Shown piece by piece: positions 1-64,000 of a stretch of 64,000 nucleotides of DNA. Numbering within the stretch: the first letter of the stretch is position 1; every line of letters starts with the position of its first letter. Location: the NCBI GenBank assembly GCA_050953525.1, contig JBMNMW010000004.1:1539-65538 (forward strand), in the 5' to 3' direction. The notes under the pieces are model-generated. The model had not been told where the DNA came from, did no database searches, and saw nothing but the letters and a program-made list of their open reading frames with translations. This stretch comes from Candidatus Brevefilum sp. (GTDB lineage: Bacteria; Chloroflexota; Anaerolineae; Anaerolineales; Anaerolineaceae). Both the position numbers and the translations under genes were made by a program.

Positions 1-5
1 GACGG

Positions 6-91
6 GGGACATAAGCTACCTCGACAGGAATACTGAGTATTGATTTGATCCTGACCTGGTAACCCAAGATATTGCGGAAGGCTACTGTCCC
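6..91 (-). ncRNA. SRP (4.5S/ffs)-like RNA hairpin, apparently lacking the apical part of helix 8
   Basis: The minus strand folds into one long hairpin (GGGACA...UGUCCC). It contains CCGCAA and UUACCAGGUCAGG, as in E. coli 4.5S RNA, but the conserved GNRA loop and AGCAG strand are absent. It starts 5 nt after tRNA-Gly. Confidence 0.5.
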
Positions 92-96
92 AATAA

Positions 97-168
97 AGCG
101 GGCGATGGGATTCGAACCCACGAGTGGTAGCTTGGGAAGCTACTGCCTTACCACTTGGCGACGCCCGC
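97..168 (-). tRNA. tRNA-Gly (anticodon CCC), CCA not encoded
   Basis: Reverse complement is GCGGGCGTCGCCAAGTGGTAAGGCAGTAGCTTCCCAAGCTACCACTCGTGGGTTCGAATCCCATCGCCCGCT: 7-bp acceptor stem, GTAGC/GCTAC anticodon stem around TTCCCAA, GGTTCGAATCC T-arm, U73 discriminator. Confidence 0.97.
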
Positions 169-182
169 ATTTACAATTTTCT

Positions 183-210
183 ATTTTACCGCGAACCCTT
201 CTTTTTGCAA
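183..210 (-). promoter_or_regulatory. sigma70-type promoter for tRNA-Gly
   Basis: Minus-strand TTGCAA-16 bp-TAAAAT, 14 nt upstream of the tRNA 5' end. Confidence 0.65.
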
Positions 211-358
211 ATACCGCAAACTCGTGTGGGGAGGTGAAATTTTAGAATCACATGAATTTATTCCAGCTCAAACACTTACCTGAGAGTGGACGATAAAGAA
301 AAAAGCTCTCAATTATTTTTCCAAAATGTATGTATTATAAGAATATCTCTTAAAATAG

Positions 359-387
359 TTGACAAATTAGGTAACATTAGGTATATA
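359..387 (+). promoter_or_regulatory. sigma70-type promoter for the OsmC-family gene
   Basis: TTGACA-17 bp-TATATA, about 50 nt upstream of an AGGAG RBS and ATG. Confidence 0.7.
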
Positions 388-392
388 TTAAC

Positions 393-410
393 TTGTGAAA
401 ATTTACACAA
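393..410. promoter_or_regulatory. Rex-like operator (TTGTGAA-N4-TTCACAA, one mismatch)
   Basis: TTGTGAAAATTTACACAA overlaps the predicted transcription start. Confidence 0.6.
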
Positions 411-437
411 TATATGTTCTCTACATAAGGAGTAATA

Positions 438-881
438 ATGGCAATTACAACATTCAAAGCTGAAAGTCGATGGGCAGGTGGGTTGCAAGTTGATAATACT
501 GCACGAGATTTTTCAATTCGCATTGATGAACCGGTCAACATCGGGGGTGCAGACACAGGGATGACGCCAATGGAAGCTCAGTTGACAGCATTCGGGTCAT
601 GTTTAACGATTGTTGCAGCTGCTTTTGCAAAGGATCATCAAATCGATCTTCAGGAATTTTGGCTTGAGTTAGAAGGCGATATTGACACGGATGGTTTTTT
701 CTTTGGAAAACCCGGTGTCAGAAATGGATTTCAAGAGATACGGGTTATTCCGCATCTTAAAACTTCTTCTTCGAATGAAGACGTGGATAAATTCATGGAA
801 TTTATTGAGTCCAGATGCCCTGTATCAGACAACCTTTCAAACGATACAAAGATTTCTCGGGCTAAGCCTGTCTATCTCTAA
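438..881 (+). CDS. OsmC/Ohr/YhfA-family protein
   Basis: 147 aa with IDEP..GG.DTG.TP.E...AFGSC and a second Cys in ESRCPVSDNL; AGGAG RBS. Confidence 0.9.
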   Translation: MAITTFKAESRWAGGLQVDNTARDFSIRIDEPVNIGGADTGMTPMEAQLTAFGSCLTIVAAAFAKDHQIDLQEFWLELEGDIDTDGFFFGKPGVRNGFQEIRVIPHLKTSSSNEDVDKFMEFIESRCPVSDNLSNDTKISRAKPVYL

Positions 882-903
882 CTCGGATTCCATTACAAAA
901 GCG

Positions 904-934
904 AAGAGCTGTGTTCACAACACAGCTCTTTTGC
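904..934 (+). terminator. Intrinsic terminator after the OsmC gene
   Basis: 12-bp perfect stem AAGAGCTGTGTT-cac-AACACAGCTCTT running into a T tract. Confidence 0.8.
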
Positions 935-1077
935 TATCTATGATTTAAAAAACAGAAAACAAGCCCAATAAAAACTGGAACAATTACTCTTATGTTAGAA
1001 TTCAAACTGGAAATAGATACTGTTGGCGGATAAAAAATTGATGAACAGTTGATCAGAGCATGGAAAGGATAGCGGCA

Positions 1078-1968
1078 ATGTCATTAAAAATTGGATATAT
1101 CGGTTTGGGGCTGATGGGAAAACCAATGGCGAGGAATATTCTCAAAGCGGGTTTTGAAGTTGTGGTTCACAACCGCAGTCAACAAAGCGTGCAGGAATTG
1201 GTAGTTGAAGGGGCAATTGCTGCTCATTCACCCGCCGAAGTGGCAAAACAGGTCGATGTGGTTTTTACAAATCTGCCGGATTCGCCTGATGTGGAACAGG
1301 TCGCGCTCGGTGAGGATGGGATCATCGAGGGGGCTCACGAAGGTTTGATTTATATTGACAATTCCACAATTAAACCGCTTACTGCCCGTTTGGTCGGGAA
1401 ACAGCTGGCAGATGCAGGGATCACCATGCTGGATGCACCGGTCAGTGGGGGCGATGTGGGCGCCATCCAGGGCACACTGTCGATCATGGTGGGGGGCCCA
1501 GAGGATGCATTGAAAAAAGTGATGCCTGTCCTGGAGGCTATTGGAAAGACGATCACTCATGTTGGTAACCTGGGGGACGGACAAATTGCCAAGGCAGCCA
1601 ACCAGATCATGGTCGCCGCCCAGATGGTGGCGCTGGGTGAACTGCTGATACTGGCGCAAAAATCAGGCGCGGATCCCCGTAAGATTGTTCGGGCGATCAA
1701 AGGCGGTGCAGCCAGCTGCTGGACTCTTGACAACAAACCTCAGCGGCTGTTTGAGGGAAACAGGCAGCCAGGGTTTAAAGCCTATATGCAGGCAAAGGAT
1801 CTGGGAATTGTGATGGATACAGCACGCGAATACGGCGTTTCTCTGCCAACAACGGCTGTCAATACGCAATTGTTCAATGCAATGCTTGAAATGGGAATGC
1901 GCGAACTCGACAATTCCGCAGTACTGGGTGTGATTGAAAGGCTGTCAGGCGTTGAACTAGAGCTGTGA
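1078..1968 (+). CDS. garR: 2-hydroxy-3-oxopropionate reductase / 3-hydroxyisobutyrate dehydrogenase family NAD(P)-dependent oxidoreductase
   Basis: GYIGLGLMG Rossmann motif, LDAPVSGGDVGA, catalytic Lys in GQIAKAANQ. The start was moved to the ATG at 1078, which has an RBS. Family is certain; exact substrate is not. Confidence 0.75.
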   Translation: MSLKIGYIGLGLMGKPMARNILKAGFEVVVHNRSQQSVQELVVEGAIAAHSPAEVAKQVDVVFTNLPDSPDVEQVALGEDGIIEGAHEGLIYIDNSTIKPLTARLVGKQLADAGITMLDAPVSGGDVGAIQGTLSIMVGGPEDALKKVMPVLEAIGKTITHVGNLGDGQIAKAANQIMVAAQMVALGELLILAQKSGADPRKIVRAIKGGAASCWTLDNKPQRLFEGNRQPGFKAYMQAKDLGIVMDTAREYGVSLPTTAVNTQLFNAMLEMGMRELDNSAVLGVIERLSGVELEL

Positions 1969-2003
1969 TGGTTTTTTGCCTGTTTTGAGGGAGGTGAGGA
2001 AAA

Positions 2004-3809
2004 TCACAATTCTCGTTCTTGCGTCGCAGACGATGCTTCGGGATTATTCAGATAGAACTGCTTGCGTGTTTCAATTTGTGCAGAACGTTCTGAGTAAGAT
2101 CTCGCTTCGCGAACACACTTTGGAATCCGTGTATAGGTGAGGTTTGGTGAATAGTAGGGGTCATCTTCGAGCAGGTAAGGTGTAAATTCCTGGTAGCCTT
2201 TCAGGGTATCATCCACAGGCGTGAGATATCCTCTGGTTTGCCCTTCGTAATGATAGAGCCTGGCAAAGGGCGTAACCATGTTACGAAATCCCAGTTCAAA
2301 AATCCTTCTGCAAAAATCTATGTCACCGAAAGCGATTCGGTAATCGGGATTGTAACCACCAACCCGATCAAAGACCTCGCGCCGCATCATCTGGCAGGCG
2401 CCGGTGATTGCGATCACATTCCGATACCAATCTGACGAGCCCCAAAGCCCATGATAATGCTCTGGAGCATTCAAATAAATATGGCCGACGAAGCCCACCA
2501 ATCCCATGACAATGCCCATATGCTGGATAACATGGTTTTTGCGGATCAGTTTGGCGCCCACCACGCCGATCTCCGGAAGCATTGCCCACCGGGAAAGTTC
2601 CGAGAGCCAGCCGGGTGAAGCCACTTGCATGTCATCATTTAATAAGAGAATCAGCTCGTGGTTCGAATGGTGAACCCCCAGGTTGATCGCCTCTGAATAA
2701 TTAAAGGGCTTTGCATAGTTTATGATGTGCAGGTAGGATTCTTTTTCCAGTTCCCGGTAATAATTCAGAACTTTTTCGTCATCGCTAGCGTTATCGACAA
2801 GGATGATCTCATATTCCTGATCATAATCCTGTGACTGAATGGAGGTAAGAAGCGCTTTTAGCATCCTGTAATGATTCTTTGTCAGGATGATGATCGAAAC
2901 GGGCACCCTGGGAGCTGGCCATTGAAGTTGGGTGCTGTGTTCATGTTCAATGGTCGTCAGGTCGTGAATCCCCAAATGTTGAAACCGATCCTTCAAAACA
3001 TCCATGCTTGGTTCGTGATTTAAAGGGAGAGACCAATCCTTTTGAAATAATAATTGATAGGGCAAATGTCGATATTTCCCGTTGTTTTCGCATAGATTTG
3101 TCAGGATGCTGTACTCTTGAGATGGTAAATCAACATGGGATGCGATGTCCCGGGTAGTAGACCTTACCGCGTCCACCTTGATCACCGCACGAGAAAGATA
3201 ATTAACTGAAATCATCAATTCCGGTGCATAGACTGCAGGCTTAAATAATGGTTTTCGTGAACCCAAGTTCCCTTGCTTGATTTCACAATCATAGTAAATC
3301 AGATCTGGCTCTTCGCCTTCAGCAATAACTTCATAAAACTTTCCAAGCAGCGAAGTTGAAAAAACGTCACCGGATTTACAAAACACAAGGTATTCACCGC
3401 TTATTCCATCCAAAAGGTTAGCAGGTTGATCCACGGTTTTTATCCGGGGATCAGGTTCAGCATCGACGTTCCTGTGACTTTCGGGCGCGATGATCAAGAT
3501 TTCCCAGTTTTCAGTATTTTGCGCCAGGATTGAATCAAGGGTCTGTTGCAACTGGGTTGGGCTTTCCTGTGAATAATCGATCAGGAAGGAGATGAGAGGC
3601 TGCCTGGAAGATGTATGGGTTACTGGAGGAATCTGTTTTTTCTGCAACGTTTTCCACCGCCGATAGGAAGTTTGCACCATCTTCTCCTGCACCCAAAAAA
3701 AAGCTTTTGATGCAGCCGCGCGGTGATACAGCGTACGGACAAAAAGCTCCAATCTTGATTCAGGTGAGAAGAGAGTTGATCTAATTTTGTGTAAGAATTG
3801 GGTGCTCAT
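2004..3809 (-). CDS. Two-domain GT2 glycosyltransferase (rhamnosyltransferase-like); N-terminal domain degenerate
   Basis: The C-terminal GT2 has IIILTK, LVDNAS, PFNYSEAIN, LLLNDD, GACQM, DIDFC and LYHYEG. It is paralogous to the ORFs at 34456 and 37974. Confidence 0.9.
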   Translation of the reverse strand: MSTQFLHKIRSTLFSPESRLELFVRTLYHRAAASKAFFWVQEKMVQTSYRRWKTLQKKQIPPVTHTSSRQPLISFLIDYSQESPTQLQQTLDSILAQNTENWEILIIAPESHRNVDAEPDPRIKTVDQPANLLDGISGEYLVFCKSGDVFSTSLLGKFYEVIAEGEEPDLIYYDCEIKQGNLGSRKPLFKPAVYAPELMISVNYLSRAVIKVDAVRSTTRDIASHVDLPSQEYSILTNLCENNGKYRHLPYQLLFQKDWSLPLNHEPSMDVLKDRFQHLGIHDLTTIEHEHSTQLQWPAPRVPVSIIILTKNHYRMLKALLTSIQSQDYDQEYEIILVDNASDDEKVLNYYRELEKESYLHIINYAKPFNYSEAINLGVHHSNHELILLLNDDMQVASPGWLSELSRWAMLPEIGVVGAKLIRKNHVIQHMGIVMGLVGFVGHIYLNAPEHYHGLWGSSDWYRNVIAITGACQMMRREVFDRVGGYNPDYRIAFGDIDFCRRIFELGFRNMVTPFARLYHYEGQTRGYLTPVDDTLKGYQEFTPYLLEDDPYYSPNLTYTRIPKCVREARSYSERSAQIETRKQFYLNNPEASSATQEREL

Positions 3810-4069
3810 CAGCGGTAGTCGAGTTTTTGTGGATAATCCAGTTTACATAAATGGAAGTATGATTCAATAACAAAAAAAATCTTTCTGAACAATGAGGATT
3901 TTACCATAGTCTTGTGTCTGCTTTCTTCGCATCGAGAAATGAGACCTCTATGGATTAATAATGATTGAACTGGATAAAATCTGGTAAAATTGACAGGGTT
4001 GAAATCGGGTTTCTGAAGGATTAATCAATAGAAGATTGTTTTCAACTCTGATTTCCAAAGGTGCTAAAT

Positions 4070-4708
4070 ATGACCATTGATTATTATGTTCACCCATCAT
4101 CCGTAGTATCGTCCGGCGCCAGGATCGGCGAGGGAACAAAGATCTGGCAAAACTCACAGGTTCGGGAAGATGTTGTGATTGGGTCTCACTGTATTATCAG
4201 CATGGGTGTTTACATCGATGCAGGTGTGCAGATCGGTTCAAATGTCAAAATCCAAAATGGGATCTCGATCTATCACGGGGTTACCCTGGAAGATGGCGTT
4301 TTTTGCGGTCCGCATTGCGTTTTTACCAATGACAAATTGCCGCGTGCGATCAATCCAGATGGCTCTCTCAAAGGTGGTGAGGATTGGGCTGTCAGTGAAA
4401 CGCTTGTGCGGCGCGGTGCTTCGATCGGTGCAAACGCAACGATTGTGTGTGGCGTTGAAATTGGCGAATGGGCGATGGTCGCAGCCGGCGCGGTTGTTAC
4501 AAAAAATGTCCCTGATCATGGATTGGTCGTCGGAAACCCCGCCAGACTTTTTGGATTTGTGTGTTATTGTGGGCATAAGCTGACATTGGCAGGGGAGGGT
4601 CAAAATGGCCTGGAAGAAGGGTTTGCTGTCTCTTTCGTACGTATGGCTTGTCCGGTTTGTGGGTCAGTGATTGCAATCCCCAAAAGTATTTATCAAAAAA
4701 TTAAATGA
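4070..4708 (+). CDS. wbpD: Hexapeptide-repeat N-acetyltransferase, WbpD/WlbB-like, with C-terminal Cys-rich (zinc-ribbon-like) tail
   Basis: Left-handed beta-helix repeats, [32 protein letters not shown], tail CYCG...CPVC. Adjacent to wbpE/B/A-like genes. Confidence 0.75.
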
Positions 4709-4736
4709 AAGACAATAAAAATTAGGAGAAAAAATA

Positions 4737-5807
4737 ATGATCCCGATAGCAAAACCCTTTATTGGTGAAAGAGAAAAACAGCTTGTCATGGAAGTGCTTG
4801 ATTCAGGCATGCTGGTTCAGGGACCCAGGGTGGAAACATTGGAAAAAATGTTTGCTGAATTGTGCGAAGTTAAGCATGCCATTGCCACAACATCTGGCAC
4901 AACCGCGCTTCATATTGCGCTCCTTGCAAACGGTATTGGCGAAGGCGACGAGGTGATCACAACGCCCTTCACCTTTATTGCTTCAGCAAACAGCATCCTT
5001 TACGCTGGCGCGACACCTGTTTTTGTTGATATTGACGAGGAAACCTTCAATATCGACCCCAACTTGATTGAAGCAGCCATCACTCCTAAAACAAAAGCGA
5101 TTCTACCGGTACACCTTTACGGCTATGTTTGCAATATGGATGCAATTATGGATATTGCCAGACGACATAACCTAGTTGTGATCGAAGATGCCTGTCAGGC
5201 TGTTGACGCATCCTTCAAAGGGAAAAAAGCAGGATCTTTTGGGACCGGTGTCTTTTCTCTCTATGCCACCAAGAATGTGATGTCCGGTGAAGGGGGTATG
5301 ATCACAACCGATGATGATGATATTGCAGATTTATGCCGGCTCATTCGCAGCCACGGCATGAGGGTACGCTATTATCATGATATGCTGGGTTACAACTTCA
5401 GGTTGAGCGACCTGCACGCAGCCATTGGGATCGGTCAGATGGAGCGGATTGATGAGTTGAACCGAATTCGAAGAGCGAATGCGCAGTATTTTAATGAACA
5501 TCTCACATCTGTGATCACACCCAAAGTGAAACCTGAATATGATCATGTATGGCATCAATATACAATTCGCGTGGATGGCGGGCGAGACCGTGATGCGGCC
5601 GTCAAACAGCTGAATGACGCGGGCGTTGGCACCGGGATTTTCTATCCGGTTCCCGCTCATATGCAGGGCTACATGAAGGATTTGGTTGGTGACTACAGCA
5701 TGCCAGTTTCTGAAAAGCTGGCGAAAGAAGTAATTTCTATCCCGGTTCATCCTCAGGTGAGCCAGGCCGATCTTGAAAAGATTGTAGAAGAGGTCAACAA
5801 ACTATGA
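4737..5807 (+). CDS. wbpE: DegT/DnrJ/EryC1/StrS PLP aminotransferase, WbpE-like
   Basis: SGTTALH, VIEDACQA, FSLYATKNVMSGEGG (PLP lysine), GYNFRL. Confidence 0.75.
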   Translation: MIPIAKPFIGEREKQLVMEVLDSGMLVQGPRVETLEKMFAELCEVKHAIATTSGTTALHIALLANGIGEGDEVITTPFTFIASANSILYAGATPVFVDIDEETFNIDPNLIEAAITPKTKAILPVHLYGYVCNMDAIMDIARRHNLVVIEDACQAVDASFKGKKAGSFGTGVFSLYATKNVMSGEGGMITTDDDDIADLCRLIRSHGMRVRYYHDMLGYNFRLSDLHAAIGIGQMERIDELNRIRRANAQYFNEHLTSVITPKVKPEYDHVWHQYTIRVDGGRDRDAAVKQLNDAGVGTGIFYPVPAHMQGYMKDLVGDYSMPVSEKLAKEVISIPVHPQVSQADLEKIVEEVNKL

Positions 5808-6802
5808 GTATTCGAACAGCCGTCATTGGTGTTGGTTCGATGGGGGTCAACCATGCCCGCATCAATTGGGAATTGCCCCACGTGGACCTGGTGGGCGTGG
5901 CTGATTTCAATGAAGAAACAGCTCAGCGTGTGGCGATGAAGTACGGTGCAAAAGCCTATGTAAACCATGAAGATTTGCTGGATGAAATCAAACCTGATGC
6001 GGTTACTCTGGCAGTTCCGACGATTTATCATCATAAAATTGCGCTGGATGTGATCGAACGCGGTATTCCGCTCCTTATTGAAAAACCGATCGCTTTCACG
6101 ATTGAAGAAGGCAAGGATATTATTGCTGCTGCAAAGCGGAAGAATGTGAAGTTAATGATCGGGCACATTGAAAGATTTAATCCAGCGATCACAACTTTAA
6201 AACATCTGATTGCTGAGGGCGAATTGGGCAGGATCTTTCAGATGGATGCCCATCGGCAGGGCCCTTTCCCTGCCCGAATCTCTGATGTGGGCGTGGTTGT
6301 CGATCTCGCTGTCCATGATCTGGATGTGATGCGATTCGTGTCTCAGAGCGAGGTGACAAGGGTCTATGCTGAAACTGAGAAACACATCCACAGTAAATAT
6401 GAAGACTTGCTGACAGGACTTGTTCGTTTCGATGATGGAATTGTTGGTACTCTGACGATCAACTGGCTGACCCCAACCAAAATCAGAGAGTTTATCGTCA
6501 CGGGTGAGAGAGGACTTTATCGCTGTGACTATCTGACCCAGGATTTGTTTTTCTATGAAAATCCCGATTCAACAGGCAGTGAATGGGAGAACTTGAGACA
6601 TTTGCGGGGTGTTCGGGAGGGCAAGATGGTTCGGCATGTCGTGGCAAAGAAAGAGCCGCTGCGTGCAGAGCAGGAAGCTTTCATCGATTGTGTCCGGAAT
6701 GACACCCCCGTGCCTGTGAGCGGCGAAGATGGCTTGAAGGTGCTTGAAATTGCTTCACTTATCGTGCAATCCGGAACTGAGCACCGGATCATCGAACTCT
6801 AA
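5804..6802 (+). CDS. wbpB: Gfo/Idh/MocA oxidoreductase, WbpB-like (UDP-GlcNAcA 3-dehydrogenase)
   Basis: VIGVGSMG, LIEKP, GHIERFNPA, DLAVHDLD. ATGA overlap with the aminotransferase. Confidence 0.72.
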   Translation: MSIRTAVIGVGSMGVNHARINWELPHVDLVGVADFNEETAQRVAMKYGAKAYVNHEDLLDEIKPDAVTLAVPTIYHHKIALDVIERGIPLLIEKPIAFTIEEGKDIIAAAKRKNVKLMIGHIERFNPAITTLKHLIAEGELGRIFQMDAHRQGPFPARISDVGVVVDLAVHDLDVMRFVSQSEVTRVYAETEKHIHSKYEDLLTGLVRFDDGIVGTLTINWLTPTKIREFIVTGERGLYRCDYLTQDLFFYENPDSTGSEWENLRHLRGVREGKMVRHVVAKKEPLRAEQEAFIDCVRNDTPVPVSGEDGLKVLEIASLIVQSGTEHRIIEL

Positions 6803-6818
6803 TCCAATCATACATCTT

Positions 6819-8156
6819 ATGACTTATTATCTGGAAACACTTAAAAAATTAATCAGCGAAAAAAGCGCCAATGTTGGTGTCATTGGTTTGGGTTATGTGG
6901 GATTACCGGTCGCCTGTATGCTGGCTGATGCTGGTTTCAGCGTGACAGGACTGGACATTAAACAAGATAGAATTGACAAAATCAATGCCGGGGCTAACCC
7001 CATCGAAGGGAAAGAACCAGGTCTGGCAGAAATTTTATCCCGGGTTGTTCGGAATGGTAAATTGATCGCTACAACGGATTATGATGCTTTGTCCGATGTT
7101 GACATCGTGTTGATCGATGTGGAAACACCGATCGATGAAAATAATATTCCTCAATATCATGCACTCAAAGCCGCATGCAGCAGTTTGGGTGCTGTGATCA
7201 AGGATGGCGCTCTGGTGATTGTCGAATCGACAATTGCACCGGGAACCATGAACTCCGTTGTTCGTCCCTTGCTGGAAAATACAAGCGGGAAAAAATCCAA
7301 CCAGGATTTTTTCCTTGGCGCATGCCCTGAACGGGTGATGCCGGGAAAGTTGCTTACAAATTTGCAAACGATGAGCCGGGTATGCGGCGGGGATACTGCT
7401 GAAGTCTCAGACACACTGATCGCCTTTTACAGACATATCGTGCAGGCTGATCTTGACCCGGCTGATCTAATCACGGCTGAGTTGACCAAGACCGCGGAAA
7501 ATGCCTATCGTGATGTGAACATCGCATTTGCCAACGAATTGGCTTTGATTTGCCAGTCTGTGGGGGCAGATTTTTTGAAGGTGCGAACCCTGGTGAACAA
7601 ATCGCCCGGAAGAAACGTATTGTTTGCTGGCGCCGGAGTAGGTGGGCATTGCATTCCTAAAGACCCATGGTTGCTGGCTTACAGTGCAAAAGACGACGTG
7701 GATTTGCGACTGATCCCCACCGCTCGCTTTGTGAACGACTCAATGCCCGGACATATTGTCACCATGCTTGAGGCTGGCTTGGGAACGTATGGCAAATCTT
7801 TAGAAGAAACAAGGGTTGCTATCCTGGGTTACGCTTATCTTGAAGAGAGTGACGATACTCGCAACAGTCCCAGCGAAGCACTAAGGGTTTTGCTTGATGA
7901 AAAAAATGTTGATGTCGTTATCCAGGACCCCTATGTACCGGAATACCAGCAGCCAATACTTGAGACCATTGATGGTTGTGATGCGATCATCGTGATGGTT
8001 GCGCATCAGGCATATCGGGATTTGGATTTGAACGCGGTCAGCAAACGGTTGCGATCCCCTCTCATTATCGATGGGCGGCGCGTGATTGACCCACAAAAAG
8101 CCTTGGATGCAGGCTTCAGGTACTACGGATTGGGATTGGGCTCAATCCATCAATAG
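6819..8156 (+). CDS. wbpA: UDP-N-acetylhexosamine 6-dehydrogenase (WbpA/WecC family)
   Basis: GVIGLGYVGLP, CPERVMPG, KTAENAYRDVNIAFANE, GVGGHCIPKDP. The start was placed at Met26 of the track ORF. Confidence 0.75.
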   Translation: MTYYLETLKKLISEKSANVGVIGLGYVGLPVACMLADAGFSVTGLDIKQDRIDKINAGANPIEGKEPGLAEILSRVVRNGKLIATTDYDALSDVDIVLIDVETPIDENNIPQYHALKAACSSLGAVIKDGALVIVESTIAPGTMNSVVRPLLENTSGKKSNQDFFLGACPERVMPGKLLTNLQTMSRVCGGDTAEVSDTLIAFYRHIVQADLDPADLITAELTKTAENAYRDVNIAFANELALICQSVGADFLKVRTLVNKSPGRNVLFAGAGVGGHCIPKDPWLLAYSAKDDVDLRLIPTARFVNDSMPGHIVTMLEAGLGTYGKSLEETRVAILGYAYLEESDDTRNSPSEALRVLLDEKNVDVVIQDPYVPEYQQPILETIDGCDAIIVMVAHQAYRDLDLNAVSKRLRSPLIIDGRRVIDPQKALDAGFRYYGLGLGSIHQ

Positions 8157-8174
8157 AGACGAAAAAGGTGAGGG

Positions 8175-9125
8175 ATGTATAAAGACAAAACGGTTGCTGT
8201 TGTTGTCCCGGCTTACAATGAAGGGAAACTGATCAGCAAAGTCATCGAGACGACGCCTGATTATGTTGATTTTCTGGTCATTGTTGATGATCTCAGCACC
8301 GATAATACGGTTGAGGTTGTTGAAGAATATATCAATAAGGGACATGGCAGGATCGTTCTGATTAAATTAGAAGAAAATTCGGGTGTTGGTGGAGCGATTG
8401 CGGAGGGGTATAAATGGTGCCGTGATCATCAAATTCAGGCAACAGCGGTCATGGCTGGCGATGCCCAGATGGACCCCGATGATTTGCCTGCCTTGCTGGA
8501 CCCTATTGTGAATGGTGAGGTGGACTACACCAAGGGGAACCGCCTTTTCACGGGTGAAGCCTGGCGTAAGATTCCCAAAACGCGCTACATGGGCAATGCC
8601 GCGCTGTCTTTGATGACGAAAATTGCCTCAGGCTACTGGCACGTTGCCGATTCGCAGACAGGTTACACCGTGGCAAATCACAAAGTTTTATCAACGCTTG
8701 ATTTGGGTGGGATTTACAAGCGGTATGGGATGCCCAATGATATGCTGGTGAAATTAAACATTTATAACTTTAAAGTGCGCGATGTTGAAATTCAACCGAT
8801 CTACGGAATTGGTGAAAAATCCGGGATCAAACCCTTGCTGGTCATTCCGAAATTTATGTACTTGTTGACGAAGTTATTCTTTTATCGCATGATTCAGAAG
8901 TACATTATCAGAGACTTTCACCCACTGATCTTTTTCTACTCATCGGGGATTGCCTTCTCACTTGCTGGCTGGTTGTTTGGTCTGTACTTGCTTTATATTC
9001 GCCTCAGAGTTGGCCCTGTGGCGGCGACCAGCTCAATTGCAGCGATGTTCCTGATCATTACAGGGCTGCAATCGCTCTTTTTTGCGATGTGGTTTGATAT
9101 GGATTCAAATAAGTATTTAAAATAA
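8175..9125 (+). CDS. GT2, polyprenyl-phosphate sugar synthase (DPM1/ArnC-like) with C-terminal TM helices
   Basis: VVPAYNE, IVDDLSTD, MAGDAQMDP, KGNR and DSQTGY motifs, plus two hydrophobic C-terminal segments. Confidence 0.8.
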   Translation: MYKDKTVAVVVPAYNEGKLISKVIETTPDYVDFLVIVDDLSTDNTVEVVEEYINKGHGRIVLIKLEENSGVGGAIAEGYKWCRDHQIQATAVMAGDAQMDPDDLPALLDPIVNGEVDYTKGNRLFTGEAWRKIPKTRYMGNAALSLMTKIASGYWHVADSQTGYTVANHKVLSTLDLGGIYKRYGMPNDMLVKLNIYNFKVRDVEIQPIYGIGEKSGIKPLLVIPKFMYLLTKLFFYRMIQKYIIRDFHPLIFFYSSGIAFSLAGWLFGLYLLYIRLRVGPVAATSSIAAMFLIITGLQSLFFAMWFDMDSNKYLK

Positions 9126-9172
9126 CGTCTGGTTTATAAAATTTAATGAATCAAGAAATAAGGACTGGTTAA

Positions 9173-10255
9173 GTGAGGAAGGGTTTGAAGGTCGTAACGG
9201 TAGTTGGCGCGCGTCCTCAATTCATTAAAGCCGCTTCTGTCAGCCGTTTACTCAAGACAGTTGCGAATGAGGTCATCCTTCACACCGGTCAGCACTATGA
9301 TATCAACCTCTCACAGGTGTTTTTCGAGGAATTAGATATTCCTGAGCCGGACTACAACCTTGGTGTGGGATCAGGACCGCATGGCGCTCAGACGGGCGAA
9401 ATGCTGGCAAAGATTGAAGCTGTGCTGCAGAAAGAAAGCCCCGATAGGGTTTTAGTTTATGGGGACACCAATTCAACCCTTGCCGGTGCGCTGGCTGCGG
9501 TAAAAACAGGAATTCGGATTGCTCATGTTGAAGCCGGCTTACGGAGCTACAATCGCCGGATGCCTGAAGAGATCAACCGTGTATTGACTGATCACATTTC
9601 GGATTTGCTGTTCTGTCCTGGTGATGCTGCTGTCGAGAACCTTCGTAAGGAGGGAATCACTAAATCTGTTTATGTTGTTGGGGATGTGATGGCAGATTCA
9701 CTTGCCTATGCGGTTGAAAAGGCGGAGGGTTCATCAACGATACTGGGTCACCTGGGGATTAAACCTGGCGAGTTTTACCTCGCAACCGTTCACCGGGCTG
9801 AAAACACGGATGACCCTGAACGACTTGAGAATATTTTAAAAGCGCTTACCGGTTTAGATTTACCGGTGGTTTTTCCGCTTCACCCCAGAACCAAACAGGC
9901 GATTGAAACCTTCAAAATGACGGCGTATCTCGATCAACCCGGTATGGTCGTCATCACGCCTGTGGGTTATCTTGACATGATTCACCTTGAAATGTCGGCA
10001 AAAATGATTCTCACAGATTCGGGTGGAATCCAAAAAGAAGCCTATTGGCTATCGGTTCCCTGCGTGACTTTGCGAGATGAAACCGAATGGATTGAGACAG
10101 TGCAATTGGGCTGGAACGTCCTTGCCGGGGGAAATGATCGATCAATTGTTGAAAAAGTCCTTGGTTTTTCTATCCCTCTGGAACATCCTGAATTGTATGG
10201 ATCCGGGCAGGCAAGTCAGAAAATCGTTGACCACCTCTTGTCTGCGAATTGCTGA
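9173..10255 (+). CDS. wecB: UDP-N-acetylhexosamine 2-epimerase (non-hydrolysing; WecB/WbpI)
   Basis: VGARPQFIK, HTGQHYD, VYGDTNSTLAG, HVEAGLRS, TDSGGIQKEA, LRDETEW. GTG start. Confidence 0.9.
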   Translation: MRKGLKVVTVVGARPQFIKAASVSRLLKTVANEVILHTGQHYDINLSQVFFEELDIPEPDYNLGVGSGPHGAQTGEMLAKIEAVLQKESPDRVLVYGDTNSTLAGALAAVKTGIRIAHVEAGLRSYNRRMPEEINRVLTDHISDLLFCPGDAAVENLRKEGITKSVYVVGDVMADSLAYAVEKAEGSSTILGHLGIKPGEFYLATVHRAENTDDPERLENILKALTGLDLPVVFPLHPRTKQAIETFKMTAYLDQPGMVVITPVGYLDMIHLEMSAKMILTDSGGIQKEAYWLSVPCVTLRDETEWIETVQLGWNVLAGGNDRSIVEKVLGFSIPLEHPELYGSGQASQKIVDHLLSANC

Positions 10256-10299
10256 GATGGAATTTAAACCTTTGACGCCTGGAGTATTCTGAAATTCTG

Positions 10300-11352
10300 A
10301 TGGCTAAACCACCTAAACGCATCCTTGTCGATATCGGACATCCAGCCCATGTGCATTTATTTCGCAATGCCATCAAAATCTGGCAGGCGCATGGTCATGA
10401 TGTGACCATCACATCCCGTGAAAAGGATATTACAGGCACATTGCTGTCTGCCTATGGGTTATCCTATGAAGTTGCCTCAAAAGCCAGGAAGGGCGCCCTG
10501 GGCCTTGCCTATGAGATGCTCGAACATGATTACGGCGTGCTCAAAGCAGCAATTCAACACCAAAGCCAGATATTGATCGGTACCTCTGTCGCCATCAGCC
10601 ATGTGGCGCCCCTGATTGGCGCAAAGTCGGTGGTGTTTAATGAGGATGATGCGTCTGTTGCAAAAGCATTTGTGCGATTGTCCTATCCTATGGCGCACAG
10701 GATTGTAACGCCCTCTGTACTGAATGAAGACCACGGGAAGAAACATATCACGTATGATGGCTACCAAAAATTAGCCTACTTGCATCCCAATTATTTTTCC
10801 CCTGACCCTGCCATAAAATGCAAGTTAGGAGTGGAACAGGATGAAGACTATTTTTTGTTGAGATTTGTCACCCATCAGGCTGCCCATGACGTGGGGGAAT
10901 TTGGCATAGGCAAGGATTTGCAGCTCCGGTTGATCGACCTGTTAAGCAAGTATGGCAAGGTATTCATCACCAGCGAGGGAGAACTTCCCAGGGAATTATT
11001 GCCCTATAAGATCCAAATAGCGCCTGTTGATATTCACCACGCGCTGGCTTTTGCAAAAATATTTATTGGGGACAGCCAATCGATGAATGTTGAAGCAGCC
11101 ATCCTGGGCGTGCCATCCTTACGGATCAATTCTTTTGCGGATCGATGTTCCGTCTTACAGGAATTGCAGAATAAATATAACCTTACCCAGGCTTTCTTTC
11201 CATCACAGGAAGACAGGATTTTTGGCGCCATCAGGGAATGGCTCAAAGATGAAAACCTGAACATCAGGTGGCGAAAAAAGCAAGAAATGATGCTCAATGA
11301 AAAAATCGACGTCACACCCTGGATGGTGGCGTTCATTGAGAATTTAGAATAG
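10300..11352 (+). CDS. DUF354 family protein (putative GT-B fold)
   Basis: N-terminal ILVDIGHPAHVHLF, YQKLAYLHPNYF.PD, FIGDSQSM..EAAILGVP. Confidence 0.85.
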   Translation: MAKPPKRILVDIGHPAHVHLFRNAIKIWQAHGHDVTITSREKDITGTLLSAYGLSYEVASKARKGALGLAYEMLEHDYGVLKAAIQHQSQILIGTSVAISHVAPLIGAKSVVFNEDDASVAKAFVRLSYPMAHRIVTPSVLNEDHGKKHITYDGYQKLAYLHPNYFSPDPAIKCKLGVEQDEDYFLLRFVTHQAAHDVGEFGIGKDLQLRLIDLLSKYGKVFITSEGELPRELLPYKIQIAPVDIHHALAFAKIFIGDSQSMNVEAAILGVPSLRINSFADRCSVLQELQNKYNLTQAFFPSQEDRIFGAIREWLKDENLNIRWRKKQEMMLNEKIDVTPWMVAFIENLE

Positions 11353-11367
11353 GGTTATCAGGAAACG

Positions 11368-12426
11368 ATGAAACTGATTGTGATCTGCGGGATGAGCGAT
11401 GACAAGGTGAGAGCAAGTCTTTTACCTTTGGTATCACTTGAACAGGTTGAAAAAATTCTGCTGATCAGGCGTTCGCCCCTGGCAATGGAAAAGGTCAAAA
11501 GCTACAGTCCGCCCGCGGTGATGCGATGGTCGTTAATCCTGGCTGAGATCTATCGCTTTTTTGCATTGTTCATTCTGTCCATTAAAGAACAACCGACGTC
11601 TATTTACGCGATTTACTTTGTGCCCCATGGCATTTACGCGGGTCTGGTTGGCAGGTTTTTACAAATCCCGGTTATCCATGAATTGATTGGAACAGATCGC
11701 CCAAAGGTCACCAAGAGAAAATGTTTTCAAAAATTGTTATCTCAGGGCAAACGAATTGGTGTGAGGGGCACCGTTTCACGGGATCAACTTGTGTCTTTGG
11801 GGATCCCGAAAGAAAAGTTTTTTATCTCCAATGCGGTTAATATTCTGGATTTTGAATTGTTTGCCCCCGGCTCAGGTGAGAAGAAGTTTGATCTGATTTA
11901 CTGCGGATATATGGATCACAACAAACGGGTTGACATCATCATCGATGCTTTTATTGAACTCCAAAAATCACACCCGGAGCTGTCCATCCTGCTGATCGGA
12001 GATGGACCCGAACGGCAGAAACTTGAAAGCCGGGTGGCGCAGGCAGGATTACAAAACCAGGCTATTTTCGTGGGCAAACAGCCCCCTGAAACGATCTCTG
12101 GTTTTCTCAATCAAGCACGTATATTCGTGATGGCATCCATGTTTGAAGGGCTGCCGGTCGCCATGATCGAGGCTTTGAGTTGCGGCTTGCCCGTTGTGAT
12201 GCCGGATGTGGGCGATATTAAAGATATTACTATCCACGACTTTAATGGCTTGCTTTTCGATCAGAACAATTCAAGTGGAATGTATGATGCCTTATCTCGT
12301 CTGGTGGGTTGTGAAGACCTTTACCATAAACTTCGAGAGGGCGCATTGAAAACGAGAGAGAGGTTTATTGAGGATTTCACGATTGCAGGCGTTCAAAAAA
12401 CCTGGAATGAGATTCTTAATCATTGA
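11368..12426 (+). CDS. GT4 glycosyltransferase
   Basis: LIGDGPER, FVMASMFEGLPVAMIEALSCGLPVV (EX7E). Confidence 0.9.
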   Translation: MKLIVICGMSDDKVRASLLPLVSLEQVEKILLIRRSPLAMEKVKSYSPPAVMRWSLILAEIYRFFALFILSIKEQPTSIYAIYFVPHGIYAGLVGRFLQIPVIHELIGTDRPKVTKRKCFQKLLSQGKRIGVRGTVSRDQLVSLGIPKEKFFISNAVNILDFELFAPGSGEKKFDLIYCGYMDHNKRVDIIIDAFIELQKSHPELSILLIGDGPERQKLESRVAQAGLQNQAIFVGKQPPETISGFLNQARIFVMASMFEGLPVAMIEALSCGLPVVMPDVGDIKDITIHDFNGLLFDQNNSSGMYDALSRLVGCEDLYHKLREGALKTRERFIEDFTIAGVQKTWNEILNH

Positions 12427-12459
12427 TATGAACTGTCCTTTCCCAAGAAAACATAGAAC

Positions 12460-13563
12460 ATGGTGAACCATAACCCAGAGAAACGTCCCGTGATACTGAT
12501 CGTGATTGGCAGCCTTGGCGCCGGGGGGAAGGAAAGACAATTGATCGGTCTTCTGAAGTCACTGCAATTACAGAAAAAATACCATACTGTATTGGCTGTG
12601 ATGAATCCCGACGGGTTGAGAGAAAAAGAAGCATCTGAGTTTGCTGATGAACTGATCAATATCTCCTGGAAACCAGGGATAGGAATTCTATCTTCAATTT
12701 CTGCTTTGATCAGGATTGTAAAAAAGTCCAGCGTAAAAATTATTCACAGTTGGGGTAGTGGAAGCTGGGATATGGTCAGCCTGATTGTGGCAAAATGGTG
12801 CCGTATCCCATTTTTGCACAACGGCATTCGATCTGCGCCGGGCAGGTTGAAGGGGTCTGACCAGTTGACCAGAATCAGCGCCATCTTTGCGGATAGGATT
12901 GTTGCTAATTCAAATGCCGGTTTGAAAGCACACAAACTGGATAAGCATCCTGAGGCAAAGGTCATTTATAACGGGATGGACACAGAGCGTTTTACTCCCT
13001 ACAGGTCAATTGCAGAGGATAATAATCTGTGTATGGTCGCAAATTTTCGCGTTGAAAAAGATCATCAAACGATGATCATGGCGCTTGATTGCATAAGGAA
13101 GTCGATCCCATCGGTAATGCTCTATCTTGTGGGTCACGACTTTGGTACCTTATCAGCCATTCAAAGCATGGTAAATAATCTTAACCTTCAAGACAATGTT
13201 ACTTTTATTACGGATACACTTCACCCTGAACCCTATATTGCAAAAAGTAAAATCGGTATTCTGGCGACGCATGGCGAAGGCATTTCAAATGTTTTGCTGG
13301 AGTACATGGGCTTGTGCAAACCGGTTATCGTGTCTGATAACAGTGGGAACCCGGAGGTCGTTGAAGATGGGGTCAACGGATATCTAATCTCACCAGGATC
13401 AGCTGAAGAATTGTGTGAAAGCGTGGTAGAACTTTCCACGCATCCTGAGCTTTTGAAAAAGATGGGAATGGAAGGAAGGAGAATCCTTGAGGAAAAGTTC
13501 TCCATTCCCAAAATGCTGAATGCTTATGATGAAACCTATATGGAATTAATCAATCAAGAATGA
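12460..13563 (+). CDS. GT4 glycosyltransferase
   Basis: SLGAGGKERQL, VIYNG, EGISNVLLEYMGLCKPVIVSD..GNPE. Confidence 0.9.
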   Translation: MVNHNPEKRPVILIVIGSLGAGGKERQLIGLLKSLQLQKKYHTVLAVMNPDGLREKEASEFADELINISWKPGIGILSSISALIRIVKKSSVKIIHSWGSGSWDMVSLIVAKWCRIPFLHNGIRSAPGRLKGSDQLTRISAIFADRIVANSNAGLKAHKLDKHPEAKVIYNGMDTERFTPYRSIAEDNNLCMVANFRVEKDHQTMIMALDCIRKSIPSVMLYLVGHDFGTLSAIQSMVNNLNLQDNVTFITDTLHPEPYIAKSKIGILATHGEGISNVLLEYMGLCKPVIVSDNSGNPEVVEDGVNGYLISPGSAEELCESVVELSTHPELLKKMGMEGRRILEEKFSIPKMLNAYDETYMELINQE

Positions 13564-13688
13564 AAGACTGCCTGGCGATTCTGGATTGAAACTCACCTGC
13601 AACCCGGAAATTTGAACAGAAAAGCCTGTCCGAGTCTTTTGTGGCTTATGGACGGGTTTGAAGTCGAACTTACTTTTTAGCCTTAAAT

Positions 13689-14648
13689 TTAGAAACCGGT
13701 TACCACCCTTTTGTTGTGCCGGTGGATCTCCCACAGCTTGAAGATGCCTAAACGTTTGAAGAAATGATATTCAAGCCTTGGTAACAATGGAAGGCGGTCG
13801 TACAATTCTTTGAAATCCGGATCCTGCTCATTTATGAGAAGCAAGATCTCAACGAGGATCGGGTTATGTTTTTTCTGAATGAGTTTATGATATTGATAAT
13901 TTGTTTCCTGGTCGAAACCGTCGGTTACTCTGATTGATCTCTTCAGGTTGTTTACCCTGCGTTCATAGCTCTTGACATTTCTGTTCGTCCATGAGCCAGG
14001 CACATTGTACCGATATACGGAAGTGACCCGATCAAGATATTGGATCTTACCGTGAATTATGGCTAACAAAGGAACAGTCAGATCCCAGATTTGAGAATAA
14101 TGATACCAATCCGGTGTGTTCTGGTAAATGGATCGCTGAACCACTGCCGACCCCATATCGACCATACGCCCACCCATTGCGATCACATCTTTCATGTTGG
14201 CCACCGCATCGTGTTTCCGATACCGATGGATTTGAGGTTCCCGGTTGTCAGAGAAAATTCGTTTGGATGCGGCAAAGCACATGGATACGTCAGGATGCGC
14301 TTCCATAAAATCTACCTGGGTTTGCAGTTTCATTGGGTCGATCCAGTAATCGTCAGCCTCAAGATATGCGATATATTTCCCTTTTGCCCTGGGAATGTTA
14401 AAACAGGCATTGACTTCAAACCCCTGTGAAAATTGATTTTCTACCTGGAGGACCGGGAAGATCAAGTCGGGGTATTTTTGAGCATATTCTCGAATGATCT
14501 CTTGCGTACCATCACTTGATGCGTCATCATGGATGAGGATTTCATATTTGAAATCAACTTGCTGCATCAGGCAGCTCTCGAGAGCTTCCCGGATGAAAGG
14601 TTCCTGGTTAAAGGCAACAAGGCTGATACTGACTAACGGTTTTTCCAT
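13689..14648 (-). CDS. GT2 glycosyltransferase
   Basis: LVSISLVAFNQ, ILIHDDASSDGT, YIAYLEADDYW.DP.KLQ.Q. Confidence 0.9.
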   Translation of the reverse strand: MEKPLVSISLVAFNQEPFIREALESCLMQQVDFKYEILIHDDASSDGTQEIIREYAQKYPDLIFPVLQVENQFSQGFEVNACFNIPRAKGKYIAYLEADDYWIDPMKLQTQVDFMEAHPDVSMCFAASKRIFSDNREPQIHRYRKHDAVANMKDVIAMGGRMVDMGSAVVQRSIYQNTPDWYHYSQIWDLTVPLLAIIHGKIQYLDRVTSVYRYNVPGSWTNRNVKSYERRVNNLKRSIRVTDGFDQETNYQYHKLIQKKHNPILVEILLLINEQDPDFKELYDRLPLLPRLEYHFFKRLGIFKLWEIHRHNKRVVTGF

Positions 14649-16114
14649 AATATTCCCTTAATTTTCAATGTCAGGCTTGCGAAAAAATGTTTCAGAATGG
14701 ATAAGACTTCTTCCAGGTCCGGCGATTTCATAATCTTATTGACCAGGTAATAAGTTAATATACCCATAAAAACCTGAACAATTAATCGGATGAAGATAAT
14801 TTCGATGTTTAATTTCCCAATCAAGAAAACCACAATCCCCATGACCAGTGAGGCAAAAACAGGCATGAGAATATCCATAAACTGATCTCTCAGGCTGTAA
14901 TCAACGAGTTTTCCAGCAAAATAGCTGGCAGCGATGTGGGAAATATATGCAACAGCGATTTGTCCGTAAATCAATGCGAGGATTCCATGCTTGTAGGTTA
15001 GCAGGATCGCAATAGCAGTCATTGAATATTTGAATACTTCCAATCTGAGATGGTAATCTGAACGTCCTTTGATGCGAAGCATATTGTAATTTTGAACAAC
15101 CATTGGGAACAAAACCCCAATCGTACAAAGCAATTGGAAATAGGGGACGCTTGGTGCCCATTTTTCAGTCAGGAGAAATAGAAATAACGGTTTGGCTATA
15201 ACAATCAAGCCGATCATGATCGGAAGAATGATAAATGTAGATAATCGAATGGCTTTACTGTGGACTTTCTTCAGGGTGTCATTCTGATCCTGATAGGGTG
15301 AAAAAGATGAAAAGATGACCTGACCAAGCGCCATGCTTCCTGCCACTGAAACCGCTGATTCCATGGTTTGCGCCCTTGAATAGTAGCCGAGATCAGCCGC
15401 GGAATAGGTTTTGCCAATAAAAGTTTGATAAACGTTTTTAAATATCGTTTCGATGATACCGGCGATAAACAACCTTGAGCCGAATGAATACATGGATCGT
15501 AAAGATTGATATGAGAATTCGAGGGTTGGACGCCATTTGCTCAGAAACCACAATAACGCAACCTGTGCCAGGCTGAAAGTCAGACTCTGGACCACAAGGC
15601 TCCACACGCCCAGGCCGGCATAAGCTGCAATTATTCCGCCCACCCCGGAAAAAAGAACGGCGAAGATGCTCACAGTAAAATGCTTTTTGAAGTCAAGATT
15701 TTTCTTCAAAAGTGAGAGCTGAACAAGACTGAATGCATTGATGATCAGGGTCAGTGAAAGGACGCGGGTCAGAGATGTGAGGATTGGTTGATTGAAGAAT
15801 TTGGCAATGTAAGGAGCAAAAACGAAAAGGATGCCAAACAAAAAAATACCAATCAACAAATTAAAATAAAATATTGAGGATGAATCGGTTTCGGTTGCAT
15901 CCTTTTTCTGAATGAGGGCGCTTCCAAAGCCGCTATCGGATATGGATTGGGCAATGCTGGTAAATATGGCAAGCATTCCGATAAGTCCGAACTGAGAAGG
16001 CTCAAGAAGTCTGGCGAGGATAATCGAAATCACCATATGAATGACCTGTAAACTCAGGCGTTCGGTAACCGACCATGCCATATTGTTAATCGTTTTTTGT
16101 TTAATATTTGACAT
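14633..16114 (-). CDS. wzx: Wzx/MOP polysaccharide flippase (WzxC-like)
   Basis: 493 aa, many TM segments, ARLL.P..FGLIGML, DSGFGSALIQKK, LGYYSRAQ. Confidence 0.85.
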   Translation of the reverse strand: MSNIKQKTINNMAWSVTERLSLQVIHMVISIILARLLEPSQFGLIGMLAIFTSIAQSISDSGFGSALIQKKDATETDSSSIFYFNLLIGIFLFGILFVFAPYIAKFFNQPILTSLTRVLSLTLIINAFSLVQLSLLKKNLDFKKHFTVSIFAVLFSGVGGIIAAYAGLGVWSLVVQSLTFSLAQVALLWFLSKWRPTLEFSYQSLRSMYSFGSRLFIAGIIETIFKNVYQTFIGKTYSAADLGYYSRAQTMESAVSVAGSMALGQVIFSSFSPYQDQNDTLKKVHSKAIRLSTFIILPIMIGLIVIAKPLFLFLLTEKWAPSVPYFQLLCTIGVLFPMVVQNYNMLRIKGRSDYHLRLEVFKYSMTAIAILLTYKHGILALIYGQIAVAYISHIAASYFAGKLVDYSLRDQFMDILMPVFASLVMGIVVFLIGKLNIEIIFIRLIVQVFMGILTYYLVNKIMKSPDLEEVLSILKHFFASLTLKIKGILWKNR

Positions 16115-16162
16115 TAATTATCTAAAGTGTTGTCCTCTCAAAGTCTGATTGCGAGGGATAGT

Positions 16163-16403
16163 ATACCATTAACCAAAATTTAGCTGCTTAACATCGATGC
16201 GTTTTTTGTCATTTTTCTCTTTGACGGAAAACCGCGTGCAGAAATAATCCGATCTCTTTGAAGTGTTATTGGCTGTTCATGACCTGAAATGTGACCATTC
16301 GCTGGCGCTGATCATTATTTACCCCATACCAGCGCGACTCTCCATGACATGATGTTGGCGAACAAGGTGATATGATTATTTCGCCAATACCATTAACCAA
16401 AAT
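16163..16403. repeat. 17-bp exact direct repeat ATACCATTAACCAAAAT at 16163-16179 and 16387-16403
   Basis: Read directly. One copy is in the wzx upstream region; the other is in the last codons of the methyltransferase. Confidence 0.9.
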
Positions 16404-17056
16404 CCGCCAATTAATTTCGCTGCAAAATCTTGATTGATCGCATAAAGCGTTTTCCAGAGATAATCCCGCAGACCAGGATCTGGTTTGTCTACGTATCGGC
16501 TGACATAAGAATAGTTCACAATCTGATAGCCTGTGCCCTGTAAGGTGCCTAAGGCTGTTTCTTTATTGAAATGATGGAGATGACTGCGTATATATTCTTT
16601 ATTTTGCATGGTGCGGCTGCGCAGCAAGTAGTAGATGGTGATCTGCAGGGGGATGTAAAACACTTTATATTCCCCTTTGAGGCGCAATTTGCTCAGGAAA
16701 CCTAAATGGTCTCGAACGTGTGTAAACACATTAATGGCCATGACCACATCAAAATATTCATCCAATTTCAGGAGATCTTGCTGGTAATAATGGAGATTTT
16801 CCTTTTCGCGTAACTTGCAAAGAGAAAACCCCTCATCCTCTGTTTCGTACCCGGAAAAGATAACATTTTGGTCATAATGATTGGCTAAATTCGAAAGAAC
16901 GCTTCCATCTCCACAACCTATTTCGCCGATGGTTTTGGGGTTGACACGGTTTTCACTCAAAATATTGAAAATTTTCTCCGCTTTCCAGGGCGAATCTTCT
17001 TCGTGCCAATGACGTTTTTTAGGCATTACTGGTTCGTTTTCAATGTAATCTGTCAT
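16376..17056 (-). CDS. Class I SAM-dependent methyltransferase
   Basis: Motif I IGEIGCGDG, FDVVMAINVFTHV.DHL.FL. Confidence 0.85.
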   Translation of the reverse strand: MTDYIENEPVMPKKRHWHEEDSPWKAEKIFNILSENRVNPKTIGEIGCGDGSVLSNLANHYDQNVIFSGYETEDEGFSLCKLREKENLHYYQQDLLKLDEYFDVVMAINVFTHVRDHLGFLSKLRLKGEYKVFYIPLQITIYYLLRSRTMQNKEYIRSHLHHFNKETALGTLQGTGYQIVNYSYVSRYVDKPDPGLRDYLWKTLYAINQDFAAKLIGGFWLMVLAK

Positions 17057-17100
17057 TTTTATTAAATCCTTAACAGCCCGTATTGAACAGGAAATTCATC

Positions 17101-18306
17101 TTAATATTTCTTGATATCCGGGAACATGACAATAAACTCACCATCGTACTGTCCCTTCAGTGACTCGATAATGTAATCTTTGAAGTTGTGGGCAAGGATG
17201 AGAATGTAGTCAACTTTGTTTTGTTGGAGGTGTTCCCGAGAAACCACCTCAATGCCTGTTCCTGGAATGAACATACCCTGTTTATAAGGCGTATCATCCA
17301 CAACGAATTCGATCATTGAATCATCAATGCCGACCGAATTTAAAAATACACATCCTTTTGCTGCCGCGCCAAAACCTGCAATTCTCTTATGGTTGGAAAC
17401 GAGGTCGGAAATGTAATTTTTGAACTCATTGATCTTTTCAAGGGTTCGCCTGCCCCACCTGACGCAAAATTCCTCGGTTATTGTTTTTTCAAGGTTCAAA
17501 AATGATGGCAAGGTGATGTCAGGTTTTCTGCTCGCGGATTTCTTTGTCATCAAGACACGCAGTGTGCCGGCATGCATATCATGGTATGAAACGTTGACAA
17601 CCTTCAGCCCTTCCTGGTCGGAAAGGTCAAGGAGGTTTTGCAAACAGAAATAATAGACATGCTCATGATAAATCTGATCGTAATTGTCATTAAGTAGGGT
17701 GGTTAGAATGTATGGAAATTCGAGACACCAAACCCCATCATTGGCGAGGTTGCGAAAAACTCCCTTCACAAAGGATCGGATGGGCTCGGTATGCTGAAAG
17801 ACGTTGGTTGATGTGATCAGTTTTGCTGGTTGAGGAAAATCGGTGTTTTCGCCAAAATACTCATTGAAATAATCGATTCCAGCGGCATCGTTCATTTCTT
17901 TGAAACTTTGACTGGCATCCACATTGACAAATTTTAAATTGGGATTTTTCTTTTTAAATTCCAGAAGCAAAGAGCCATCATTACCGCCAATGTCTGCGAC
18001 AACATCTCCGGATTGAAGATCAACAAAATCCGTAAGATAATCGTACATCTGAGAACAATGCTGAAGATAGGGCTTATTAACGCTGGAGCGATACAGGTAG
18101 TTCCGGAACAATTTATCTTTATCAACAATATCAGTTAGACAGGTAAGCTTGCTTTCAGAAAATAGCTGGATCGCGAGTGGAAATTTTTCAACATTAAGCG
18201 ATTCTTCTTTTGTTGCGCTCAGATTGTTGACGAGGGGGACAGGTCCGAGGTTGAGGTATTCAACACTTCTTGAGCTGCCACTGATAGGGCAATTTGTTAT
18301 CTTCAT
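17101..18306 (-). CDS. NDP-sugar C-methyltransferase family protein (TcaB9/EryBIII-like architecture)
   Basis: LG..PL.NN, Y.Y.SS, DIGGNDGSLL, NVFQH, YDQIYHEHVYYF, C-terminal GFGAAAKG...VDDTPYKQG.FIPGTGI. The start was placed at the second ATG because the first lies too close to the -10 box. Confidence 0.8.
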   Translation of the reverse strand: MKITNCPISGSSRSVEYLNLGPVPLVNNLSATKEESLNVEKFPLAIQLFSESKLTCLTDIVDKDKLFRNYLYRSSVNKPYLQHCSQMYDYLTDFVDLQSGDVVADIGGNDGSLLLEFKKKNPNLKFVNVDASQSFKEMNDAAGIDYFNEYFGENTDFPQPAKLITSTNVFQHTEPIRSFVKGVFRNLANDGVWCLEFPYILTTLLNDNYDQIYHEHVYYFCLQNLLDLSDQEGLKVVNVSYHDMHAGTLRVLMTKKSASRKPDITLPSFLNLEKTITEEFCVRWGRRTLEKINEFKNYISDLVSNHKRIAGFGAAAKGCVFLNSVGIDDSMIEFVVDDTPYKQGMFIPGTGIEVVSREHLQQNKVDYILILAHNFKDYIIESLKGQYDGEFIVMFPDIKKY

Positions 18307-18317
18307 AGCAGGCATTT

Positions 18318-18345
18318 ATTATAACCATCCATAAGTCATTGTCAA
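18318..18345 (-). promoter_or_regulatory. Consensus sigma70 promoter for the C-methyltransferase
   Basis: Minus-strand TTGACA-16 bp-TATAAT, ending 11 nt before the ATG at 18306. Confidence 0.75.
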
Positions 18346-18774
18346 ACCTCAGATTTAGCGTCAAAATGCAGGTCATGATCTTGCATGATCTTTTTTAGGG
18401 AGAAAGATAATCGTTGAAAAATGATTATCGGGCACCAAATTCATGTGTTTATTATACCAATAAAACTGAATACCTTTAGCCAAGGAAACCCAGTCATCTT
18501 TCCACATGAATGATTTGTCTGACAAACTCATAAACTTCTCCGTGGTAAAAAATACGAATTGGTACTGCTCATTTCTCGTCAACGAAGTCATTTTGTATGA
18601 TTTTTTCAGGCATCTGTTCAATCATCTCCTTTGACAAGGGAAACACTATTTCTTTATGTTCACTGTCAATCTCAGTTATAATAACTTTGACCGAAATGAA
18701 TGTTCAATGGACAGAACATTGTTTTTTCCAACACCGTACAAAGGTCGTTGTTTGCAGCAATTCGAGGTGTTTTT

Positions 18775-19935
18775 ATGAAATCACGTCAATCATGGAAAAT
18801 TGGGATTATCGGCACAGGTTTTATTGGTAGTGGTTTGAAAAGAACGATTGACTCACTGCCAGATATGGATGTTTCAGCGATATTGACTCGGAGAGACTTG
18901 CAGGAATTCCCTGGTGAGTGCGTGTATACTCATTCCGTCCAGCAACTGATTGATAAAAGCGATCTGATCGTGGAGTGTAACGGGAATCCAATTTATGCAA
19001 CCGATGTCCTGTGCAGTGTTTTGGATGCTGGTCTTCCCGTGGTCACAAGTGATGCGGAGCTGCACGTCACGACAGGGAGCTACCTGGCATCCAAAGGCTT
19101 GATCACTGAGGCAGAAGGGGATCAGCCTGGCGCTTTGGCTGCTCTAAACAGAAGGCTTGTCGCAGTAGGTTTTAAGCCGCTTGTTTATGGTAATTTGAAG
19201 GGTTTTCTGAATCCCGATCCCACACAAGCGGAGATGAGGCACTGGTCAAAGGTTCAAGGAATATCGATTGAACAGGTCACAGAAGCTACAGATGGAACCA
19301 AAATTCAGATCGAACAGGTATTTGTTGCAAATGGACTGGGAGCAGTGATTCCAAAGCAAGGATTATATGGGTTGGAAAGCAAGGAAATAAATGAGGGCGC
19401 TCAGAAACTTGCGGCAATTGCAAAGCAAATTGGAAGTCCCATCAGCGACTATTTACTGTGCAGCCCAAAAGCAAAGGAACGATTCCCGGCAGGAGTTTTT
19501 ATTGTCGGAGAACATGAAAAAACTGAATCAGAAACCATGAATTATTTGAAGTTGGGGGAGGGGCCTTTTTACACACTGCTTCAAAATTTCCATTTTATTT
19601 ATTTGGATATACCATTGACCATCCGGGAGGTTCTTGATGGGAGGGGAGTTTTACTCAACAATGGCGCTCATCCAACTGCAAGCGTCGCGGCGGTCGCAAA
19701 ATGTGAACTGCCCTCCGGATCACCTATCACGCGCGAGGATCGACATTTTAAAGTCCGGGGAGAAGCGGTGCGTATCAAGGAAGCGCCCGGGCATGTTCCG
19801 ATAGGATTGCTTTATAACACAATTCTCAAACGCAAGGTTGAGCGGGGGCAGATGCTGCATTTTGACGATATCGAAATGGACTCATCGAAAGCGCTGGATG
19901 CCTGGTTGTTTACCCAATCACAGGCTGGATACTGA
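18775..19935 (+). CDS. NAD(P)-binding homoserine-dehydrogenase-like oxidoreductase with C-terminal SAF domain (COG4091-like)
   Basis: IGIIGTGFIG, ELHVTTG..L, EGDQPG, DGTK.QIEQ..VANG, GHVPIGLL, VERGQML.FDD. GAGGTG RBS before the ATG at 18775. Confidence 0.75.
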   Translation: MKSRQSWKIGIIGTGFIGSGLKRTIDSLPDMDVSAILTRRDLQEFPGECVYTHSVQQLIDKSDLIVECNGNPIYATDVLCSVLDAGLPVVTSDAELHVTTGSYLASKGLITEAEGDQPGALAALNRRLVAVGFKPLVYGNLKGFLNPDPTQAEMRHWSKVQGISIEQVTEATDGTKIQIEQVFVANGLGAVIPKQGLYGLESKEINEGAQKLAAIAKQIGSPISDYLLCSPKAKERFPAGVFIVGEHEKTESETMNYLKLGEGPFYTLLQNFHFIYLDIPLTIREVLDGRGVLLNNGAHPTASVAAVAKCELPSGSPITREDRHFKVRGEAVRIKEAPGHVPIGLLYNTILKRKVERGQMLHFDDIEMDSSKALDAWLFTQSQAGY

Positions 19936-19966
19936 TCTTATGGTCTTGGGTAGCCGTTGATGACCA

Positions 19967-20203
19967 TTAGTTTTCCAGTTTGCTTTCAATGCTTTTTCTC
20001 AGTTCTCCAACGTTGGAAAAATTCTGGATTTCGTTCTGTTGAAATTCGATATCAAATGCCAGCTCAATTGCAATCATCAGGTTGACATGAGAGAGTGAAT
20101 CCCATTCGTCGACATCATCCGCTGTCATTTCATCAAACAACTCGATGTCTTCATCGTCAAAAACCTCACGAAATACTTCTGTTAATTTTTCTGTTATAGC
20201 CAT
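19967..20203 (-). CDS. Acyl carrier protein
   Basis: 78 aa, acidic, phosphopantetheine site WDSLSHV. GGAG RBS lies inside the upstream gene's stop region. Confidence 0.92.
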   Translation of the reverse strand: MAITEKLTEVFREVFDDEDIELFDEMTADDVDEWDSLSHVNLMIAIELAFDIEFQQNEIQNFSNVGELRKSIESKLEN

Positions 20204-20206
20204 TAT

Positions 20207-21817
20207 TTACTCCATGGTGGATAGGTCGCCCGGGTCTGATCCTTCATATTGGGCACGTAAAACTCGGCGAAGGATTTTCCCGCTTTGATTTTTCGGAATA
20301 CGATCCGTGATAATAAATTCTGTCGGAGTGGCCGCAGTAGACACCTTGTTGGAAACATAGAGCCGGCATTTGAGTTCCAGGGCTTTGTCCCATACTTTAT
20401 TATCATGTAAAACAATAAAAGCGACGATCTTTTTATGCAAGAGGGTGTCATCCACGCCGATGACTGCTGTGTCGCCGATTTCCTCAATTTCAAGCAATGC
20501 GCTTTCAACCTCGAAGGGACCCACAAGGTGACCTGCGGTGTTGATCACATCGTCATAGCGGCTTACATACCAGAAATAGCCATCTTCGTCCATGAATGCC
20601 AAATCCCCGGTGAAGTAATAATCGCCATGAAATTTTTCTTCGTAAGCCTTTTTGTTAAAATAATATGTCCGGAACATCGAGTTCCAGCTCTTGCGCAGGG
20701 TTAAATAGCCCTGCGAACCTGCTGGCTGTTCTTGGTCATGATCATCAAGGATGAAAGGTTTAATCCCGGATCTTGGCTTTCCCATGGATCCAGGTTTAAC
20801 GTCCATACCCGGTCTGTTGGCAATCATGATACTGCCGGTTTCTGATTGCCACCAATTATCATATACTTCCGTCCCAAAGATTCTTTTACCCCAATGATAA
20901 ATCTCTGGATTTAAAGGCTCGCCAACGCTGTAAATACGTTTGAGGCTGTTTGAGCGCACAATGTCAAATTTATTCTCATCTTCCTGCATTAACATTCTTA
21001 ATGCGGTTGGTGCAGTATACCAGACCGTGACACCTTTTTCTTTAAGGATCTTCATCCAATTATCTGCATTGTACGAACCACCAAACTGGATGCTGGTTGC
21101 ATTCGTGCTCAATGGGGCAATGATGCCGTAAGAAAGACCGGTGATCCAGGCAGGGTCCGCTGTACACCAATACAGGTCATCAGGCTCAAGCACCATCACT
21201 TCTTTGAAGGATTGAACGATATCCAGGATAGCGGCATGAACGTGCAGTGCGCCTTTGGGTTTGCCGGTTGAACCCGATGTGTATTGTAAAAAGGCAGGTG
21301 TTTCTGCGTCCACCCGGTGATCATACTCAAAATTCCTGTCTGCCTGATGGGTTAACTTGATCAGACTCACCACAAATTCACTTGTGTGTTCTTCCTGATC
21401 GACTGTTAAAATTGCCTGTAAATGCGGCAATTGCTCTTTAATCGCCAATAATTTTCTGACCAGGCTCTTTTTTGTAATCACTATTTTTGCGTGACTATCT
21501 CCCAATCGATCGATAAGCGCTTCTGCACCCAGAGATGAAAACAAGATGCATGAAATTGCCTGGAGCTTCAATATGCCAAAAAAACTGGTGAACAAAATTG
21601 GACTGCGGGGCAGAAAAATGCTGACAACATCTTTTGCTTTAATGCCAAGATTTTTCAAGACATTTGCAATCTGATTTGATTCGGTTTCCAAATACTCGTA
21701 TGAATATTCAATTTCAGTCAGATCGTTTTGAATCCAGCGGATGACATTTTTATCGCAGCTCTCATTTTGGCAGTGTTTGGTAACTGCTTCAAATGCTATA
21801 TGATTTACTAACGTCAT
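20207..21817 (-). CDS. Acetate-CoA-ligase-like adenylating enzyme (AcsA short form)
   Basis: YTSGSTGKPKG, WCTADPAWITG, SVGEPLNPE, DNWWQSETG, TGD, PKNQSGKILRR. Confidence 0.85.
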   Translation of the reverse strand: MTLVNHIAFEAVTKHCQNESCDKNVIRWIQNDLTEIEYSYEYLETESNQIANVLKNLGIKAKDVVSIFLPRSPILFTSFFGILKLQAISCILFSSLGAEALIDRLGDSHAKIVITKKSLVRKLLAIKEQLPHLQAILTVDQEEHTSEFVVSLIKLTHQADRNFEYDHRVDAETPAFLQYTSGSTGKPKGALHVHAAILDIVQSFKEVMVLEPDDLYWCTADPAWITGLSYGIIAPLSTNATSIQFGGSYNADNWMKILKEKGVTVWYTAPTALRMLMQEDENKFDIVRSNSLKRIYSVGEPLNPEIYHWGKRIFGTEVYDNWWQSETGSIMIANRPGMDVKPGSMGKPRSGIKPFILDDHDQEQPAGSQGYLTLRKSWNSMFRTYYFNKKAYEEKFHGDYYFTGDLAFMDEDGYFWYVSRYDDVINTAGHLVGPFEVESALLEIEEIGDTAVIGVDDTLLHKKIVAFIVLHDNKVWDKALELKCRLYVSNKVSTAATPTEFIITDRIPKNQSGKILRRVLRAQYEGSDPGDLSTME

Positions 21818-21820
21818 TTT

Positions 21821-23098
21821 TTATTCTCCAATTTTCCAATAAGCGATATCATGAAATGCGACGACATTGTCTCCAACAATCAGGATATCATCAACTTTGT
21901 GGTTTGCAAGGAAATCTGATAAAGAAAAATTTCGAAAATACCTGAGGTCGATGCAATAAGTTTTGTGATAATGGGAAGCCAAAAGAGGATCCAAAGCATT
22001 CCGGAAAGAAGAACCAATAATTAACAGGTTTCGATCTGAGTCGTTTTCATAAGTGTATTCGATGAGGTCCGTTACATTTCCATAAAACGCATTAAAGTGA
22101 TTGGTGTACGGGATTGTGGCATATTCACCATCGAAATAGGCTTTCCTTGGATCGTTTTTCACAATCTGATCGCTCCACAGCATATCGTGAGGTGGAAAAT
22201 CAACAAGTTCGACTTTGAATACGTCCCCTTTGACGGGGTAAAAGGTTTTTCTTGCCATATACCCTAAAAAATTGATATCAGGAAACTCAATTATTTTTTG
22301 ATAATTTAGTTTCTCGGTGATGTCGGGATAATTTTCTGCAAGCATCTCATAAATCTCATCGTATGCTCGAAAGATACCATTCACATTCCAGTGATGATCG
22401 ACGCGATAATAATAATCTAAATGATCCTGCATGCCTGAAAGCATGAACTTTTTCAAAACCAAACCCTCCGGCAGATTGTCTTCAAAATACCTGATGCCCT
22501 GTCCATTGTCAGCGTCCGGAAAGAAGGGCGCCATGGGATGGTACTGAGAGTTGTGGAGGGTTTGGTGGTAATAAAGATAGAAATTTTGTTCAGGATGCGC
22601 CTGAATGAGGGCATTATAGTTATCAATTCGTTCGTCGATTATTTCTTGTGCTGAATCGTTGAATCGCGTCACCGGTTGGAGTAGTTGATTGTTTTCTGAG
22701 TCAAAATAAATACCAGTCACCATATCTGCAGGAAAAACCGGATCAGAAACAAAAGCATAGGGCAGGCTGATTATTTTTCGTTCAAGAGCTTTTGAAAATT
22801 CAATAATGGGCATGCGAAGAGGAAATTGATCACTTGCAGCGGTCTCAAATTTGCTCACAAAAGATGCATTGACATAAAGATCAATTAATCCTCTCACCCC
22901 TTCCCAAAGCGCACCTTTTTGTATGAGTTCAATCGATCGCTTCAGATTTGGGGCGCCAGTTGGACCCAACGCCACCAGTTGTCTGGCTTCGACCACAGAT
23001 GTTTCAGAGGAGGTTTTACCTTTTAGAAGCCAGTAACCAGGGACGGCTAACAATATGAGAAAAAAAAGGGTCAATAAATATTTTTGTAATTTACTCAA
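21821..23098 (-). CDS. DHHW-family (AlgJ/AlgX/DltD-like) membrane-anchored O-acyltransferase
   Basis: N-terminal TM, YYRVDHHWN (D-x-H) and IIGSSF (G-x-S). TTG start. Confidence 0.82.
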   Translation of the reverse strand: MSKLQKYLLTLFFLILLAVPGYWLLKGKTSSETSVVEARQLVALGPTGAPNLKRSIELIQKGALWEGVRGLIDLYVNASFVSKFETAASDQFPLRMPIIEFSKALERKIISLPYAFVSDPVFPADMVTGIYFDSENNQLLQPVTRFNDSAQEIIDERIDNYNALIQAHPEQNFYLYYHQTLHNSQYHPMAPFFPDADNGQGIRYFEDNLPEGLVLKKFMLSGMQDHLDYYYRVDHHWNVNGIFRAYDEIYEMLAENYPDITEKLNYQKIIEFPDINFLGYMARKTFYPVKGDVFKVELVDFPPHDMLWSDQIVKNDPRKAYFDGEYATIPYTNHFNAFYGNVTDLIEYTYENDSDRNLLIIGSSFRNALDPLLASHYHKTYCIDLRYFRNFSLSDFLANHKVDDILIVGDNVVAFHDIAYWKIGE

Positions 23099-23197
23099 GA
23101 AAAATAACCTTTGATTAGTAAAGAGATTGGTTAATTTCCATCATCTTTTACTTTCGATGGGTGCAAAAAACTCAAAACCGAATCGCCTCCAATATGG

Positions 23198-24475
23198 TCA
23201 GGGCTTGATCATCCACAGCTCTGCATCCAGATAAACAATGTCCGCGTCACCAACAATCAGAATGTCTTCAATTTGATATTCATCCAAAAAGTTTGATAAG
23301 GCGAAATCTGGTACCTGCCTGAGATCGACAAAGTATGTGTGTTGATACTGGGTGGCGATCAATGCGACAAGCGGTCTGGCGTAAGAATTTCCTATGATGA
23401 GGATGTTCCTGTCCGCGCCTGTCTGACATTCATACTCTAACAGGGCATTTTGAGTGCCGAAATAGTTCCCATAGTGGCTGGTATAGGGAAGTGTTGAATA
23501 ATTGCCAGCCAGGTAATCATCGCGATCATCATATTTTCCTTCAACGCCACCATCTTTGACGACACATTCTGGGAATTCAGCTTCAAATCCGATGAATTGA
23601 TCTCCAGGGATGGGATACAGCGTTTGGCGCCCGAGCGTGCCGATGAATTCAATCCCCGGGAAGGTAACCATCAATTCAGGCTCAAGTTTTTCTGGCATAC
23701 CAGGATAGTTTTCAGATAGCATTTCATAGATATCGCGATAACCAGTTAATATACCGTCCGTGTTCCAGTGGTGATCCGTTCGATAAAAATAGGTGAGATG
23801 GTCATTGAAACTTTCTAATGTTAGTTTACCCAATTTGATTTTCTTGGGTAAGTGGCCCTGAAGGTATTCAAAAGTTTTTCCCTGATCCGCATTTGCAAAA
23901 ATAGCATTCAACGGATTGGTTTGAGAAAACGCCACGGTCTCAATATAATAGATATAAAACGATTTATCCGGGTATTTAGAAATAAGTTCATGGTAATTTG
24001 CAAGGCGCTGGTCAATGGTTAAAAAATCGTTTTCACTCAAAGTGTGCGGCGGGTTTATCAGTGCGTTTTCTTTGAGGGCGATATAAAGATCTGATGTCAT
24101 GTCCGCAGGGATAAAATTATCCGGGGTGAAACCATAGACAGCGCCAATGATTCGGCGGTCCAACGATTTGGAAAAGTCAATTAAGGGCATTCGTAGAGGA
24201 AATTGATCGGTTGCGGCACCATCAACTTTCCTTTGTAAAGAACCCCCGGTGAACAGGTCCCAAACCAGGGATGCCGCCATTTTTATTTTGCCTTGTTGAA
24301 TAAAACTCATCGCAATTTTAAGGGTGGGATAGTTTTTTTCGGGCAAACCCAGCACCCGACCTTCAACGAGGGACATCTGTGGAGATGGCTTTCCCCTAAA
24401 TGCCCAGAATGCGGGAACTGAGAGAAGGATGAGGAAGAAAAATATTAACACAAACGATTGGAATTTTTTCAACAT
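23198..24475 (-). CDS. DHHW-family (AlgJ/AlgX/DltD-like) O-acyltransferase, paralog 2
   Basis: N-terminal TM, FYRTDHHWN, IIGNSY. Shares DQFPLRMP and FPADM segments with its neighbour; TGATG-coupled to the MBOAT. Confidence 0.82.
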   Translation of the reverse strand: MLKKFQSFVLIFFFLILLSVPAFWAFRGKPSPQMSLVEGRVLGLPEKNYPTLKIAMSFIQQGKIKMAASLVWDLFTGGSLQRKVDGAATDQFPLRMPLIDFSKSLDRRIIGAVYGFTPDNFIPADMTSDLYIALKENALINPPHTLSENDFLTIDQRLANYHELISKYPDKSFYIYYIETVAFSQTNPLNAIFANADQGKTFEYLQGHLPKKIKLGKLTLESFNDHLTYFYRTDHHWNTDGILTGYRDIYEMLSENYPGMPEKLEPELMVTFPGIEFIGTLGRQTLYPIPGDQFIGFEAEFPECVVKDGGVEGKYDDRDDYLAGNYSTLPYTSHYGNYFGTQNALLEYECQTGADRNILIIGNSYARPLVALIATQYQHTYFVDLRQVPDFALSNFLDEYQIEDILIVGDADIVYLDAELWMIKP

Positions 24476-25893
24476 CAGAATTCAGCGTACATAAAGGCGG
24501 TGAAACCTTTGGAGACAATAAAGGTCAGGGTGAAAATGAACAATGCGATATAAGCAACATCTAATATGACCAGTGAAATCCCCCCCTTTTTCTTTGCTTT
24601 TTCCGCAAGGTTGTGCATCAGGGGCAGGCTGAACAATACTGCTGGGATGATGAAAGGTATGTAAAAAAGGATATTGAGGGATCTAAAAGTGACAGAATTG
24701 CTCCAGCCATTCATGCCAAACAAAGCGCCTAAGAAGGGTCCCCAGGAGCGGATGTCGGTAATCCTGAAGAACACCCAACCGATGATGATTAATACCAAAG
24801 AATAGATATGCTGGATGATCGGGTTGATTTTCTTTAACTTTTTCCCAAAGCCGGAGGCTTCAATTGCAAGGATAAAGCCATAATATGCCCCCCAAATCAC
24901 ATAGTTCCAGCTAGTGCCATGCCAGAGTCCCGTTAAAAGGAAAACGATCAGGAGGTTGGATTGCTGCCGAAGAAACCTCTCTTTCTTTCGAGCAAATTCA
25001 AGAGGAATGAACAGATAGGTGCGAAACCATGCCCCCAACGTGATATGCCAACGGCGCCAAAAATCCGAGATACTCCGACTGATGTAGGGAAAATTGAAAT
25101 TTTCAGGCAGATTGAACCCTAGCATTTGACCAACACCAATCGCCATATCGGTATAGCCTGAGAAATCCAAATAAAGCTGCAAGGTGTAGGCGATAATGCC
25201 AAACCAGGCTACACCGGCACCCATTTCACGATAATTTGCAGAAAAAACCTGGCTTGTCGCCAAATGCAAGCTGTCCGCTAAGATAACTTTTTTTGCCAGA
25301 CCCCCAATAAACCTTCTGGCGCCTTGCATAATATCCAGAGGGATGAATTTTCTGGTGATTAAGTCGTCCTTGACCTGGGTAAACCGGGTGATTGGACCTT
25401 GCAGTAACTTGGGAAACATGATCAGATAAGCGCTAAAATTGATCAGGTTGTTCTCAGCATCGTTGACCTGATTATAAATATCGAGAATGTAGGAGATGCC
25501 GGAAAAAGTGAAGAAAGAAATACCTAACGGGAGTGCAGGTTCCGAATAATTGATTGAGATAGAAAAAATAGCTTCGATGATATCAAAGAAAAAGCCTGTA
25601 TATTTATAAAACCCTAAAAGTAATAAATTCAGGATCACCCCGGTCCACATGAGCGATTTTGCTGATTTTTCTTCCTTTGTGCTGTAAACCTTTCCTATTT
25701 TTCGACCGATAAAGTAATTCAGAAGGATCGAAAGAAGCAATACATGGATGTGAGTAGGGTCTGACCAGGCAAAAAATGCAAAAGATAAAATGACGAGCAA
25801 GGCGTTTTGCCAGGCTCTTTTTGGAAGGACATAAAAAAGTATCAGGGTAATTGGAAGGAATAAAAATATGAAGGTGATGCTTGAAAATGGCAT
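24475..25893 (-). CDS. MBOAT O-acyltransferase, AlgI/DltB family
   Basis: LPLGISFFTF, FPKLLQGPI.R, YLDFSGYTDMA, ENFNFPY, FWRRWHITL, catalytic His in TGLWHG, C-terminal FMYAEF. Confidence 0.93.
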   Translation of the reverse strand: MPFSSITFIFLFLPITLILFYVLPKRAWQNALLVILSFAFFAWSDPTHIHVLLLSILLNYFIGRKIGKVYSTKEEKSAKSLMWTGVILNLLLLGFYKYTGFFFDIIEAIFSISINYSEPALPLGISFFTFSGISYILDIYNQVNDAENNLINFSAYLIMFPKLLQGPITRFTQVKDDLITRKFIPLDIMQGARRFIGGLAKKVILADSLHLATSQVFSANYREMGAGVAWFGIIAYTLQLYLDFSGYTDMAIGVGQMLGFNLPENFNFPYISRSISDFWRRWHITLGAWFRTYLFIPLEFARKKERFLRQQSNLLIVFLLTGLWHGTSWNYVIWGAYYGFILAIEASGFGKKLKKINPIIQHIYSLVLIIIGWVFFRITDIRSWGPFLGALFGMNGWSNSVTFRSLNILFYIPFIIPAVLFSLPLMHNLAEKAKKKGGISLVILDVAYIALFIFTLTFIVSKGFTAFMYAEF

Positions 25894-26037
25894 TTATCCT
25901 CTTTCTGAACAAAAATCCCTTTTCTGGTTTACAGCAAGTTGATATTATACCCAAAACGACGCGAATTGGTCACTTCGCCTGGTTTTGCGCTTCCAGAACT
26001 TCTTTTATTTAAAGGATTTAATTCGATTGAAGAGTAA

Positions 26038-28044
26038 TTAATATCCCAACCAGTTCAGAGCACTTTTGACGTAATTTCTCCACACACTTGGATAGTGGGT
26101 GCCATACCAGTTGTCGACAAATTTGACGTTCGCACCCTTGGTCTGCATTGGTTTACGGATCGCGTTGGCGCCACTCTGATAAGCCAGGGGCATTGTCAAT
26201 TGTGTACCATCACGCAAAAGCACAAAGGGATAAGGAGATCCTGGCCCCGAATCTTCCTGCCTTCCGATATAAAGATAAAATTTAACATTTTTTGGAATGG
26301 TAGAGCTGGTAAAGGATCCAATGTATTTCACGAATTGATTGGTTTCCAGCCAGTAAGGTAGATATGGAGGCAAAATTCCGCCGCCTTCTGCCAGCCAAAC
26401 GGCTGGTGACATTGCCATTATCTTCGAAAAAACATCCGGTCGTTTGAGCCCTGCATAAAGCGAAAACAAAGCAACTCGACTTCCACCTCCGATGCCGGTA
26501 TGTTCTCGACCAGGCAGGGTGCGGTAGTTGGAATCAATGATAGGCTTCAGATCATCAATAATGAAGCTCAATAGTTGGTTTCCTTTTCCATTTACGACGT
26601 CGGTTGTGTTGTTGAGCCAATTATCCATATTATAGTTGGTCCAGGGCATATACTCATCGTAGGGATGAAAGGAATCAAATTCAATTGCGACTGCTATAAT
26701 TCCCTTACCAGTTGTCTCGTAAATCGTATTGAGAGTTTCATCAAATTTCCAATCAAGAAGGTCTGAAATGTTGGCACCAGCTTCTGCACCGAAAACATGC
26801 TGTGCATCAAGAAGGTAAATAACCGGATAGGATTGCGTTGTTCTAAAGTAATCCGGCGGCAAATAGACCCAAATCCGTCTTGCCCTGTTGTGGAATGGAA
26901 TTGTAATATCAAAATGATCCAAACCCTTATTAAAAAATATTGGGAAGTAAGTTTCATAATCCAAGGACCGGGTCAATAAAGGCTGTGGCAGGTTCTGCGC
27001 CCAGGCGTCAAGGTTGAAATTCCCGTTATTAATAGCCTTTTCTGGTAAACCATTTGCTAACAATGCTTCTACCAATGCTCGGATGCCCTCAAGGTAGGCT
27101 TGCGGAAATGATATCTTGTTCCCACGACTATCATTGACGACAGGTCGGACATCTACTTCCATTGTTCGTCGCGCATCATCCACCTCAATCGCAAAGGACA
27201 CACCCTCGGGCAGACTCCGCTCATTGATCAGGTTAAGCAAATGATTATTGGACAGCCAGGTGCCTCCCCTTTCGGCAAACCAGATTGTGGGTGATAGCGC
27301 ACCGACCTTTGAATAGACATCAGGCCTCATCAAGCCGGCGTAAAGAGAGAAAAGCCCCCCCATCTCATAGCCGCCAATAGTCGTGTTTTCTCGACTCTGT
27401 AAGGTCCGATAGCGTTGATCGATCTCCGGCTTGAGTGTATCCACCATAAAATCAAGGTAAGCATCGGCGTCTCCGCCTGCACTGCGATTTGCCTCATAGG
27501 GATCCACCCACAGGTACATATGATTGTTCTCCCAGGGTCCGTACTCTTCCCAATGATGAATGGGGTCAGAGAACAACCCCACGATGATGGCATTTGATGC
27601 AGCTACGTCTGTAAAGAATGGGTACAGGCTCTCGTCTAAAAACCAGGACTCTCCATCAATCCTATTTTTTATGAAGAACTCTTCTGCCCCCTGAAGGTAG
27701 AAGACAGGATAAGCCTGTTGCGAGGTGAAATAATCAGGCGGAAGTAAGATGACCACAGATTTATCTCGCCCATCAAACTGGGGCATTTGGATCGAAAATA
27801 ATTCAATCTGATTGTTTTCAATCGGGTGCAGCTCATCACGCTGTGATGTGAGCATACTCAAACTGCTGCCTGTGTCAGACTCGTTTATGTATTGAAAGAG
27901 CTGATCAAACTCGGCTGATGGGTCGGCTGGATCATCCCCCGCCTGAACCGCATTTGGAACAAGCGAAAAACACAAAACAAACAATAGCAAACCAGTAAAA
28001 ATTTTTCTGAAATATTTATTTTCTTGATGAGGTATTAAACGCAT
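26038..28044 (-). CDS. Secreted tandem alpha/beta-hydrolase (two PF00756-type esterase domains)
   Basis: Signal peptide ending AVQA. Two copies of (V/W)..LPPDY.....YPV.Y...LKP.ID..YRT...RE.T.IGG....LFSLYAGL.RPDV.SK...SP. Confidence 0.8.
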   Translation of the reverse strand: MRLIPHQENKYFRKIFTGLLLFVLCFSLVPNAVQAGDDPADPSAEFDQLFQYINESDTGSSLSMLTSQRDELHPIENNQIELFSIQMPQFDGRDKSVVILLPPDYFTSQQAYPVFYLQGAEEFFIKNRIDGESWFLDESLYPFFTDVAASNAIIVGLFSDPIHHWEEYGPWENNHMYLWVDPYEANRSAGGDADAYLDFMVDTLKPEIDQRYRTLQSRENTTIGGYEMGGLFSLYAGLMRPDVYSKVGALSPTIWFAERGGTWLSNNHLLNLINERSLPEGVSFAIEVDDARRTMEVDVRPVVNDSRGNKISFPQAYLEGIRALVEALLANGLPEKAINNGNFNLDAWAQNLPQPLLTRSLDYETYFPIFFNKGLDHFDITIPFHNRARRIWVYLPPDYFRTTQSYPVIYLLDAQHVFGAEAGANISDLLDWKFDETLNTIYETTGKGIIAVAIEFDSFHPYDEYMPWTNYNMDNWLNNTTDVVNGKGNQLLSFIIDDLKPIIDSNYRTLPGREHTGIGGGSRVALFSLYAGLKRPDVFSKIMAMSPAVWLAEGGGILPPYLPYWLETNQFVKYIGSFTSSTIPKNVKFYLYIGRQEDSGPGSPYPFVLLRDGTQLTMPLAYQSGANAIRKPMQTKGANVKFVDNWYGTHYPSVWRNYVKSALNWLGY

Positions 28045-28287
28045 AAAATTCCCTCTGATTCAGGATCAGTATATTCGTTTTTTAGATCAATCATTTTACC
28101 ACAATGGGAAAGGGAAGCCCTGTTATTTAAGATTGTTTTATAAAGAATTAACACCATTGTCAGCCAGTGATCAATCGATAGCAAACATGGAAAATAAAAT
28201 TTTTAAAAATCCATGAAGAAAAGGCTTGGAAAAATGAACGCTATCTAACAAGACCGCCTTGCTTTTGTAAGGCGAATATTAATTGCA

Positions 28288-30468
28288 TTATTGGTAATAA
28301 AATATTCTCCAGTGGATAAAGACTTCCGAGTACCTTGAAAGATACATCCACAAACCCCCGCTAAAATAGATTATTATCGCCAGAATGATCGTGATCCGCC
28401 GCAAAACGAAATTGCGCAGTTTAAGAAAATAATAGACCATCAGGGTGATGAGTGCACCTATGACTGGTAAATGGTACCTTCCTGAGACCGCGTAGTGACG
28501 AAAACCATATTCCAAATCCTGTTTGTAGTTGAATACAAACATGAAGCCCATAAAACCGACCAGGATGTAAATTAACAGGTTTGCAACCGGGTCTTTGAGC
28601 TTCCAGTAGCGAACCAAACACACAAACCACCAGAACAGCAAGAGACTGTGGAGCGCAGTAGCCAAAACTGGCACAAAAGTTTTGTGTGAGAAGATCCCCC
28701 AGATTGATTGAATGTTAAATGCAATCCAAAAGTCAAAGGCATAATTGATGGGATTCTGAAGGCTGTCACGCTTGAACCATAACCCCGGCAAACTGACTTG
28801 ATTGTAAAATTCGCTTCTGTAGGAAAAGGATGGACAATTTCCAATCCCCTTTATTTGATTGCATGTGGGGGTTGGCCTTGAATAGCGGATGAGATTGACC
28901 CCGTATAGCCCTATAAAAAGCGACAATGCGATGACAAACACGATCGAGAGCAGGATATTGGTCCGATTAAAGTCGAGTTTGATCTTCCGGAAATTTGTTA
29001 AACTAAAAAATAGCCAGGCTAAAAATATGATCAGGGTCATCAACAGGAATTGTTCTTTCGCAAGAGAGCCCACGATGACCCAAAAGCCAGTCAGAGTGGA
29101 ATGACGGACGAAATCCTCTTTTTTATAGAGGGAGACCAGATGGTAGATTGTTGCTGCACCTGCCAGGTTCATCAAGTTGTCGTAGCTGATTCCACCGCTG
29201 ATGAACACAAAAGTTATGATATTGGAGAGGAGAAACGCAGCCAAAACTCCGGCATAGGGGTTGTTTGTCGCTTTTTTTGCCAGCTTGTACATATATATGA
29301 TGGTGAAAGACGAAATAAAGACGGAGGTAAAACGCCACAGGTGATCTGACCGCATTGGGCTGGATGGAAATGCAAATCTGAATATCTTGTGAACTGCACC
29401 GTAGATCCAATATGCCAGGTAGGGCTGGTCTGTGACGACATAAGACGTGCCCGATTGCTCTTCAGGTATGCCCCAGGTCTCGCTATATCTGTATGCATAA
29501 TGCCTGTGAGGAGCCTGATCGGGTTGCCCGGAGGTGTACACCATAAACAGGCTAAAGGTGATAAAGTACAGGATCGTTAAGGTTAATAAGATAATGTATA
29601 AGGGCGGCTTTGTAATTTGAATTTGTTTAAAAAACGGCAACTGAATTTTTTTGTGCAGATTCCTTTTAGGGGAGTAGGTGAAGAGGAGTTCGGTGAACCC
29701 GAATAAGAAAAGGGCGAGAAAGGCTGCAGAAAAAGCAACACTCAATACCTTAAGTCCCAAAAACCATGTTTGATCCCAGGGTGAGGTGATCCTGACGCCA
29801 GCATCAAAACCATCGGTAATATTGATTTCATTGCCAATTTGATCTTCTGCAGCCTGGTCAAATTGGATAACTGATGGAACGCCATTGACCGTTACGCCAA
29901 GCCTGCCATCGGGCACAGGCTCCCGGATAAAGATCGTCATGCCTGGAACATTCCAGTAACGCATCACCCGTCTGTAAAACGATAGGATTGTTCCGCTTTT
30001 ACATTCGCCCGAATTGATCACAATAGGATAGTGGTCTTGTTCAAACCCTTCAGGAGAAAATAAATGATTTGTCATCGAATGACTCAGCTGGGGGACGACA
30101 AGTGGGGTTTCTCCGTCATCAGCGTCGAAACAGATCTCAACTTGATGGGTTGTGGGAACAGACCAAAAGTAATTGGAGCTGACAGTGATGGCCACGACTA
30201 AAAAAGCACTTAAAAGAAGAACAAAAACAAGATTCCGGGTCTTTTTAAGCTTTTTCCAAAAGGGAAGGATAATTGATTTCAGCGCAAATAAGGCCAAAAT
30301 GAAAAGAACAACACATGAAATGGAAAAAGCAAGGAGCTTTGCTTCCCGATCTTGTTGATAGAAGGATGGGAAATTTAATAAAGCAACCGCAGACAGCCCC
30401 ATGGCAAACAATAAGGATGCTAAAGCCGATAGAAAATTATTTAAAAACTTGGATTTGTTGGTGCTCAT
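28288..30468 (-). CDS. GT-C (PMT_2/DUF2142-like) membrane glycosyltransferase, type A, fused to an N-terminal extracytoplasmic domain
   Basis: SGQPDQAPH after a TM helix, GGISYDNL, SLAKEQ, SGRYHLP. The N-terminal ~260 aa is homologous to ORF 33607..34452. Confidence 0.7.
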   Translation of the reverse strand: MSTNKSKFLNNFLSALASLLFAMGLSAVALLNFPSFYQQDREAKLLAFSISCVVLFILALFALKSIILPFWKKLKKTRNLVFVLLLSAFLVVAITVSSNYFWSVPTTHQVEICFDADDGETPLVVPQLSHSMTNHLFSPEGFEQDHYPIVINSGECKSGTILSFYRRVMRYWNVPGMTIFIREPVPDGRLGVTVNGVPSVIQFDQAAEDQIGNEINITDGFDAGVRITSPWDQTWFLGLKVLSVAFSAAFLALFLFGFTELLFTYSPKRNLHKKIQLPFFKQIQITKPPLYIILLTLTILYFITFSLFMVYTSGQPDQAPHRHYAYRYSETWGIPEEQSGTSYVVTDQPYLAYWIYGAVHKIFRFAFPSSPMRSDHLWRFTSVFISSFTIIYMYKLAKKATNNPYAGVLAAFLLSNIITFVFISGGISYDNLMNLAGAATIYHLVSLYKKEDFVRHSTLTGFWVIVGSLAKEQFLLMTLIIFLAWLFFSLTNFRKIKLDFNRTNILLSIVFVIALSLFIGLYGVNLIRYSRPTPTCNQIKGIGNCPSFSYRSEFYNQVSLPGLWFKRDSLQNPINYAFDFWIAFNIQSIWGIFSHKTFVPVLATALHSLLLFWWFVCLVRYWKLKDPVANLLIYILVGFMGFMFVFNYKQDLEYGFRHYAVSGRYHLPVIGALITLMVYYFLKLRNFVLRRITIILAIIIYFSGGLWMYLSRYSEVFIHWRIFYYQ

Positions 30469-30672
30469 GAATGAATCTCCATGAAAAAAGAAAAAAAGAA
30501 CAGTGCAAAAACCTGAATTTTATACAAGTTTCTTGCTTAATTGCTGAATGTGTTGGTGGTTATTGTAATGGGTATCAATTTGGTTGTAAAGCAAACAGGA
30601 GGGGTATTATTTTTCGGCAGGCGTCAATAATATTAAATATTGAAGGTGATGAAAGTCAGGAATTTGTGTATC

Positions 30673-32070
30673 TCAATAAAACCAGTCAATCAGAAATGAG
30701 TTGTATTCGCGCAAAATTGTGATCGGACCACCATATAAAAATAACCCGATAGTGAATGCCAGGGTTGCCCAGCGTAGACTTCGAAAGGGGACATGCTCGA
30801 GGACTTTCGTAAACAAAATGTAGATCGCTCCAATCACCGGAAAAATATAACGCCCTTGCAGCATAATTTGTTTGAACCCATAGATTAACTCAGTGTTGTA
30901 GTTTTGAATAAACAGAACAACAGAATAAAAAATGGTGATCCACACTAGGGTCAGCGTGATATGCGAAAGCCTTTGATAATACATCAGGTTGAAAATGCTC
31001 AACAGAGCCATCCAGTAAAACAATAATCGTAAAAAGAGAATGATATCGCGAGGAAAATAGGCTTCATGGCTGATCATGCCAAAGGTCCGCATGAGCATAT
31101 GTTCTACCCAATCGACTGATAAATATCGCAGGAGAGATGGATAACCTTCGGCGACACTTTCTTTGATGGTCAATTTTTTCTCTAAACCCACTTCACGCAG
31201 ACGTCGTTCAAAACCACTCAATTCACACTGAGATTCTAACAATATTTCTTCACAGGGAGGTAAGATCGATTTGAATCGAAGGATGTTAATCCCGTAAATT
31301 GCGAAGTTGCCGATGATCAGCACAGCTAAAAACAGGATCAGAAGGGCTGTTTTTAGCCCTTTCAATGGGGCAGGGAATATGATTTTTCTATTTCTGACCA
31401 TGTAAGCAATCCAGGCAATACCCATCGCCAGAGCTAAGGGCAGCAATGTGTACTTTGTCAATGTGCCGATCGCGACAAATATCATCCATTTCAAACTGTC
31501 TTTAACAAATTGATCACCTTTGAGCGATTTTACTAAATAAAACAGGCTGATCATGCTGAGCATATTTGCCAGATTATCATAATTAACGCCCCCGGCAAGA
31601 AAAACAAACATCAAGGTGTGGGTTAGAAGGAAGACAGGCAAGAGCTGCCACCATTTATGCTGGATGACCTGTTTTGAGAGCAAAAAACAAAAGACGACCG
31701 TTGTGAATGCATACAGGACATTAACAACCCGCAATGTGATTAAAAGCTGGAGATCGGTTATGTTCGGTTTGATCCACTCCAGCAGGTTGATGATTCGAGC
31801 ATTGATCCAGTAGTAAAGAAATGGATTTTGTTTGATATACCAGCCCCAGACGTAAGTTTCTGCGGTGTCTGGTGGGATGCCTGCTGTCGTCGAGAAATGT
31901 TTTGAAAAAATAAAATGCGCCGATTCATCCGGAATGATCCCCGTCAGGGTCGACCGTAATCTCAAAGCAATGAAAAGGGATGAGACGATAAAAATGAGTA
32001 AAACTGCCGCGAGGACGATCTTTGTGTCATACGCCCGCCACAGATTTTGAAATGGACTTGTGTTTTTCAT
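30673..32070 (-). CDS. GT-C (PMT_2/DUF2142-like) membrane glycosyltransferase, type B
   Basis: GIIPDESAH, GGVNYDNLAN, TLTKYT, QGRYIFP; many hydrophobic segments. Confidence 0.72.
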   Translation of the reverse strand: MKNTSPFQNLWRAYDTKIVLAAVLLIFIVSSLFIALRLRSTLTGIIPDESAHFIFSKHFSTTAGIPPDTAETYVWGWYIKQNPFLYYWINARIINLLEWIKPNITDLQLLITLRVVNVLYAFTTVVFCFLLSKQVIQHKWWQLLPVFLLTHTLMFVFLAGGVNYDNLANMLSMISLFYLVKSLKGDQFVKDSLKWMIFVAIGTLTKYTLLPLALAMGIAWIAYMVRNRKIIFPAPLKGLKTALLILFLAVLIIGNFAIYGINILRFKSILPPCEEILLESQCELSGFERRLREVGLEKKLTIKESVAEGYPSLLRYLSVDWVEHMLMRTFGMISHEAYFPRDIILFLRLLFYWMALLSIFNLMYYQRLSHITLTLVWITIFYSVVLFIQNYNTELIYGFKQIMLQGRYIFPVIGAIYILFTKVLEHVPFRSLRWATLAFTIGLFLYGGPITILREYNSFLIDWFY

Positions 32071-32270
32071 AGACTTATTTCCTAATGATTTCGATTCTCA
32101 GAGAGGTGACAAAACCATTCTGATCAATGAGATCGTAAAAAACCCGACCTTCTGACAATTCGTTTTGATCCCTCTTCAATCAACTCTTTTATCTTCTTTG
32201 TGCTCAGAAAAATAATCAGATCCCCACTTTCGTGCTATGAAAATGATTCGGTGTTGTCCGGTTTTGAGGG

Positions 32271-33617
32271 TTAATTAAAGTATAAACGCCAGTGTGAAAA
32301 AACATTAGCATACCTTGAGATAAACATTCCCAGCCCACCCATGAAATAGATTAAGATGGCAATTGCGACCGTGAACCGCTTTGCCAGGGCTGACCGAATC
32401 TTCATAAAAGCATAAGACATGAAAACAGCAAGAATGCTGAGAATGGGGGATAGATATCGACCTGTGACAACGTAATGTTGAAAATTAAATTCAACTTCGT
32501 TCTTGTAATTCCAAAAGAAAACGAACCCCACATAACTGATCAAAATCATTAACAGGAGTGTTGCTATCCTGTCGCGAGGTTTCCAATGAAGGAAGAAATT
32601 AAAAATTGCCCAAATCAATAAGGTGAGGTGCAAGCTAATGGAAAGTGTTGGGACAAACGTCTGATGTGACAAAATTCCCCAGACCGACTCAGCCATTTTG
32701 TAGATCCAAAATTTCATTGCATATTTTATGGGGTCAGTGAGATGGTCGCGCACAAACCACATCCATTGGAGGTTGAAAGGTTGGTAGTGTTCGTATCGGT
32801 AATCATACGTTCTGCATGATGCGATCGCTTTAATCTGCGAGCAAGAAGCTGTTATTCGACCATAACGTACCAGGTTGACGCCATAGAGCCCAAGAAAGAG
32901 TCCTAAAAAGACAACAAAAAGAACACTCAAAACGACATTTGCCTTGCAGAATTTAAATGAAAGTGATTTGAAGTTGCGGAGGGTAAAGAATAACCAAGCA
33001 AGAAATATGATGAGTGTTAACAGTAGAAATTGATCTTTTGCAAGCGAACCAATGATCACCCAGAAGCCAACAAGTGCAGTATGACGAACATAATCATCTT
33101 TTTTATAGACCATGACAAGGTGATAAATACTGGCAATGGCTGCCAGGTTCATTAAATTGTCATAACTGATGCCTCCGCTTACAAAGACAAACATCAGGGT
33201 GTTTGAGAGGAAAAACGCAGCAAGGATTCCATAATAAGGATTGCCAGTAACCTTTTTTCCCAGTTGATAGGTGAAAAATACGGTTAATGTTGCATAGAAA
33301 AGAGATATCAGCCGCCATAATAAACCCGGTACGATATTGACGGACGGCAGAAGAAAACGGAGGATCTTATAAACTGCGCCATTGATCCAGTAATACAGGT
33401 AGGGTTGTCCCTTGATCAAATACTGGATATTGGGGTCGTCTTCAGGAATACGCCAGGTTTCGGAAAATTTGCGAGAAAAATAAGCGTGCGGTCCCTGATC
33501 GGGCTGACCGGATGTGTGAACCATCAGCAGTCCAAAAGCAATAAAATAGAGCAGCGTGAACGCTAATAGGACTTTGTAGCCCGTTAATTGAGACAGGTGC
33601 GACTCTTTAATTTTCAT
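32271..33617 (-). CDS. GT-C membrane glycosyltransferase, type A (stand-alone)
   Basis: SGQPDQGPH, GGISYDNLMN, SLAKDQ, TGRYLSP. Probable ATG at 33617 overlaps the upstream stop (ATGAAAATTAA). Confidence 0.7.
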   Translation of the reverse strand: MKIKESHLSQLTGYKVLLAFTLLYFIAFGLLMVHTSGQPDQGPHAYFSRKFSETWRIPEDDPNIQYLIKGQPYLYYWINGAVYKILRFLLPSVNIVPGLLWRLISLFYATLTVFFTYQLGKKVTGNPYYGILAAFFLSNTLMFVFVSGGISYDNLMNLAAIASIYHLVMVYKKDDYVRHTALVGFWVIIGSLAKDQFLLLTLIIFLAWLFFTLRNFKSLSFKFCKANVVLSVLFVVFLGLFLGLYGVNLVRYGRITASCSQIKAIASCRTYDYRYEHYQPFNLQWMWFVRDHLTDPIKYAMKFWIYKMAESVWGILSHQTFVPTLSISLHLTLLIWAIFNFFLHWKPRDRIATLLLMILISYVGFVFFWNYKNEVEFNFQHYVVTGRYLSPILSILAVFMSYAFMKIRSALAKRFTVAIAILIYFMGGLGMFISRYANVFSHWRLYFN

Positions 33618-34452
33618 TTCCGGCTCTTTCATGCGAATGGGGGTTGTTTTCAACAGGAAATGTAAAGAAGGTTTCAGTTAACCCAAAAAGGAACAGGGAA
33701 ATAAAGAGCGCGCTGATCAGAACAATCAGAAGTTTTAAACCCTGAAACCAGCGCTGACCCCAGGGCATGCCCACCCTTTTGCCCTGATCAAAGCCGTCCT
33801 TCACTACAATTGGGTCCGGCGTTTGCTCATCTGATTCGCGATCAAAAACAACCACTGCAGGAGCTTCATTAATTGAAATAAAGAACCTGCCATCGGGCGG
33901 GTTGTTTTGAACCGTGACATCCACCTGATTGCCGATCAGCGCAAGGGTGAGGCGCGAGAGAAGGTTGGTCAATTCGCCCTCAATACATTCACCCGACCCA
34001 ATGCTTATTGGATAGCGATCGAAACCAAAACTGTTCGGTGAATACAACCTGTTCGTGTTTGGGTCAACCAGTTTTTCTATTGCCAGGCTGCCACGCTCAT
34101 TGGAAGCATCAAAACAAAGTTTGACCTGGTGTAGCTGCGGCACCCCCCAGTAATTGGCTGAAGATAGGGTCAGCACACCGGTCAGGAGGAGAAATAGCAT
34201 GATCATAAATATCAGGCTGGATTTTCTTGTTACTTGTTTGATATGGGGCAGGATAAAAAAGATGGATGCCAACATAATCAGGGCACAATAGAAGACCCCA
34301 AGAATAATGATGCTGATGATTTTCTTTCCGGCTGTTTGTTCGTAAAAACCAACCAATCTGAAAAGTGTGAGCGCGCTCAGACTGGCGGCTATCATTCCTG
34401 CAACCAGGGTGATAAGTATGATATTTCGCGTTTTATCCTTAATTTTCACCAA
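33607..34452 (-). CDS. Membrane protein of unknown function (3 N-terminal TM, extracytoplasmic domain, C-terminal TM); partner of type-A GT-C
   Basis: Homologous to the N-terminus of 28288..30468 (HQV.(I/L)CFDA, SGEC, PDGR, I...DGFD.G, PW.Q.WF.GLK). TTG start with GGAG RBS. Confidence 0.8.
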   Translation of the reverse strand: MVKIKDKTRNIILITLVAGMIAASLSALTLFRLVGFYEQTAGKKIISIIILGVFYCALIMLASIFFILPHIKQVTRKSSLIFMIMLFLLLTGVLTLSSANYWGVPQLHQVKLCFDASNERGSLAIEKLVDPNTNRLYSPNSFGFDRYPISIGSGECIEGELTNLLSRLTLALIGNQVDVTVQNNPPDGRFFISINEAPAVVVFDRESDEQTPDPIVVKDGFDQGKRVGMPWGQRWFQGLKLLIVLISALFISLFLFGLTETFFTFPVENNPHSHERAGNEN

Positions 34453-34455
34453 AAC

Positions 34456-36366
34456 TTATTCTCCGTGCGGTTTGATATCTGGCGTAAGATTTACAAGCAT
34501 TTTGCCGACCTCGGTGAAAAACAGGTTTGGATTGAAAACGGGATCTCTGTCAACCCAATCACACCAGCGCTCAATGAAAATTTGTTTGTCGGATTGAAAA
34601 GCAGGATTTGATTTTTCCAGGTGATCAATTCGATTGGTCTTGCCCGGGATATAAAGCTCGATCGATGGGATAAGGATGTTTCGATACTCCCCATTTCGAA
34701 GTTTTAAACAAAAATCTGCGCCACAAAATATCGGGAGTTGAAAAGCCTCCTCAAATCCTCCAAAGTCATCAAAATACGACTTTCTGAACAACAAACATTT
34801 CTCTGAAATTGCAGAATAGCCCCGCACAAGTTTTGACCAACCGAAATAACCGTTCAAATCCTGCTCTTCACCCTGAGAGAGGTGCTGAAAAATCTTATCA
34901 GGGACGAGGATGATCCCATTGCTGTAAACCCTGCGGCTCTGATTGATCAAACGCGGTGCCACAGCGCCAATTCCTTTCTGGGTGGCCTGTGACATAAGCG
35001 CTTTTAACCAATCAGGTTGATACCCGGTCAGCGTTCCATCGAGAAGGCAAACAAAATCCGAGGTGGTTGCATGGATCGTTTGATTGACTCTGGATGCATA
35101 AGTGCTGTCGTCAGCAAAGGTTACAATCCTCGCTCTGGGACTTAATTCCGCTAATTCCTCTGAAAATTCATGAGCACTGTTTTCAGGGCAACCAAGAACG
35201 ACATCAAAATCCGGGTATTCTGTCGTTTCAATGATACTTTTGATATTTTTAAGGATAGGGTTAGAAAGGGTTTCGACAGGTATCACGATGGAAACACTGG
35301 GCGGAGGGTCAGCGAGGGTGTAGGATACACCATAGGCGGCTACTTCTGGCAGAAAGGTGACCTCTGCCTGGATGTTTTGGCGTGCAAGGTGATCCGTCAA
35401 AGCTCGTTGTGCAGATGTGACCGCGTAGGGCTTAACATTGAGGTCGCTCGCCGCGCTTGATTTGATGATGCGCCAGTGATACAGCGGTCTGGGAATGTGT
35501 TGAATTTGATCAGGGGTTGATTGGTCCAAAACTCTCAGCGCCAGATCGTAATCCTGTGAACCCTCAAGCCCAACCCTGAAGCCGCCAATCTTGCGCAGGA
35601 TCTCCGTGCGATAGACCCCTAGGTGAGAGATCATATTCTGGCTGAGAAAAAGCTCATAATTGAAGTCGGGTTTGAAATAGGGATCAAGCCGACGACCTTT
35701 GGCTGTGAGTTTGTCCTCATCGGAATAGATGAGGTTGCATTTTGGATGCTCCAAAATGCATTGAGCAACGTAAAAAAGCGCCAGGGGGTGCAGCAGATCA
35801 TCATGATCAAGGAGGGCGACAAAGTCGCTGCTTACCAATTCAAGGGCAGAATTACTGGCAGCTGAAATGTGACCGTTTTCTTCTCTCAGCACGATCTTTA
35901 TGCGCTGATCTTGCTGTGCAAATTCCCTGAGCAGGTCCAAAACACGGGGGTCCGTAGATGCATCATCTGCGATGCAAAGTTCCCAAAAAGGATAGATCTG
36001 GCTGATAACCGATTGAATGGCTTGATCAAGAAGTTCGAGCGGCGGATTGTAAACGGGCATAAGCACAGAAATTACAGGGTGGTGGTCCATGCTTTGGATT
36101 TGATGTTTCATCTTCTTGATGGTCTCTTCGGTCAGGGTATCATTTCGGCGGACCCATTCCTGATAGTAGATATTGAGTAGATGAAGTCGCTTCAGGAAAA
36201 TCCGCAGAAAACCGTAGGTGACATCATAAGCCTTGCTGCCTTTTGGAATAATGGCGAAATATAGTTTCCGTAAATTGGTATAAATGTTGATAGGATGAAA
36301 GAACTTGTTCATATCTATTTTGATTTTCATCGGTGTTTCACCATCAAAAGGTTCTGATGATGGCAC
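34456..36366 (-). CDS. Two-domain GT2 glycosyltransferase; C-terminal domain degenerate
   Basis: ISVLMPVYNP, CIADDAST, NGHISAASN, ALLDHDD, YSDEDK, FKPDFN, GSQDYDL, LYHWR. Confidence 0.9.
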   Translation of the reverse strand: MPSSEPFDGETPMKIKIDMNKFFHPINIYTNLRKLYFAIIPKGSKAYDVTYGFLRIFLKRLHLLNIYYQEWVRRNDTLTEETIKKMKHQIQSMDHHPVISVLMPVYNPPLELLDQAIQSVISQIYPFWELCIADDASTDPRVLDLLREFAQQDQRIKIVLREENGHISAASNSALELVSSDFVALLDHDDLLHPLALFYVAQCILEHPKCNLIYSDEDKLTAKGRRLDPYFKPDFNYELFLSQNMISHLGVYRTEILRKIGGFRVGLEGSQDYDLALRVLDQSTPDQIQHIPRPLYHWRIIKSSAASDLNVKPYAVTSAQRALTDHLARQNIQAEVTFLPEVAAYGVSYTLADPPPSVSIVIPVETLSNPILKNIKSIIETTEYPDFDVVLGCPENSAHEFSEELAELSPRARIVTFADDSTYASRVNQTIHATTSDFVCLLDGTLTGYQPDWLKALMSQATQKGIGAVAPRLINQSRRVYSNGIILVPDKIFQHLSQGEEQDLNGYFGWSKLVRGYSAISEKCLLFRKSYFDDFGGFEEAFQLPIFCGADFCLKLRNGEYRNILIPSIELYIPGKTNRIDHLEKSNPAFQSDKQIFIERWCDWVDRDPVFNPNLFFTEVGKMLVNLTPDIKPHGE

Positions 36367-36396
36367 AACGTTTGATGATTTACGTATTGGTGTGGA

Positions 36397-37797
36397 TTAA
36401 TAAAACCACGTTTGAAAAATCTCCTGATATTTCATAATGAGGATGATCGGCCCTCCGTAAAAAAGCAAACCGATCAAGGCGACCAGCGTCAGGTATTTGA
36501 CAGGTTTGAAGGGGGTGTTTTTAATGACCAGTGTCAACAATACGAAATTTGCTCCGATCACAGGGAAAAAATACCTTCCCTGGAGAGCAACCTGCTTAAA
36601 ACCATAAACAAGTTCAGATTCGTAGTTTTCAAGAAAAAGGACAAGACTGTAAAAAGCAGCAATCGCGAGCAGGTAAATAACAGGCGCGGACACAGATCGT
36701 TGGAAAAGGAGGTTCAGAACACCTAAAAAGAACAACCCGTAGAACAGGATCTGATAAAAACTGATCAACTGGAAAGGAAAATAAGCCTGATGTCCGCTGA
36801 TCCCAAAGGTTCGAAGTAGCGTGTGATAGCCCCAATCGACGAGAATGTAACGCAAAGGCGTGGGATAACCCTGGGCGATGCTCTCTCGGACGGTAAGTTT
36901 TTCGTCGAGCGCCAGCTTCCAGTGTCTCTCTTCGAATTTACTGATCTCACATTGTGATGCAAGTAATATTTGTCTGCATTTTGGTTTGATAGATTGGTAA
37001 CGGATCAGGTTGACGCCATAAAGTGCAAAATTTCCAACCAACAACAGGGATAGAACGATGATGAGGACGACCGCTTTCGCATTATTGAGGTGGATTGGAA
37101 AAAGATCTTTTCGATGAAGCGCAAGGTAGACGATCCAGCAAATCGCCATGATCAGGGCTAAGGGAAGCAGGGTGTATTTCACAAGGGTACCAAGCGCGAT
37201 GAGGATCATCCAGCCAAGGCTATTGAATAAAAAATTCTTCCCCTGGACCACGTTGATGAAGCAGTAAATCCCAGCCATGCTCAACAGATTAGCGAGGCTG
37301 TCATAATGAACGCCTGGCGCCATAAAGACGAACATGAGCGTGTTGGTCAATATAAAAACGGGTAAGAGCTGCCACCATTGGTGTTGAATGACCGCCTTGG
37401 ATAACAAAAAACAAAAATAAACCGTTCCAATGGCGTACAGGAGGCTGACAAAGCGTAATAAAACCAATAGATTGTGATCTGTTAAATTTGGGGCAATCAG
37501 GTTGAATAAATTGATAATTCTGCCTGTAACCCAGTAATAGAGGAAGGGATGTTGTTCAATATACCATCCCCAGGCAATGGTTTCGTCTGTGTCGGGGGGG
37601 ATCCCTGGAGTTGTGGAAAAATGTTTGGCAAACACAAAATGGGCGGGTTCGTCCGGGATGATGCCCGGCTTCAGGTTGATTGCGAGAAAGGCGCTGTAAC
37701 CAACAAAGACAAGGATTAGCACCAGCAACACCAGGTTTGCACCATTTGTTTGCCAAAATGATTTCGTTTTTTGATTATTTGCGAGGTTTGATATCAT
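36397..37797 (-). CDS. GT-C membrane glycosyltransferase, type B
   Basis: GIIPDEPAH, GVHYDSLAN, TLVKYT, QGRYFFP; clear paralog of 30673..32070. Confidence 0.72.
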   Translation of the reverse strand: MISNLANNQKTKSFWQTNGANLVLLVLILVFVGYSAFLAINLKPGIIPDEPAHFVFAKHFSTTPGIPPDTDETIAWGWYIEQHPFLYYWVTGRIINLFNLIAPNLTDHNLLVLLRFVSLLYAIGTVYFCFLLSKAVIQHQWWQLLPVFILTNTLMFVFMAPGVHYDSLANLLSMAGIYCFINVVQGKNFLFNSLGWMILIALGTLVKYTLLPLALIMAICWIVYLALHRKDLFPIHLNNAKAVVLIIVLSLLLVGNFALYGVNLIRYQSIKPKCRQILLASQCEISKFEERHWKLALDEKLTVRESIAQGYPTPLRYILVDWGYHTLLRTFGISGHQAYFPFQLISFYQILFYGLFFLGVLNLLFQRSVSAPVIYLLAIAAFYSLVLFLENYESELVYGFKQVALQGRYFFPVIGANFVLLTLVIKNTPFKPVKYLTLVALIGLLFYGGPIILIMKYQEIFQTWFY

Positions 37798-37973
37798 TCG
37801 TCGAATAAATTCTAATTCAGTGTCTATTATTAAAATTGATTATAGCTCAATACCGGATTGACCGTTTGTGGTTCGCCTTGTTGTGGCACATCAAGGGTGC
37901 TGCCCCGGCTTGGTGATTTTTCGTTTGCTCACCGCAGATTTCTGATACGGGTAGGCGATTAAAGCCCAATTGT

Positions 37974-40010
37974 TCAGACATCTCGCCAGGGTTGGATGAC
38001 GCGAGGCGGGAAGGCAAGAGAAAAATTGGGGATGGTCAGGGACAGGTTGAGATTGTACGTGGGATCATCGGCAATATACGCCGGCCATGTGTTGATGAGA
38101 TAATCTGCCTCCTCCTTCACCCGTGCAATTTTTTCGGGGGTGTCCTCATAAGCACGTGACATGGATTCGTGATGATAAAGCTCTGCGTGCGGCGTCCACA
38201 GATTGCGGTATCCCGCTTCCATCAAGCGAATGCAGAGATCGATATCATTGTAGGCTACCGGTAAATCATGTTCGTTAAAACCTTTGATTTTTAGAAATTT
38301 TTCTTTTTGAATAGCCATGCACGCACCGGTTACTGCTGAATAATTTTGCGCCAGACGCACACGCCCCCGTTGCCCGAGCGTACCTCGTGGGCTTCCATAA
38401 TAAATATGTCCTGCAATCCCCCGCATGCCCAGAATAACACCGGCGTGCTGGATGGTGTCGTTGGGGTAATACAGCATTGCACCCACAGCGCCAATTTCCG
38501 GTCTGAGGGCGTGCCCGATCAGTTCGTCCAACCAATCTGGAGAGATCACCTCGGTATCGTTGTTCAAAAGCACGAAGACTTCTCCACCCGCTTCACTTGC
38601 CGCAAAATTGTTGATGGCGGAGTAATTGAAGGGCAGGTCATAAGGGATGATTTTTATATTTTCGACTTTTCGAATCTCCGAAAAATAGGCAAGAGTCTCT
38701 TCATCATCCGATTGGTTATCGACCACAATCATTTCGTAATGTGAGTAGCGACTTAACTTCTGGATGCTGTCGATGCATCTTTTTAGGAGGGGCGCCTGAT
38801 TTCTGGTAGGGATGACGATGCTCACCAGGGGCTTGGGATCGGGAATGAGATGTCTGATCTTCCAGAACTCTCCATCGATTTCCGTAATGTCTATACGACG
38901 ATCTGTTCGATTAAAATGCTCCTGCAACACCATAAATTGCGCTTTTTTCGCATAGCCCTTGTAAGCCAGGGATAGGGCGGTTGATCCAATCACGGCGCGC
39001 CAGTGGTAAAGGATAAAGGGAATGTGGCGGATTGCCGAAGGGGGGATATGCTCACTGATCCGCATGGCAAGGTCCCAATCCTGTGCGCCTTCGTAACCCT
39101 CCCTAAACCCTCCGGCCTGGACGACTTTGTCACGTCGATAGACTCCAAAATGGGTGATCAGGTTGTGCCCGTAAAACAAATCAGGATTCCAGGCGGGTTT
39201 GAAGTAAGGGTCATAACGCACGCCGAATTCATCAATCAGGTCTTCGTCGCTGTAGATGATGATTGCATCTGGATGTTGATTGATTTCATGGGCCACCATG
39301 TACAGTGCATGCTCTCTGAGGATATCATCATGATCGAGCAAACCAACGTATTCACCGGCTGCCATGCTGAGCGCCGTGTTGGAGGCTGCTGAGATGTGTC
39401 CGTTTGTTTCTCGAAACGCAACCTTGAATCGACTATCTTTTTCGATAAATTCGTGTAGTATTGCGCGAATGTGAGGCTCGGTGGAAGCGTCATCGGCAAT
39501 ACAGCATTCCCAATTGGGGTAATTTTGCGCCAGAACTGACTCGAGCGCTTCCCGCAGAAATTGCTCTGGCGTGTTGTAAACAGGCATGATGATTGAGATC
39601 AGCGGCGTGTGTGCAAAGGTCTCCATATGGGAGCGCATCAAGATGCGATCCTCCGCGATAAGCGTATCGTATTGCTCAATCCAGCTGTAGTAGGTGAAAG
39701 GATCTGTGGATTGCGAACGGTTGGCTGGGCGGTCCTCTGCCATCCCAAACTGGATATAGTGCAGCAGGGGATTGATCCTGCTCAATCGGATGTCCTTATT
39801 CTCACGGAGGTAATAGGCTGTGTCAAAAACGGGGGAGGGATTTTTCCCCTCATGCCAACCGTGTTTTATGTAGTGCATGATAGGAGGAAGCTTTTGCTGC
39901 TTAATTTCAGGATAGGTTTGGAGATAATATGACTCGTCAAACAACCCGCTTTTTTTAATGCGGTAATATTCTTTTAAGGTTTTTATCTGACTGAACAAAT
40001 TGCGTTTCAT
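37974..40010 (-). CDS. Two-domain GT2 glycosyltransferase with N-terminal FD..YY...YP../HY...G..EG..P repeat module
   Basis: GLLDHDD in domain 1, VLLNNDT in domain 2, PFNYSAINN, AVTGAC, YNDIDLC, LYHHES. Confidence 0.9.
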   Translation of the reverse strand: MKRNLFSQIKTLKEYYRIKKSGLFDESYYLQTYPEIKQQKLPPIMHYIKHGWHEGKNPSPVFDTAYYLRENKDIRLSRINPLLHYIQFGMAEDRPANRSQSTDPFTYYSWIEQYDTLIAEDRILMRSHMETFAHTPLISIIMPVYNTPEQFLREALESVLAQNYPNWECCIADDASTEPHIRAILHEFIEKDSRFKVAFRETNGHISAASNTALSMAAGEYVGLLDHDDILREHALYMVAHEINQHPDAIIIYSDEDLIDEFGVRYDPYFKPAWNPDLFYGHNLITHFGVYRRDKVVQAGGFREGYEGAQDWDLAMRISEHIPPSAIRHIPFILYHWRAVIGSTALSLAYKGYAKKAQFMVLQEHFNRTDRRIDITEIDGEFWKIRHLIPDPKPLVSIVIPTRNQAPLLKRCIDSIQKLSRYSHYEMIVVDNQSDDEETLAYFSEIRKVENIKIIPYDLPFNYSAINNFAASEAGGEVFVLLNNDTEVISPDWLDELIGHALRPEIGAVGAMLYYPNDTIQHAGVILGMRGIAGHIYYGSPRGTLGQRGRVRLAQNYSAVTGACMAIQKEKFLKIKGFNEHDLPVAYNDIDLCIRLMEAGYRNLWTPHAELYHHESMSRAYEDTPEKIARVKEEADYLINTWPAYIADDPTYNLNLSLTIPNFSLAFPPRVIQPWRDV

Positions 40011-40277
40011 AGATCGTGTATTTGCATCAAAGACGGTAACATATAAAAATTGAAAAAACAGATCATTTGATTTATTATATCTGAAAGATGAAAAGGAAAG
40101 AGTAGTTCGATCAATTGCCGATGACCGAAAAATTGTTGATCTGTGGGATGGAGAAAAAACAGTATATTACAGAAACTACTTTCCGGGAAATCTAAGTCTC
40201 TGTTTGACTTTTTTGACTGATTTGAGTTTTTACGATGCAAAACATATTAATCAATAATAGCAAGGAATACATATCCA

Positions 40278-41291
40278 ATGAAGGCAACGATTTATCTTCA
40301 TATCGGTCCGCATAAAACGGGCACTACGACGATCCAGAAAGGATTGTTGCTCAATGAGGACACCTTGAGGAACAAAGGCGTTTTAGTCCCCAGGGCTGGT
40401 CGTTCGATGACCGAAACGGCTGGTCATCATAACCTTGCCTGGGAGCTTCTGGGCAATTCAAGATTTAATCCTGCCTATGGTACATGGGAGGGGCTGGTTA
40501 GGGAGATTGATAAAAATAGCGGGATCCAAAAAGTGATCCTTTCAGCGGAAGGTTTTTGTTTGTTAGGTGATCAAGAAATCGGCAGAATTAAGGAAGCATT
40601 AAAGGAATTTCCTGTTCAAATTGTGATGTATTTACGTGACCAAGATGAAGCGCTGCAATCTTCCTGGGTATCGCAGGTTCGGAATGCTTTTGTGATGCCC
40701 CCTGTCGGCTCGTTTCGCGAATGGCTGAAAGGAAATAATTACAAATCAAAGAATACAGATTATTTTGCCATGATCAAGCGTTGGGAAAACATATTTTCAA
40801 AAGAGGCTTTGATTTTATCGGGTTTCTCGCAAAGATTTACGGGAGATAACTTATTTGAACATTTTCTTTTGCAGTGCGGGGTCAGCTGGAATCAGATGAC
40901 AGTACCTGAAAATTTGAATTTATCGCCGGGAGCGAAAACGATTGAAGCGATGCGGTTGCTAAAAAATTCAATCAGATTTTCCGAAATGGACAGCCAATCT
41001 TGGGGTTTGATAGCGAAAAGTATCATGTCCTACGGGGATCAAATGGGTTGGAATCAGTGCAAATTGAATTACCTTGATCGCAAACTATCAAGGAAAATCA
41101 TGAAGCACCACCAACAATCAAACGCGGAGATAGAAAGAGAGTATTTTCAGAACCAGGTTGTATTTGAGAGTAAAAGGCGAGAGCAAGCGCGGGTTGATAA
41201 ATTCACCTATGATCAGTTTTCAAAACAGGAAACCGTGGACTTACTCTCCTTCATCCTTTATCAATTTGAGCAGGCGTACAGAAATCAGTAA
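40278..41291 (+). CDS. Sulfotransferase-like P-loop protein (HIGxHKTGTT family)
   Basis: YLHIGPHKTGTTTIQ, ILSAE, IVMYLR.Q. Function is inferred at family level only. Confidence 0.6.
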   Translation: MKATIYLHIGPHKTGTTTIQKGLLLNEDTLRNKGVLVPRAGRSMTETAGHHNLAWELLGNSRFNPAYGTWEGLVREIDKNSGIQKVILSAEGFCLLGDQEIGRIKEALKEFPVQIVMYLRDQDEALQSSWVSQVRNAFVMPPVGSFREWLKGNNYKSKNTDYFAMIKRWENIFSKEALILSGFSQRFTGDNLFEHFLLQCGVSWNQMTVPENLNLSPGAKTIEAMRLLKNSIRFSEMDSQSWGLIAKSIMSYGDQMGWNQCKLNYLDRKLSRKIMKHHQQSNAEIEREYFQNQVVFESKRREQARVDKFTYDQFSKQETVDLLSFILYQFEQAYRNQ

Positions 41292-41319
41292 AGAAAAAGA
41301 TAAAAAGTTGGAAAAAGCA

Positions 41320-42720
41320 TCAACCCTGATCTTTTTCGATGTGATCAAGGCGATCCCTGTTCTTCAGTGTTAACTGATAAATCTCATCCAGCATTTTCAC
41401 CATCATGGGCACCGCTTTTTCAAGCACCAAGCCCGGATAAGGTTCCCAGGGCATATCAGGATCAGGCAAAGGGTCATAAAAGATACGCCCGTCTTCCCGA
41501 TTCATGAATTTATGGGCAATTTGCTTTTCATAGGGCATGTTTTCTTGTATAAGCGTCAATTTCTGCCGGGGAGACAGCAAGGCGTAATCCTCGAAGGGTT
41601 TTTTCTGGAACTTCTCACCAAGCAAGTTGTAGAACAGATCGAAAACATGATTATCGTGGGTGCCGGTAAACAAATCTTTGCAATGGTAAATCATTTCCAA
41701 CACATCCCGGTTAAAACCCTGATTTAAAGCAAGGTTGGTCGGTTCAATCGGATCCCATTCAACGTCCTGATAATTTATGTTTACAATTGAAAGAAAATCC
41801 TGCAACAACCCCCCGGGCAATTGACCCTTTTCATAGGGTCGTACGATGATGTTCTCATTGCTGATAATTTCTTCCCACTGTTCCAGGTGTTTCAAAATTT
41901 TTCTGTAACGATCTTTGATCACCGAAGATTGAGTATATTCGTCAACACTTTCAAAATTCTTCAACCCCCATTGTTTCCAGGCTGATTCAAGCCATGAATC
42001 GACTCTTCTTAAATAGCTGATGGTCACCAACCGAAAATCTTTGCAAATATCAGCAATCTGTTTAAGAAGTTCAACATCCTTCTCCTGCATGAACCAGGCT
42101 TCATTGCTCAAAATGATCTTTTCAACGTTGTTATAGCGTGCAAAATTTGCCAGAGATTGAATGTCATTTCTAAACTTTTGGGGATTTTTCTCAACTTCTT
42201 GATACCACGGGGCGTGGTTGTGACATCTGCCATCAAGAAAATCTTCCATAGCAAAATTGGGGTAAAGGCAGTTTTGCTCAGTGAATAATTTCGTCCTGTT
42301 CACATCCAGGAAGTTTTGAATCAGTGATGTGCCTGTTTTTGAGTCGCCCGTATGCAGATAAAATGTGATTGTCCCTGGATCAACACTTACGGAGATGTCG
42401 GAATGGGCAGGAAATTTATTTTCGCTCAACGCCTCTTTATAATTTTGAGCATCGTTACTTTGTCCAGTTTTCTTGTTTTCCTGAAGAAAATGAATGAGGG
42501 GGTTCACGGAATCTTTGTCAATTTCAGAATGCTTAATGAAATATACCCTTGTATTGAATTGCTCAGAAGGATTTCTCCCTTCTTTCCATCCTAAACGAAC
42601 AAAATGCCACAGCGGATTTATGTCCGCTTTACGAACATCAGGATATCTAGCCAGATAATAATCTCGATCAAAAAGATCGCTTCTGGCAATTGTAATGAAT
42701 TCAATGATTGATTTAAACAT
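41320..42720 (-). CDS. Repeat module plus sulfotransferase-like P-loop protein
   Basis: N-terminal FDRDYYLARYPDV...NPLWHF...GWKEGRNP, then YLHTGDSKTGTSLIQ, IILSNE, YLRR.D.WLESAW.Q. Confidence 0.6.
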   Translation of the reverse strand: MFKSIIEFITIARSDLFDRDYYLARYPDVRKADINPLWHFVRLGWKEGRNPSEQFNTRVYFIKHSEIDKDSVNPLIHFLQENKKTGQSNDAQNYKEALSENKFPAHSDISVSVDPGTITFYLHTGDSKTGTSLIQNFLDVNRTKLFTEQNCLYPNFAMEDFLDGRCHNHAPWYQEVEKNPQKFRNDIQSLANFARYNNVEKIILSNEAWFMQEKDVELLKQIADICKDFRLVTISYLRRVDSWLESAWKQWGLKNFESVDEYTQSSVIKDRYRKILKHLEQWEEIISNENIIVRPYEKGQLPGGLLQDFLSIVNINYQDVEWDPIEPTNLALNQGFNRDVLEMIYHCKDLFTGTHDNHVFDLFYNLLGEKFQKKPFEDYALLSPRQKLTLIQENMPYEKQIAHKFMNREDGRIFYDPLPDPDMPWEPYPGLVLEKAVPMMVKMLDEIYQLTLKNRDRLDHIEKDQG

Positions 42721-42744
42721 CGTTTTTCTTTCTAAAAAGATTCA

Positions 42745-43911
42745 TTATTTTCGAAAAGGCCTGGTTAATCGCCAACTTTTACTTAAAGTATATGATAATA
42801 CTTCTTGCTGTAAATCTGCAATAACTTGATGGTGGGTCATTGAATCATAAGGATCAGACAATTTTCCTGACAGCTGCTCTTCCAGCCTGATTTGATATGT
42901 CAATCTCTCTAAAAAATCTTGATGATGCCTTTTTGTCAGGGCGTAGTCTTTGCAAATTTTAGACAGGTCAATTTTTTCCTGCTTTGAAAGCAACCCAAGC
43001 AGATTTTCGATGTTCTTTTCAAGCATAAAATGCTTCTCTGCGTGTTGATAAAGAAAAGTCAGATTCGATTGAGCTTTTGGATACAGTTCGGAAATCTCTT
43101 TAAAAAGCTCGGTTCCTGATAATTTGCGACCAATTGCCCTGCCTGAAAAATTGTAATACTGCGATGTTTCGATATTATCTTGCGTAATAAAACCCGGCCC
43201 ACCGAAATGATCATAACAATAGACCGGTATTTTCAGTGCAAAACAATACTGAACGGTCTTCCCAATTGAAATAATCAGATCATAGTTTTTTAGAAGCGCT
43301 GGCGTTACCAAAACCTGCTGTCCTTCAAAACCAATAAAATCCACCAGATATCCATTTTTGGTTGCGATTTTAGAAAAATCACGCAGCTCTTCTGGTGGAT
43401 GGTTTGAAACCACGCCAATCTTTCTAAGAATTGTCGATGGTTGTGTCCTGTGCTGTGAAAAGAATTCTTCTGGCGCAAAGTTTGGGAAATAATGAACCTT
43501 GTTGCCAGCAACCCCTTCTTCGAGAAGGACGGAGGTGTTGCCCTCGCTATTCGAAAGGATGTAATTCAATTCATTATGGTAGTAAGGTGGAACTGACAGT
43601 GGAGAAAAAGGTCCCAGACAACTGTAAATAATATGGGCTTGTTGAGGTTCGAAGCCGAAGATTAAATGATTGATGGTATGGATATGGTGCGCCCAGAAAA
43701 GATCATATTTATCCAATTCGAGGTCATTGTCGAGCAGGTTGTAAACTCTTATGCCATTGTCTTCGAAAAAATGTCTCAGGGGCTGATCAAAAAAGAAGGT
43801 CGCTACATCTGCGCTGATTCCCAAATTTCTTAAAGCCATACAAAGCTGCAAAGCGTTAATTTCCGAGCCCGTGAAATTCTTGATAAAATAGTTGGTTATT
43901 AAGACATTCAT
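42745..43911 (-). CDS. Putative GT-B glycosyltransferase with C-terminal coiled coil and S.SWRLT.P.R amphipathic motif
   Basis: GT4-like N-terminus (VLITN....FTGSE...L.L), IGKTVQY.FAL..PV; tail LQQEVLSYTLSKSWRLTRPFRK. Confidence 0.55.
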   Translation of the reverse strand: MNVLITNYFIKNFTGSEINALQLCMALRNLGISADVATFFFDQPLRHFFEDNGIRVYNLLDNDLELDKYDLFWAHHIHTINHLIFGFEPQQAHIIYSCLGPFSPLSVPPYYHNELNYILSNSEGNTSVLLEEGVAGNKVHYFPNFAPEEFFSQHRTQPSTILRKIGVVSNHPPEELRDFSKIATKNGYLVDFIGFEGQQVLVTPALLKNYDLIISIGKTVQYCFALKIPVYCYDHFGGPGFITQDNIETSQYYNFSGRAIGRKLSGTELFKEISELYPKAQSNLTFLYQHAEKHFMLEKNIENLLGLLSKQEKIDLSKICKDYALTKRHHQDFLERLTYQIRLEEQLSGKLSDPYDSMTHHQVIADLQQEVLSYTLSKSWRLTRPFRK

Positions 43912-44040
43912 TCAGATTGGGAAAACTCTATTTCATAATAGGATGATATTCGAATTCTTTATTAATAGCGGTTATTGTGTTGCTGACACACTTTTGACAA
44001 AATCGTCAATTTAAATTAACAAATTCGATCCATCGCTTAC

Positions 44041-44916
44041 TTATTCCATGGACAAGCGCAGGGCAACATCCCATGGAGGGGTTGGGATGCTGAATGTGTC
44101 CTGAAATTTTTTACAGGACAGGATGGAGTGCAGTGGCCTGGTTGCCGGCGCAGGGAATTCGATTGTTTTTGCTGGCTGAAGCGATTTAACGATCTGGGTT
44201 TCCTTATCCGGATCCAGCTGAAGGATCATTTTCGCCCATTCGAACCGACTGCAAGAACCCTGATCGGTCAGATGATAGAGGCCAGCCCTTTCAGCAATAT
44301 ATCCGACGGCATTGCCGCGTCCTTGCGCGATCACCTGTGCGGTGATCTCAGCCAGGTCTCGCGCCCAGGTCGGTGTACTGATCTGGTCATCAACAACGCG
44401 CAGGGTCTCATATTGCCTTGCCCATTGCAGGACCTTGGTCACAAAAGATTGCCTGCGAAGGGAATACACCCAGCTGGTGCGGAAAATTAAATATGCGCCG
44501 CCGATTGCCTCGACAGATTTCTCGCCAGCCAGCTTGCTTTCACCATAAACACCGAGCGGATTGGGCTGATCTTCTTCCAGATAGGGTTCAGTTGCTGTGC
44601 CATCAAAGACATAATCGGTGGAAAAATGGATTAAGCCAGCGTTCAATCTGAGGGCTTCCTCCGCAAGGACACCGGGTCCTGTGTCATTAATCGCCATCGC
44701 TAATTCATTTAAGCTTTCAGATTTATCAACATCCGTATAGGCGGTCGCATTAATAATTAAATCAGGGCGGTGTTCTCTGACGATTGACCGAATTTGATCC
44801 GGATTGGACATGTCGATTTGGGGGTAATCCATAGCGACAAGATCTCCAAGCGGGAGCAGCGTCCGATTCAGTTCCCAACCAACCTGTCCAGTTGTGCCAA
44901 GCAGTAATGTTTTCAT
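44041..44916 (-). CDS. rfbD: dTDP-4-dehydrorhamnose reductase
   Basis: GTTGQVGWEL, NATAYTDVD, STDYVFDG, YGESKLAGE, VVDDQISTPT. Confidence 0.95.
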   Translation of the reverse strand: MKTLLLGTTGQVGWELNRTLLPLGDLVAMDYPQIDMSNPDQIRSIVREHRPDLIINATAYTDVDKSESLNELAMAINDTGPGVLAEEALRLNAGLIHFSTDYVFDGTATEPYLEEDQPNPLGVYGESKLAGEKSVEAIGGAYLIFRTSWVYSLRRQSFVTKVLQWARQYETLRVVDDQISTPTWARDLAEITAQVIAQGRGNAVGYIAERAGLYHLTDQGSCSRFEWAKMILQLDPDKETQIVKSLQPAKTIEFPAPATRPLHSILSCKKFQDTFSIPTPPWDVALRLSME

Positions 44917-45021
44917 ATTTTTGTTGTACCATGCTACAAATTAATAAATTTAAAAAGCATTCGAGACCGACAAACGACTCATCGAGTGCAAAGAGTTCGT
45001 TAAAACATATTTTTAATGAGG

Positions 45022-45897
45022 CTATTGGATCTTCCCCTCAGCTAAGCTGAGAAGATACTCTCCATATTGATTTCCGTTGAAGGTTTTTGCCAGTTCTTTT
45101 AACTGTTCCCTGTTGATAAAACCCATGCGATAGGCGATCTCTTCCGGACAGGAGATCATCATACCCTGCCGGTCTTCAATTGCCTGGACAAAATTTGAGG
45201 CTTGCAGCAGTGAATGATGCGTGCCGGCATCCAACCAGGCGACTCCTCGCCCAAGAACTTCTACTCGCAGTTCGCCCTTTTCTAAATAAATTCTATTGAG
45301 ATCAGTGATCTCAATTTCACCTCTTGCTGAGGGTTTAAGGTTTTTTGCGAACTCAACCACGCGGTTGTCATAAAAATAGATGCCCGGAACAGCATAATTT
45401 GAGCGCGGTTTCAAGGGTTTTTCCTCAAGGCTAAGTGCATTCCCCTGTTTATCAAATTCGACAACCCCATACCGCTCTGGATCATGGACCGGATAAGCAA
45501 AGATAGTTGCGCCCTGGGTCAGGCTTGCTGCTTGCCGTAAGGTTGCAGGCATACCCTGTCCATAAAAGATATTATCGCCAAGGATAAGCGCTGCAGGTTG
45601 GTCTTGAATAAAATCCTCGCCCACGATAAAGGCATCTGCCAGACCTCGCGGGCTTGCCTGGGTCGTAAATGATAAATCCAACCCCCATTGTTTACCGTCC
45701 TGTAACAATCTTTTGTACTGGTCCGAATCCTCCGGGGTTGTGATGATCAGAATTTCCCGAATGCCAGCCAGCATTAACATGGACAGGGGGTAGAAGATCA
45801 TCGGTTTATCGTAAACGGGCAAAAGCTGTTTGCTGATCCCCATGGTGAGTGGATAAAGGCGGGTTCCTTTGCCGCCAGCAAGAATCAATCCTTTCAT
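45022..45897 (-). CDS. rfbA: Glucose-1-phosphate thymidylyltransferase
   Basis: [56 protein letters not shown]. The start overlaps the rmlB stop (ATGA). Confidence 0.95.
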
Positions 45898-46979
45898 GTT
45901 GTTCCTCTCTGTTGATAATTGAGTTGAACCCATTGCTGGTAATCTTTTTCTTTCAGGAGGGCATCCATCCAGTCCATATTGGCAAGATACCAATCAACCG
46001 TATCCCTGAGCCCTGATTGAAGGTCATGTTTAGGCTGCCAGTTCAAAGTTTTACGAATCTTTTCGATGTTCATCGCATATCGTCGGTCGTGGCCAGGTCG
46101 GTCCTTAACGTATGTGATTAATTGTTCGTGAGGCGCAAACCCATTGGGCAAATCCTTTTCGTCCAGCAGTTGACAAATGGTCTTAACTATTTCGATATTC
46201 GGCGGTTGATTATCACCACCAATGTTATAGCATTCCCCTTCTTCGCCCTTTTCAATGATCGTCCAGATGGCTTCACAATGGTCCTCCACATACAGCCAAT
46301 CACGGATTTGCATCCCATCGCCATAAATAGGAAGTGGTTTACCATTGAGTGCGTTGAGGATGATTAACGGAATCAATTTTTCGGGAAATTGATAAGGGCC
46401 ATAATTGTTTGAACAATTGGATATTGTGATCGGCAGCCCGAATGAATGGTCGTAGGAGCGCACCAGATGGTCGCTGCTAGCTTTTGAGGCTGAATAAGGG
46501 GATGTGGGTGCATAAGGGGTGGTTTCTTCAAATGCCGGGTCATCAGGCTCCAATGTGCCGTAGACCTCGTCGGTAGATATATGATGGAAGCGAACCTGAT
46601 CACCAGTGAAATGATTTTCATTCAGCCAAACTTTGCGTGCTGCTTCAAGGAGCGAAAAGGTGCCGACGATGTTGGTTTGGACGAAAGCGGCTGGGCCCAG
46701 CAAGGAGCGGTCCACGTGGGATTCTGCGGCAAAATGAACGATGGTGTCAATTTCTTTTTCACGCAAAAGGCTTTCAACCAGGTTTTGATCGCAGATATCA
46801 CCTTCGATAAATTCGTGATCGTTTGGACGTGGTAAATCCTGCAAATTTTGAAGGCTGCCCGCGTAAGTCAGGATGTCCAGGTTGACAATTTTTGTTTCGG
46901 GAGCGTGAGTTTGAACATAGCGGACAAAATTTGATCCAATAAAACCCGCGCCTCCTGTGACAAGCAATTTACGACTCAT
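45894..46979 (-). CDS. rfbB: dTDP-glucose 4,6-dehydratase
   Basis: [59 protein letters not shown]. Confidence 0.96.
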
Positions 46980-47524
46980 GAAAAAACCTCCGCATCTCTA
47001 AACAAAGGAGCGCTTGCATCCTTTGGTGAAACAATTGGATTTATCCCTTCAGTCAAAGGCCAATCAATAGCCAGTTCCGGGTCGTCCCAACGGATACAGC
47101 GCTCACTCTGTGGGTCAAAATAATCAGTGGTTTTGTAAACCACATCAGTTTGATCTGAAAGCGCGATAAAACCATGCGCAAAACCTTCTGGGATCCATAG
47201 CTGGTATTTGTTTTTGTCCGAAAGGACAGCGCCGACATATTGACCAAAAAATGGTGAACTCCGGCGCAGGTCAACAGCCACATCATAGATTTCACCGATC
47301 ACAACCCTGACAAGTTTGCCCTGGGTGTGCCGGATTTGATAATGTAAACCGCGAAGTGTGTGTTTACATGATGAAGAGTGGTTATCCTGAATAAAATCAC
47401 ATGGGATGCCGGCATTGGAAAACCTTTCTTTCTGATAGGTTTCCATGAAAAATCCCCGGCTGTCCTCATATAATTTGGGTTTAATAAGAAGGACGTCTGG
47501 GATACTGGTTGTAATAAAATTCAT
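46976..47524 (-). CDS. rfbC: dTDP-4-dehydrorhamnose 3,5-epimerase
   Basis: DSRGFFME, QDNHS, LRGLHYQ, QGKLVRV, VAVDLR..SP.FG, WIPEGFAHGF. The start was placed at Met24 of the track ORF. Confidence 0.95.
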   Translation of the reverse strand: MNFITTSIPDVLLIKPKLYEDSRGFFMETYQKERFSNAGIPCDFIQDNHSSSCKHTLRGLHYQIRHTQGKLVRVVIGEIYDVAVDLRRSSPFFGQYVGAVLSDKNKYQLWIPEGFAHGFIALSDQTDVVYKTTDYFDPQSERCIRWDDPELAIDWPLTEGINPIVSPKDASAPLFRDAEVFS

Positions 47525-47627
47525 AAGGTTCGTTTTGATAGTGAAAAGACGATGAATATTATAACAGAGATAAACAGATTGTGAATGACACATCTGCGAA
47601 GTCCGGACATTATATTGAGTGTGTAAA

Positions 47628-48398
47628 TTATTTGCCTATGAGGGCTGTCTTATAAACGTCACAAACGCTGTTGGCATCGCTCAGCAATTTGATTTCCCCG
47701 CGATCCAACCACATGGCCCGGCTGCAAATTGATCTGATCTGTTCGACGGAATGTGTCACCATAATCACCGTTGCGCCGCCATCCCTGAAGTTTGCCATGC
47801 GGTTGATGCATTTTTGTTGAAAGGCAACGTCGCCAACCGAGAGAACCTCGTCCAAAATAAGAATATCTGGCTTCCAGGCCGTTGCGACGGCAAAACCCAG
47901 TCGGGATTGCATGCCTGATGAATAGGTTCGCAAAGGGGCTTCGATGAACTTGCCGACTTCTGAAAAATCAATAATTTCCTCAACCTTGTTTTCGATTTCA
48001 TCATGGGAATGACCCAGCAAAGTCGCATTTAAAAAGATATTTTCGCGGCCGGTCAATTCTGGGTGAAAGCCTGCGCCAAGCTGAAGCATTGGGCTGATCT
48101 GCCCTTTAACCCACACCCGACCCTCCGAAGGGACCAGAACCCGGGAGATGACCTTTAGCAGGGTAGATTTTCCAGCGCCATTGCGTCCCAATACTCCAAA
48201 AATTTCACCTTTTTTAATTTCGAGGTTAATATTTTTAAGCGCTGAAAACAACGCATGTTTTATCTGACCCTTGATTAATTTTATGACATATTCTTTAAAT
48301 GTTCCAATGTTTTCATTAGGCAAACGATAATGAACAGATACATCTCTCAAAAAGACAGAATTATTGGTTTGGGGTTCATCAACGATCAAATTAGACAT
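47628..48398 (-). CDS. wzt: Polysaccharide ABC transporter ATPase without C-terminal carbohydrate-binding module
   Basis: GRNGAGKST, GAGFHPELTGREN, YSSGM..RLGF, LILDEVLSVGD..FQQKC. About 256 aa, ending right after the NBD. Confidence 0.9.
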   Translation of the reverse strand: MSNLIVDEPQTNNSVFLRDVSVHYRLPNENIGTFKEYVIKLIKGQIKHALFSALKNINLEIKKGEIFGVLGRNGAGKSTLLKVISRVLVPSEGRVWVKGQISPMLQLGAGFHPELTGRENIFLNATLLGHSHDEIENKVEEIIDFSEVGKFIEAPLRTYSSGMQSRLGFAVATAWKPDILILDEVLSVGDVAFQQKCINRMANFRDGGATVIMVTHSVEQIRSICSRAMWLDRGEIKLLSDANSVCDVYKTALIGK

Positions 48399-49206
48399 GA
48401 TATGCAAATTTATCTGCTCGAATACAGAAAAAGATCCAGCCAATGATCAAAATACCAAAGGAGGATACTCCAGTTGCAATCCATGTTTGCAGGTGGGGCA
48501 CAAAACCATCCAGCATGAGGATGCGGAAAAAATTGACAATGTAATAGAAGGGATTGATGTATAAAAGCAACCCGTTTAATATTTTTTTATAAAAATCGAG
48601 CGGCATGATAATCGGCGTGAGATACATCCAGGCTGTCAGGACAACAGGATATAAATCTGCAACATCAGGAAAAAAAACAGCCAGGGATGATACCAGCAGT
48701 CCTATCCCCAAAGAAAATGCAAATAAGAAAAGCATTGACACAGGAAAAAGCAATGCAGATGTTTTTAAGGTAACTCCCGTAATTATGTAAACAATTGCGA
48801 GCGGGACCAGGGAAATGACAAAATTGACCATGCTTGCCATGATGGTTGATACCACGAAGGCAGTGCGGGGAACATAAATTTGCTTAAATAAGGCGCTGCC
48901 CCACACCATTGAGCTCATCGCCATCGTTGTGGATTGCGAAAACATTGTCCAGCAAATCACACCCGTAAGAACGTAAGCTGCATAATTGTCTGCGCGGTCA
49001 AAAACCTGTGAAAACACAATCACCATGATCAGCATCGTTCCCAGGGGATTGAGCATCGTCCAGGCGACGCCGAGAAAAGAACGTTTATATCTTGCAACGA
49101 TGTCGCGACGCACCAATTGATAAATCAGATCGCGATATTTCCATAAAGCAATTAACTCTTCAATTGCAGGATGTTTTCTTTTTGCGCTGTCGTAAATGTC
49201 GGTCAT
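48391..49206 (-). CDS. wzm: Polysaccharide ABC transporter permease
   Basis: LVRRDIVARYKRSFLGVAW..LNPL, WMYLTPI, NP...I...FR; six TM segments. Confidence 0.92.
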   Translation of the reverse strand: MTDIYDSAKRKHPAIEELIALWKYRDLIYQLVRRDIVARYKRSFLGVAWTMLNPLGTMLIMVIVFSQVFDRADNYAAYVLTGVICWTMFSQSTTMAMSSMVWGSALFKQIYVPRTAFVVSTIMASMVNFVISLVPLAIVYIITGVTLKTSALLFPVSMLFLFAFSLGIGLLVSSLAVFFPDVADLYPVVLTAWMYLTPIIMPLDFYKKILNGLLLYINPFYYIVNFFRILMLDGFVPHLQTWIATGVSSFGILIIGWIFFCIRADKFAYHV

Positions 49207-49301
49207 AAATGAAAAATAAGGGCATGATTGAATGCCCAAAGGTTACCTTAAAAGGTGTGCGCTGTCAATGAACGCGATGTGATGCGATCTTGCAAAAAAT
49301 G

Positions 49302-50114
49302 TTAAGTATCCTGAATGGTCATTCTGATCACATATCGATAGTAAGTATATCTCCCCGCATCTAAGGATTCAGGCCCCCAACCGCAAAACCCAAGATAGAT
49401 GAAATTTTCAAAAGAAGGCTTCATGGTCCCCACCCATTCCGAGCGATCACCTTTTCTTTCAATGAGAATATTTTCGATTTCTTCCGGCTCCAACCATAAC
49501 TTTTCCGATGCCTGGTGAGACAACCGAGCAATGCTGTTGATCTTTGTGGTGAGCAAATATTCGCCGTTACATAGCCATTCAATCTCAGATCCGATTAATT
49601 GATCGATTTGTTGCTGGATGTAATCATTGTCTTTTTTCCCCCAATGCTCCAGGTATTTGCGAATAAATTCTGCCTCCATGGGTTTAAGTATGTTGCCGTT
49701 TAAAAATGAAGAATGAAGGATCAAATAGGGCGTTTTCTCGTAAAAGACCGCTGTTCCTTTGCCTAACGCAAATTTATCGCCTTTATCTTCAAAATAGTCC
49801 CTGTCAAGGACAGTAAACTTACTTATCTGATTTTTCAAAGGACCCGACGTGAAGGTAATGATCGTCTCACAACCATATAAACTTGCCAAATTATCGGGAG
49901 TTGGAATAGTCGTTGATTGTGGGAAAAAAGGTTCGGGCGCTTCAGTTGTGATTGTTTTTTCCGGAAGAGATAACACCGATTGTTCATCAAAGCTTGATGT
50001 CGGTGCGAATGGGCGTTGCAACGCTTCTCCAACAGAAACATTGGGAGTCTTTGATGAACAGCTGACCAGGATGATCAAGAACAGCTGAGTGATGAAGCTC
50101 AAGCGCTTTTTCAT
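49302..50114 (-). CDS. Divergent sortase-like lipoprotein (class F-like)
   Basis: Lipobox LVSC. His in AVFY...LILHS, Cys in IYLGFCG and Arg in YYRYVI occur in sortase order and spacing. Pattern match by eye only. Confidence 0.6.
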   Translation of the reverse strand: MKKRLSFITQLFLIILVSCSSKTPNVSVGEALQRPFAPTSSFDEQSVLSLPEKTITTEAPEPFFPQSTTIPTPDNLASLYGCETIITFTSGPLKNQISKFTVLDRDYFEDKGDKFALGKGTAVFYEKTPYLILHSSFLNGNILKPMEAEFIRKYLEHWGKKDNDYIQQQIDQLIGSEIEWLCNGEYLLTTKINSIARLSHQASEKLWLEPEEIENILIERKGDRSEWVGTMKPSFENFIYLGFCGWGPESLDAGRYTYYRYVIRMTIQDT

Positions 50115-50129
50115 AATTGAGAAAGAAGT

Positions 50130-50163
50130 CAGCATTCAGATACCCATGGGTATCTGAATGCTG
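50130..50163. repeat. Perfect 34-bp palindrome between the surface-protein gene and the sortase-like gene
   Basis: CAGCATTCAGATACCCA|TGGGTATCTGAATGCTG, read directly. Confidence 0.95.
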
Positions 50164-50184
50164 TTGGTGACCTAAATCTGAGGA

Positions 50185-51054
50185 TTAGTTATTCAATGTT
50201 TCCCTTTTCTTCATTTTCAAAAAGCCGGCGGCGATCGATCCAAGGCCAAGAATTCCGAAAACGAAGGGCGCTACACTACGAGTAAACGACGGACCACTTC
50301 CACCTGCTGGTTGATCTGGTGCCGGGTCAACAACCACTTTGGGTTCTTCTTCTGGAACAACAACAGCAACTGTTGTGGGTGGCTTGGTGGGCTGCTCAAG
50401 CGGACATGGTATGACAGTTTCAGCGACAACAAAAGATTCTTCGTTGTAGGAATAATCAATTGAGACGAGATTCCCTTCGCGGGCAGTTGTGAAGCTTGCC
50501 GATCCGTTTGCCGGGGCAATCCCGGTGCCGGTTTCACTATTATTTGCACTCCAGGCGAACGCAACTGCAAACGGATTATCATTAATGACCTCCCAAGAAA
50601 TGCTCATTGCTTCGGTTTCTGTCGTTGGGATGCCAGAACAGATTCCTGATAGAACAAGCGGTATGAATTCATCATCCGGGGTTGTTTCAGTGGGGGTTAT
50701 AGATGGTGCTGCAGTTGGTGTGAAAGAAGGAATATCGGTAGGCGTGTTTGTGGGCTTCGATGTGGGTGTATTCGTTGGAACTGATGTTGGTGTATTCGAC
50801 GGTAGGGACGTTGGCGTATTGGTGGGCGCGGTTGTTGGGGTGTAAGTGTATGTGGGATAAGCTGTTGGCGTTTTGGGGGAATGTTTGGTTTTTGTGGGCG
50901 TTGCCGTAGGATTGATCTTGGTTTTAGTTGGTTTCTTGCCTTCAAGTCCACTGGCAGCAACATTTCCATCAATTAAAGACGGAGTTGACAGAAGTATGGC
51001 TAAAATTAGGAAAATTCCTCCCAAAACAAAAAGGATTTTTGAGTTTTTATTCAT
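50185..51054 (-). CDS. Thr/Pro-rich (mucin-like) surface protein with signal peptide and C-terminal sorting signal QPAGG + TM + KMKKR
   Basis: Hydrophobic N-terminus, seven xTPTxxP[T/S] repeats, a Cys-flanked ~85-aa domain, then QPAGG, a hydrophobic helix and a basic tail. Confidence 0.8.
   Translation of the reverse strand: MNKNSKILFVLGGIFLILAILLSTPSLIDGNVAASGLEGKKPTKTKINPTATPTKTKHSPKTPTAYPTYTYTPTTAPTNTPTSLPSNTPTSVPTNTPTSKPTNTPTDIPSFTPTAAPSITPTETTPDDEFIPLVLSGICSGIPTTETEAMSISWEVINDNPFAVAFAWSANNSETGTGIAPANGSASFTTAREGNLVSIDYSYNEESFVVAETVIPCPLEQPTKPPTTVAVVVPEEEPKVVVDPAPDQPAGGSGPSFTRSVAPFVFGILGLGSIAAGFLKMKKRETLNN
50677..50844 (-). repeat. Seven degenerate 24-nt (8-aa) tandem repeats xTPTxxP[T/S]
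   Basis: YTPTTAPT NTPTSLPS NTPTSVPT NTPTSKPT NTPTDIPS FTPTAAPS ITPTETTP. Confidence 0.9.
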
Positions 51055-51201
51055 GATGTTTTCTCCATTTCTTAAAATTTATTTGTGATCCAAATTCTTT
51101 TGTTCTTAGAGAATAATGTAAGCTCCAAAATATTTTTGCAGCAATGGCTTGATAAAAAACTCAAATTTTAATCAAGCCTTAATCAGATAAATACGACCAT
51201 T

Positions 51202-51230
51202 ATTATACATAATATCCAAATACATGTCAA
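51202..51230 (-). promoter_or_regulatory. Perfect-consensus sigma70 promoter for the TP-rich surface protein
   Basis: Minus-strand TTGACA-17 bp-TATAAT, about 140 nt upstream of a GGAG RBS and ATG. Confidence 0.8.
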
Positions 51231-51293
51231 TATGCAATTTTCCAAATTAAGCCATTTTTAATTTGCCTGTTGGAAACGATTTTTCTTGGATAA

Positions 51294-51323
51294 TTGTCAA
51301 AAAGATTGAATTCAGCCTATAAT
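51294..51323 (+). promoter_or_regulatory. sigma70-type promoter for apgM
   Basis: TTGTCA-18 bp-TATAAT. Confidence 0.6.
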
Positions 51324-51361
51324 AATGTTATTCTTTGATGAATTTTTTAAATTTGTGATGA

Positions 51362-52585
51362 TTGGAGATAAATATGGAATTAGATTTGATCAAGTCTCTT
51401 TTGACGAGTGGAAAGAAGTCTAAAATTGTGCTGCTCGTGATGGATGGGTTGGGGGGGCTTCCCTTTGGAGAGGGAAGTTTGACAGAATTGGAAGCTGCAA
51501 AAACGCCCAATATGGATGCGCTGGCAGCAAAAAGCACGCTGGGATTGCACCAGTCAATTCGAGCTGGCATTACCCCGGGCAGCGGTCCTGCCCATTTGGC
51601 GTTGTTTGGTTATGACCCGGTAAAATATTTTGTTGGTCGCGGCGTTCTTTCCGCTTTGGGGACTGATTTTGATCTCCAGGAAAGTGATCTTGCGGCAAGA
51701 GGAAATTTTTGCACGGTTGATTCGGAAGGGCGGGTAACCGATCGACGTGCGGGGCGAATCCCAACGGAGACCGCTGAGCGGCTGTGCCAATTACTCAATG
51801 AAAAAGTAAAAATCCCGGGTGTGGAAGTCTTTTTGCAGCCCGAGAAAGAATACCGCTTTCTGCTGGTTATTAGGGGACAGGGTCTGGCGGCTAACATCGA
51901 GGAAACCGATCCGCAAATGACAGGACAAAAGCCATTGGTGGCAGCAGCCATTGACTCGCAATCAGAAAAAGCTGCAGGCATTGTACAGGAGTTCATACGA
52001 CAAGCCCAGGAGATACTAAAGGATGAAAGCCCAGCAAATATGCTGCTTTTACGAGGTTTTGCGCAGCTTCCAGATTGGCCAAAATTTCCTGAGGTATTTG
52101 GATTAAAATCCTTGGCGATCGCGATGTATCCGATGTATCGGGGCGTGGCAAAACTTGTTGGAATGGAAAGCCCGGTCGCAGCAAATTCTTATGAAGAGGA
52201 AATCGATATGCTTGAAAAATTTTGGGATGATTATGATTTCTTCTTTGTTCACATAAAGAAAACGGATAGTTATGGCGAAGATGGAAACTTTGAGAAAAAA
52301 GTTGAAGAAATTGAAAAGGTTGATGCCCTCTTACCAAGGATTATGGCTCTTGACCCATCTGTCCTGATTATCACCGGTGACCACAGCACCCCGTGCGAAA
52401 TGAAGACGCACAGCTGGCACCCGGTGCCGGTATTGTTGTATGCGAAGCAATGCCGACCCGATGGGATTGCCAGCTTTGGTGAAAGCGCATGCCGACAGGG
52501 AGGCCTGGGAGTTCGCTTTCCTTCCTATGAGCTGATGCCCCTGGTCCTGGCACATGCCGGAAGATTGGAGAAATTCGGCGCCTAA
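51362..52585 (+). CDS. apgM: 2,3-bisphosphoglycerate-independent phosphoglycerate mutase, archaeal type
   Basis: LLVMDGLGG, TELEAAKTPNMD, ITPGSGPAHL, VHIKKTD..GEDG, ITGDHSTP, HSWHPVP. Confidence 0.92.
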   Translation: MEINMELDLIKSLLTSGKKSKIVLLVMDGLGGLPFGEGSLTELEAAKTPNMDALAAKSTLGLHQSIRAGITPGSGPAHLALFGYDPVKYFVGRGVLSALGTDFDLQESDLAARGNFCTVDSEGRVTDRRAGRIPTETAERLCQLLNEKVKIPGVEVFLQPEKEYRFLLVIRGQGLAANIEETDPQMTGQKPLVAAAIDSQSEKAAGIVQEFIRQAQEILKDESPANMLLLRGFAQLPDWPKFPEVFGLKSLAIAMYPMYRGVAKLVGMESPVAANSYEEEIDMLEKFWDDYDFFFVHIKKTDSYGEDGNFEKKVEEIEKVDALLPRIMALDPSVLIITGDHSTPCEMKTHSWHPVPVLLYAKQCRPDGIASFGESACRQGGLGVRFPSYELMPLVLAHAGRLEKFGA

Positions 52586-52605
52586 CAAACATTTTTTTGA
52601 ATTTT

Positions 52606-52640
52606 AAAAGAGCCAGTGTAAAGTCGTCTGGCTCTTTTTT
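52606..52640. terminator. Intrinsic terminator after apgM
   Basis: AAAAGAGCCAG-loop-CTGGCTCTTTTTT. Confidence 0.8.
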
Positions 52641-52726
52641 ATTCGATCTGCGCTTTTTTGAAGGAAGTTGAGTTTACGGATGCTATCGATTATGATTGAA
52701 ACATACGTACAAGCTTATGAGGTGAT

Positions 52727-53749
52727 ATGAAATTTAAAGCTTTGTTGTATGACCAGCTTGAGGGCAATGATGTCCGATGTAAACTTTGCGCTCATCGTTG
52801 TACTATTCGCGATGGAAACCTTGGTATATGCCAGGTTAGGGAGAACATCGGAGGTGAATTATTCACGCTGGCTTATGGAAATTTGATTGCCCAGCATGTC
52901 GACCCCATTGAAAAAAAGCCCCTTTTTCATGTGATGCCTGGATCGAAAGCCTATTCAATTGCCACGCCGGGTTGCAATTTCCGCTGTGAATGGTGTCAAA
53001 ACTGGGAAATCTCACAAATGCCTCGCATCATGACCTTGCCTGAATCAGAACGTGTCATGCCTGAAAGCATCGTCCATGCTGCGCTAAGAACTGAATGTGA
53101 GATCATTGCCTATACCTATACAGAACCAACCATTTTTTTTGAATACAGCCTCAATGTGGCAAAACTGGCCAAAGAAAATGGATTAAAAAATGTCTATATT
53201 ACGAATGGGTTTATGACCCCGGAAGCGCTCGATATGATTTCGCCCTATCTTGATGCAGCCAATGTTGATATCAAGACATTTAAAGATGAGACTTACCGGC
53301 ACTTAATGGGAGGGAAATTAGAACCGGTTCTGGAAACCTGCCGAAAAATGAAAGAGCTTGGGATCTGGCTTGAAGTGACGACCTTGATCGTGCCGGGAAT
53401 TAATGATGATCAGATGGAACTTCAGGCTCTGGCAAGCTTTATTGTTAATGAGCTCGGTTCGGAGACACCCTGGCATCTGAGCCGTTTTTATCCGCAATAT
53501 AAGATGAATGACAGGCAACCAACCCCAGATTCGATCCTTTATGAGACAAAAGCGAAGGGTGAAGATCTGGGCTTGCATTACATCTATACTGGGAATATTG
53601 GTGGGGAAAATGACACAAAATGCAAGCAATGTGGAAATGTGTTAATCTACAGAACGTGGTATGACCTGCATATGAACGGGATTAATCATGAAGGTCGTTG
53701 TACGCAATGTGGTACGATTCTTGATGGATTGGGGATTAATAGACAATAA
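52727..53749 (+). CDS. amrS: AmmeMemoRadiSam-system radical SAM enzyme
   Basis: N-terminal C.LCAH.C, DPIEKKPLFH, GCNFRCEWCQNWEISQ, AYTYTEPTI, WLEVTTL, WHLSRFYP.Y.M. Confidence 0.88.
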   Translation: MKFKALLYDQLEGNDVRCKLCAHRCTIRDGNLGICQVRENIGGELFTLAYGNLIAQHVDPIEKKPLFHVMPGSKAYSIATPGCNFRCEWCQNWEISQMPRIMTLPESERVMPESIVHAALRTECEIIAYTYTEPTIFFEYSLNVAKLAKENGLKNVYITNGFMTPEALDMISPYLDAANVDIKTFKDETYRHLMGGKLEPVLETCRKMKELGIWLEVTTLIVPGINDDQMELQALASFIVNELGSETPWHLSRFYPQYKMNDRQPTPDSILYETKAKGEDLGLHYIYTGNIGGENDTKCKQCGNVLIYRTWYDLHMNGINHEGRCTQCGTILDGLGINRQ

Positions 53750-53923
53750 ACCGAATATCGTGCTTGAAAATAATAAAATATTCGTTTATACTAAAAATTG
53801 AGTTATCTTTTCAAAAAATGTTTATCAAATATTAACATTAAATTGTTATATTGGATTTGAAATTAAGTTATAATGGGCGTGAAAGAACGCGTAGGACTGC
53901 TTTGTTGAGTCAAATGCTTACAT

Positions 53924-53964
53924 AAAGCCCATTGACGCTGAAAATTTATGTCAATGGCTTTTTT
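53924..53964 (+). terminator. Terminator-like hairpin between amrS and the sigma gene
   Basis: AAAGC(C)CATTGAC-13 nt-GTCAATGGCTTT followed by a T run. Confidence 0.55.
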
Positions 53965-54015
53965 ATCGTCTAAAATAGAAAAGACAGAAAGACAAAGAAA
54001 TAAAAACAACAGGAG

Positions 54016-55059
54016 TTGATTGAAGTAATGACAACCGTTAAAGAAGTACCAAACGATGCCATTTCAGATGAGAACCTCGAATCATTATTTGAAGAACATG
54101 ATGCGTTGGAAGAAGAAATGGTATATGAAGAATATATCTCTGACCACACCGGGATCACCTCGGATGATTCAGTAAGCCTGTACTTAAACGAGATGAGCAG
54201 AGTCCCACTGCTCACACGCGAAGAAGAGATTACACTGGCCAAAAAAATGGAAATCGGGCATCAGGCTCGTCTGACCCTGCTTGAATCTGATGGCGACCTT
54301 GTTAACCTGGAAGAGATTAAAGAATTGATCAGAGAAGGGAAAGAAGCACGTGAATATTTGATCAAAGCAAATATTCGTCTGGTGGTCAGTATTGCCAAAA
54401 AATACCGTCGTTATGGATCTTCGTTCCTGGATCTGATACAGGCAGGAAATGTGGGTTTGATCCGTGCGGTTGATAAATTTGATTATAAACGTGGAAACCG
54501 TTTCAGCACCTACGCGACATGGTGGATTCGGCGTTCAGTTTTGCGCTTTTTGAACCAGAAAGAACGCACCATTCGTTTGCCAAATTACCTCAGCAACCGC
54601 TTGCGCAAGGTTCGCACGGTTACCCGCGATCTTGCCCAGGAATTGGGGCGTCAGCCTACGCTGGAAGAAATTTCTGAACATGTGGATCAGGATCCAGAAG
54701 AGCTGCGACAATTGATCCATTACGCTCGGCTTCCAATTTCTTTGGATGAGCCTGTGGGCGAAGACGGTGAGAGCGAGCTGTTGAATTTTGTTGAAAACGA
54801 GAATGCTGTTGTCCCATTCAATTCGGTACAGCAACGTTTGCTTGAAGAGGATATTGAAAATGCCCTATCCGAACTGTCTGAACGAGAAGCAAGCATCATC
54901 AAGCTTCGGTTCGGACTTGATGGCAATCGCAGCCATACCCTCAAAGAACTGGGAGAAATCTTTGGCGTAACCCGTGAGCGGATTCGCCAGATTCAACAAA
55001 AGGCATTACGAAAACTGCGAAGCCCGCAGAATCAAGTTCGTTTACGCAACTATCTTTAG
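54016..55059 (+). CDS. RpoD/RpoS-family sigma70 factor lacking region 1.1 (probable alternative sigma)
   Basis: Region 1.2 DSVSLYLNEM..VPLLTREEE, region 2 ANIRLVVSIAKKY...FSTYATWWIR, region 4 TLKELG..FGVTRERIRQI. Confidence 0.9.
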   Translation: MIEVMTTVKEVPNDAISDENLESLFEEHDALEEEMVYEEYISDHTGITSDDSVSLYLNEMSRVPLLTREEEITLAKKMEIGHQARLTLLESDGDLVNLEEIKELIREGKEAREYLIKANIRLVVSIAKKYRRYGSSFLDLIQAGNVGLIRAVDKFDYKRGNRFSTYATWWIRRSVLRFLNQKERTIRLPNYLSNRLRKVRTVTRDLAQELGRQPTLEEISEHVDQDPEELRQLIHYARLPISLDEPVGEDGESELLNFVENENAVVPFNSVQQRLLEEDIENALSELSEREASIIKLRFGLDGNRSHTLKELGEIFGVTRERIRQIQQKALRKLRSPQNQVRLRNYL

Positions 55060-55082
55060 GACGGATCTTAGAAAACAAATTG

Positions 55083-55117
55083 AAATAAAGACCAATCGAT
55101 TGGTCTTTATTTTTTTA
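55083..55117. terminator. Intrinsic terminator after the sigma gene
   Basis: Perfect 30-bp palindrome AAATAAAGACCAATCGATTGGTCTTTATTT plus a T tract. Confidence 0.8.
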
Positions 55118-55175
55118 TCCCATCAAATTGACATATAATCATATCGATTATCTGATTTATTGGATTGGAAGGGAT

Positions 55176-56000
55176 ATGATTTTACAAACAGCGTTACAGG
55201 ATTGGCTGACTTCATTCCTCGTGTTTTTACCGAAACTATTGACAGGAATCATCATCTTTGTTGCAACCTTATTTATCTCTAATTATGCGGGGAAATGGGT
55301 ACAAAAGATTGTTAAGAAAAAAATTGTCAATGAAGAAGCGGCGCACCTTACTTTCACCATATTAAAATGGTTGATCTTGATTACAGGGTTGACCCTTGCT
55401 TTAGAGCAGGTTGATTTTAATGTGACCAGCTTTATCGCCGGTCTCGGCGTGGTTGGTTTTACAGTAGGTTTTGCCTTGCAAGACATCGCAAAAAATTTTG
55501 TTTCGGGTTTAATGCTCCTTGCCAGACAGCCATTTAGCCTTCAAGATGCAGTAAAAATTGCGGAATACACCGGAAAAGTAAAGGAGATCACTGTCCGGGA
55601 TACCGTTATCGAAACCTTTGATGGGGAATTGGTGATCATCCCAAATCAAAAAGTCTTTGAAAATCCCATTGTTAATTTCACTGCTTCACAATTCCGGAGA
55701 AGGAACATCACGTTTGGATTGGGGTATGAAGTGGGTGCTGAAAAGGCTGTAGAATTGTTTCTTGAGACCATTCAGAAGGTAAGCGGCGTTGCAAAGGAAC
55801 CTGCACCGACCATCCGTGCGGAATATCTGGGCGAATCAGCGATGATGTTTTCTGCGACGTTCTGGGTAGATCAGGTGGAATACAATTTGCTCGACGTTCA
55901 TTCAAAGGTCGTTAATGCGATTAAGGCAGCATCAGATCAGCACGGAATCCGACTCCCATATCCTGTTCAAACCCTACTCGTTAAAAATCATGATTTATAG
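55176..56000 (+). CDS. mscS: Small-conductance mechanosensitive channel
   Basis: AGLGVVG..VGFALQD...NFVSG, TVIETFDGE.V.IPN, I.LPYP. The start was placed at Met17. Confidence 0.85.
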   Translation: MILQTALQDWLTSFLVFLPKLLTGIIIFVATLFISNYAGKWVQKIVKKKIVNEEAAHLTFTILKWLILITGLTLALEQVDFNVTSFIAGLGVVGFTVGFALQDIAKNFVSGLMLLARQPFSLQDAVKIAEYTGKVKEITVRDTVIETFDGELVIIPNQKVFENPIVNFTASQFRRRNITFGLGYEVGAEKAVELFLETIQKVSGVAKEPAPTIRAEYLGESAMMFSATFWVDQVEYNLLDVHSKVVNAIKAASDQHGIRLPYPVQTLLVKNHDL

Positions 56001-56057
56001 GAATGATGATTAAAATGGGCGTCCACAAAATCCACTCTTTTTAATCAGGGATCTAAC

Positions 56058-56816
56058 ATGCCTTGTATTTCATTACAACAGAGAATCGTTTATGGCCCGG
56101 TGCTTTCCCGACGGTTGGGTCGGTCTTTTGGGATTAACCTCCTGCCAACTTCGCTGAAGGTATGTTCCTTTGACTGCCGCTACTGTCAGTATGGAAAGAC
56201 CAATTTGCTCACCAGGCAGCCATCTATAAAAACACTTCCCGAAAAGGACTTGATCCTTGAAGAGGTTGAGGATGCGCTTAAAAAGCCGCGCACAATCGAC
56301 ACCCTTACCTTTTCAGGTAATGGTGAACCAACTTTACATCCTGATATCTTTGAGATCGTTCAAGGCGTAGAAAAACTTCGAAACAAATATCGCAAAGAAG
56401 TAAAAATTGCAATGCTCTCCAATTCAACCTGTTTGGCACGCCCCGAAGTTATGGATGCCCTGCAATTGGTGGACCTGCCCATGATGAAATTGGATGCGGG
56501 GGATAATAATACCTTCATAGAGATCAATCGGCCTGCTGAAGGGATCACGTTTGATAAAATCCTACAGAACCTGGCAAAAATACCAAAACTGATGATCCAA
56601 ACGATTGTCATTGGTGGAGAAACGAGCAACAGCCATGGGCAGCCTTTTCGTTCCCTGGTCGAAGTGCTTGCTAGTTTGCGCCCTGAATTGATACAGATTT
56701 ATACTCTGGAACGCCCAGCTGCCTACGGCGGATTGGCACCTGTTTCTCGTCAGCGACTTCAGCAAATAAAAACGCAATTAAGGGATCAATTTGCTTTGAA
56801 TGTGGAAGCTTATTAG
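56058..56816 (+). CDS. Radical SAM protein (COG0731-like Fe-S oxidoreductase)
   Basis: VYGPVLSRRLGRS.GINL, CSFDCRYCQ, TFSGNGEPTLHP, KLDA. Confidence 0.85.
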   Translation: MPCISLQQRIVYGPVLSRRLGRSFGINLLPTSLKVCSFDCRYCQYGKTNLLTRQPSIKTLPEKDLILEEVEDALKKPRTIDTLTFSGNGEPTLHPDIFEIVQGVEKLRNKYRKEVKIAMLSNSTCLARPEVMDALQLVDLPMMKLDAGDNNTFIEINRPAEGITFDKILQNLAKIPKLMIQTIVIGGETSNSHGQPFRSLVEVLASLRPELIQIYTLERPAAYGGLAPVSRQRLQQIKTQLRDQFALNVEAY

Positions 56817-57018
56817 CGAGTCCAATAATTTTTCATAAAAGGGCGTCGCGTGATAAAGTGAGGAAAGCTGTGAAAATGGTAATGAAATCCAAGCGTAAAT
56901 CTTTGTGCATGGTACAGGTTTTCAGCAACCAGGTTGTTCGAGAGAATTAAACACAAAACGGATTTATCTTAAATAAGCCGACAGCCCCTTCCCGATTGAT
57001 TAGAGATGAGGAATTACT

Positions 57019-57294
57019 CTATTCCCCGAAATTATCGTTAATCAGTTCTTCAAGTGCGAGAATGGCAGCCTCAGCGTCTTCGCCTTCTGCGGTGATGTTG
57101 ATTTCATGATCCTGGCATACGCCCAGGGTCAGGATACTTAAAATGCTTTTCGCATTAACCGCCCCTCTTGAATCTGTCAAATTCTCAACTTGAATAGTGC
57201 TTTTAAATTGGTTTGCTGTTTTTACGAATAACGATGCAGGTCTTGCATGCAGACCGGCTGGGTGGGTAACAGTAATTGTGAGTGTAGATTCCAT
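57019..57294 (-). CDS. ptsH: PTS phosphocarrier HPr
   Basis: GLHARPA (His15), NAKSILSIL (Ser46). GAGGAG RBS before the ATG at 57294. Confidence 0.95.
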   Translation of the reverse strand: MESTLTITVTHPAGLHARPASLFVKTANQFKSTIQVENLTDSRGAVNAKSILSILTLGVCQDHEINITAEGEDAEAAILALEELINDNFGE

Positions 57295-57520
57295 TGGCTC
57301 CTCAAATAAATCTAGCTTGTTTTCTGTTTCGCGTAATTGCGGGTGTGAATGAATTTTCGTCGATTTTACCATACCTCCGAAAGATTATCCAGTGTAAAGG
57401 TCAGCTAATGTTATGTTTCTCAGGCAGGTTGTCAGCAGATCTCAAGATGGAATTATAATACTGTTTTGTGGAACAATTTATCGAGACATGGCAGAAAATT
57501 AGTTAATTTTGGAGGTGTAG

Positions 57521-58450
57521 ATGAAGCAGATCGTTATAGATTGTGATCCGGGCATTGATGATGCTCAGGCCATTATGATGGCTGGTATGCACCCTGATGT
57601 AAGGATCAGGGCGATCACAGCGGTTGCTGGAAATGTCGATGTTGACAGGACGACGGCGAATGTCTTGAAAATCTTAGATGTTCTTGAAAGCGATCCGATC
57701 CCTGTATACCAGGGGGCAGCCAGTGCATTGGTTGAAACAAGACGCGATGCGAGCCTTTATCATGGCGAGGATGGTCTGGGAGGCGCAGGATTGCCTCAAT
57801 CTACCCGTTCGGTGGAACCCATACCGGCAGCGTTGGGCTTAATCGAAATGGGGAAGCGTCATCCCGGTGAATTGGAATTGATTGCCCTTGGACCTCTCAC
57901 CAATCTTGCACTGGCGCTCAGACTCGATCCCGATTTGCCAACAAGGTATAAAAACTTGATCATCATGGGCGGTGCCTATCTTGCTCAGGGAAACACACCC
58001 AATTTCCCGGCTGAATTCAATATTTTTGCTGATCCCGATGCCGCCGCGGTTGTGTTTGAATGTTGGCATGGTTTGACGATGGTCTCGTGGGAGTTAACGG
58101 TGGACAACGCAATCCCCTTTGCTGACATTCTGAAATTTACAGAAAAACCAAATCTCCGCAGTAAATTTCTAAAACAAACCATGGATTATTCCTACGAAGT
58201 GCTGATGGAAACTTTCAGTCGTGAAGTTTTTTATTCTGCCGATGCAATTGCGATGGCTGTGATGATCGAGCCAGATATCGTCGAATACGCTGAAGAACGA
58301 TATGTGCAAATTGAACGATGTGGACTTTTGACCCGAGGGATGACCGTCGTTGATTGGACAGAGCGGGCAGGGCAAGCAGCCAATGTCAATATTGTGAGGA
58401 AAATTAATTATCAACAGTTTTTCCGATTGTTTTCCAACGCTTATTTATGA
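57521..58450 (+). CDS. Nucleoside hydrolase (IU-NH family)
   Basis: IDCDPGIDDA, VAGN, HG.DGLG, LIALGPLTNLA, AEFNIFADP.AA. Confidence 0.92.
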   Translation: MKQIVIDCDPGIDDAQAIMMAGMHPDVRIRAITAVAGNVDVDRTTANVLKILDVLESDPIPVYQGAASALVETRRDASLYHGEDGLGGAGLPQSTRSVEPIPAALGLIEMGKRHPGELELIALGPLTNLALALRLDPDLPTRYKNLIIMGGAYLAQGNTPNFPAEFNIFADPDAAAVVFECWHGLTMVSWELTVDNAIPFADILKFTEKPNLRSKFLKQTMDYSYEVLMETFSREVFYSADAIAMAVMIEPDIVEYAEERYVQIERCGLLTRGMTVVDWTERAGQAANVNIVRKINYQQFFRLFSNAYL

Positions 58451-58627
58451 GCGCTGAATTGATTGAAAGTCCAGAATAATGAGGTAAATGATATCAATAG
58501 CGATGTAAGCAATAAATTGGACTGATGTGAAATTGATTTCTTAGTATAATTGAACCTTAATAGCAATCACATGGCCTTCCTGTGATCGAAAATTAACAGT
58601 ATCTGATTGGTGAGAGATTAGGAGGAT

Positions 58628-60373
58628 ATGTTGGGCATTCAGCAAAAAACAATATATGGAATTCCTGCAGCGCCCGGATTAACCCATGGTAAAACCGTTA
58701 TATTAAAAAAGGTAGAACTGGTCGTACCTGAATATGGTGTAAAAGACATCAGCAAAGAGATTGAACGGCTTGATCGTGCGATTGAAATCAGCCAAGACGA
58801 AATTCATGCATTGAAAGCTACGCTGATTGATGAGGTCAAAGGGAATGAAGCTGAAATATTTGAGGCGCATTGGATGTTTCTGGAAGATGAGGCGCTGGTC
58901 GGGATGGCAAAACAAGCCATAGAGCAAGGCGTTAATGCTGAAAAGGGGTGGATGGATGCCGTAGATTATTATGCCCAGATGATGGAGCAGATCCCGGATG
59001 AAACGCTGAGCGCCAGAGCAGCTGATATTCGTGATGTGGGTCAGCGAGTGTTAAGTCATTTGTTAGGTGTTAAGCTCAAACAAAAAGAACTGTCTGAGCC
59101 ATCTATCGTTGTTGCTGTGGATTTGTTGCCCTCCGACACCGTGAGCCTGAACAAAGACTTTGTGCTTGCCTTCTGTACAGCGGAAGGCGGACCGACCTCG
59201 CACACTGCTGTCCTTGCCAAAACTTTTGGTTTTCCAGCCGTTGTCGGATTGGGTCAGGACATTCTTGAGCTGCCTGAAGGAACCATGGTGCTGGTTGATG
59301 GAACCAAAGGCGTGGTTGTCGTTAATCCAGACGAAGAAACCCAAATAACTTTCATCACACAAGAAACTTCGCAAAAAAACCATCAGGAAGAAGCCCGGTT
59401 AGCGGCTCAGGAACCTGCATTAACGGCTGATAATGAGCGTGTGGAAATCGCTGCAAACATTGGAGGTGAACAGGACGCACCATTTGGGATCAAGTATGGC
59501 GCTGAAGGTGTGGGGCTTTTCCGAACAGAATTTCTTTACCTTGACCGGAAATCATTGCCCACAGAAGAAGAGCAGGTTGAAGCATACGTGTCGGTTTTCA
59601 AGCACTATCCAAATATGCCCGTGGTCGTGAGAACACTGGATATTGGTGGGGATAAGGTCATTCCATATCTGAAATTCCCGCAAGAAATGAACCCTTTCCT
59701 GGGTTGGCGTGGCATTCGTATGATGGATGGCGAAGAAGAATTGTTTTTGAATCAATTTCGGACGCTTTTGCAGGCAGGGGAACTTGCGGACGTTGATTTA
59801 CGGATTATGATGCCGATGGTCGCTTGTATCAGAGAAGTCCGTGAAGGAAAGGCGCTTCTTGAAAAGGCAAAAACCCAATTAATCCAGGAAGGAAAACCCT
59901 GCAAACAAACGGTTCAACTTGGCATCATGGTTGAAGTGCCCTCCGCCGCGTTGTTGGCAGACCAGCTAGCTAAAGAAGTGGATTTTTTCAGCATTGGAAC
60001 CAATGATTTAACACAATATACCATGGCGGTTGACCGGACGAACAGCAAAGTCGCACATATTGGCAATCCTTTTAACCCTGCTGTACTGCGGTTGATCAAA
60101 ATGACGATTGATAACGCTCATGCACAGGCCAAATGGGTTGGTATGTGCGGTGAAATGGCTGGTGAACCGATTGCTGCTCCCATATTGCTTGGGCTTGGGC
60201 TGGATGAATTCAGTATGGCGCCCACAAGGATCCCCGAGATTAAAATGATTATGCGGGCTTTGCACAAGGAGGATTGTCAGCAATTAGCAAAGGATGTCCT
60301 GGAAAGCTGTGAAGCGAATGAAGTTATTGCACTGAGTAAAGCGTTTTTAAGCAACCTGGGTTTTGATTATTAA
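58628..60373 (+). CDS. ptsI: PEP-protein phosphotransferase (Enzyme I)
   Basis: GGPTSHTAV (phospho-His), GVGLFRTEFL, VRTLDIGGDK, NPFLGWRGIR, FFSIGTNDLTQY, GMCGEMAG. Confidence 0.96.
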   Translation: MLGIQQKTIYGIPAAPGLTHGKTVILKKVELVVPEYGVKDISKEIERLDRAIEISQDEIHALKATLIDEVKGNEAEIFEAHWMFLEDEALVGMAKQAIEQGVNAEKGWMDAVDYYAQMMEQIPDETLSARAADIRDVGQRVLSHLLGVKLKQKELSEPSIVVAVDLLPSDTVSLNKDFVLAFCTAEGGPTSHTAVLAKTFGFPAVVGLGQDILELPEGTMVLVDGTKGVVVVNPDEETQITFITQETSQKNHQEEARLAAQEPALTADNERVEIAANIGGEQDAPFGIKYGAEGVGLFRTEFLYLDRKSLPTEEEQVEAYVSVFKHYPNMPVVVRTLDIGGDKVIPYLKFPQEMNPFLGWRGIRMMDGEEELFLNQFRTLLQAGELADVDLRIMMPMVACIREVREGKALLEKAKTQLIQEGKPCKQTVQLGIMVEVPSAALLADQLAKEVDFFSIGTNDLTQYTMAVDRTNSKVAHIGNPFNPAVLRLIKMTIDNAHAQAKWVGMCGEMAGEPIAAPILLGLGLDEFSMAPTRIPEIKMIMRALHKEDCQQLAKDVLESCEANEVIALSKAFLSNLGFDY

Positions 60374-60638
60374 CAGCTGATCAAACATTTTAATAAAAAA
60401 GTCAGCAAGCCCGGATACTATGTGTAAACAAAACAGAAGTTGTTTGAAACGATTGAAATAAAATAGACAATCAATTGCAGAACTGAGGACTTTTTTAAAT
60501 AATCTAAAATTAAGTTAAAATAGGGTAAATAAACAGAAAGTGGTCTTTTTTATGATGGTCCACCTGGTTGGTCAGTGAGAAATTTGGTTGAACGCTTTGG
60601 CGAGCTCAATCAATTTGGAACTTTCTAATTTAGTTGAC

Positions 60639-60659
60639 CATTTGATCAAATGATATACT
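60639..60659 (+). promoter_or_regulatory. 14-bp palindrome CATTTGATCAAATG abutting an extended -10 (TGaTATACT) upstream of the sugar ABC operon
   Basis: Read directly; the operator role is inferred. Confidence 0.4.
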
Positions 60660-60700
60660 GGAACTTGTTCGATTAATAATTTTGGGATGGTGGAGAGATA

Positions 60701-62221
60701 ATGAGTGTTCCAATCCTCGAAATGAAGAACATCACAAAGCGTTTCCCAGGTGTCACTGCCCTTGACGACGTTAGCTTTAAAGTGGAACGCGAACAAATTC
60801 ACTGCCTGGTAGGGGAAAATGGAGCCGGCAAGTCAACATTGATGAAGGTGTTGAGCGGGGTACATCCGTATGGATCTTATGAAGGGGAAATTTACATCGA
60901 CAGTGAATTACAGCAATATAAGAGCACCCGTGACAGCGAAGAAGCGGGAATTGCAGTCATCTACCAGGAATTAGCCCTTGTCCCCGAAATGACTGTGTAT
61001 GAAAATGTCTTTTTGGGGCATGAGATCCGTAAAGGGATTAATGTTGACATCAATGAAACCATCAAACAAACCATTGATGTCCTGGAACGGGTCGGGCTTG
61101 ATGTAAACCCCTCAACAAAGATTAAACACCTTGGCATTGGTAAACAGCAGCTTGTTGAAATTGCAAAAGCGCTCAGCCGCAAAGCCAAATTGCTGGTTTT
61201 GGATGAGCCAACGTCAGCTTTGAATGAAACAGACAGTGAAAATTTGTTGGAATTGCTCCGGTCTCTGAAGAAACGGGGCGTCACTTCAATCCTGATCTCT
61301 CATAAACTGCAGGAAGTGATCGCCATTGCGGATAAGGTGACCATTCTGAGAGATGGTCAGAGCGTGACCACATTGGACTCAACTAACGGCGAGGTCAACG
61401 AAGACGTGTTGATTAAACACATGGTCGGGCGTTCTATTGAGAACATTTACCCGCCAAGACCCGAAAACCCTCGCGATGAAGTGATATTTGAGGTTCGAAA
61501 TTGGAATGCTTATGACCCGGTAAGAGAAAGAAAAATTCTTGATAATATCTCAATCAAATTGAAAAAGGGCGAAGTTCTGGGAATAACAGGCCTGATGGGT
61601 GCTGGGCGTACGGAGCTGGCATTAAGCCTGTTTGGCAACCCGACTGAATTTCAAATTGATGGGGAGATGCTCTTGCACGGGACTCCTGTCAGGTTTGCAC
61701 ATCCACAAGACGCGATCAAGGCTGGTTTGGTTTACGCAACAGAGGATCGGAAAGGTGATGGGTTAATTCTGATTCAGGATGTGAAATCAAACATCACGAT
61801 TGCCAACCTGAAACAGATTGTCGAATACGGCGTCATTGATGCCAATGCTGAAATTCGAGATGCTCGTGAATATGTCGATTCCCTTGATATTCGAACCCCA
61901 AGCATTGAGCAGAAAGTTTTATATTTGAGTGGGGGTAATCAGCAGAAAGTCTCGCTTGCGAAGTGTTTGTACGTTCAACCGGAGATTATGATCCTGGATG
62001 AACCAACGCGAGGGATTGATGTGGGAGCAAAATACGAGATATTTACAATTATGAATCGTTTGGTAGAACAAGGTAAGAGCATCATTATGATTTCTTCGGA
62101 ATTGCCCGAGATTCTCGGTATGGCAGATCGGATCTATGTCGTTTCATCCGGGCGGATCACAGGGGAATTGATTGCCTCCGAGGCTGATCAGGAATCAATC
62201 ATGAGATATGCAACAATGTGA
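60701..62221 (+). CDS. gguA: Monosaccharide ABC transporter tandem ATPase (GguA/XylG type)
   Basis: GENGAGKSTLMKVLSGV.P.GSYEGEI, LDEPT twice, LSGGNQQKV. Confidence 0.8.
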   Translation: MSVPILEMKNITKRFPGVTALDDVSFKVEREQIHCLVGENGAGKSTLMKVLSGVHPYGSYEGEIYIDSELQQYKSTRDSEEAGIAVIYQELALVPEMTVYENVFLGHEIRKGINVDINETIKQTIDVLERVGLDVNPSTKIKHLGIGKQQLVEIAKALSRKAKLLVLDEPTSALNETDSENLLELLRSLKKRGVTSILISHKLQEVIAIADKVTILRDGQSVTTLDSTNGEVNEDVLIKHMVGRSIENIYPPRPENPRDEVIFEVRNWNAYDPVRERKILDNISIKLKKGEVLGITGLMGAGRTELALSLFGNPTEFQIDGEMLLHGTPVRFAHPQDAIKAGLVYATEDRKGDGLILIQDVKSNITIANLKQIVEYGVIDANAEIRDAREYVDSLDIRTPSIEQKVLYLSGGNQQKVSLAKCLYVQPEIMILDEPTRGIDVGAKYEIFTIMNRLVEQGKSIIMISSELPEILGMADRIYVVSSGRITGELIASEADQESIMRYATM

Positions 62222-62231
62222 GGAAAATAAG

Positions 62232-63416
62232 ATGTCATTCTTTAAAGAACTATTCAAACTGCTTAAGAATAATATTCGCGATTATGGGATGTTTATTGCC
62301 TTGTTTGTGATCATGACTTATTTTTCAATTGCAACGAAAGGTATTTTTATTTCATCTCGTAATATCAGCAACCTGATGAACCAGATGGGTTACATTGCTG
62401 TCCTTTCAATTGGCGTCACACTGGTAATCGTTATCCGTCACATCGACCTTTCTGTTGGATACCTTGCTGGATTTCTTGGCGCTGTGGCAGCAATTGCGCT
62501 GACGGCGTGGGGATTAAATATTTGGCTGGTCATTCCTCTTGTCTTGATGATTGGTGTTCTGGCGGGACTTATCTCTGCCGTAACGATTGCCCGGTTCGGG
62601 ATCCCTTCTTTTGTGGCAACGCTGGCGGGTTGGTTGATCTATCGAGGGGCTCTTCTTCAAGCGACTTTGAAAACCGGGACGATTGTGATCCCAAATAAAG
62701 CATTTAATGCGATTGGAAATGGTTACATTCCCGATATATCCCTTGGAGGATTCCTTCCCGGAATTCATAAATTAACCTTGTTGCTTGGCTTTATTGCCAC
62801 AATTTTGATGGTTGCTTCAGAGATAAGCAGTCGCAAAAAAAAGATGTCGTATAACTTTGAAGTTTTATCCCGAAACATGTTTGCTGTCACATTGTTATTT
62901 ACCATTGTTCTGATTGGCGTTATCACATATATCCTTGCTGGCTACAATGGCCTTTCATGGACAACCGTGATTGTTTTGGGGGTAACCTTGATTTATCACT
63001 TCCTAACAACTCAAACCTTTTTGGGCCGGCATATCTATGCTGTCGGAGGTAATCCGGAAGCAGCAGAATTAAGCGGAATCAGCGTTAACAAGATCACTTA
63101 TGTCGTGTTTGGCTCGATGGGGATGCTCACCGCTTTGTCGGGGATGTTGTATGCCTCACGTTTGCAATCGGCAACCACTACTGCCGGAATGGGATTTGAA
63201 CTGGATGCAATTGCTGCGGCTTATGTAGGTGGCGTCTCTTCAGCAGGCGGCGTTGGTAAAGTCACCGGTTCCTTGATTGGTGCGATTGTGATGGCTTCCC
63301 TGACGAATGGCATGAATCTGATGGGTATCGATATATCAACCCAGTACATGGTTCGAGGGGCTGTTCTTGTCCTGGCTGTGATATTTGATGTGGCGACGAG
63401 AAAACGACGGTTATAA
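62232..63416 (+). CDS. gguB: Monosaccharide ABC transporter permease (GguB/XylH type)
   Basis: NIRDYGM.IAL, IDLSVG, GRHIYAVGGNPEAA.LSGI, FELDAIAA..VGG.S..GG.G. Confidence 0.8.
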   Translation: MSFFKELFKLLKNNIRDYGMFIALFVIMTYFSIATKGIFISSRNISNLMNQMGYIAVLSIGVTLVIVIRHIDLSVGYLAGFLGAVAAIALTAWGLNIWLVIPLVLMIGVLAGLISAVTIARFGIPSFVATLAGWLIYRGALLQATLKTGTIVIPNKAFNAIGNGYIPDISLGGFLPGIHKLTLLLGFIATILMVASEISSRKKKMSYNFEVLSRNMFAVTLLFTIVLIGVITYILAGYNGLSWTTVIVLGVTLIYHFLTTQTFLGRHIYAVGGNPEAAELSGISVNKITYVVFGSMGMLTALSGMLYASRLQSATTTAGMGFELDAIAAAYVGGVSSAGGVGKVTGSLIGAIVMASLTNGMNLMGIDISTQYMVRGAVLVLAVIFDVATRKRRL

Positions 63417-63951
63417 AATGAATTGTAAATAATTTACAGATAATGATGCTGTTTTTATCCTTATCATCCTGAGAGTTTTTTCGAAAATGACAAGGTAAGT
63501 CGACTTTTATTTTTCTCAAACACTTATTCCACACCGGTTGAGCGGTTTTAACTAAATATTTCCTGGCAACAAACTTCAAAGAAATGCTATATTCCATACC
63601 CTGATAATTTCCAGTATGGAATAAATAATTTTTTAAATCGAATTAATGCCGAGGAGTATTTCTTTTATAATCGATATTACAACGATAGAGAAAATTTATC
63701 TTTCAATCATAAATCGATATTAATTTCTGACCTTGCATAAAAATGCTTGTTTTAAATAATCTCACATAACGGGTAAAAAATTAACTGTATGAGGAGGTGA
63801 GTGAATATCGAATAGAAACTAACTCATTTAAGGTTTGAGTGCTTATCCTTTTTGGGAGAGGTAGCTCAAAAGAAGTGGTTCGAATAATTGACAAAGATGA
63901 TTTGCGATTGAAATATATTTAGACTGGGTAGTTATAAGGAGAGAATAAGAA

Positions 63952-64000
63952 ATGAAAATTAAGTTGTATGTGATTAGCGCACTGGTCATACTGAGTCTCA
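63952..64000 (+). CDS. 5' end of a probably secreted protein (possibly the sugar-binding protein), truncated by the window edge
   Basis: AAGGAG RBS; MKIKLYVISALVILSL looks like a signal peptide. Identity is inferred from context only. Confidence 0.5.
   Translation, partial: MKIKLYVISALVILSL

What the first reader, a model, noticed from the sequence alone, without database searches (positions are those of the whole stretch)
49302..51054. Divergent sortase-like lipoprotein paired with a mucin-like substrate bearing a QPAGG sorting signal
Seen: the 289-aa protein has a signal peptide, seven TPT repeats, a small Cys-flanked domain, then QPAGG (50299-50313), a hydrophobic helix and KMKKR. The next gene encodes a lipoprotein with AVFY...LILHS, IYLGFCGW and YYRYVI, matching the His/Cys/Arg order of sortases although the TLxTC motif has become YLGFC. 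Known: sortases cleave motif+TM+basic-tail signals and are often encoded beside dedicated substrates. Inference: a dedicated, unannotated sortase class with a xPxGG motif. The pair sits directly ahead of wzm-wzt-rml. If the host lacks canonical peptidoglycan, as reported for some Chloroflexota, the acceptor must be something other than lipid II (a glycolipid, the exported glycan or another subunit).
Basis: partly seen in the sequence, partly recalled or inferred. Interest (0 to 1): 0.85.

Follow-up and report, generated by a model that had tools for sequence, protein, structure and literature searches.

The report
Sortase-like enzyme with dedicated substrate
Two neighbouring genes of an uncultured Anaerolineae bacterium encode a surface protein with an undescribed C-terminal sorting tag and a membrane-tethered enzyme that folds like a sortase although no sequence model recognises it, which points to a new protein-anchoring system also found in candidate-phyla-radiation bacteria.

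Summary
The 277-aa lipoprotein (49302-50135, minus strand) matches no Pfam or NCBIfam model. Its AlphaFold2 core is confident (residues 81-277, mostly pLDDT >90), and the 22 best Foldseek matches in the PDB are all sortases of classes A, B, E and F (best E=1.3e-5). His141 and Cys251 are invariant and Arg267 nearly so. They sit after the strand taken as beta4, at the end of beta7 and at the start of beta8, as in class B sortases. The upstream 289-aa protein ends in PDQPAGGSGPS, a ~10-residue spacer, a transmembrane helix and KMKKR. In related Anaerolineae loci, 17 of 21 short-form enzyme genes have an adjacent gene ending in PD-x-[PA]-AGG-x-GPS plus helix plus basic tail, although the passenger domains differ. 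A distant clade in candidate division WWE3 shows the same pairing in 6 of 6 loci, with the tag E-x-x-L-G-G. A reverse search from the tag found the enzyme gene in 3 of 3 testable contigs. A strong hairpin separates the two genes in all 15 loci checked, and five metatranscriptomes hold contigs of the substrate gene only. Catalysis, cleavage site and acceptor are untested, and the peptidoglycan question stays open. Verdict: a new sortase-fold family with a new sorting signal.

The parts
51202..51230 (-). Promoter-like site TTGACA-17-TATAAT (12 of 12) upstream of the substrate gene
   Evidence: Metatranscriptome contigs begin at about 51160, just downstream of it. A GGAG Shine-Dalgarno lies 8 nt before ATG 51054.
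50185..51054 (-). Substrate gene, 289 aa: signal peptide, Pro/Thr-rich stalk (residues 41-125), Cys139-Cys217 beta-sandwich, C-terminal sorting signal
   Evidence: No Pfam or NCBIfam family reaches its curated cutoff. Contigs of five metatranscriptome runs lie on it.
50287..50319 (-). Signature motif P246-D-Q-P-A-G-G-S-G-P-S256 of the sorting signal
   Evidence: Invariant in 11 homologues. Consensus PD-x-[PA]-AGG-x-GPS in 17 substrates from different loci. Coordinates checked.
50218..50274 (-). Hydrophobic transmembrane segment V261-L279. It is separated from the GG by the spacer SGPSFTRS.
50203..50217 (-). Basic tail K280-M-K-K-R284
50130..50163 (-). Intergenic 15-bp perfect hairpin (loop CATG) followed by a T-rich run. 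Probable terminator or attenuator between the substrate and enzyme genes.
   Evidence: Strong hairpins of different sequence sit at the same place in 14 of 14 other loci, including CPR loci. RNA contigs of five runs stop upstream of it.
49302..50135 (-). Sortase-fold lipoprotein gene. Longest ORF 277 aa, probable start ATG 50114. Lipobox Cys26 at 50058-50060, Pro/Thr-rich linker, catalytic domain residues 81-277 (49302-49895).
   Evidence: A 245-nt contig of a transcriptome run lies on it.
49713..49715 (-). His141 (YLILHS), invariant. It follows the strand taken as beta4.
49383..49385 (-). Cys251 (YLGFCGWGP), invariant. It is the last residue of the strand taken as beta7 and the proposed nucleophile.
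49335..49337 (-). Arg267 (YYRYVI). Invariant in 109 close homologues and present in 21 of 23 diverse members. It is the first residue of the last strand (beta8).
49647..49670 (-). Family-specific invariant E156, R159 and E163 (PMEAEFIRKYLE) in the helix after the His. No counterpart is recalled in sortases. Role unknown.
47628..49239 (-). Context, not shown to be part of the system: wzm (48391-49239) and wzt (47628-48443), the ABC exporter of a glycan, followed by rmlC, rmlB, rmlA and rmlD.
   Evidence: The order substrate-enzyme-wzm-wzt-rmlC-rmlB is conserved in 8 related loci.

Best explanation
The two genes form a dedicated protein-sorting cassette.

Proposed steps:
1. The 289-aa protein is exported by Sec. 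It is held in the membrane by its C-terminal helix and basic tail.
2. About ten residues outside the membrane it presents the motif PD-Q-P-A-G-G-S-G-P-S.
3. The neighbouring protein is tethered to the outer face of the membrane by a lipid. In relatives the tether is a signal anchor, or a TPR domain plus a transmembrane helix.
4. It carries a sortase-fold domain. Cys251, assisted by His141 and Arg267, attacks a peptide bond in or next to the A-G-G of the motif.
5. This releases the helix and tail and forms a thioacyl intermediate.
6. An amine nucleophile of the envelope resolves the intermediate. The likeliest acceptor is a peptidoglycan precursor or stem peptide. The Pro/Thr-rich stalk, probably glycosylated, and its small beta-sandwich head then become covalently fixed to the wall.

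A hairpin between the genes keeps the structural protein abundant and the enzyme scarce.

Shown here: the fold prediction, the conservation, the signal architecture, the genomic pairing and the transcript pattern. Inferred: catalysis, the cleavage site, transpeptidation rather than hydrolysis, the acceptor and glycosylation.
For: Fold:
- The AF2 model has mean pLDDT 83.7, with most of the core at 81-277 above 90.
- The 22 best Foldseek matches in the PDB are all sortases: SrtB Spy0129 at E=1.3e-5, S. aureus SrtB, SrtA, SrtE and SrtF. TM normalised by the target is 0.35-0.55.
- The next matches have E>0.3 and probability <0.05.
- The order of elements is b1 b2 helix b3 b4-His helices b5 b6 helices b7-Cys b8-Arg. 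This matches class B sortases, including their helix between b6 and b7, as I recall those structures.

Conservation:
- H141, C251 and R267 are invariant in 109 sequences.
- H141 and C251 stay invariant at 24-30% identity.

Topology:
- 73 of 109 homologues have a lipobox and 11 have TPR plus a transmembrane helix. The rest have a signal anchor or are truncated.

Signal:
- Invariant PDQPAGGSGP, spacer, helix and basic tail.
- The same tag sits on 17 substrates of 244-744 aa whose passengers differ.

Pairing:
- A regular expression for the tag hit 17 of 1807 six-frame ORFs. Sixteen hits lie 35-41 residues from a C-terminus. Each of those is at most about 320 nt from an FCGWG gene.
- 17 of 21 short-form enzyme genes have such a neighbour.
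- The CPR (WWE3) clade shows the pairing in 6 of 6 loci, with the tag PTPTE-x-x-LGG.
- The long TPR forms lie near proteins ending in TPDKPSGGG.
- Reverse search: 3 of 3 true tags with enough flanking DNA have FCGWG about 935 nt downstream.

Spacer:
- A spacer between motif and helix is typical of LPXTG signals, whose enzyme is an extracytoplasmic domain. It is absent from signals cut by intramembrane enzymes (Haft 2023 preprint, doi 10.1101/2023.06.07.544157, read).

Expression:
- A consensus promoter precedes the substrate gene.
- An intergenic hairpin is present in 15 of 15 loci.
- Five metatranscriptomes hold substrate-gene contigs only. One transcriptome holds an enzyme-gene contig.
Against: - No sequence method links the family to sortases. 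Pfam and NCBIfam give nothing for 23 diverse members even at E<=1. Profiles against PDB sequences give nothing. hhalign against SrtA and SrtB gives nothing.
- Structural similarity is moderate, with rmsd 6-7 A. It rests on a predicted model.
- Spatial convergence of H, C and R was not measured.
- The TLxTC signature is absent.
- Arg267 is Ser or Gln in 2 of 23 diverse members, whereas Arg159 is invariant. The third catalytic residue is therefore uncertain.
- Three or four enzyme genes (L009 copy 1, both L010 copies, L017) have no tagged neighbour.
- The acceptor is unknown. Neither mur genes nor canonical sortases of the host could be examined.
- Contig-based RNA evidence shows presence, not absence.
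Confidence: 0.62

Rival explanations
1. Same enzyme/substrate pair, but the acceptor is not peptidoglycan. The thioacyl intermediate would be resolved by an amine on a glycolipid or on the lipid-linked or exported rhamnose-containing glycan made by the adjacent wzm-wzt-rml cluster. This would work like GPI anchoring, or like the phosphoethanolamine-lipid attachment that follows rhombosortase or archaeosortase cleavage.
For: - The order substrate-enzyme-wzm-wzt-rmlC-rmlB is conserved in 8 related loci plus the window.
- The pair heads a roughly 50-kb envelope-glycan island.
- The tag resembles a GPI omega-site signal in outline (own knowledge): small residues A-G-G-S-G, a spacer and a hydrophobic tail.
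- The invariant E156, R159 and E163 have no sortase counterpart that I recall and could bind a novel acceptor.
Against: - Several paralogous pairs (L005, L007, L012, L013, L016, L018) and all CPR pairs lack wzm, wzt and rml beside them. The glycan cluster is therefore not an obligate partner.
- No known sortase uses a glycan or lipid acceptor in vivo (own knowledge).
- Synteny may only mean that the stalk is glycosylated.
Confidence: 0.12
2. The enzyme is a sortase-fold endopeptidase only, acting as a sheddase or maturase. It cuts the tag and releases the protein from the membrane. The protein then stays in the envelope non-covalently or is secreted.
For: - The fold, dyad and pairing evidence are the same as for the best explanation.
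- Sortases hydrolyse their substrates when no nucleophile is present (own knowledge).
- No conserved Lys, and no recognisable wall-binding module, was found in the substrate.
Against: - Every characterised member of the sortase fold is a transpeptidase (own knowledge).
- A Pro/Thr-rich stalk next to the tag makes sense as a wall-spanning tether.
- A membrane-retention signal (helix plus basic tail) that exists only to be cut off for release would be an odd design.
Confidence: 0.13
3. The enzyme is a pilus-type polymerase. It would join copies of the substrate head to tail, or join it to another subunit, as class C and some class B sortases do.
For: - The best structural matches include the pilus-associated class B sortases Spy0129 and the S. 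pneumoniae type II pilus SrtB.
- One enzyme gene per substrate gene is the arrangement of pilus islands.
- The substrate head is an Ig-like beta-sandwich.
Against: - There is no invariant Lys in the folded domain of the substrate family.
- Only one tagged gene lies beside each enzyme, with no tip or base pilins.
- Some substrates are little more than a Pro/Thr-rich stalk, such as the 146-aa one in L024.
Confidence: 0.05
4. The lipoprotein does not process the neighbour's tail. The tag would be handled by another enzyme encoded elsewhere, such as a rhombosortase- or exosortase-like protein. The Cys/His protein would have a different role in envelope assembly, for instance acting on the wall or on the glycan. 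The sortase resemblance would be convergent or a prediction artefact.
For: - There is no sequence-level homology to sortases.
- A GG in the tag recalls GlyGly-CTERM.
- A few enzyme genes lack a tagged neighbour.
Against: - The tag has a spacer of 8-15 residues, some of them charged, before the helix. This is unlike signals cut inside the membrane.
- The GlyGly-CTERM model (TIGR03501) was not among the NCBIfam hits even at E<=10.
- The tight adjacency survives between two phyla while everything else in the neighbourhood changes.
- The tag variant changes with the enzyme clade.
- Only sortases match the fold. No YkuD, caspase-like or papain-like structure does.
Confidence: 0.08

Closest known systems
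Class B sortases (S. aureus SrtB, S. pyogenes Spy0129, S. pneumoniae type II pilus SrtB; MEROPS C60B)
   Same: - Best Foldseek matches.
- Same order of strands and helices, including a helical insert between beta6 and beta7.
- His after beta4, Cys at the end of beta7, Arg at the start of beta8.
- N-terminal membrane tether.
- Encoded beside a dedicated substrate with a non-LPXTG tripartite signal.
   Different: - No detectable sequence similarity.
- YLGFCGWGP replaces TLxTC.
- His-to-Cys spacing is 110 residues against 93, and Cys-to-Arg is 16 against 10.
- An extra two-helix segment carries invariant E156, R159 and E163.
- The tether is mostly a lipid rather than a signal anchor.
- The signal is PD-x-[PA]-AGG-x-GPS instead of NP(Q/K)TN.
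- The hosts are Anaerolineae and CPR bacteria.
Class E and F sortases of Actinobacteria and Chloroflexota (LAxTG and LPXTG variants)
   Same: - Weaker structural matches: T. fusca SrtE and C. diphtheriae SrtF.
- Found in non-Firmicute monoderm bacteria.
   Different: Class E and F enzymes are recognised by Pfam PF04203 and the NCBIfam sortase models. This family is not. The signal also differs.
GlyGly-CTERM signal with rhombosortase
   Same: A Gly-Gly in a C-terminal tripartite signal. Cleavage next to the GG has been shown for that system (paper read).
   Different: - There the motif abuts the helix and the enzyme is an intramembrane rhomboid serine protease.
- Here a spacer of 8-15 residues precedes the helix, and the partner is an extracytoplasmic Cys/His domain.
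- The TIGR03501 model did not hit.
Eukaryotic GPI-anchor signal with GPI transamidase (PIG-K/Gpi8)
   Same: A run of small residues at the cut site, a short spacer and a hydrophobic tail. The enzyme is a His...Cys transamidase that works through a thioacyl intermediate (own knowledge).
   Different: GPI transamidase has a caspase-like (clan CD) fold and is a multisubunit complex. GPI signals lack the basic tail. No clan CD structure matched this model.
L,D-transpeptidases (YkuD fold)
   Same: Extracytoplasmic His...Cys enzymes of the wall, often lipoproteins or membrane-anchored, that also work through an acyl-enzyme intermediate.
   Different: No YkuD structure is among the Foldseek matches. 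No PF03734 hit. The motif is FCGWGP rather than SxGC(I/V)R.

Membership tests
Sortase (Pfam PF04203, MEROPS C60, NCBIfam class A-F models) | Significant match to the family's sequence models | tested here: not met
   No Pfam or NCBIfam sortase hit for the window protein at E<=10, nor for 23 diverse members at E<=1. Profiles against PDB sequences gave nothing. hhalign against SrtA and SrtB gave nothing.
Sortase (Pfam PF04203, MEROPS C60, NCBIfam class A-F models) | Eight-stranded sortase beta-barrel fold | tested here: met
   Predicted, not experimental. AF2 core mostly pLDDT >90. The top 22 Foldseek matches in the PDB are all sortases, with E down to 1.3e-5, probability up to 1.00 and TM normalised by target 0.35-0.55. 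The next matches are insignificant.
Sortase (Pfam PF04203, MEROPS C60, NCBIfam class A-F models) | Catalytic His, Cys and Arg in that order, after beta4, at the end of beta7 and in beta8, converging on one site | tested here: inconclusive
   Order and secondary-structure positions fit: H141 after strand 137-140, C251 ending strand 245-251, R267 starting strand 267-276. H and C are invariant and R is in 21 of 23 diverse members. Distances in 3D could not be measured, because no coordinates are returned.
Sortase (Pfam PF04203, MEROPS C60, NCBIfam class A-F models) | TLxTC active-site signature | tested here: not met
   The sequence is (Y/L)(L/I)(G/N/S)FCGWGP in all members.
Sortase (Pfam PF04203, MEROPS C60, NCBIfam class A-F models) | N-terminal membrane tether with an extracytoplasmic catalytic domain | tested here: met
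   Lipobox in 73 of 109 members. TPR plus a transmembrane helix in 11. Signal anchor or truncated N-terminus in the rest.
Sortase (Pfam PF04203, MEROPS C60, NCBIfam class A-F models) | Substrates with a tripartite C-terminal signal: motif, spacer, hydrophobic helix, basic tail | tested here: met
   The LPXTG_anchor model TIGR01167 scores 9.3 bits against a cutoff of 15.9, so the helix and tail are only weakly alike.
Sortase (Pfam PF04203, MEROPS C60, NCBIfam class A-F models) | LPXTG-type pentapeptide (LPXTG, NPQTN, LAXTG and similar) | tested here: not met
   The motif is PD-x-[PA]-A-G-G-x-G-P-S in Anaerolineae. It is E-x-x-L-G-G in CPR and TPDKPSGGG beside the long forms.
Sortase (Pfam PF04203, MEROPS C60, NCBIfam class A-F models) | Cleavage of the signal and transpeptidation to an amine acceptor | not testable with these tools
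   This needs an enzyme assay or mass spectrometry of the mature protein.
GlyGly-CTERM / rhombosortase system | GG motif directly abutting the transmembrane helix, and a match to TIGR03501 | tested here: not met
   A spacer of 8-15 residues follows the GG. TIGR03501 is not among the NCBIfam hits at E<=10. The spacer criterion comes from the paper read.
GlyGly-CTERM / rhombosortase system | Co-occurrence with a rhomboid-family rhombosortase | not tested
   Whole genomes could not be scanned. No rhomboid gene was seen among the window ORFs that were scanned, but not every ORF was scanned.
L,D-transpeptidase (YkuD, PF03734) | YkuD fold and the H...SxGC(I/V)R motif | tested here: not met
   No YkuD structure among the Foldseek matches. 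No Pfam hit. The motif differs.

The most novel reading that the evidence does not exclude
The sortase-fold enzyme is a bacterial counterpart of GPI transamidase. After cutting at the A-G-G site, it would transfer the glycoprotein onto an amine-bearing glycolipid. Alternatively, the acceptor would be the rhamnose-containing polymer exported by the adjacent Wzm/Wzt system, rather than peptidoglycan. That would be the first sortase-fold enzyme with a non-peptide acceptor in vivo. It would also be a new way of building the envelope of monoderm Chloroflexota and CPR bacteria.
Probability: 0.12. Interest if true: 0.9.

Novelty: new variant of a known kind. Interest (0 to 1): 0.72.

Why it matters
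Sortases and the other C-terminal sorting systems are how prokaryotes fix proteins to their surface. Each new signal/enzyme pair has opened a set of surface proteins to prediction.

- This family is invisible to Pfam and NCBIfam. About 165 clusters at 90% identity, all called hypothetical, belong to it.
- Its substrates are missed too. One is even called on the wrong strand in a public genome.
- It occurs in Anaerolineae that are abundant in anaerobic digesters, and in WWE3 bacteria of the candidate phyla radiation. The envelopes of both are almost unknown.
- If active, it would extend the sortase superfamily well beyond its known sequence space.
- It would give a simple rule for finding anchored surface glycoproteins in these lineages: [DE]-x-x-[ALP]-G-G, then a spacer, a helix and a basic tail.
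- It could provide a ligase with a new recognition motif, orthogonal to LPXTG, for protein engineering.
- It also makes a concrete question testable: what do these bacteria anchor their surface proteins to?

Tried and rejected
1. Sequence routes to a known family all failed.
   - Pfam and NCBIfam on both proteins and on 23 diverse enzyme members.
   - Profile searches of PDB sequences.
   - hhalign of the family profile against S. aureus SrtA and SrtB.
   - A profile search of 5.8 billion proteins found no bridging member with a Pfam domain.
2. The substrate passenger gives only generic Ig-like or ApaG-like beta-sandwich matches. No pilin or CnaB signal appears. Pfam on ten other substrates gave only sub-threshold Ig-like hints.
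3. GlyGly-CTERM/rhombosortase was rejected on the spacer criterion and the lack of a model hit.
4. L,D-transpeptidase, caspase-like and papain-like folds were rejected because none appears among the structural matches.
5. Literature searches found no description of this family or tag. The terms combined sortase with Anaerolineae, Chloroflexi or CPR. Searches for sortase-like enzymes and for Brevefilum plus peptidoglycan were also run.
6. The degenerate DNA pattern for the tag mostly hit chance matches in metagenomes, 113 of 119. Only the in-frame, C-terminal ones were used.
7. No tagged ORF was found next to the enzyme genes of L009 (copy 1), L010 (both copies) or L017.
8. The peptidoglycan question could not be addressed. 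There are no mur genes in the window, and no tool scans the whole host genome.
Full report
**1. What is in the sequence**

Two minus-strand ORFs occupy the stated interval.

The upstream one (50185-51054, 289 aa) has these parts:
- A signal peptide.
- A Pro/Thr-rich stretch at residues 41-125 (58% P+T). It holds nine TPT, seven of them at a strict 8-residue period.
- A domain bounded by Cys139 and Cys217.
- The C-terminus ...DPAPDQPAGGSGPSFTRSVAPFVFGILGLGSIAAGFLKMKKRETLNN.

The downstream ORF (49302-50135, 277 aa) begins MLTSFSIMKKRLSFITQLFLIILVSC. It therefore has a lipobox, LVSC26. It also contains LILHS, YLGFCGWGP and YYRYVI.

Neither protein reaches the cutoff of any Pfam or NCBIfam model.

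Directly downstream come wzm, wzt, rmlC, rmlB, rmlA and rmlD.

**2. The enzyme family**

- A word-indexed search found 119 homologues. All are 'hypothetical', none has a Pfam domain, and the named ones come from Anaerolineaceae or Brevefilum.
- An exhaustive HMMER search of 1.84 billion cluster representatives found only 39. The family is narrow.
- In 109 aligned sequences H141, C251 and R267 are invariant. So are E156, R159, E163, G252 and W253.
- A profile of diverse members recovered 165 proteins. These include a second clade at 24-34% identity from candidate division WWE3 and 'ACD' groundwater bacteria of the CPR. Again none has a Pfam domain.
- Across both clades H141, S142, E156, R159, E163, C251, G252 and Y268 are invariant. 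R267 is present in 21 of 23 members and R262 is not conserved.
- 73 of 109 members have a lipobox. Eleven are long forms with an N-terminal TPR domain and a transmembrane helix. The rest have a signal anchor or are truncated.
- The conserved domain is therefore always outside the cytoplasm and tethered to the membrane.

**3. Fold**

- AlphaFold2 with the 109-sequence alignment gave mean pLDDT 83.7 and pTM 0.72. Most of residues 81-277 are above 90.
- The 22 best Foldseek matches in the PDB are all sortases. They are S. pyogenes Spy0129 (class B, E=1.3e-5), A. oris SrtA, the S. pneumoniae pilus SrtB, S. aureus SrtB and SrtA, T. fusca SrtE, L. monocytogenes SrtB, C. diphtheriae SrtF and S. agalactiae SrtA.
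- TM-scores normalised by the target are 0.35-0.55. From rank 23 on, matches have E>0.3 and probability <0.05.
- The element order in the model is: helix, b1 (90-95), b2 (104-109), short helix, b3 (128-132), b4 (137-140), His141. Then come extra strands and two helices (156-163, 170-180), b5 (184-189), b6 (192-204) and two helices (207-226). Last are b7 (245-251, ending in Cys251) and b8 (267-276, starting with Arg267).
- This is the order I recall for class B sortases. They also have a helix between b6 and b7, with TILYGH130, TLSTC223 and KR233IVV in the same three places. I confirmed my SrtB sequence against the PDB.
- I could not measure distances between H, C and R, because the tools return no coordinates.
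- No sequence-based method sees the relationship.

**4. The signal**

- Eleven homologues of the substrate share 37-49% identity, apart from one close copy. Their Pro/Thr linkers differ widely.
- D243, P246, D247, P249, A250, G251, G252, S253, G254 and P255 are nevertheless invariant. A helix and a basic tail always follow.
- The folded part is a confident 7-strand beta-sandwich (residues 134-213) with only generic Ig-like or ApaG-like matches.

**5. Pairing**

- A scan of one genome per species returned 20 loci from Anaerolineae MAGs, holding 25 enzyme genes.
- A regular expression for the tag hit 17 of 1807 six-frame ORFs. Sixteen hits lie 35-41 residues from the C-terminus and are followed by a helix and basic residues. 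Every one of those is within about 320 nt of an FCGWG gene.
- The tagged gene is usually directly upstream on the same strand. It is directly downstream in L012, L014 and L016.
- Counting the window, 17 of 21 short-form enzyme genes have such a neighbour. Three have none (L009 copy 1 and both L010 copies). L017 is at a contig end.
- The tagged proteins range from 244 to 744 aa and have different passengers. The tag is therefore the shared feature.
- Its consensus is P-D-x-[PA]-A-G-G-x-G-P-S, then about five residues, a Pro, the helix and the basic tail.
- Genomes can carry several pairs. The MAG ERP113451_co2_176 has three (L015, L018, L020), each with its own tag variant.
- The long TPR forms lie near large proteins ending in TPDKPSGGG plus an atypical amphipathic tail.
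- In the CPR clade, 6 of 6 loci have a gene directly upstream that ends in PTP(T/I)E-x-x-L-G-G(G/E). A spacer of 8-15 residues, a helix and a basic tail follow. One locus reads EEPLPGG.
- The core shared by both phyla is [DE]-x-x-[A/L/P]-G-G.
- For the reverse test I scanned metagenome contigs for the DNA pattern of PDQPAGGxGP. Of 119 hits, five are true C-terminal tags. All three with enough downstream DNA have FCGWG about 935 nt further on.

**6. Why a sortase-type rather than an intramembrane enzyme**

Haft's survey of sorting signals makes a useful distinction. Motifs cut by membrane-embedded enzymes (PEP-CTERM, PGF-CTERM, GlyGly-CTERM) abut the helix. LPXTG signals have a spacer (doi 10.1101/2023.06.07.544157).

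Here the GG is followed by 8-15 residues, some of them charged, before the helix. This fits an enzyme whose active site sits outside the membrane. It also speaks against a GlyGly-CTERM/rhombosortase reading, and that model did not hit.

**7. Expression**

- A perfect TTGACA-17-TATAAT lies at 51230-51202, and a GGAG precedes ATG 51054.
- Between the genes is a 15-bp perfect hairpin (50163-50130) followed by a T-rich run.
- The first ATG of the enzyme ORF lies in the hairpin's 3' arm. The start is therefore probably ATG 50114 (MKK..., as in the homologues).
- Hairpins of 12-17 bp and unrelated sequence sit at the same place in all 14 other loci examined, CPR included.
- Five true metatranscriptome runs hold 100%-identical contigs over the substrate gene only, between about 50202 and 51160.
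- The enzyme gene was found in one transcriptome run, as a contig at 49749-49991.
- Contigs show presence, not absence. Still, the pattern fits an abundant structural mRNA ended or attenuated at the hairpin, with a scarce read-through enzyme message.

**8. Context**

- The order sigA, radical-SAM gene, apgM, then divergently substrate, enzyme, wzm, wzt, rmlC, rmlB is conserved in eight related loci.
- From about 2 to 49 kb the window is one large envelope-glycan island. It includes many glycosyltransferases and a DegT aminotransferase. It also has UDP-GlcNAc 2-epimerase, a UDP-sugar dehydrogenase, a Wzx-type flippase and methyltransferases. An AMP-binding enzyme plus an MBOAT protein and an esterase are there too.
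- In CPR loci a PMT-family protein O-mannosyltransferase gene and a ManC gene flank the pair.
- Together with the Pro/Thr-rich stalks, this suggests the substrates are O-glycosylated. That is an inference.
- Other paralogous pairs lack wzm, wzt and rml beside them. The glycan exporter is therefore not an obligate partner.

**9. Interpretation**

The best-supported reading is a dedicated sortase-fold cysteine transpeptidase with its own substrate and a new sorting signal.

- Shown: the predicted fold, the invariant dyad, the membrane topology, the signal architecture, the cross-phylum adjacency, the change of tag with enzyme clade, and the transcript pattern.
- Inferred: catalysis, the cut site in or beside A-G-G, transpeptidation and the acceptor.

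I put about 0.85 on an enzyme/substrate processing relationship of some kind. I put 0.62 on the full sortase-like wall-anchoring model.

The rivals are:
- A non-peptidoglycan acceptor (0.12).
- Hydrolysis only (0.13).
- Pilus-type polymerisation (0.05).
- No direct relationship between enzyme and tag (0.08).

**10. Membership and novelty**

The family works like a sortase and is predicted to fold like one. It fails the sequence definitions of the family (PF04203, the NCBIfam classes, TLxTC, LPXTG-type motif).

I therefore call it a new variant of a known kind. It is a new sequence family within the sortase fold, paired with a new C-terminal signal. It is not a member of classes A-F and not a categorically new mechanism.

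Six literature searches found no prior description.

Noticed in passing
window 50130-50163 (minus strand); same position in L001-L008, L011, L013, L015, L018, L021, L024: A strong intergenic hairpin (12-17 bp stem) lies between the substrate and enzyme genes in 15 of 15 loci. The sequences are unrelated, so structure rather than sequence is conserved. It swallows the first ATG of the window's enzyme ORF.
   Followed up: partly
L024 5467-5853 (-) versus 5489-5929 (+), GCA_936418455.1: The public gene call for this CPR genome puts a gene on the antisense strand of the Pro/Thr-rich substrate gene. The real 146-aa tagged protein (...TPTESRLGGG, helix, RLKR) is not called. Low-complexity substrates of this system are probably often mis-annotated.
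   Followed up: partly
window 28288-30468, 30673-32070, 32271-33653, 36397-37797 (minus strand): Four ORFs of 460-726 aa with 8-12 predicted transmembrane segments and no Pfam match sit inside the glycan cluster. Three are similar in size and helix pattern. They could be unrecognised polymerases, ligases or GT-C-type transferases, possibly the enzymes that glycosylate the Pro/Thr-rich stalk.
   Followed up: no
window 20207-25893 (minus strand): An AMP-binding (adenylating) enzyme, two 425-aa proteins with one N-terminal helix and no Pfam match, and an MBOAT acyltransferase lie in a row. A tandem esterase-domain protein follows at 26038-28044. The set resembles a Dlt-like or O-acylation module for a wall polymer.
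   Followed up: no
L021-L023 345-1931 and 7275-8354; L026 3940-4932: In WWE3 (CPR) loci the enzyme/substrate pair is flanked by a PMT-family protein O-mannosyltransferase gene and a ManC (GDP-mannose) gene. This hints that the Thr/Pro-rich substrates are O-mannosylated.
   Followed up: no
window 54016-55059 (sigA); L021, L024, L027, L028 (rpoD-dnaG): In both phyla the pair lies within a few kb of the principal sigma-factor gene. In CPR it sits next to rpoD-dnaG, and in Anaerolineae beyond apgM and a radical-SAM gene. This may be coincidence.
   Followed up: no
window 50935-50960 versus alignment A3 columns 40-120: Most orthologues of the substrate carry an extra N-terminal Cys-containing domain (GQETCPxTGxWxKVDGLSG...YTAPEG...ETCYKA...STVGHDLSHASFRLV). 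The window's protein and its closest relatives have replaced it with a short Lys/Thr/Pro stretch.
   Followed up: no
L009 14284-19791, L020 12319-13320, L009 20088-20510: Large surface proteins near the long TPR-plus-helix enzyme forms end in TPDKPSGGG (or TPNIPSGGG at the locus end). A tail of about 27 residues follows. It is amphipathic or hydrophobic, with no basic cluster. This may be a third flavour of the signal with different membrane behaviour.
   Followed up: partly
L009 4990-9840, L010 12843-18734, L012 13380-17708: Very large proteins (1442-1963 aa) end in similar C-terminal sequences (...FWKGG...ITNNP...DKWS...). They lie beside enzyme genes that lack a tagged neighbour. Their relation to the system is unknown.
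   Followed up: no
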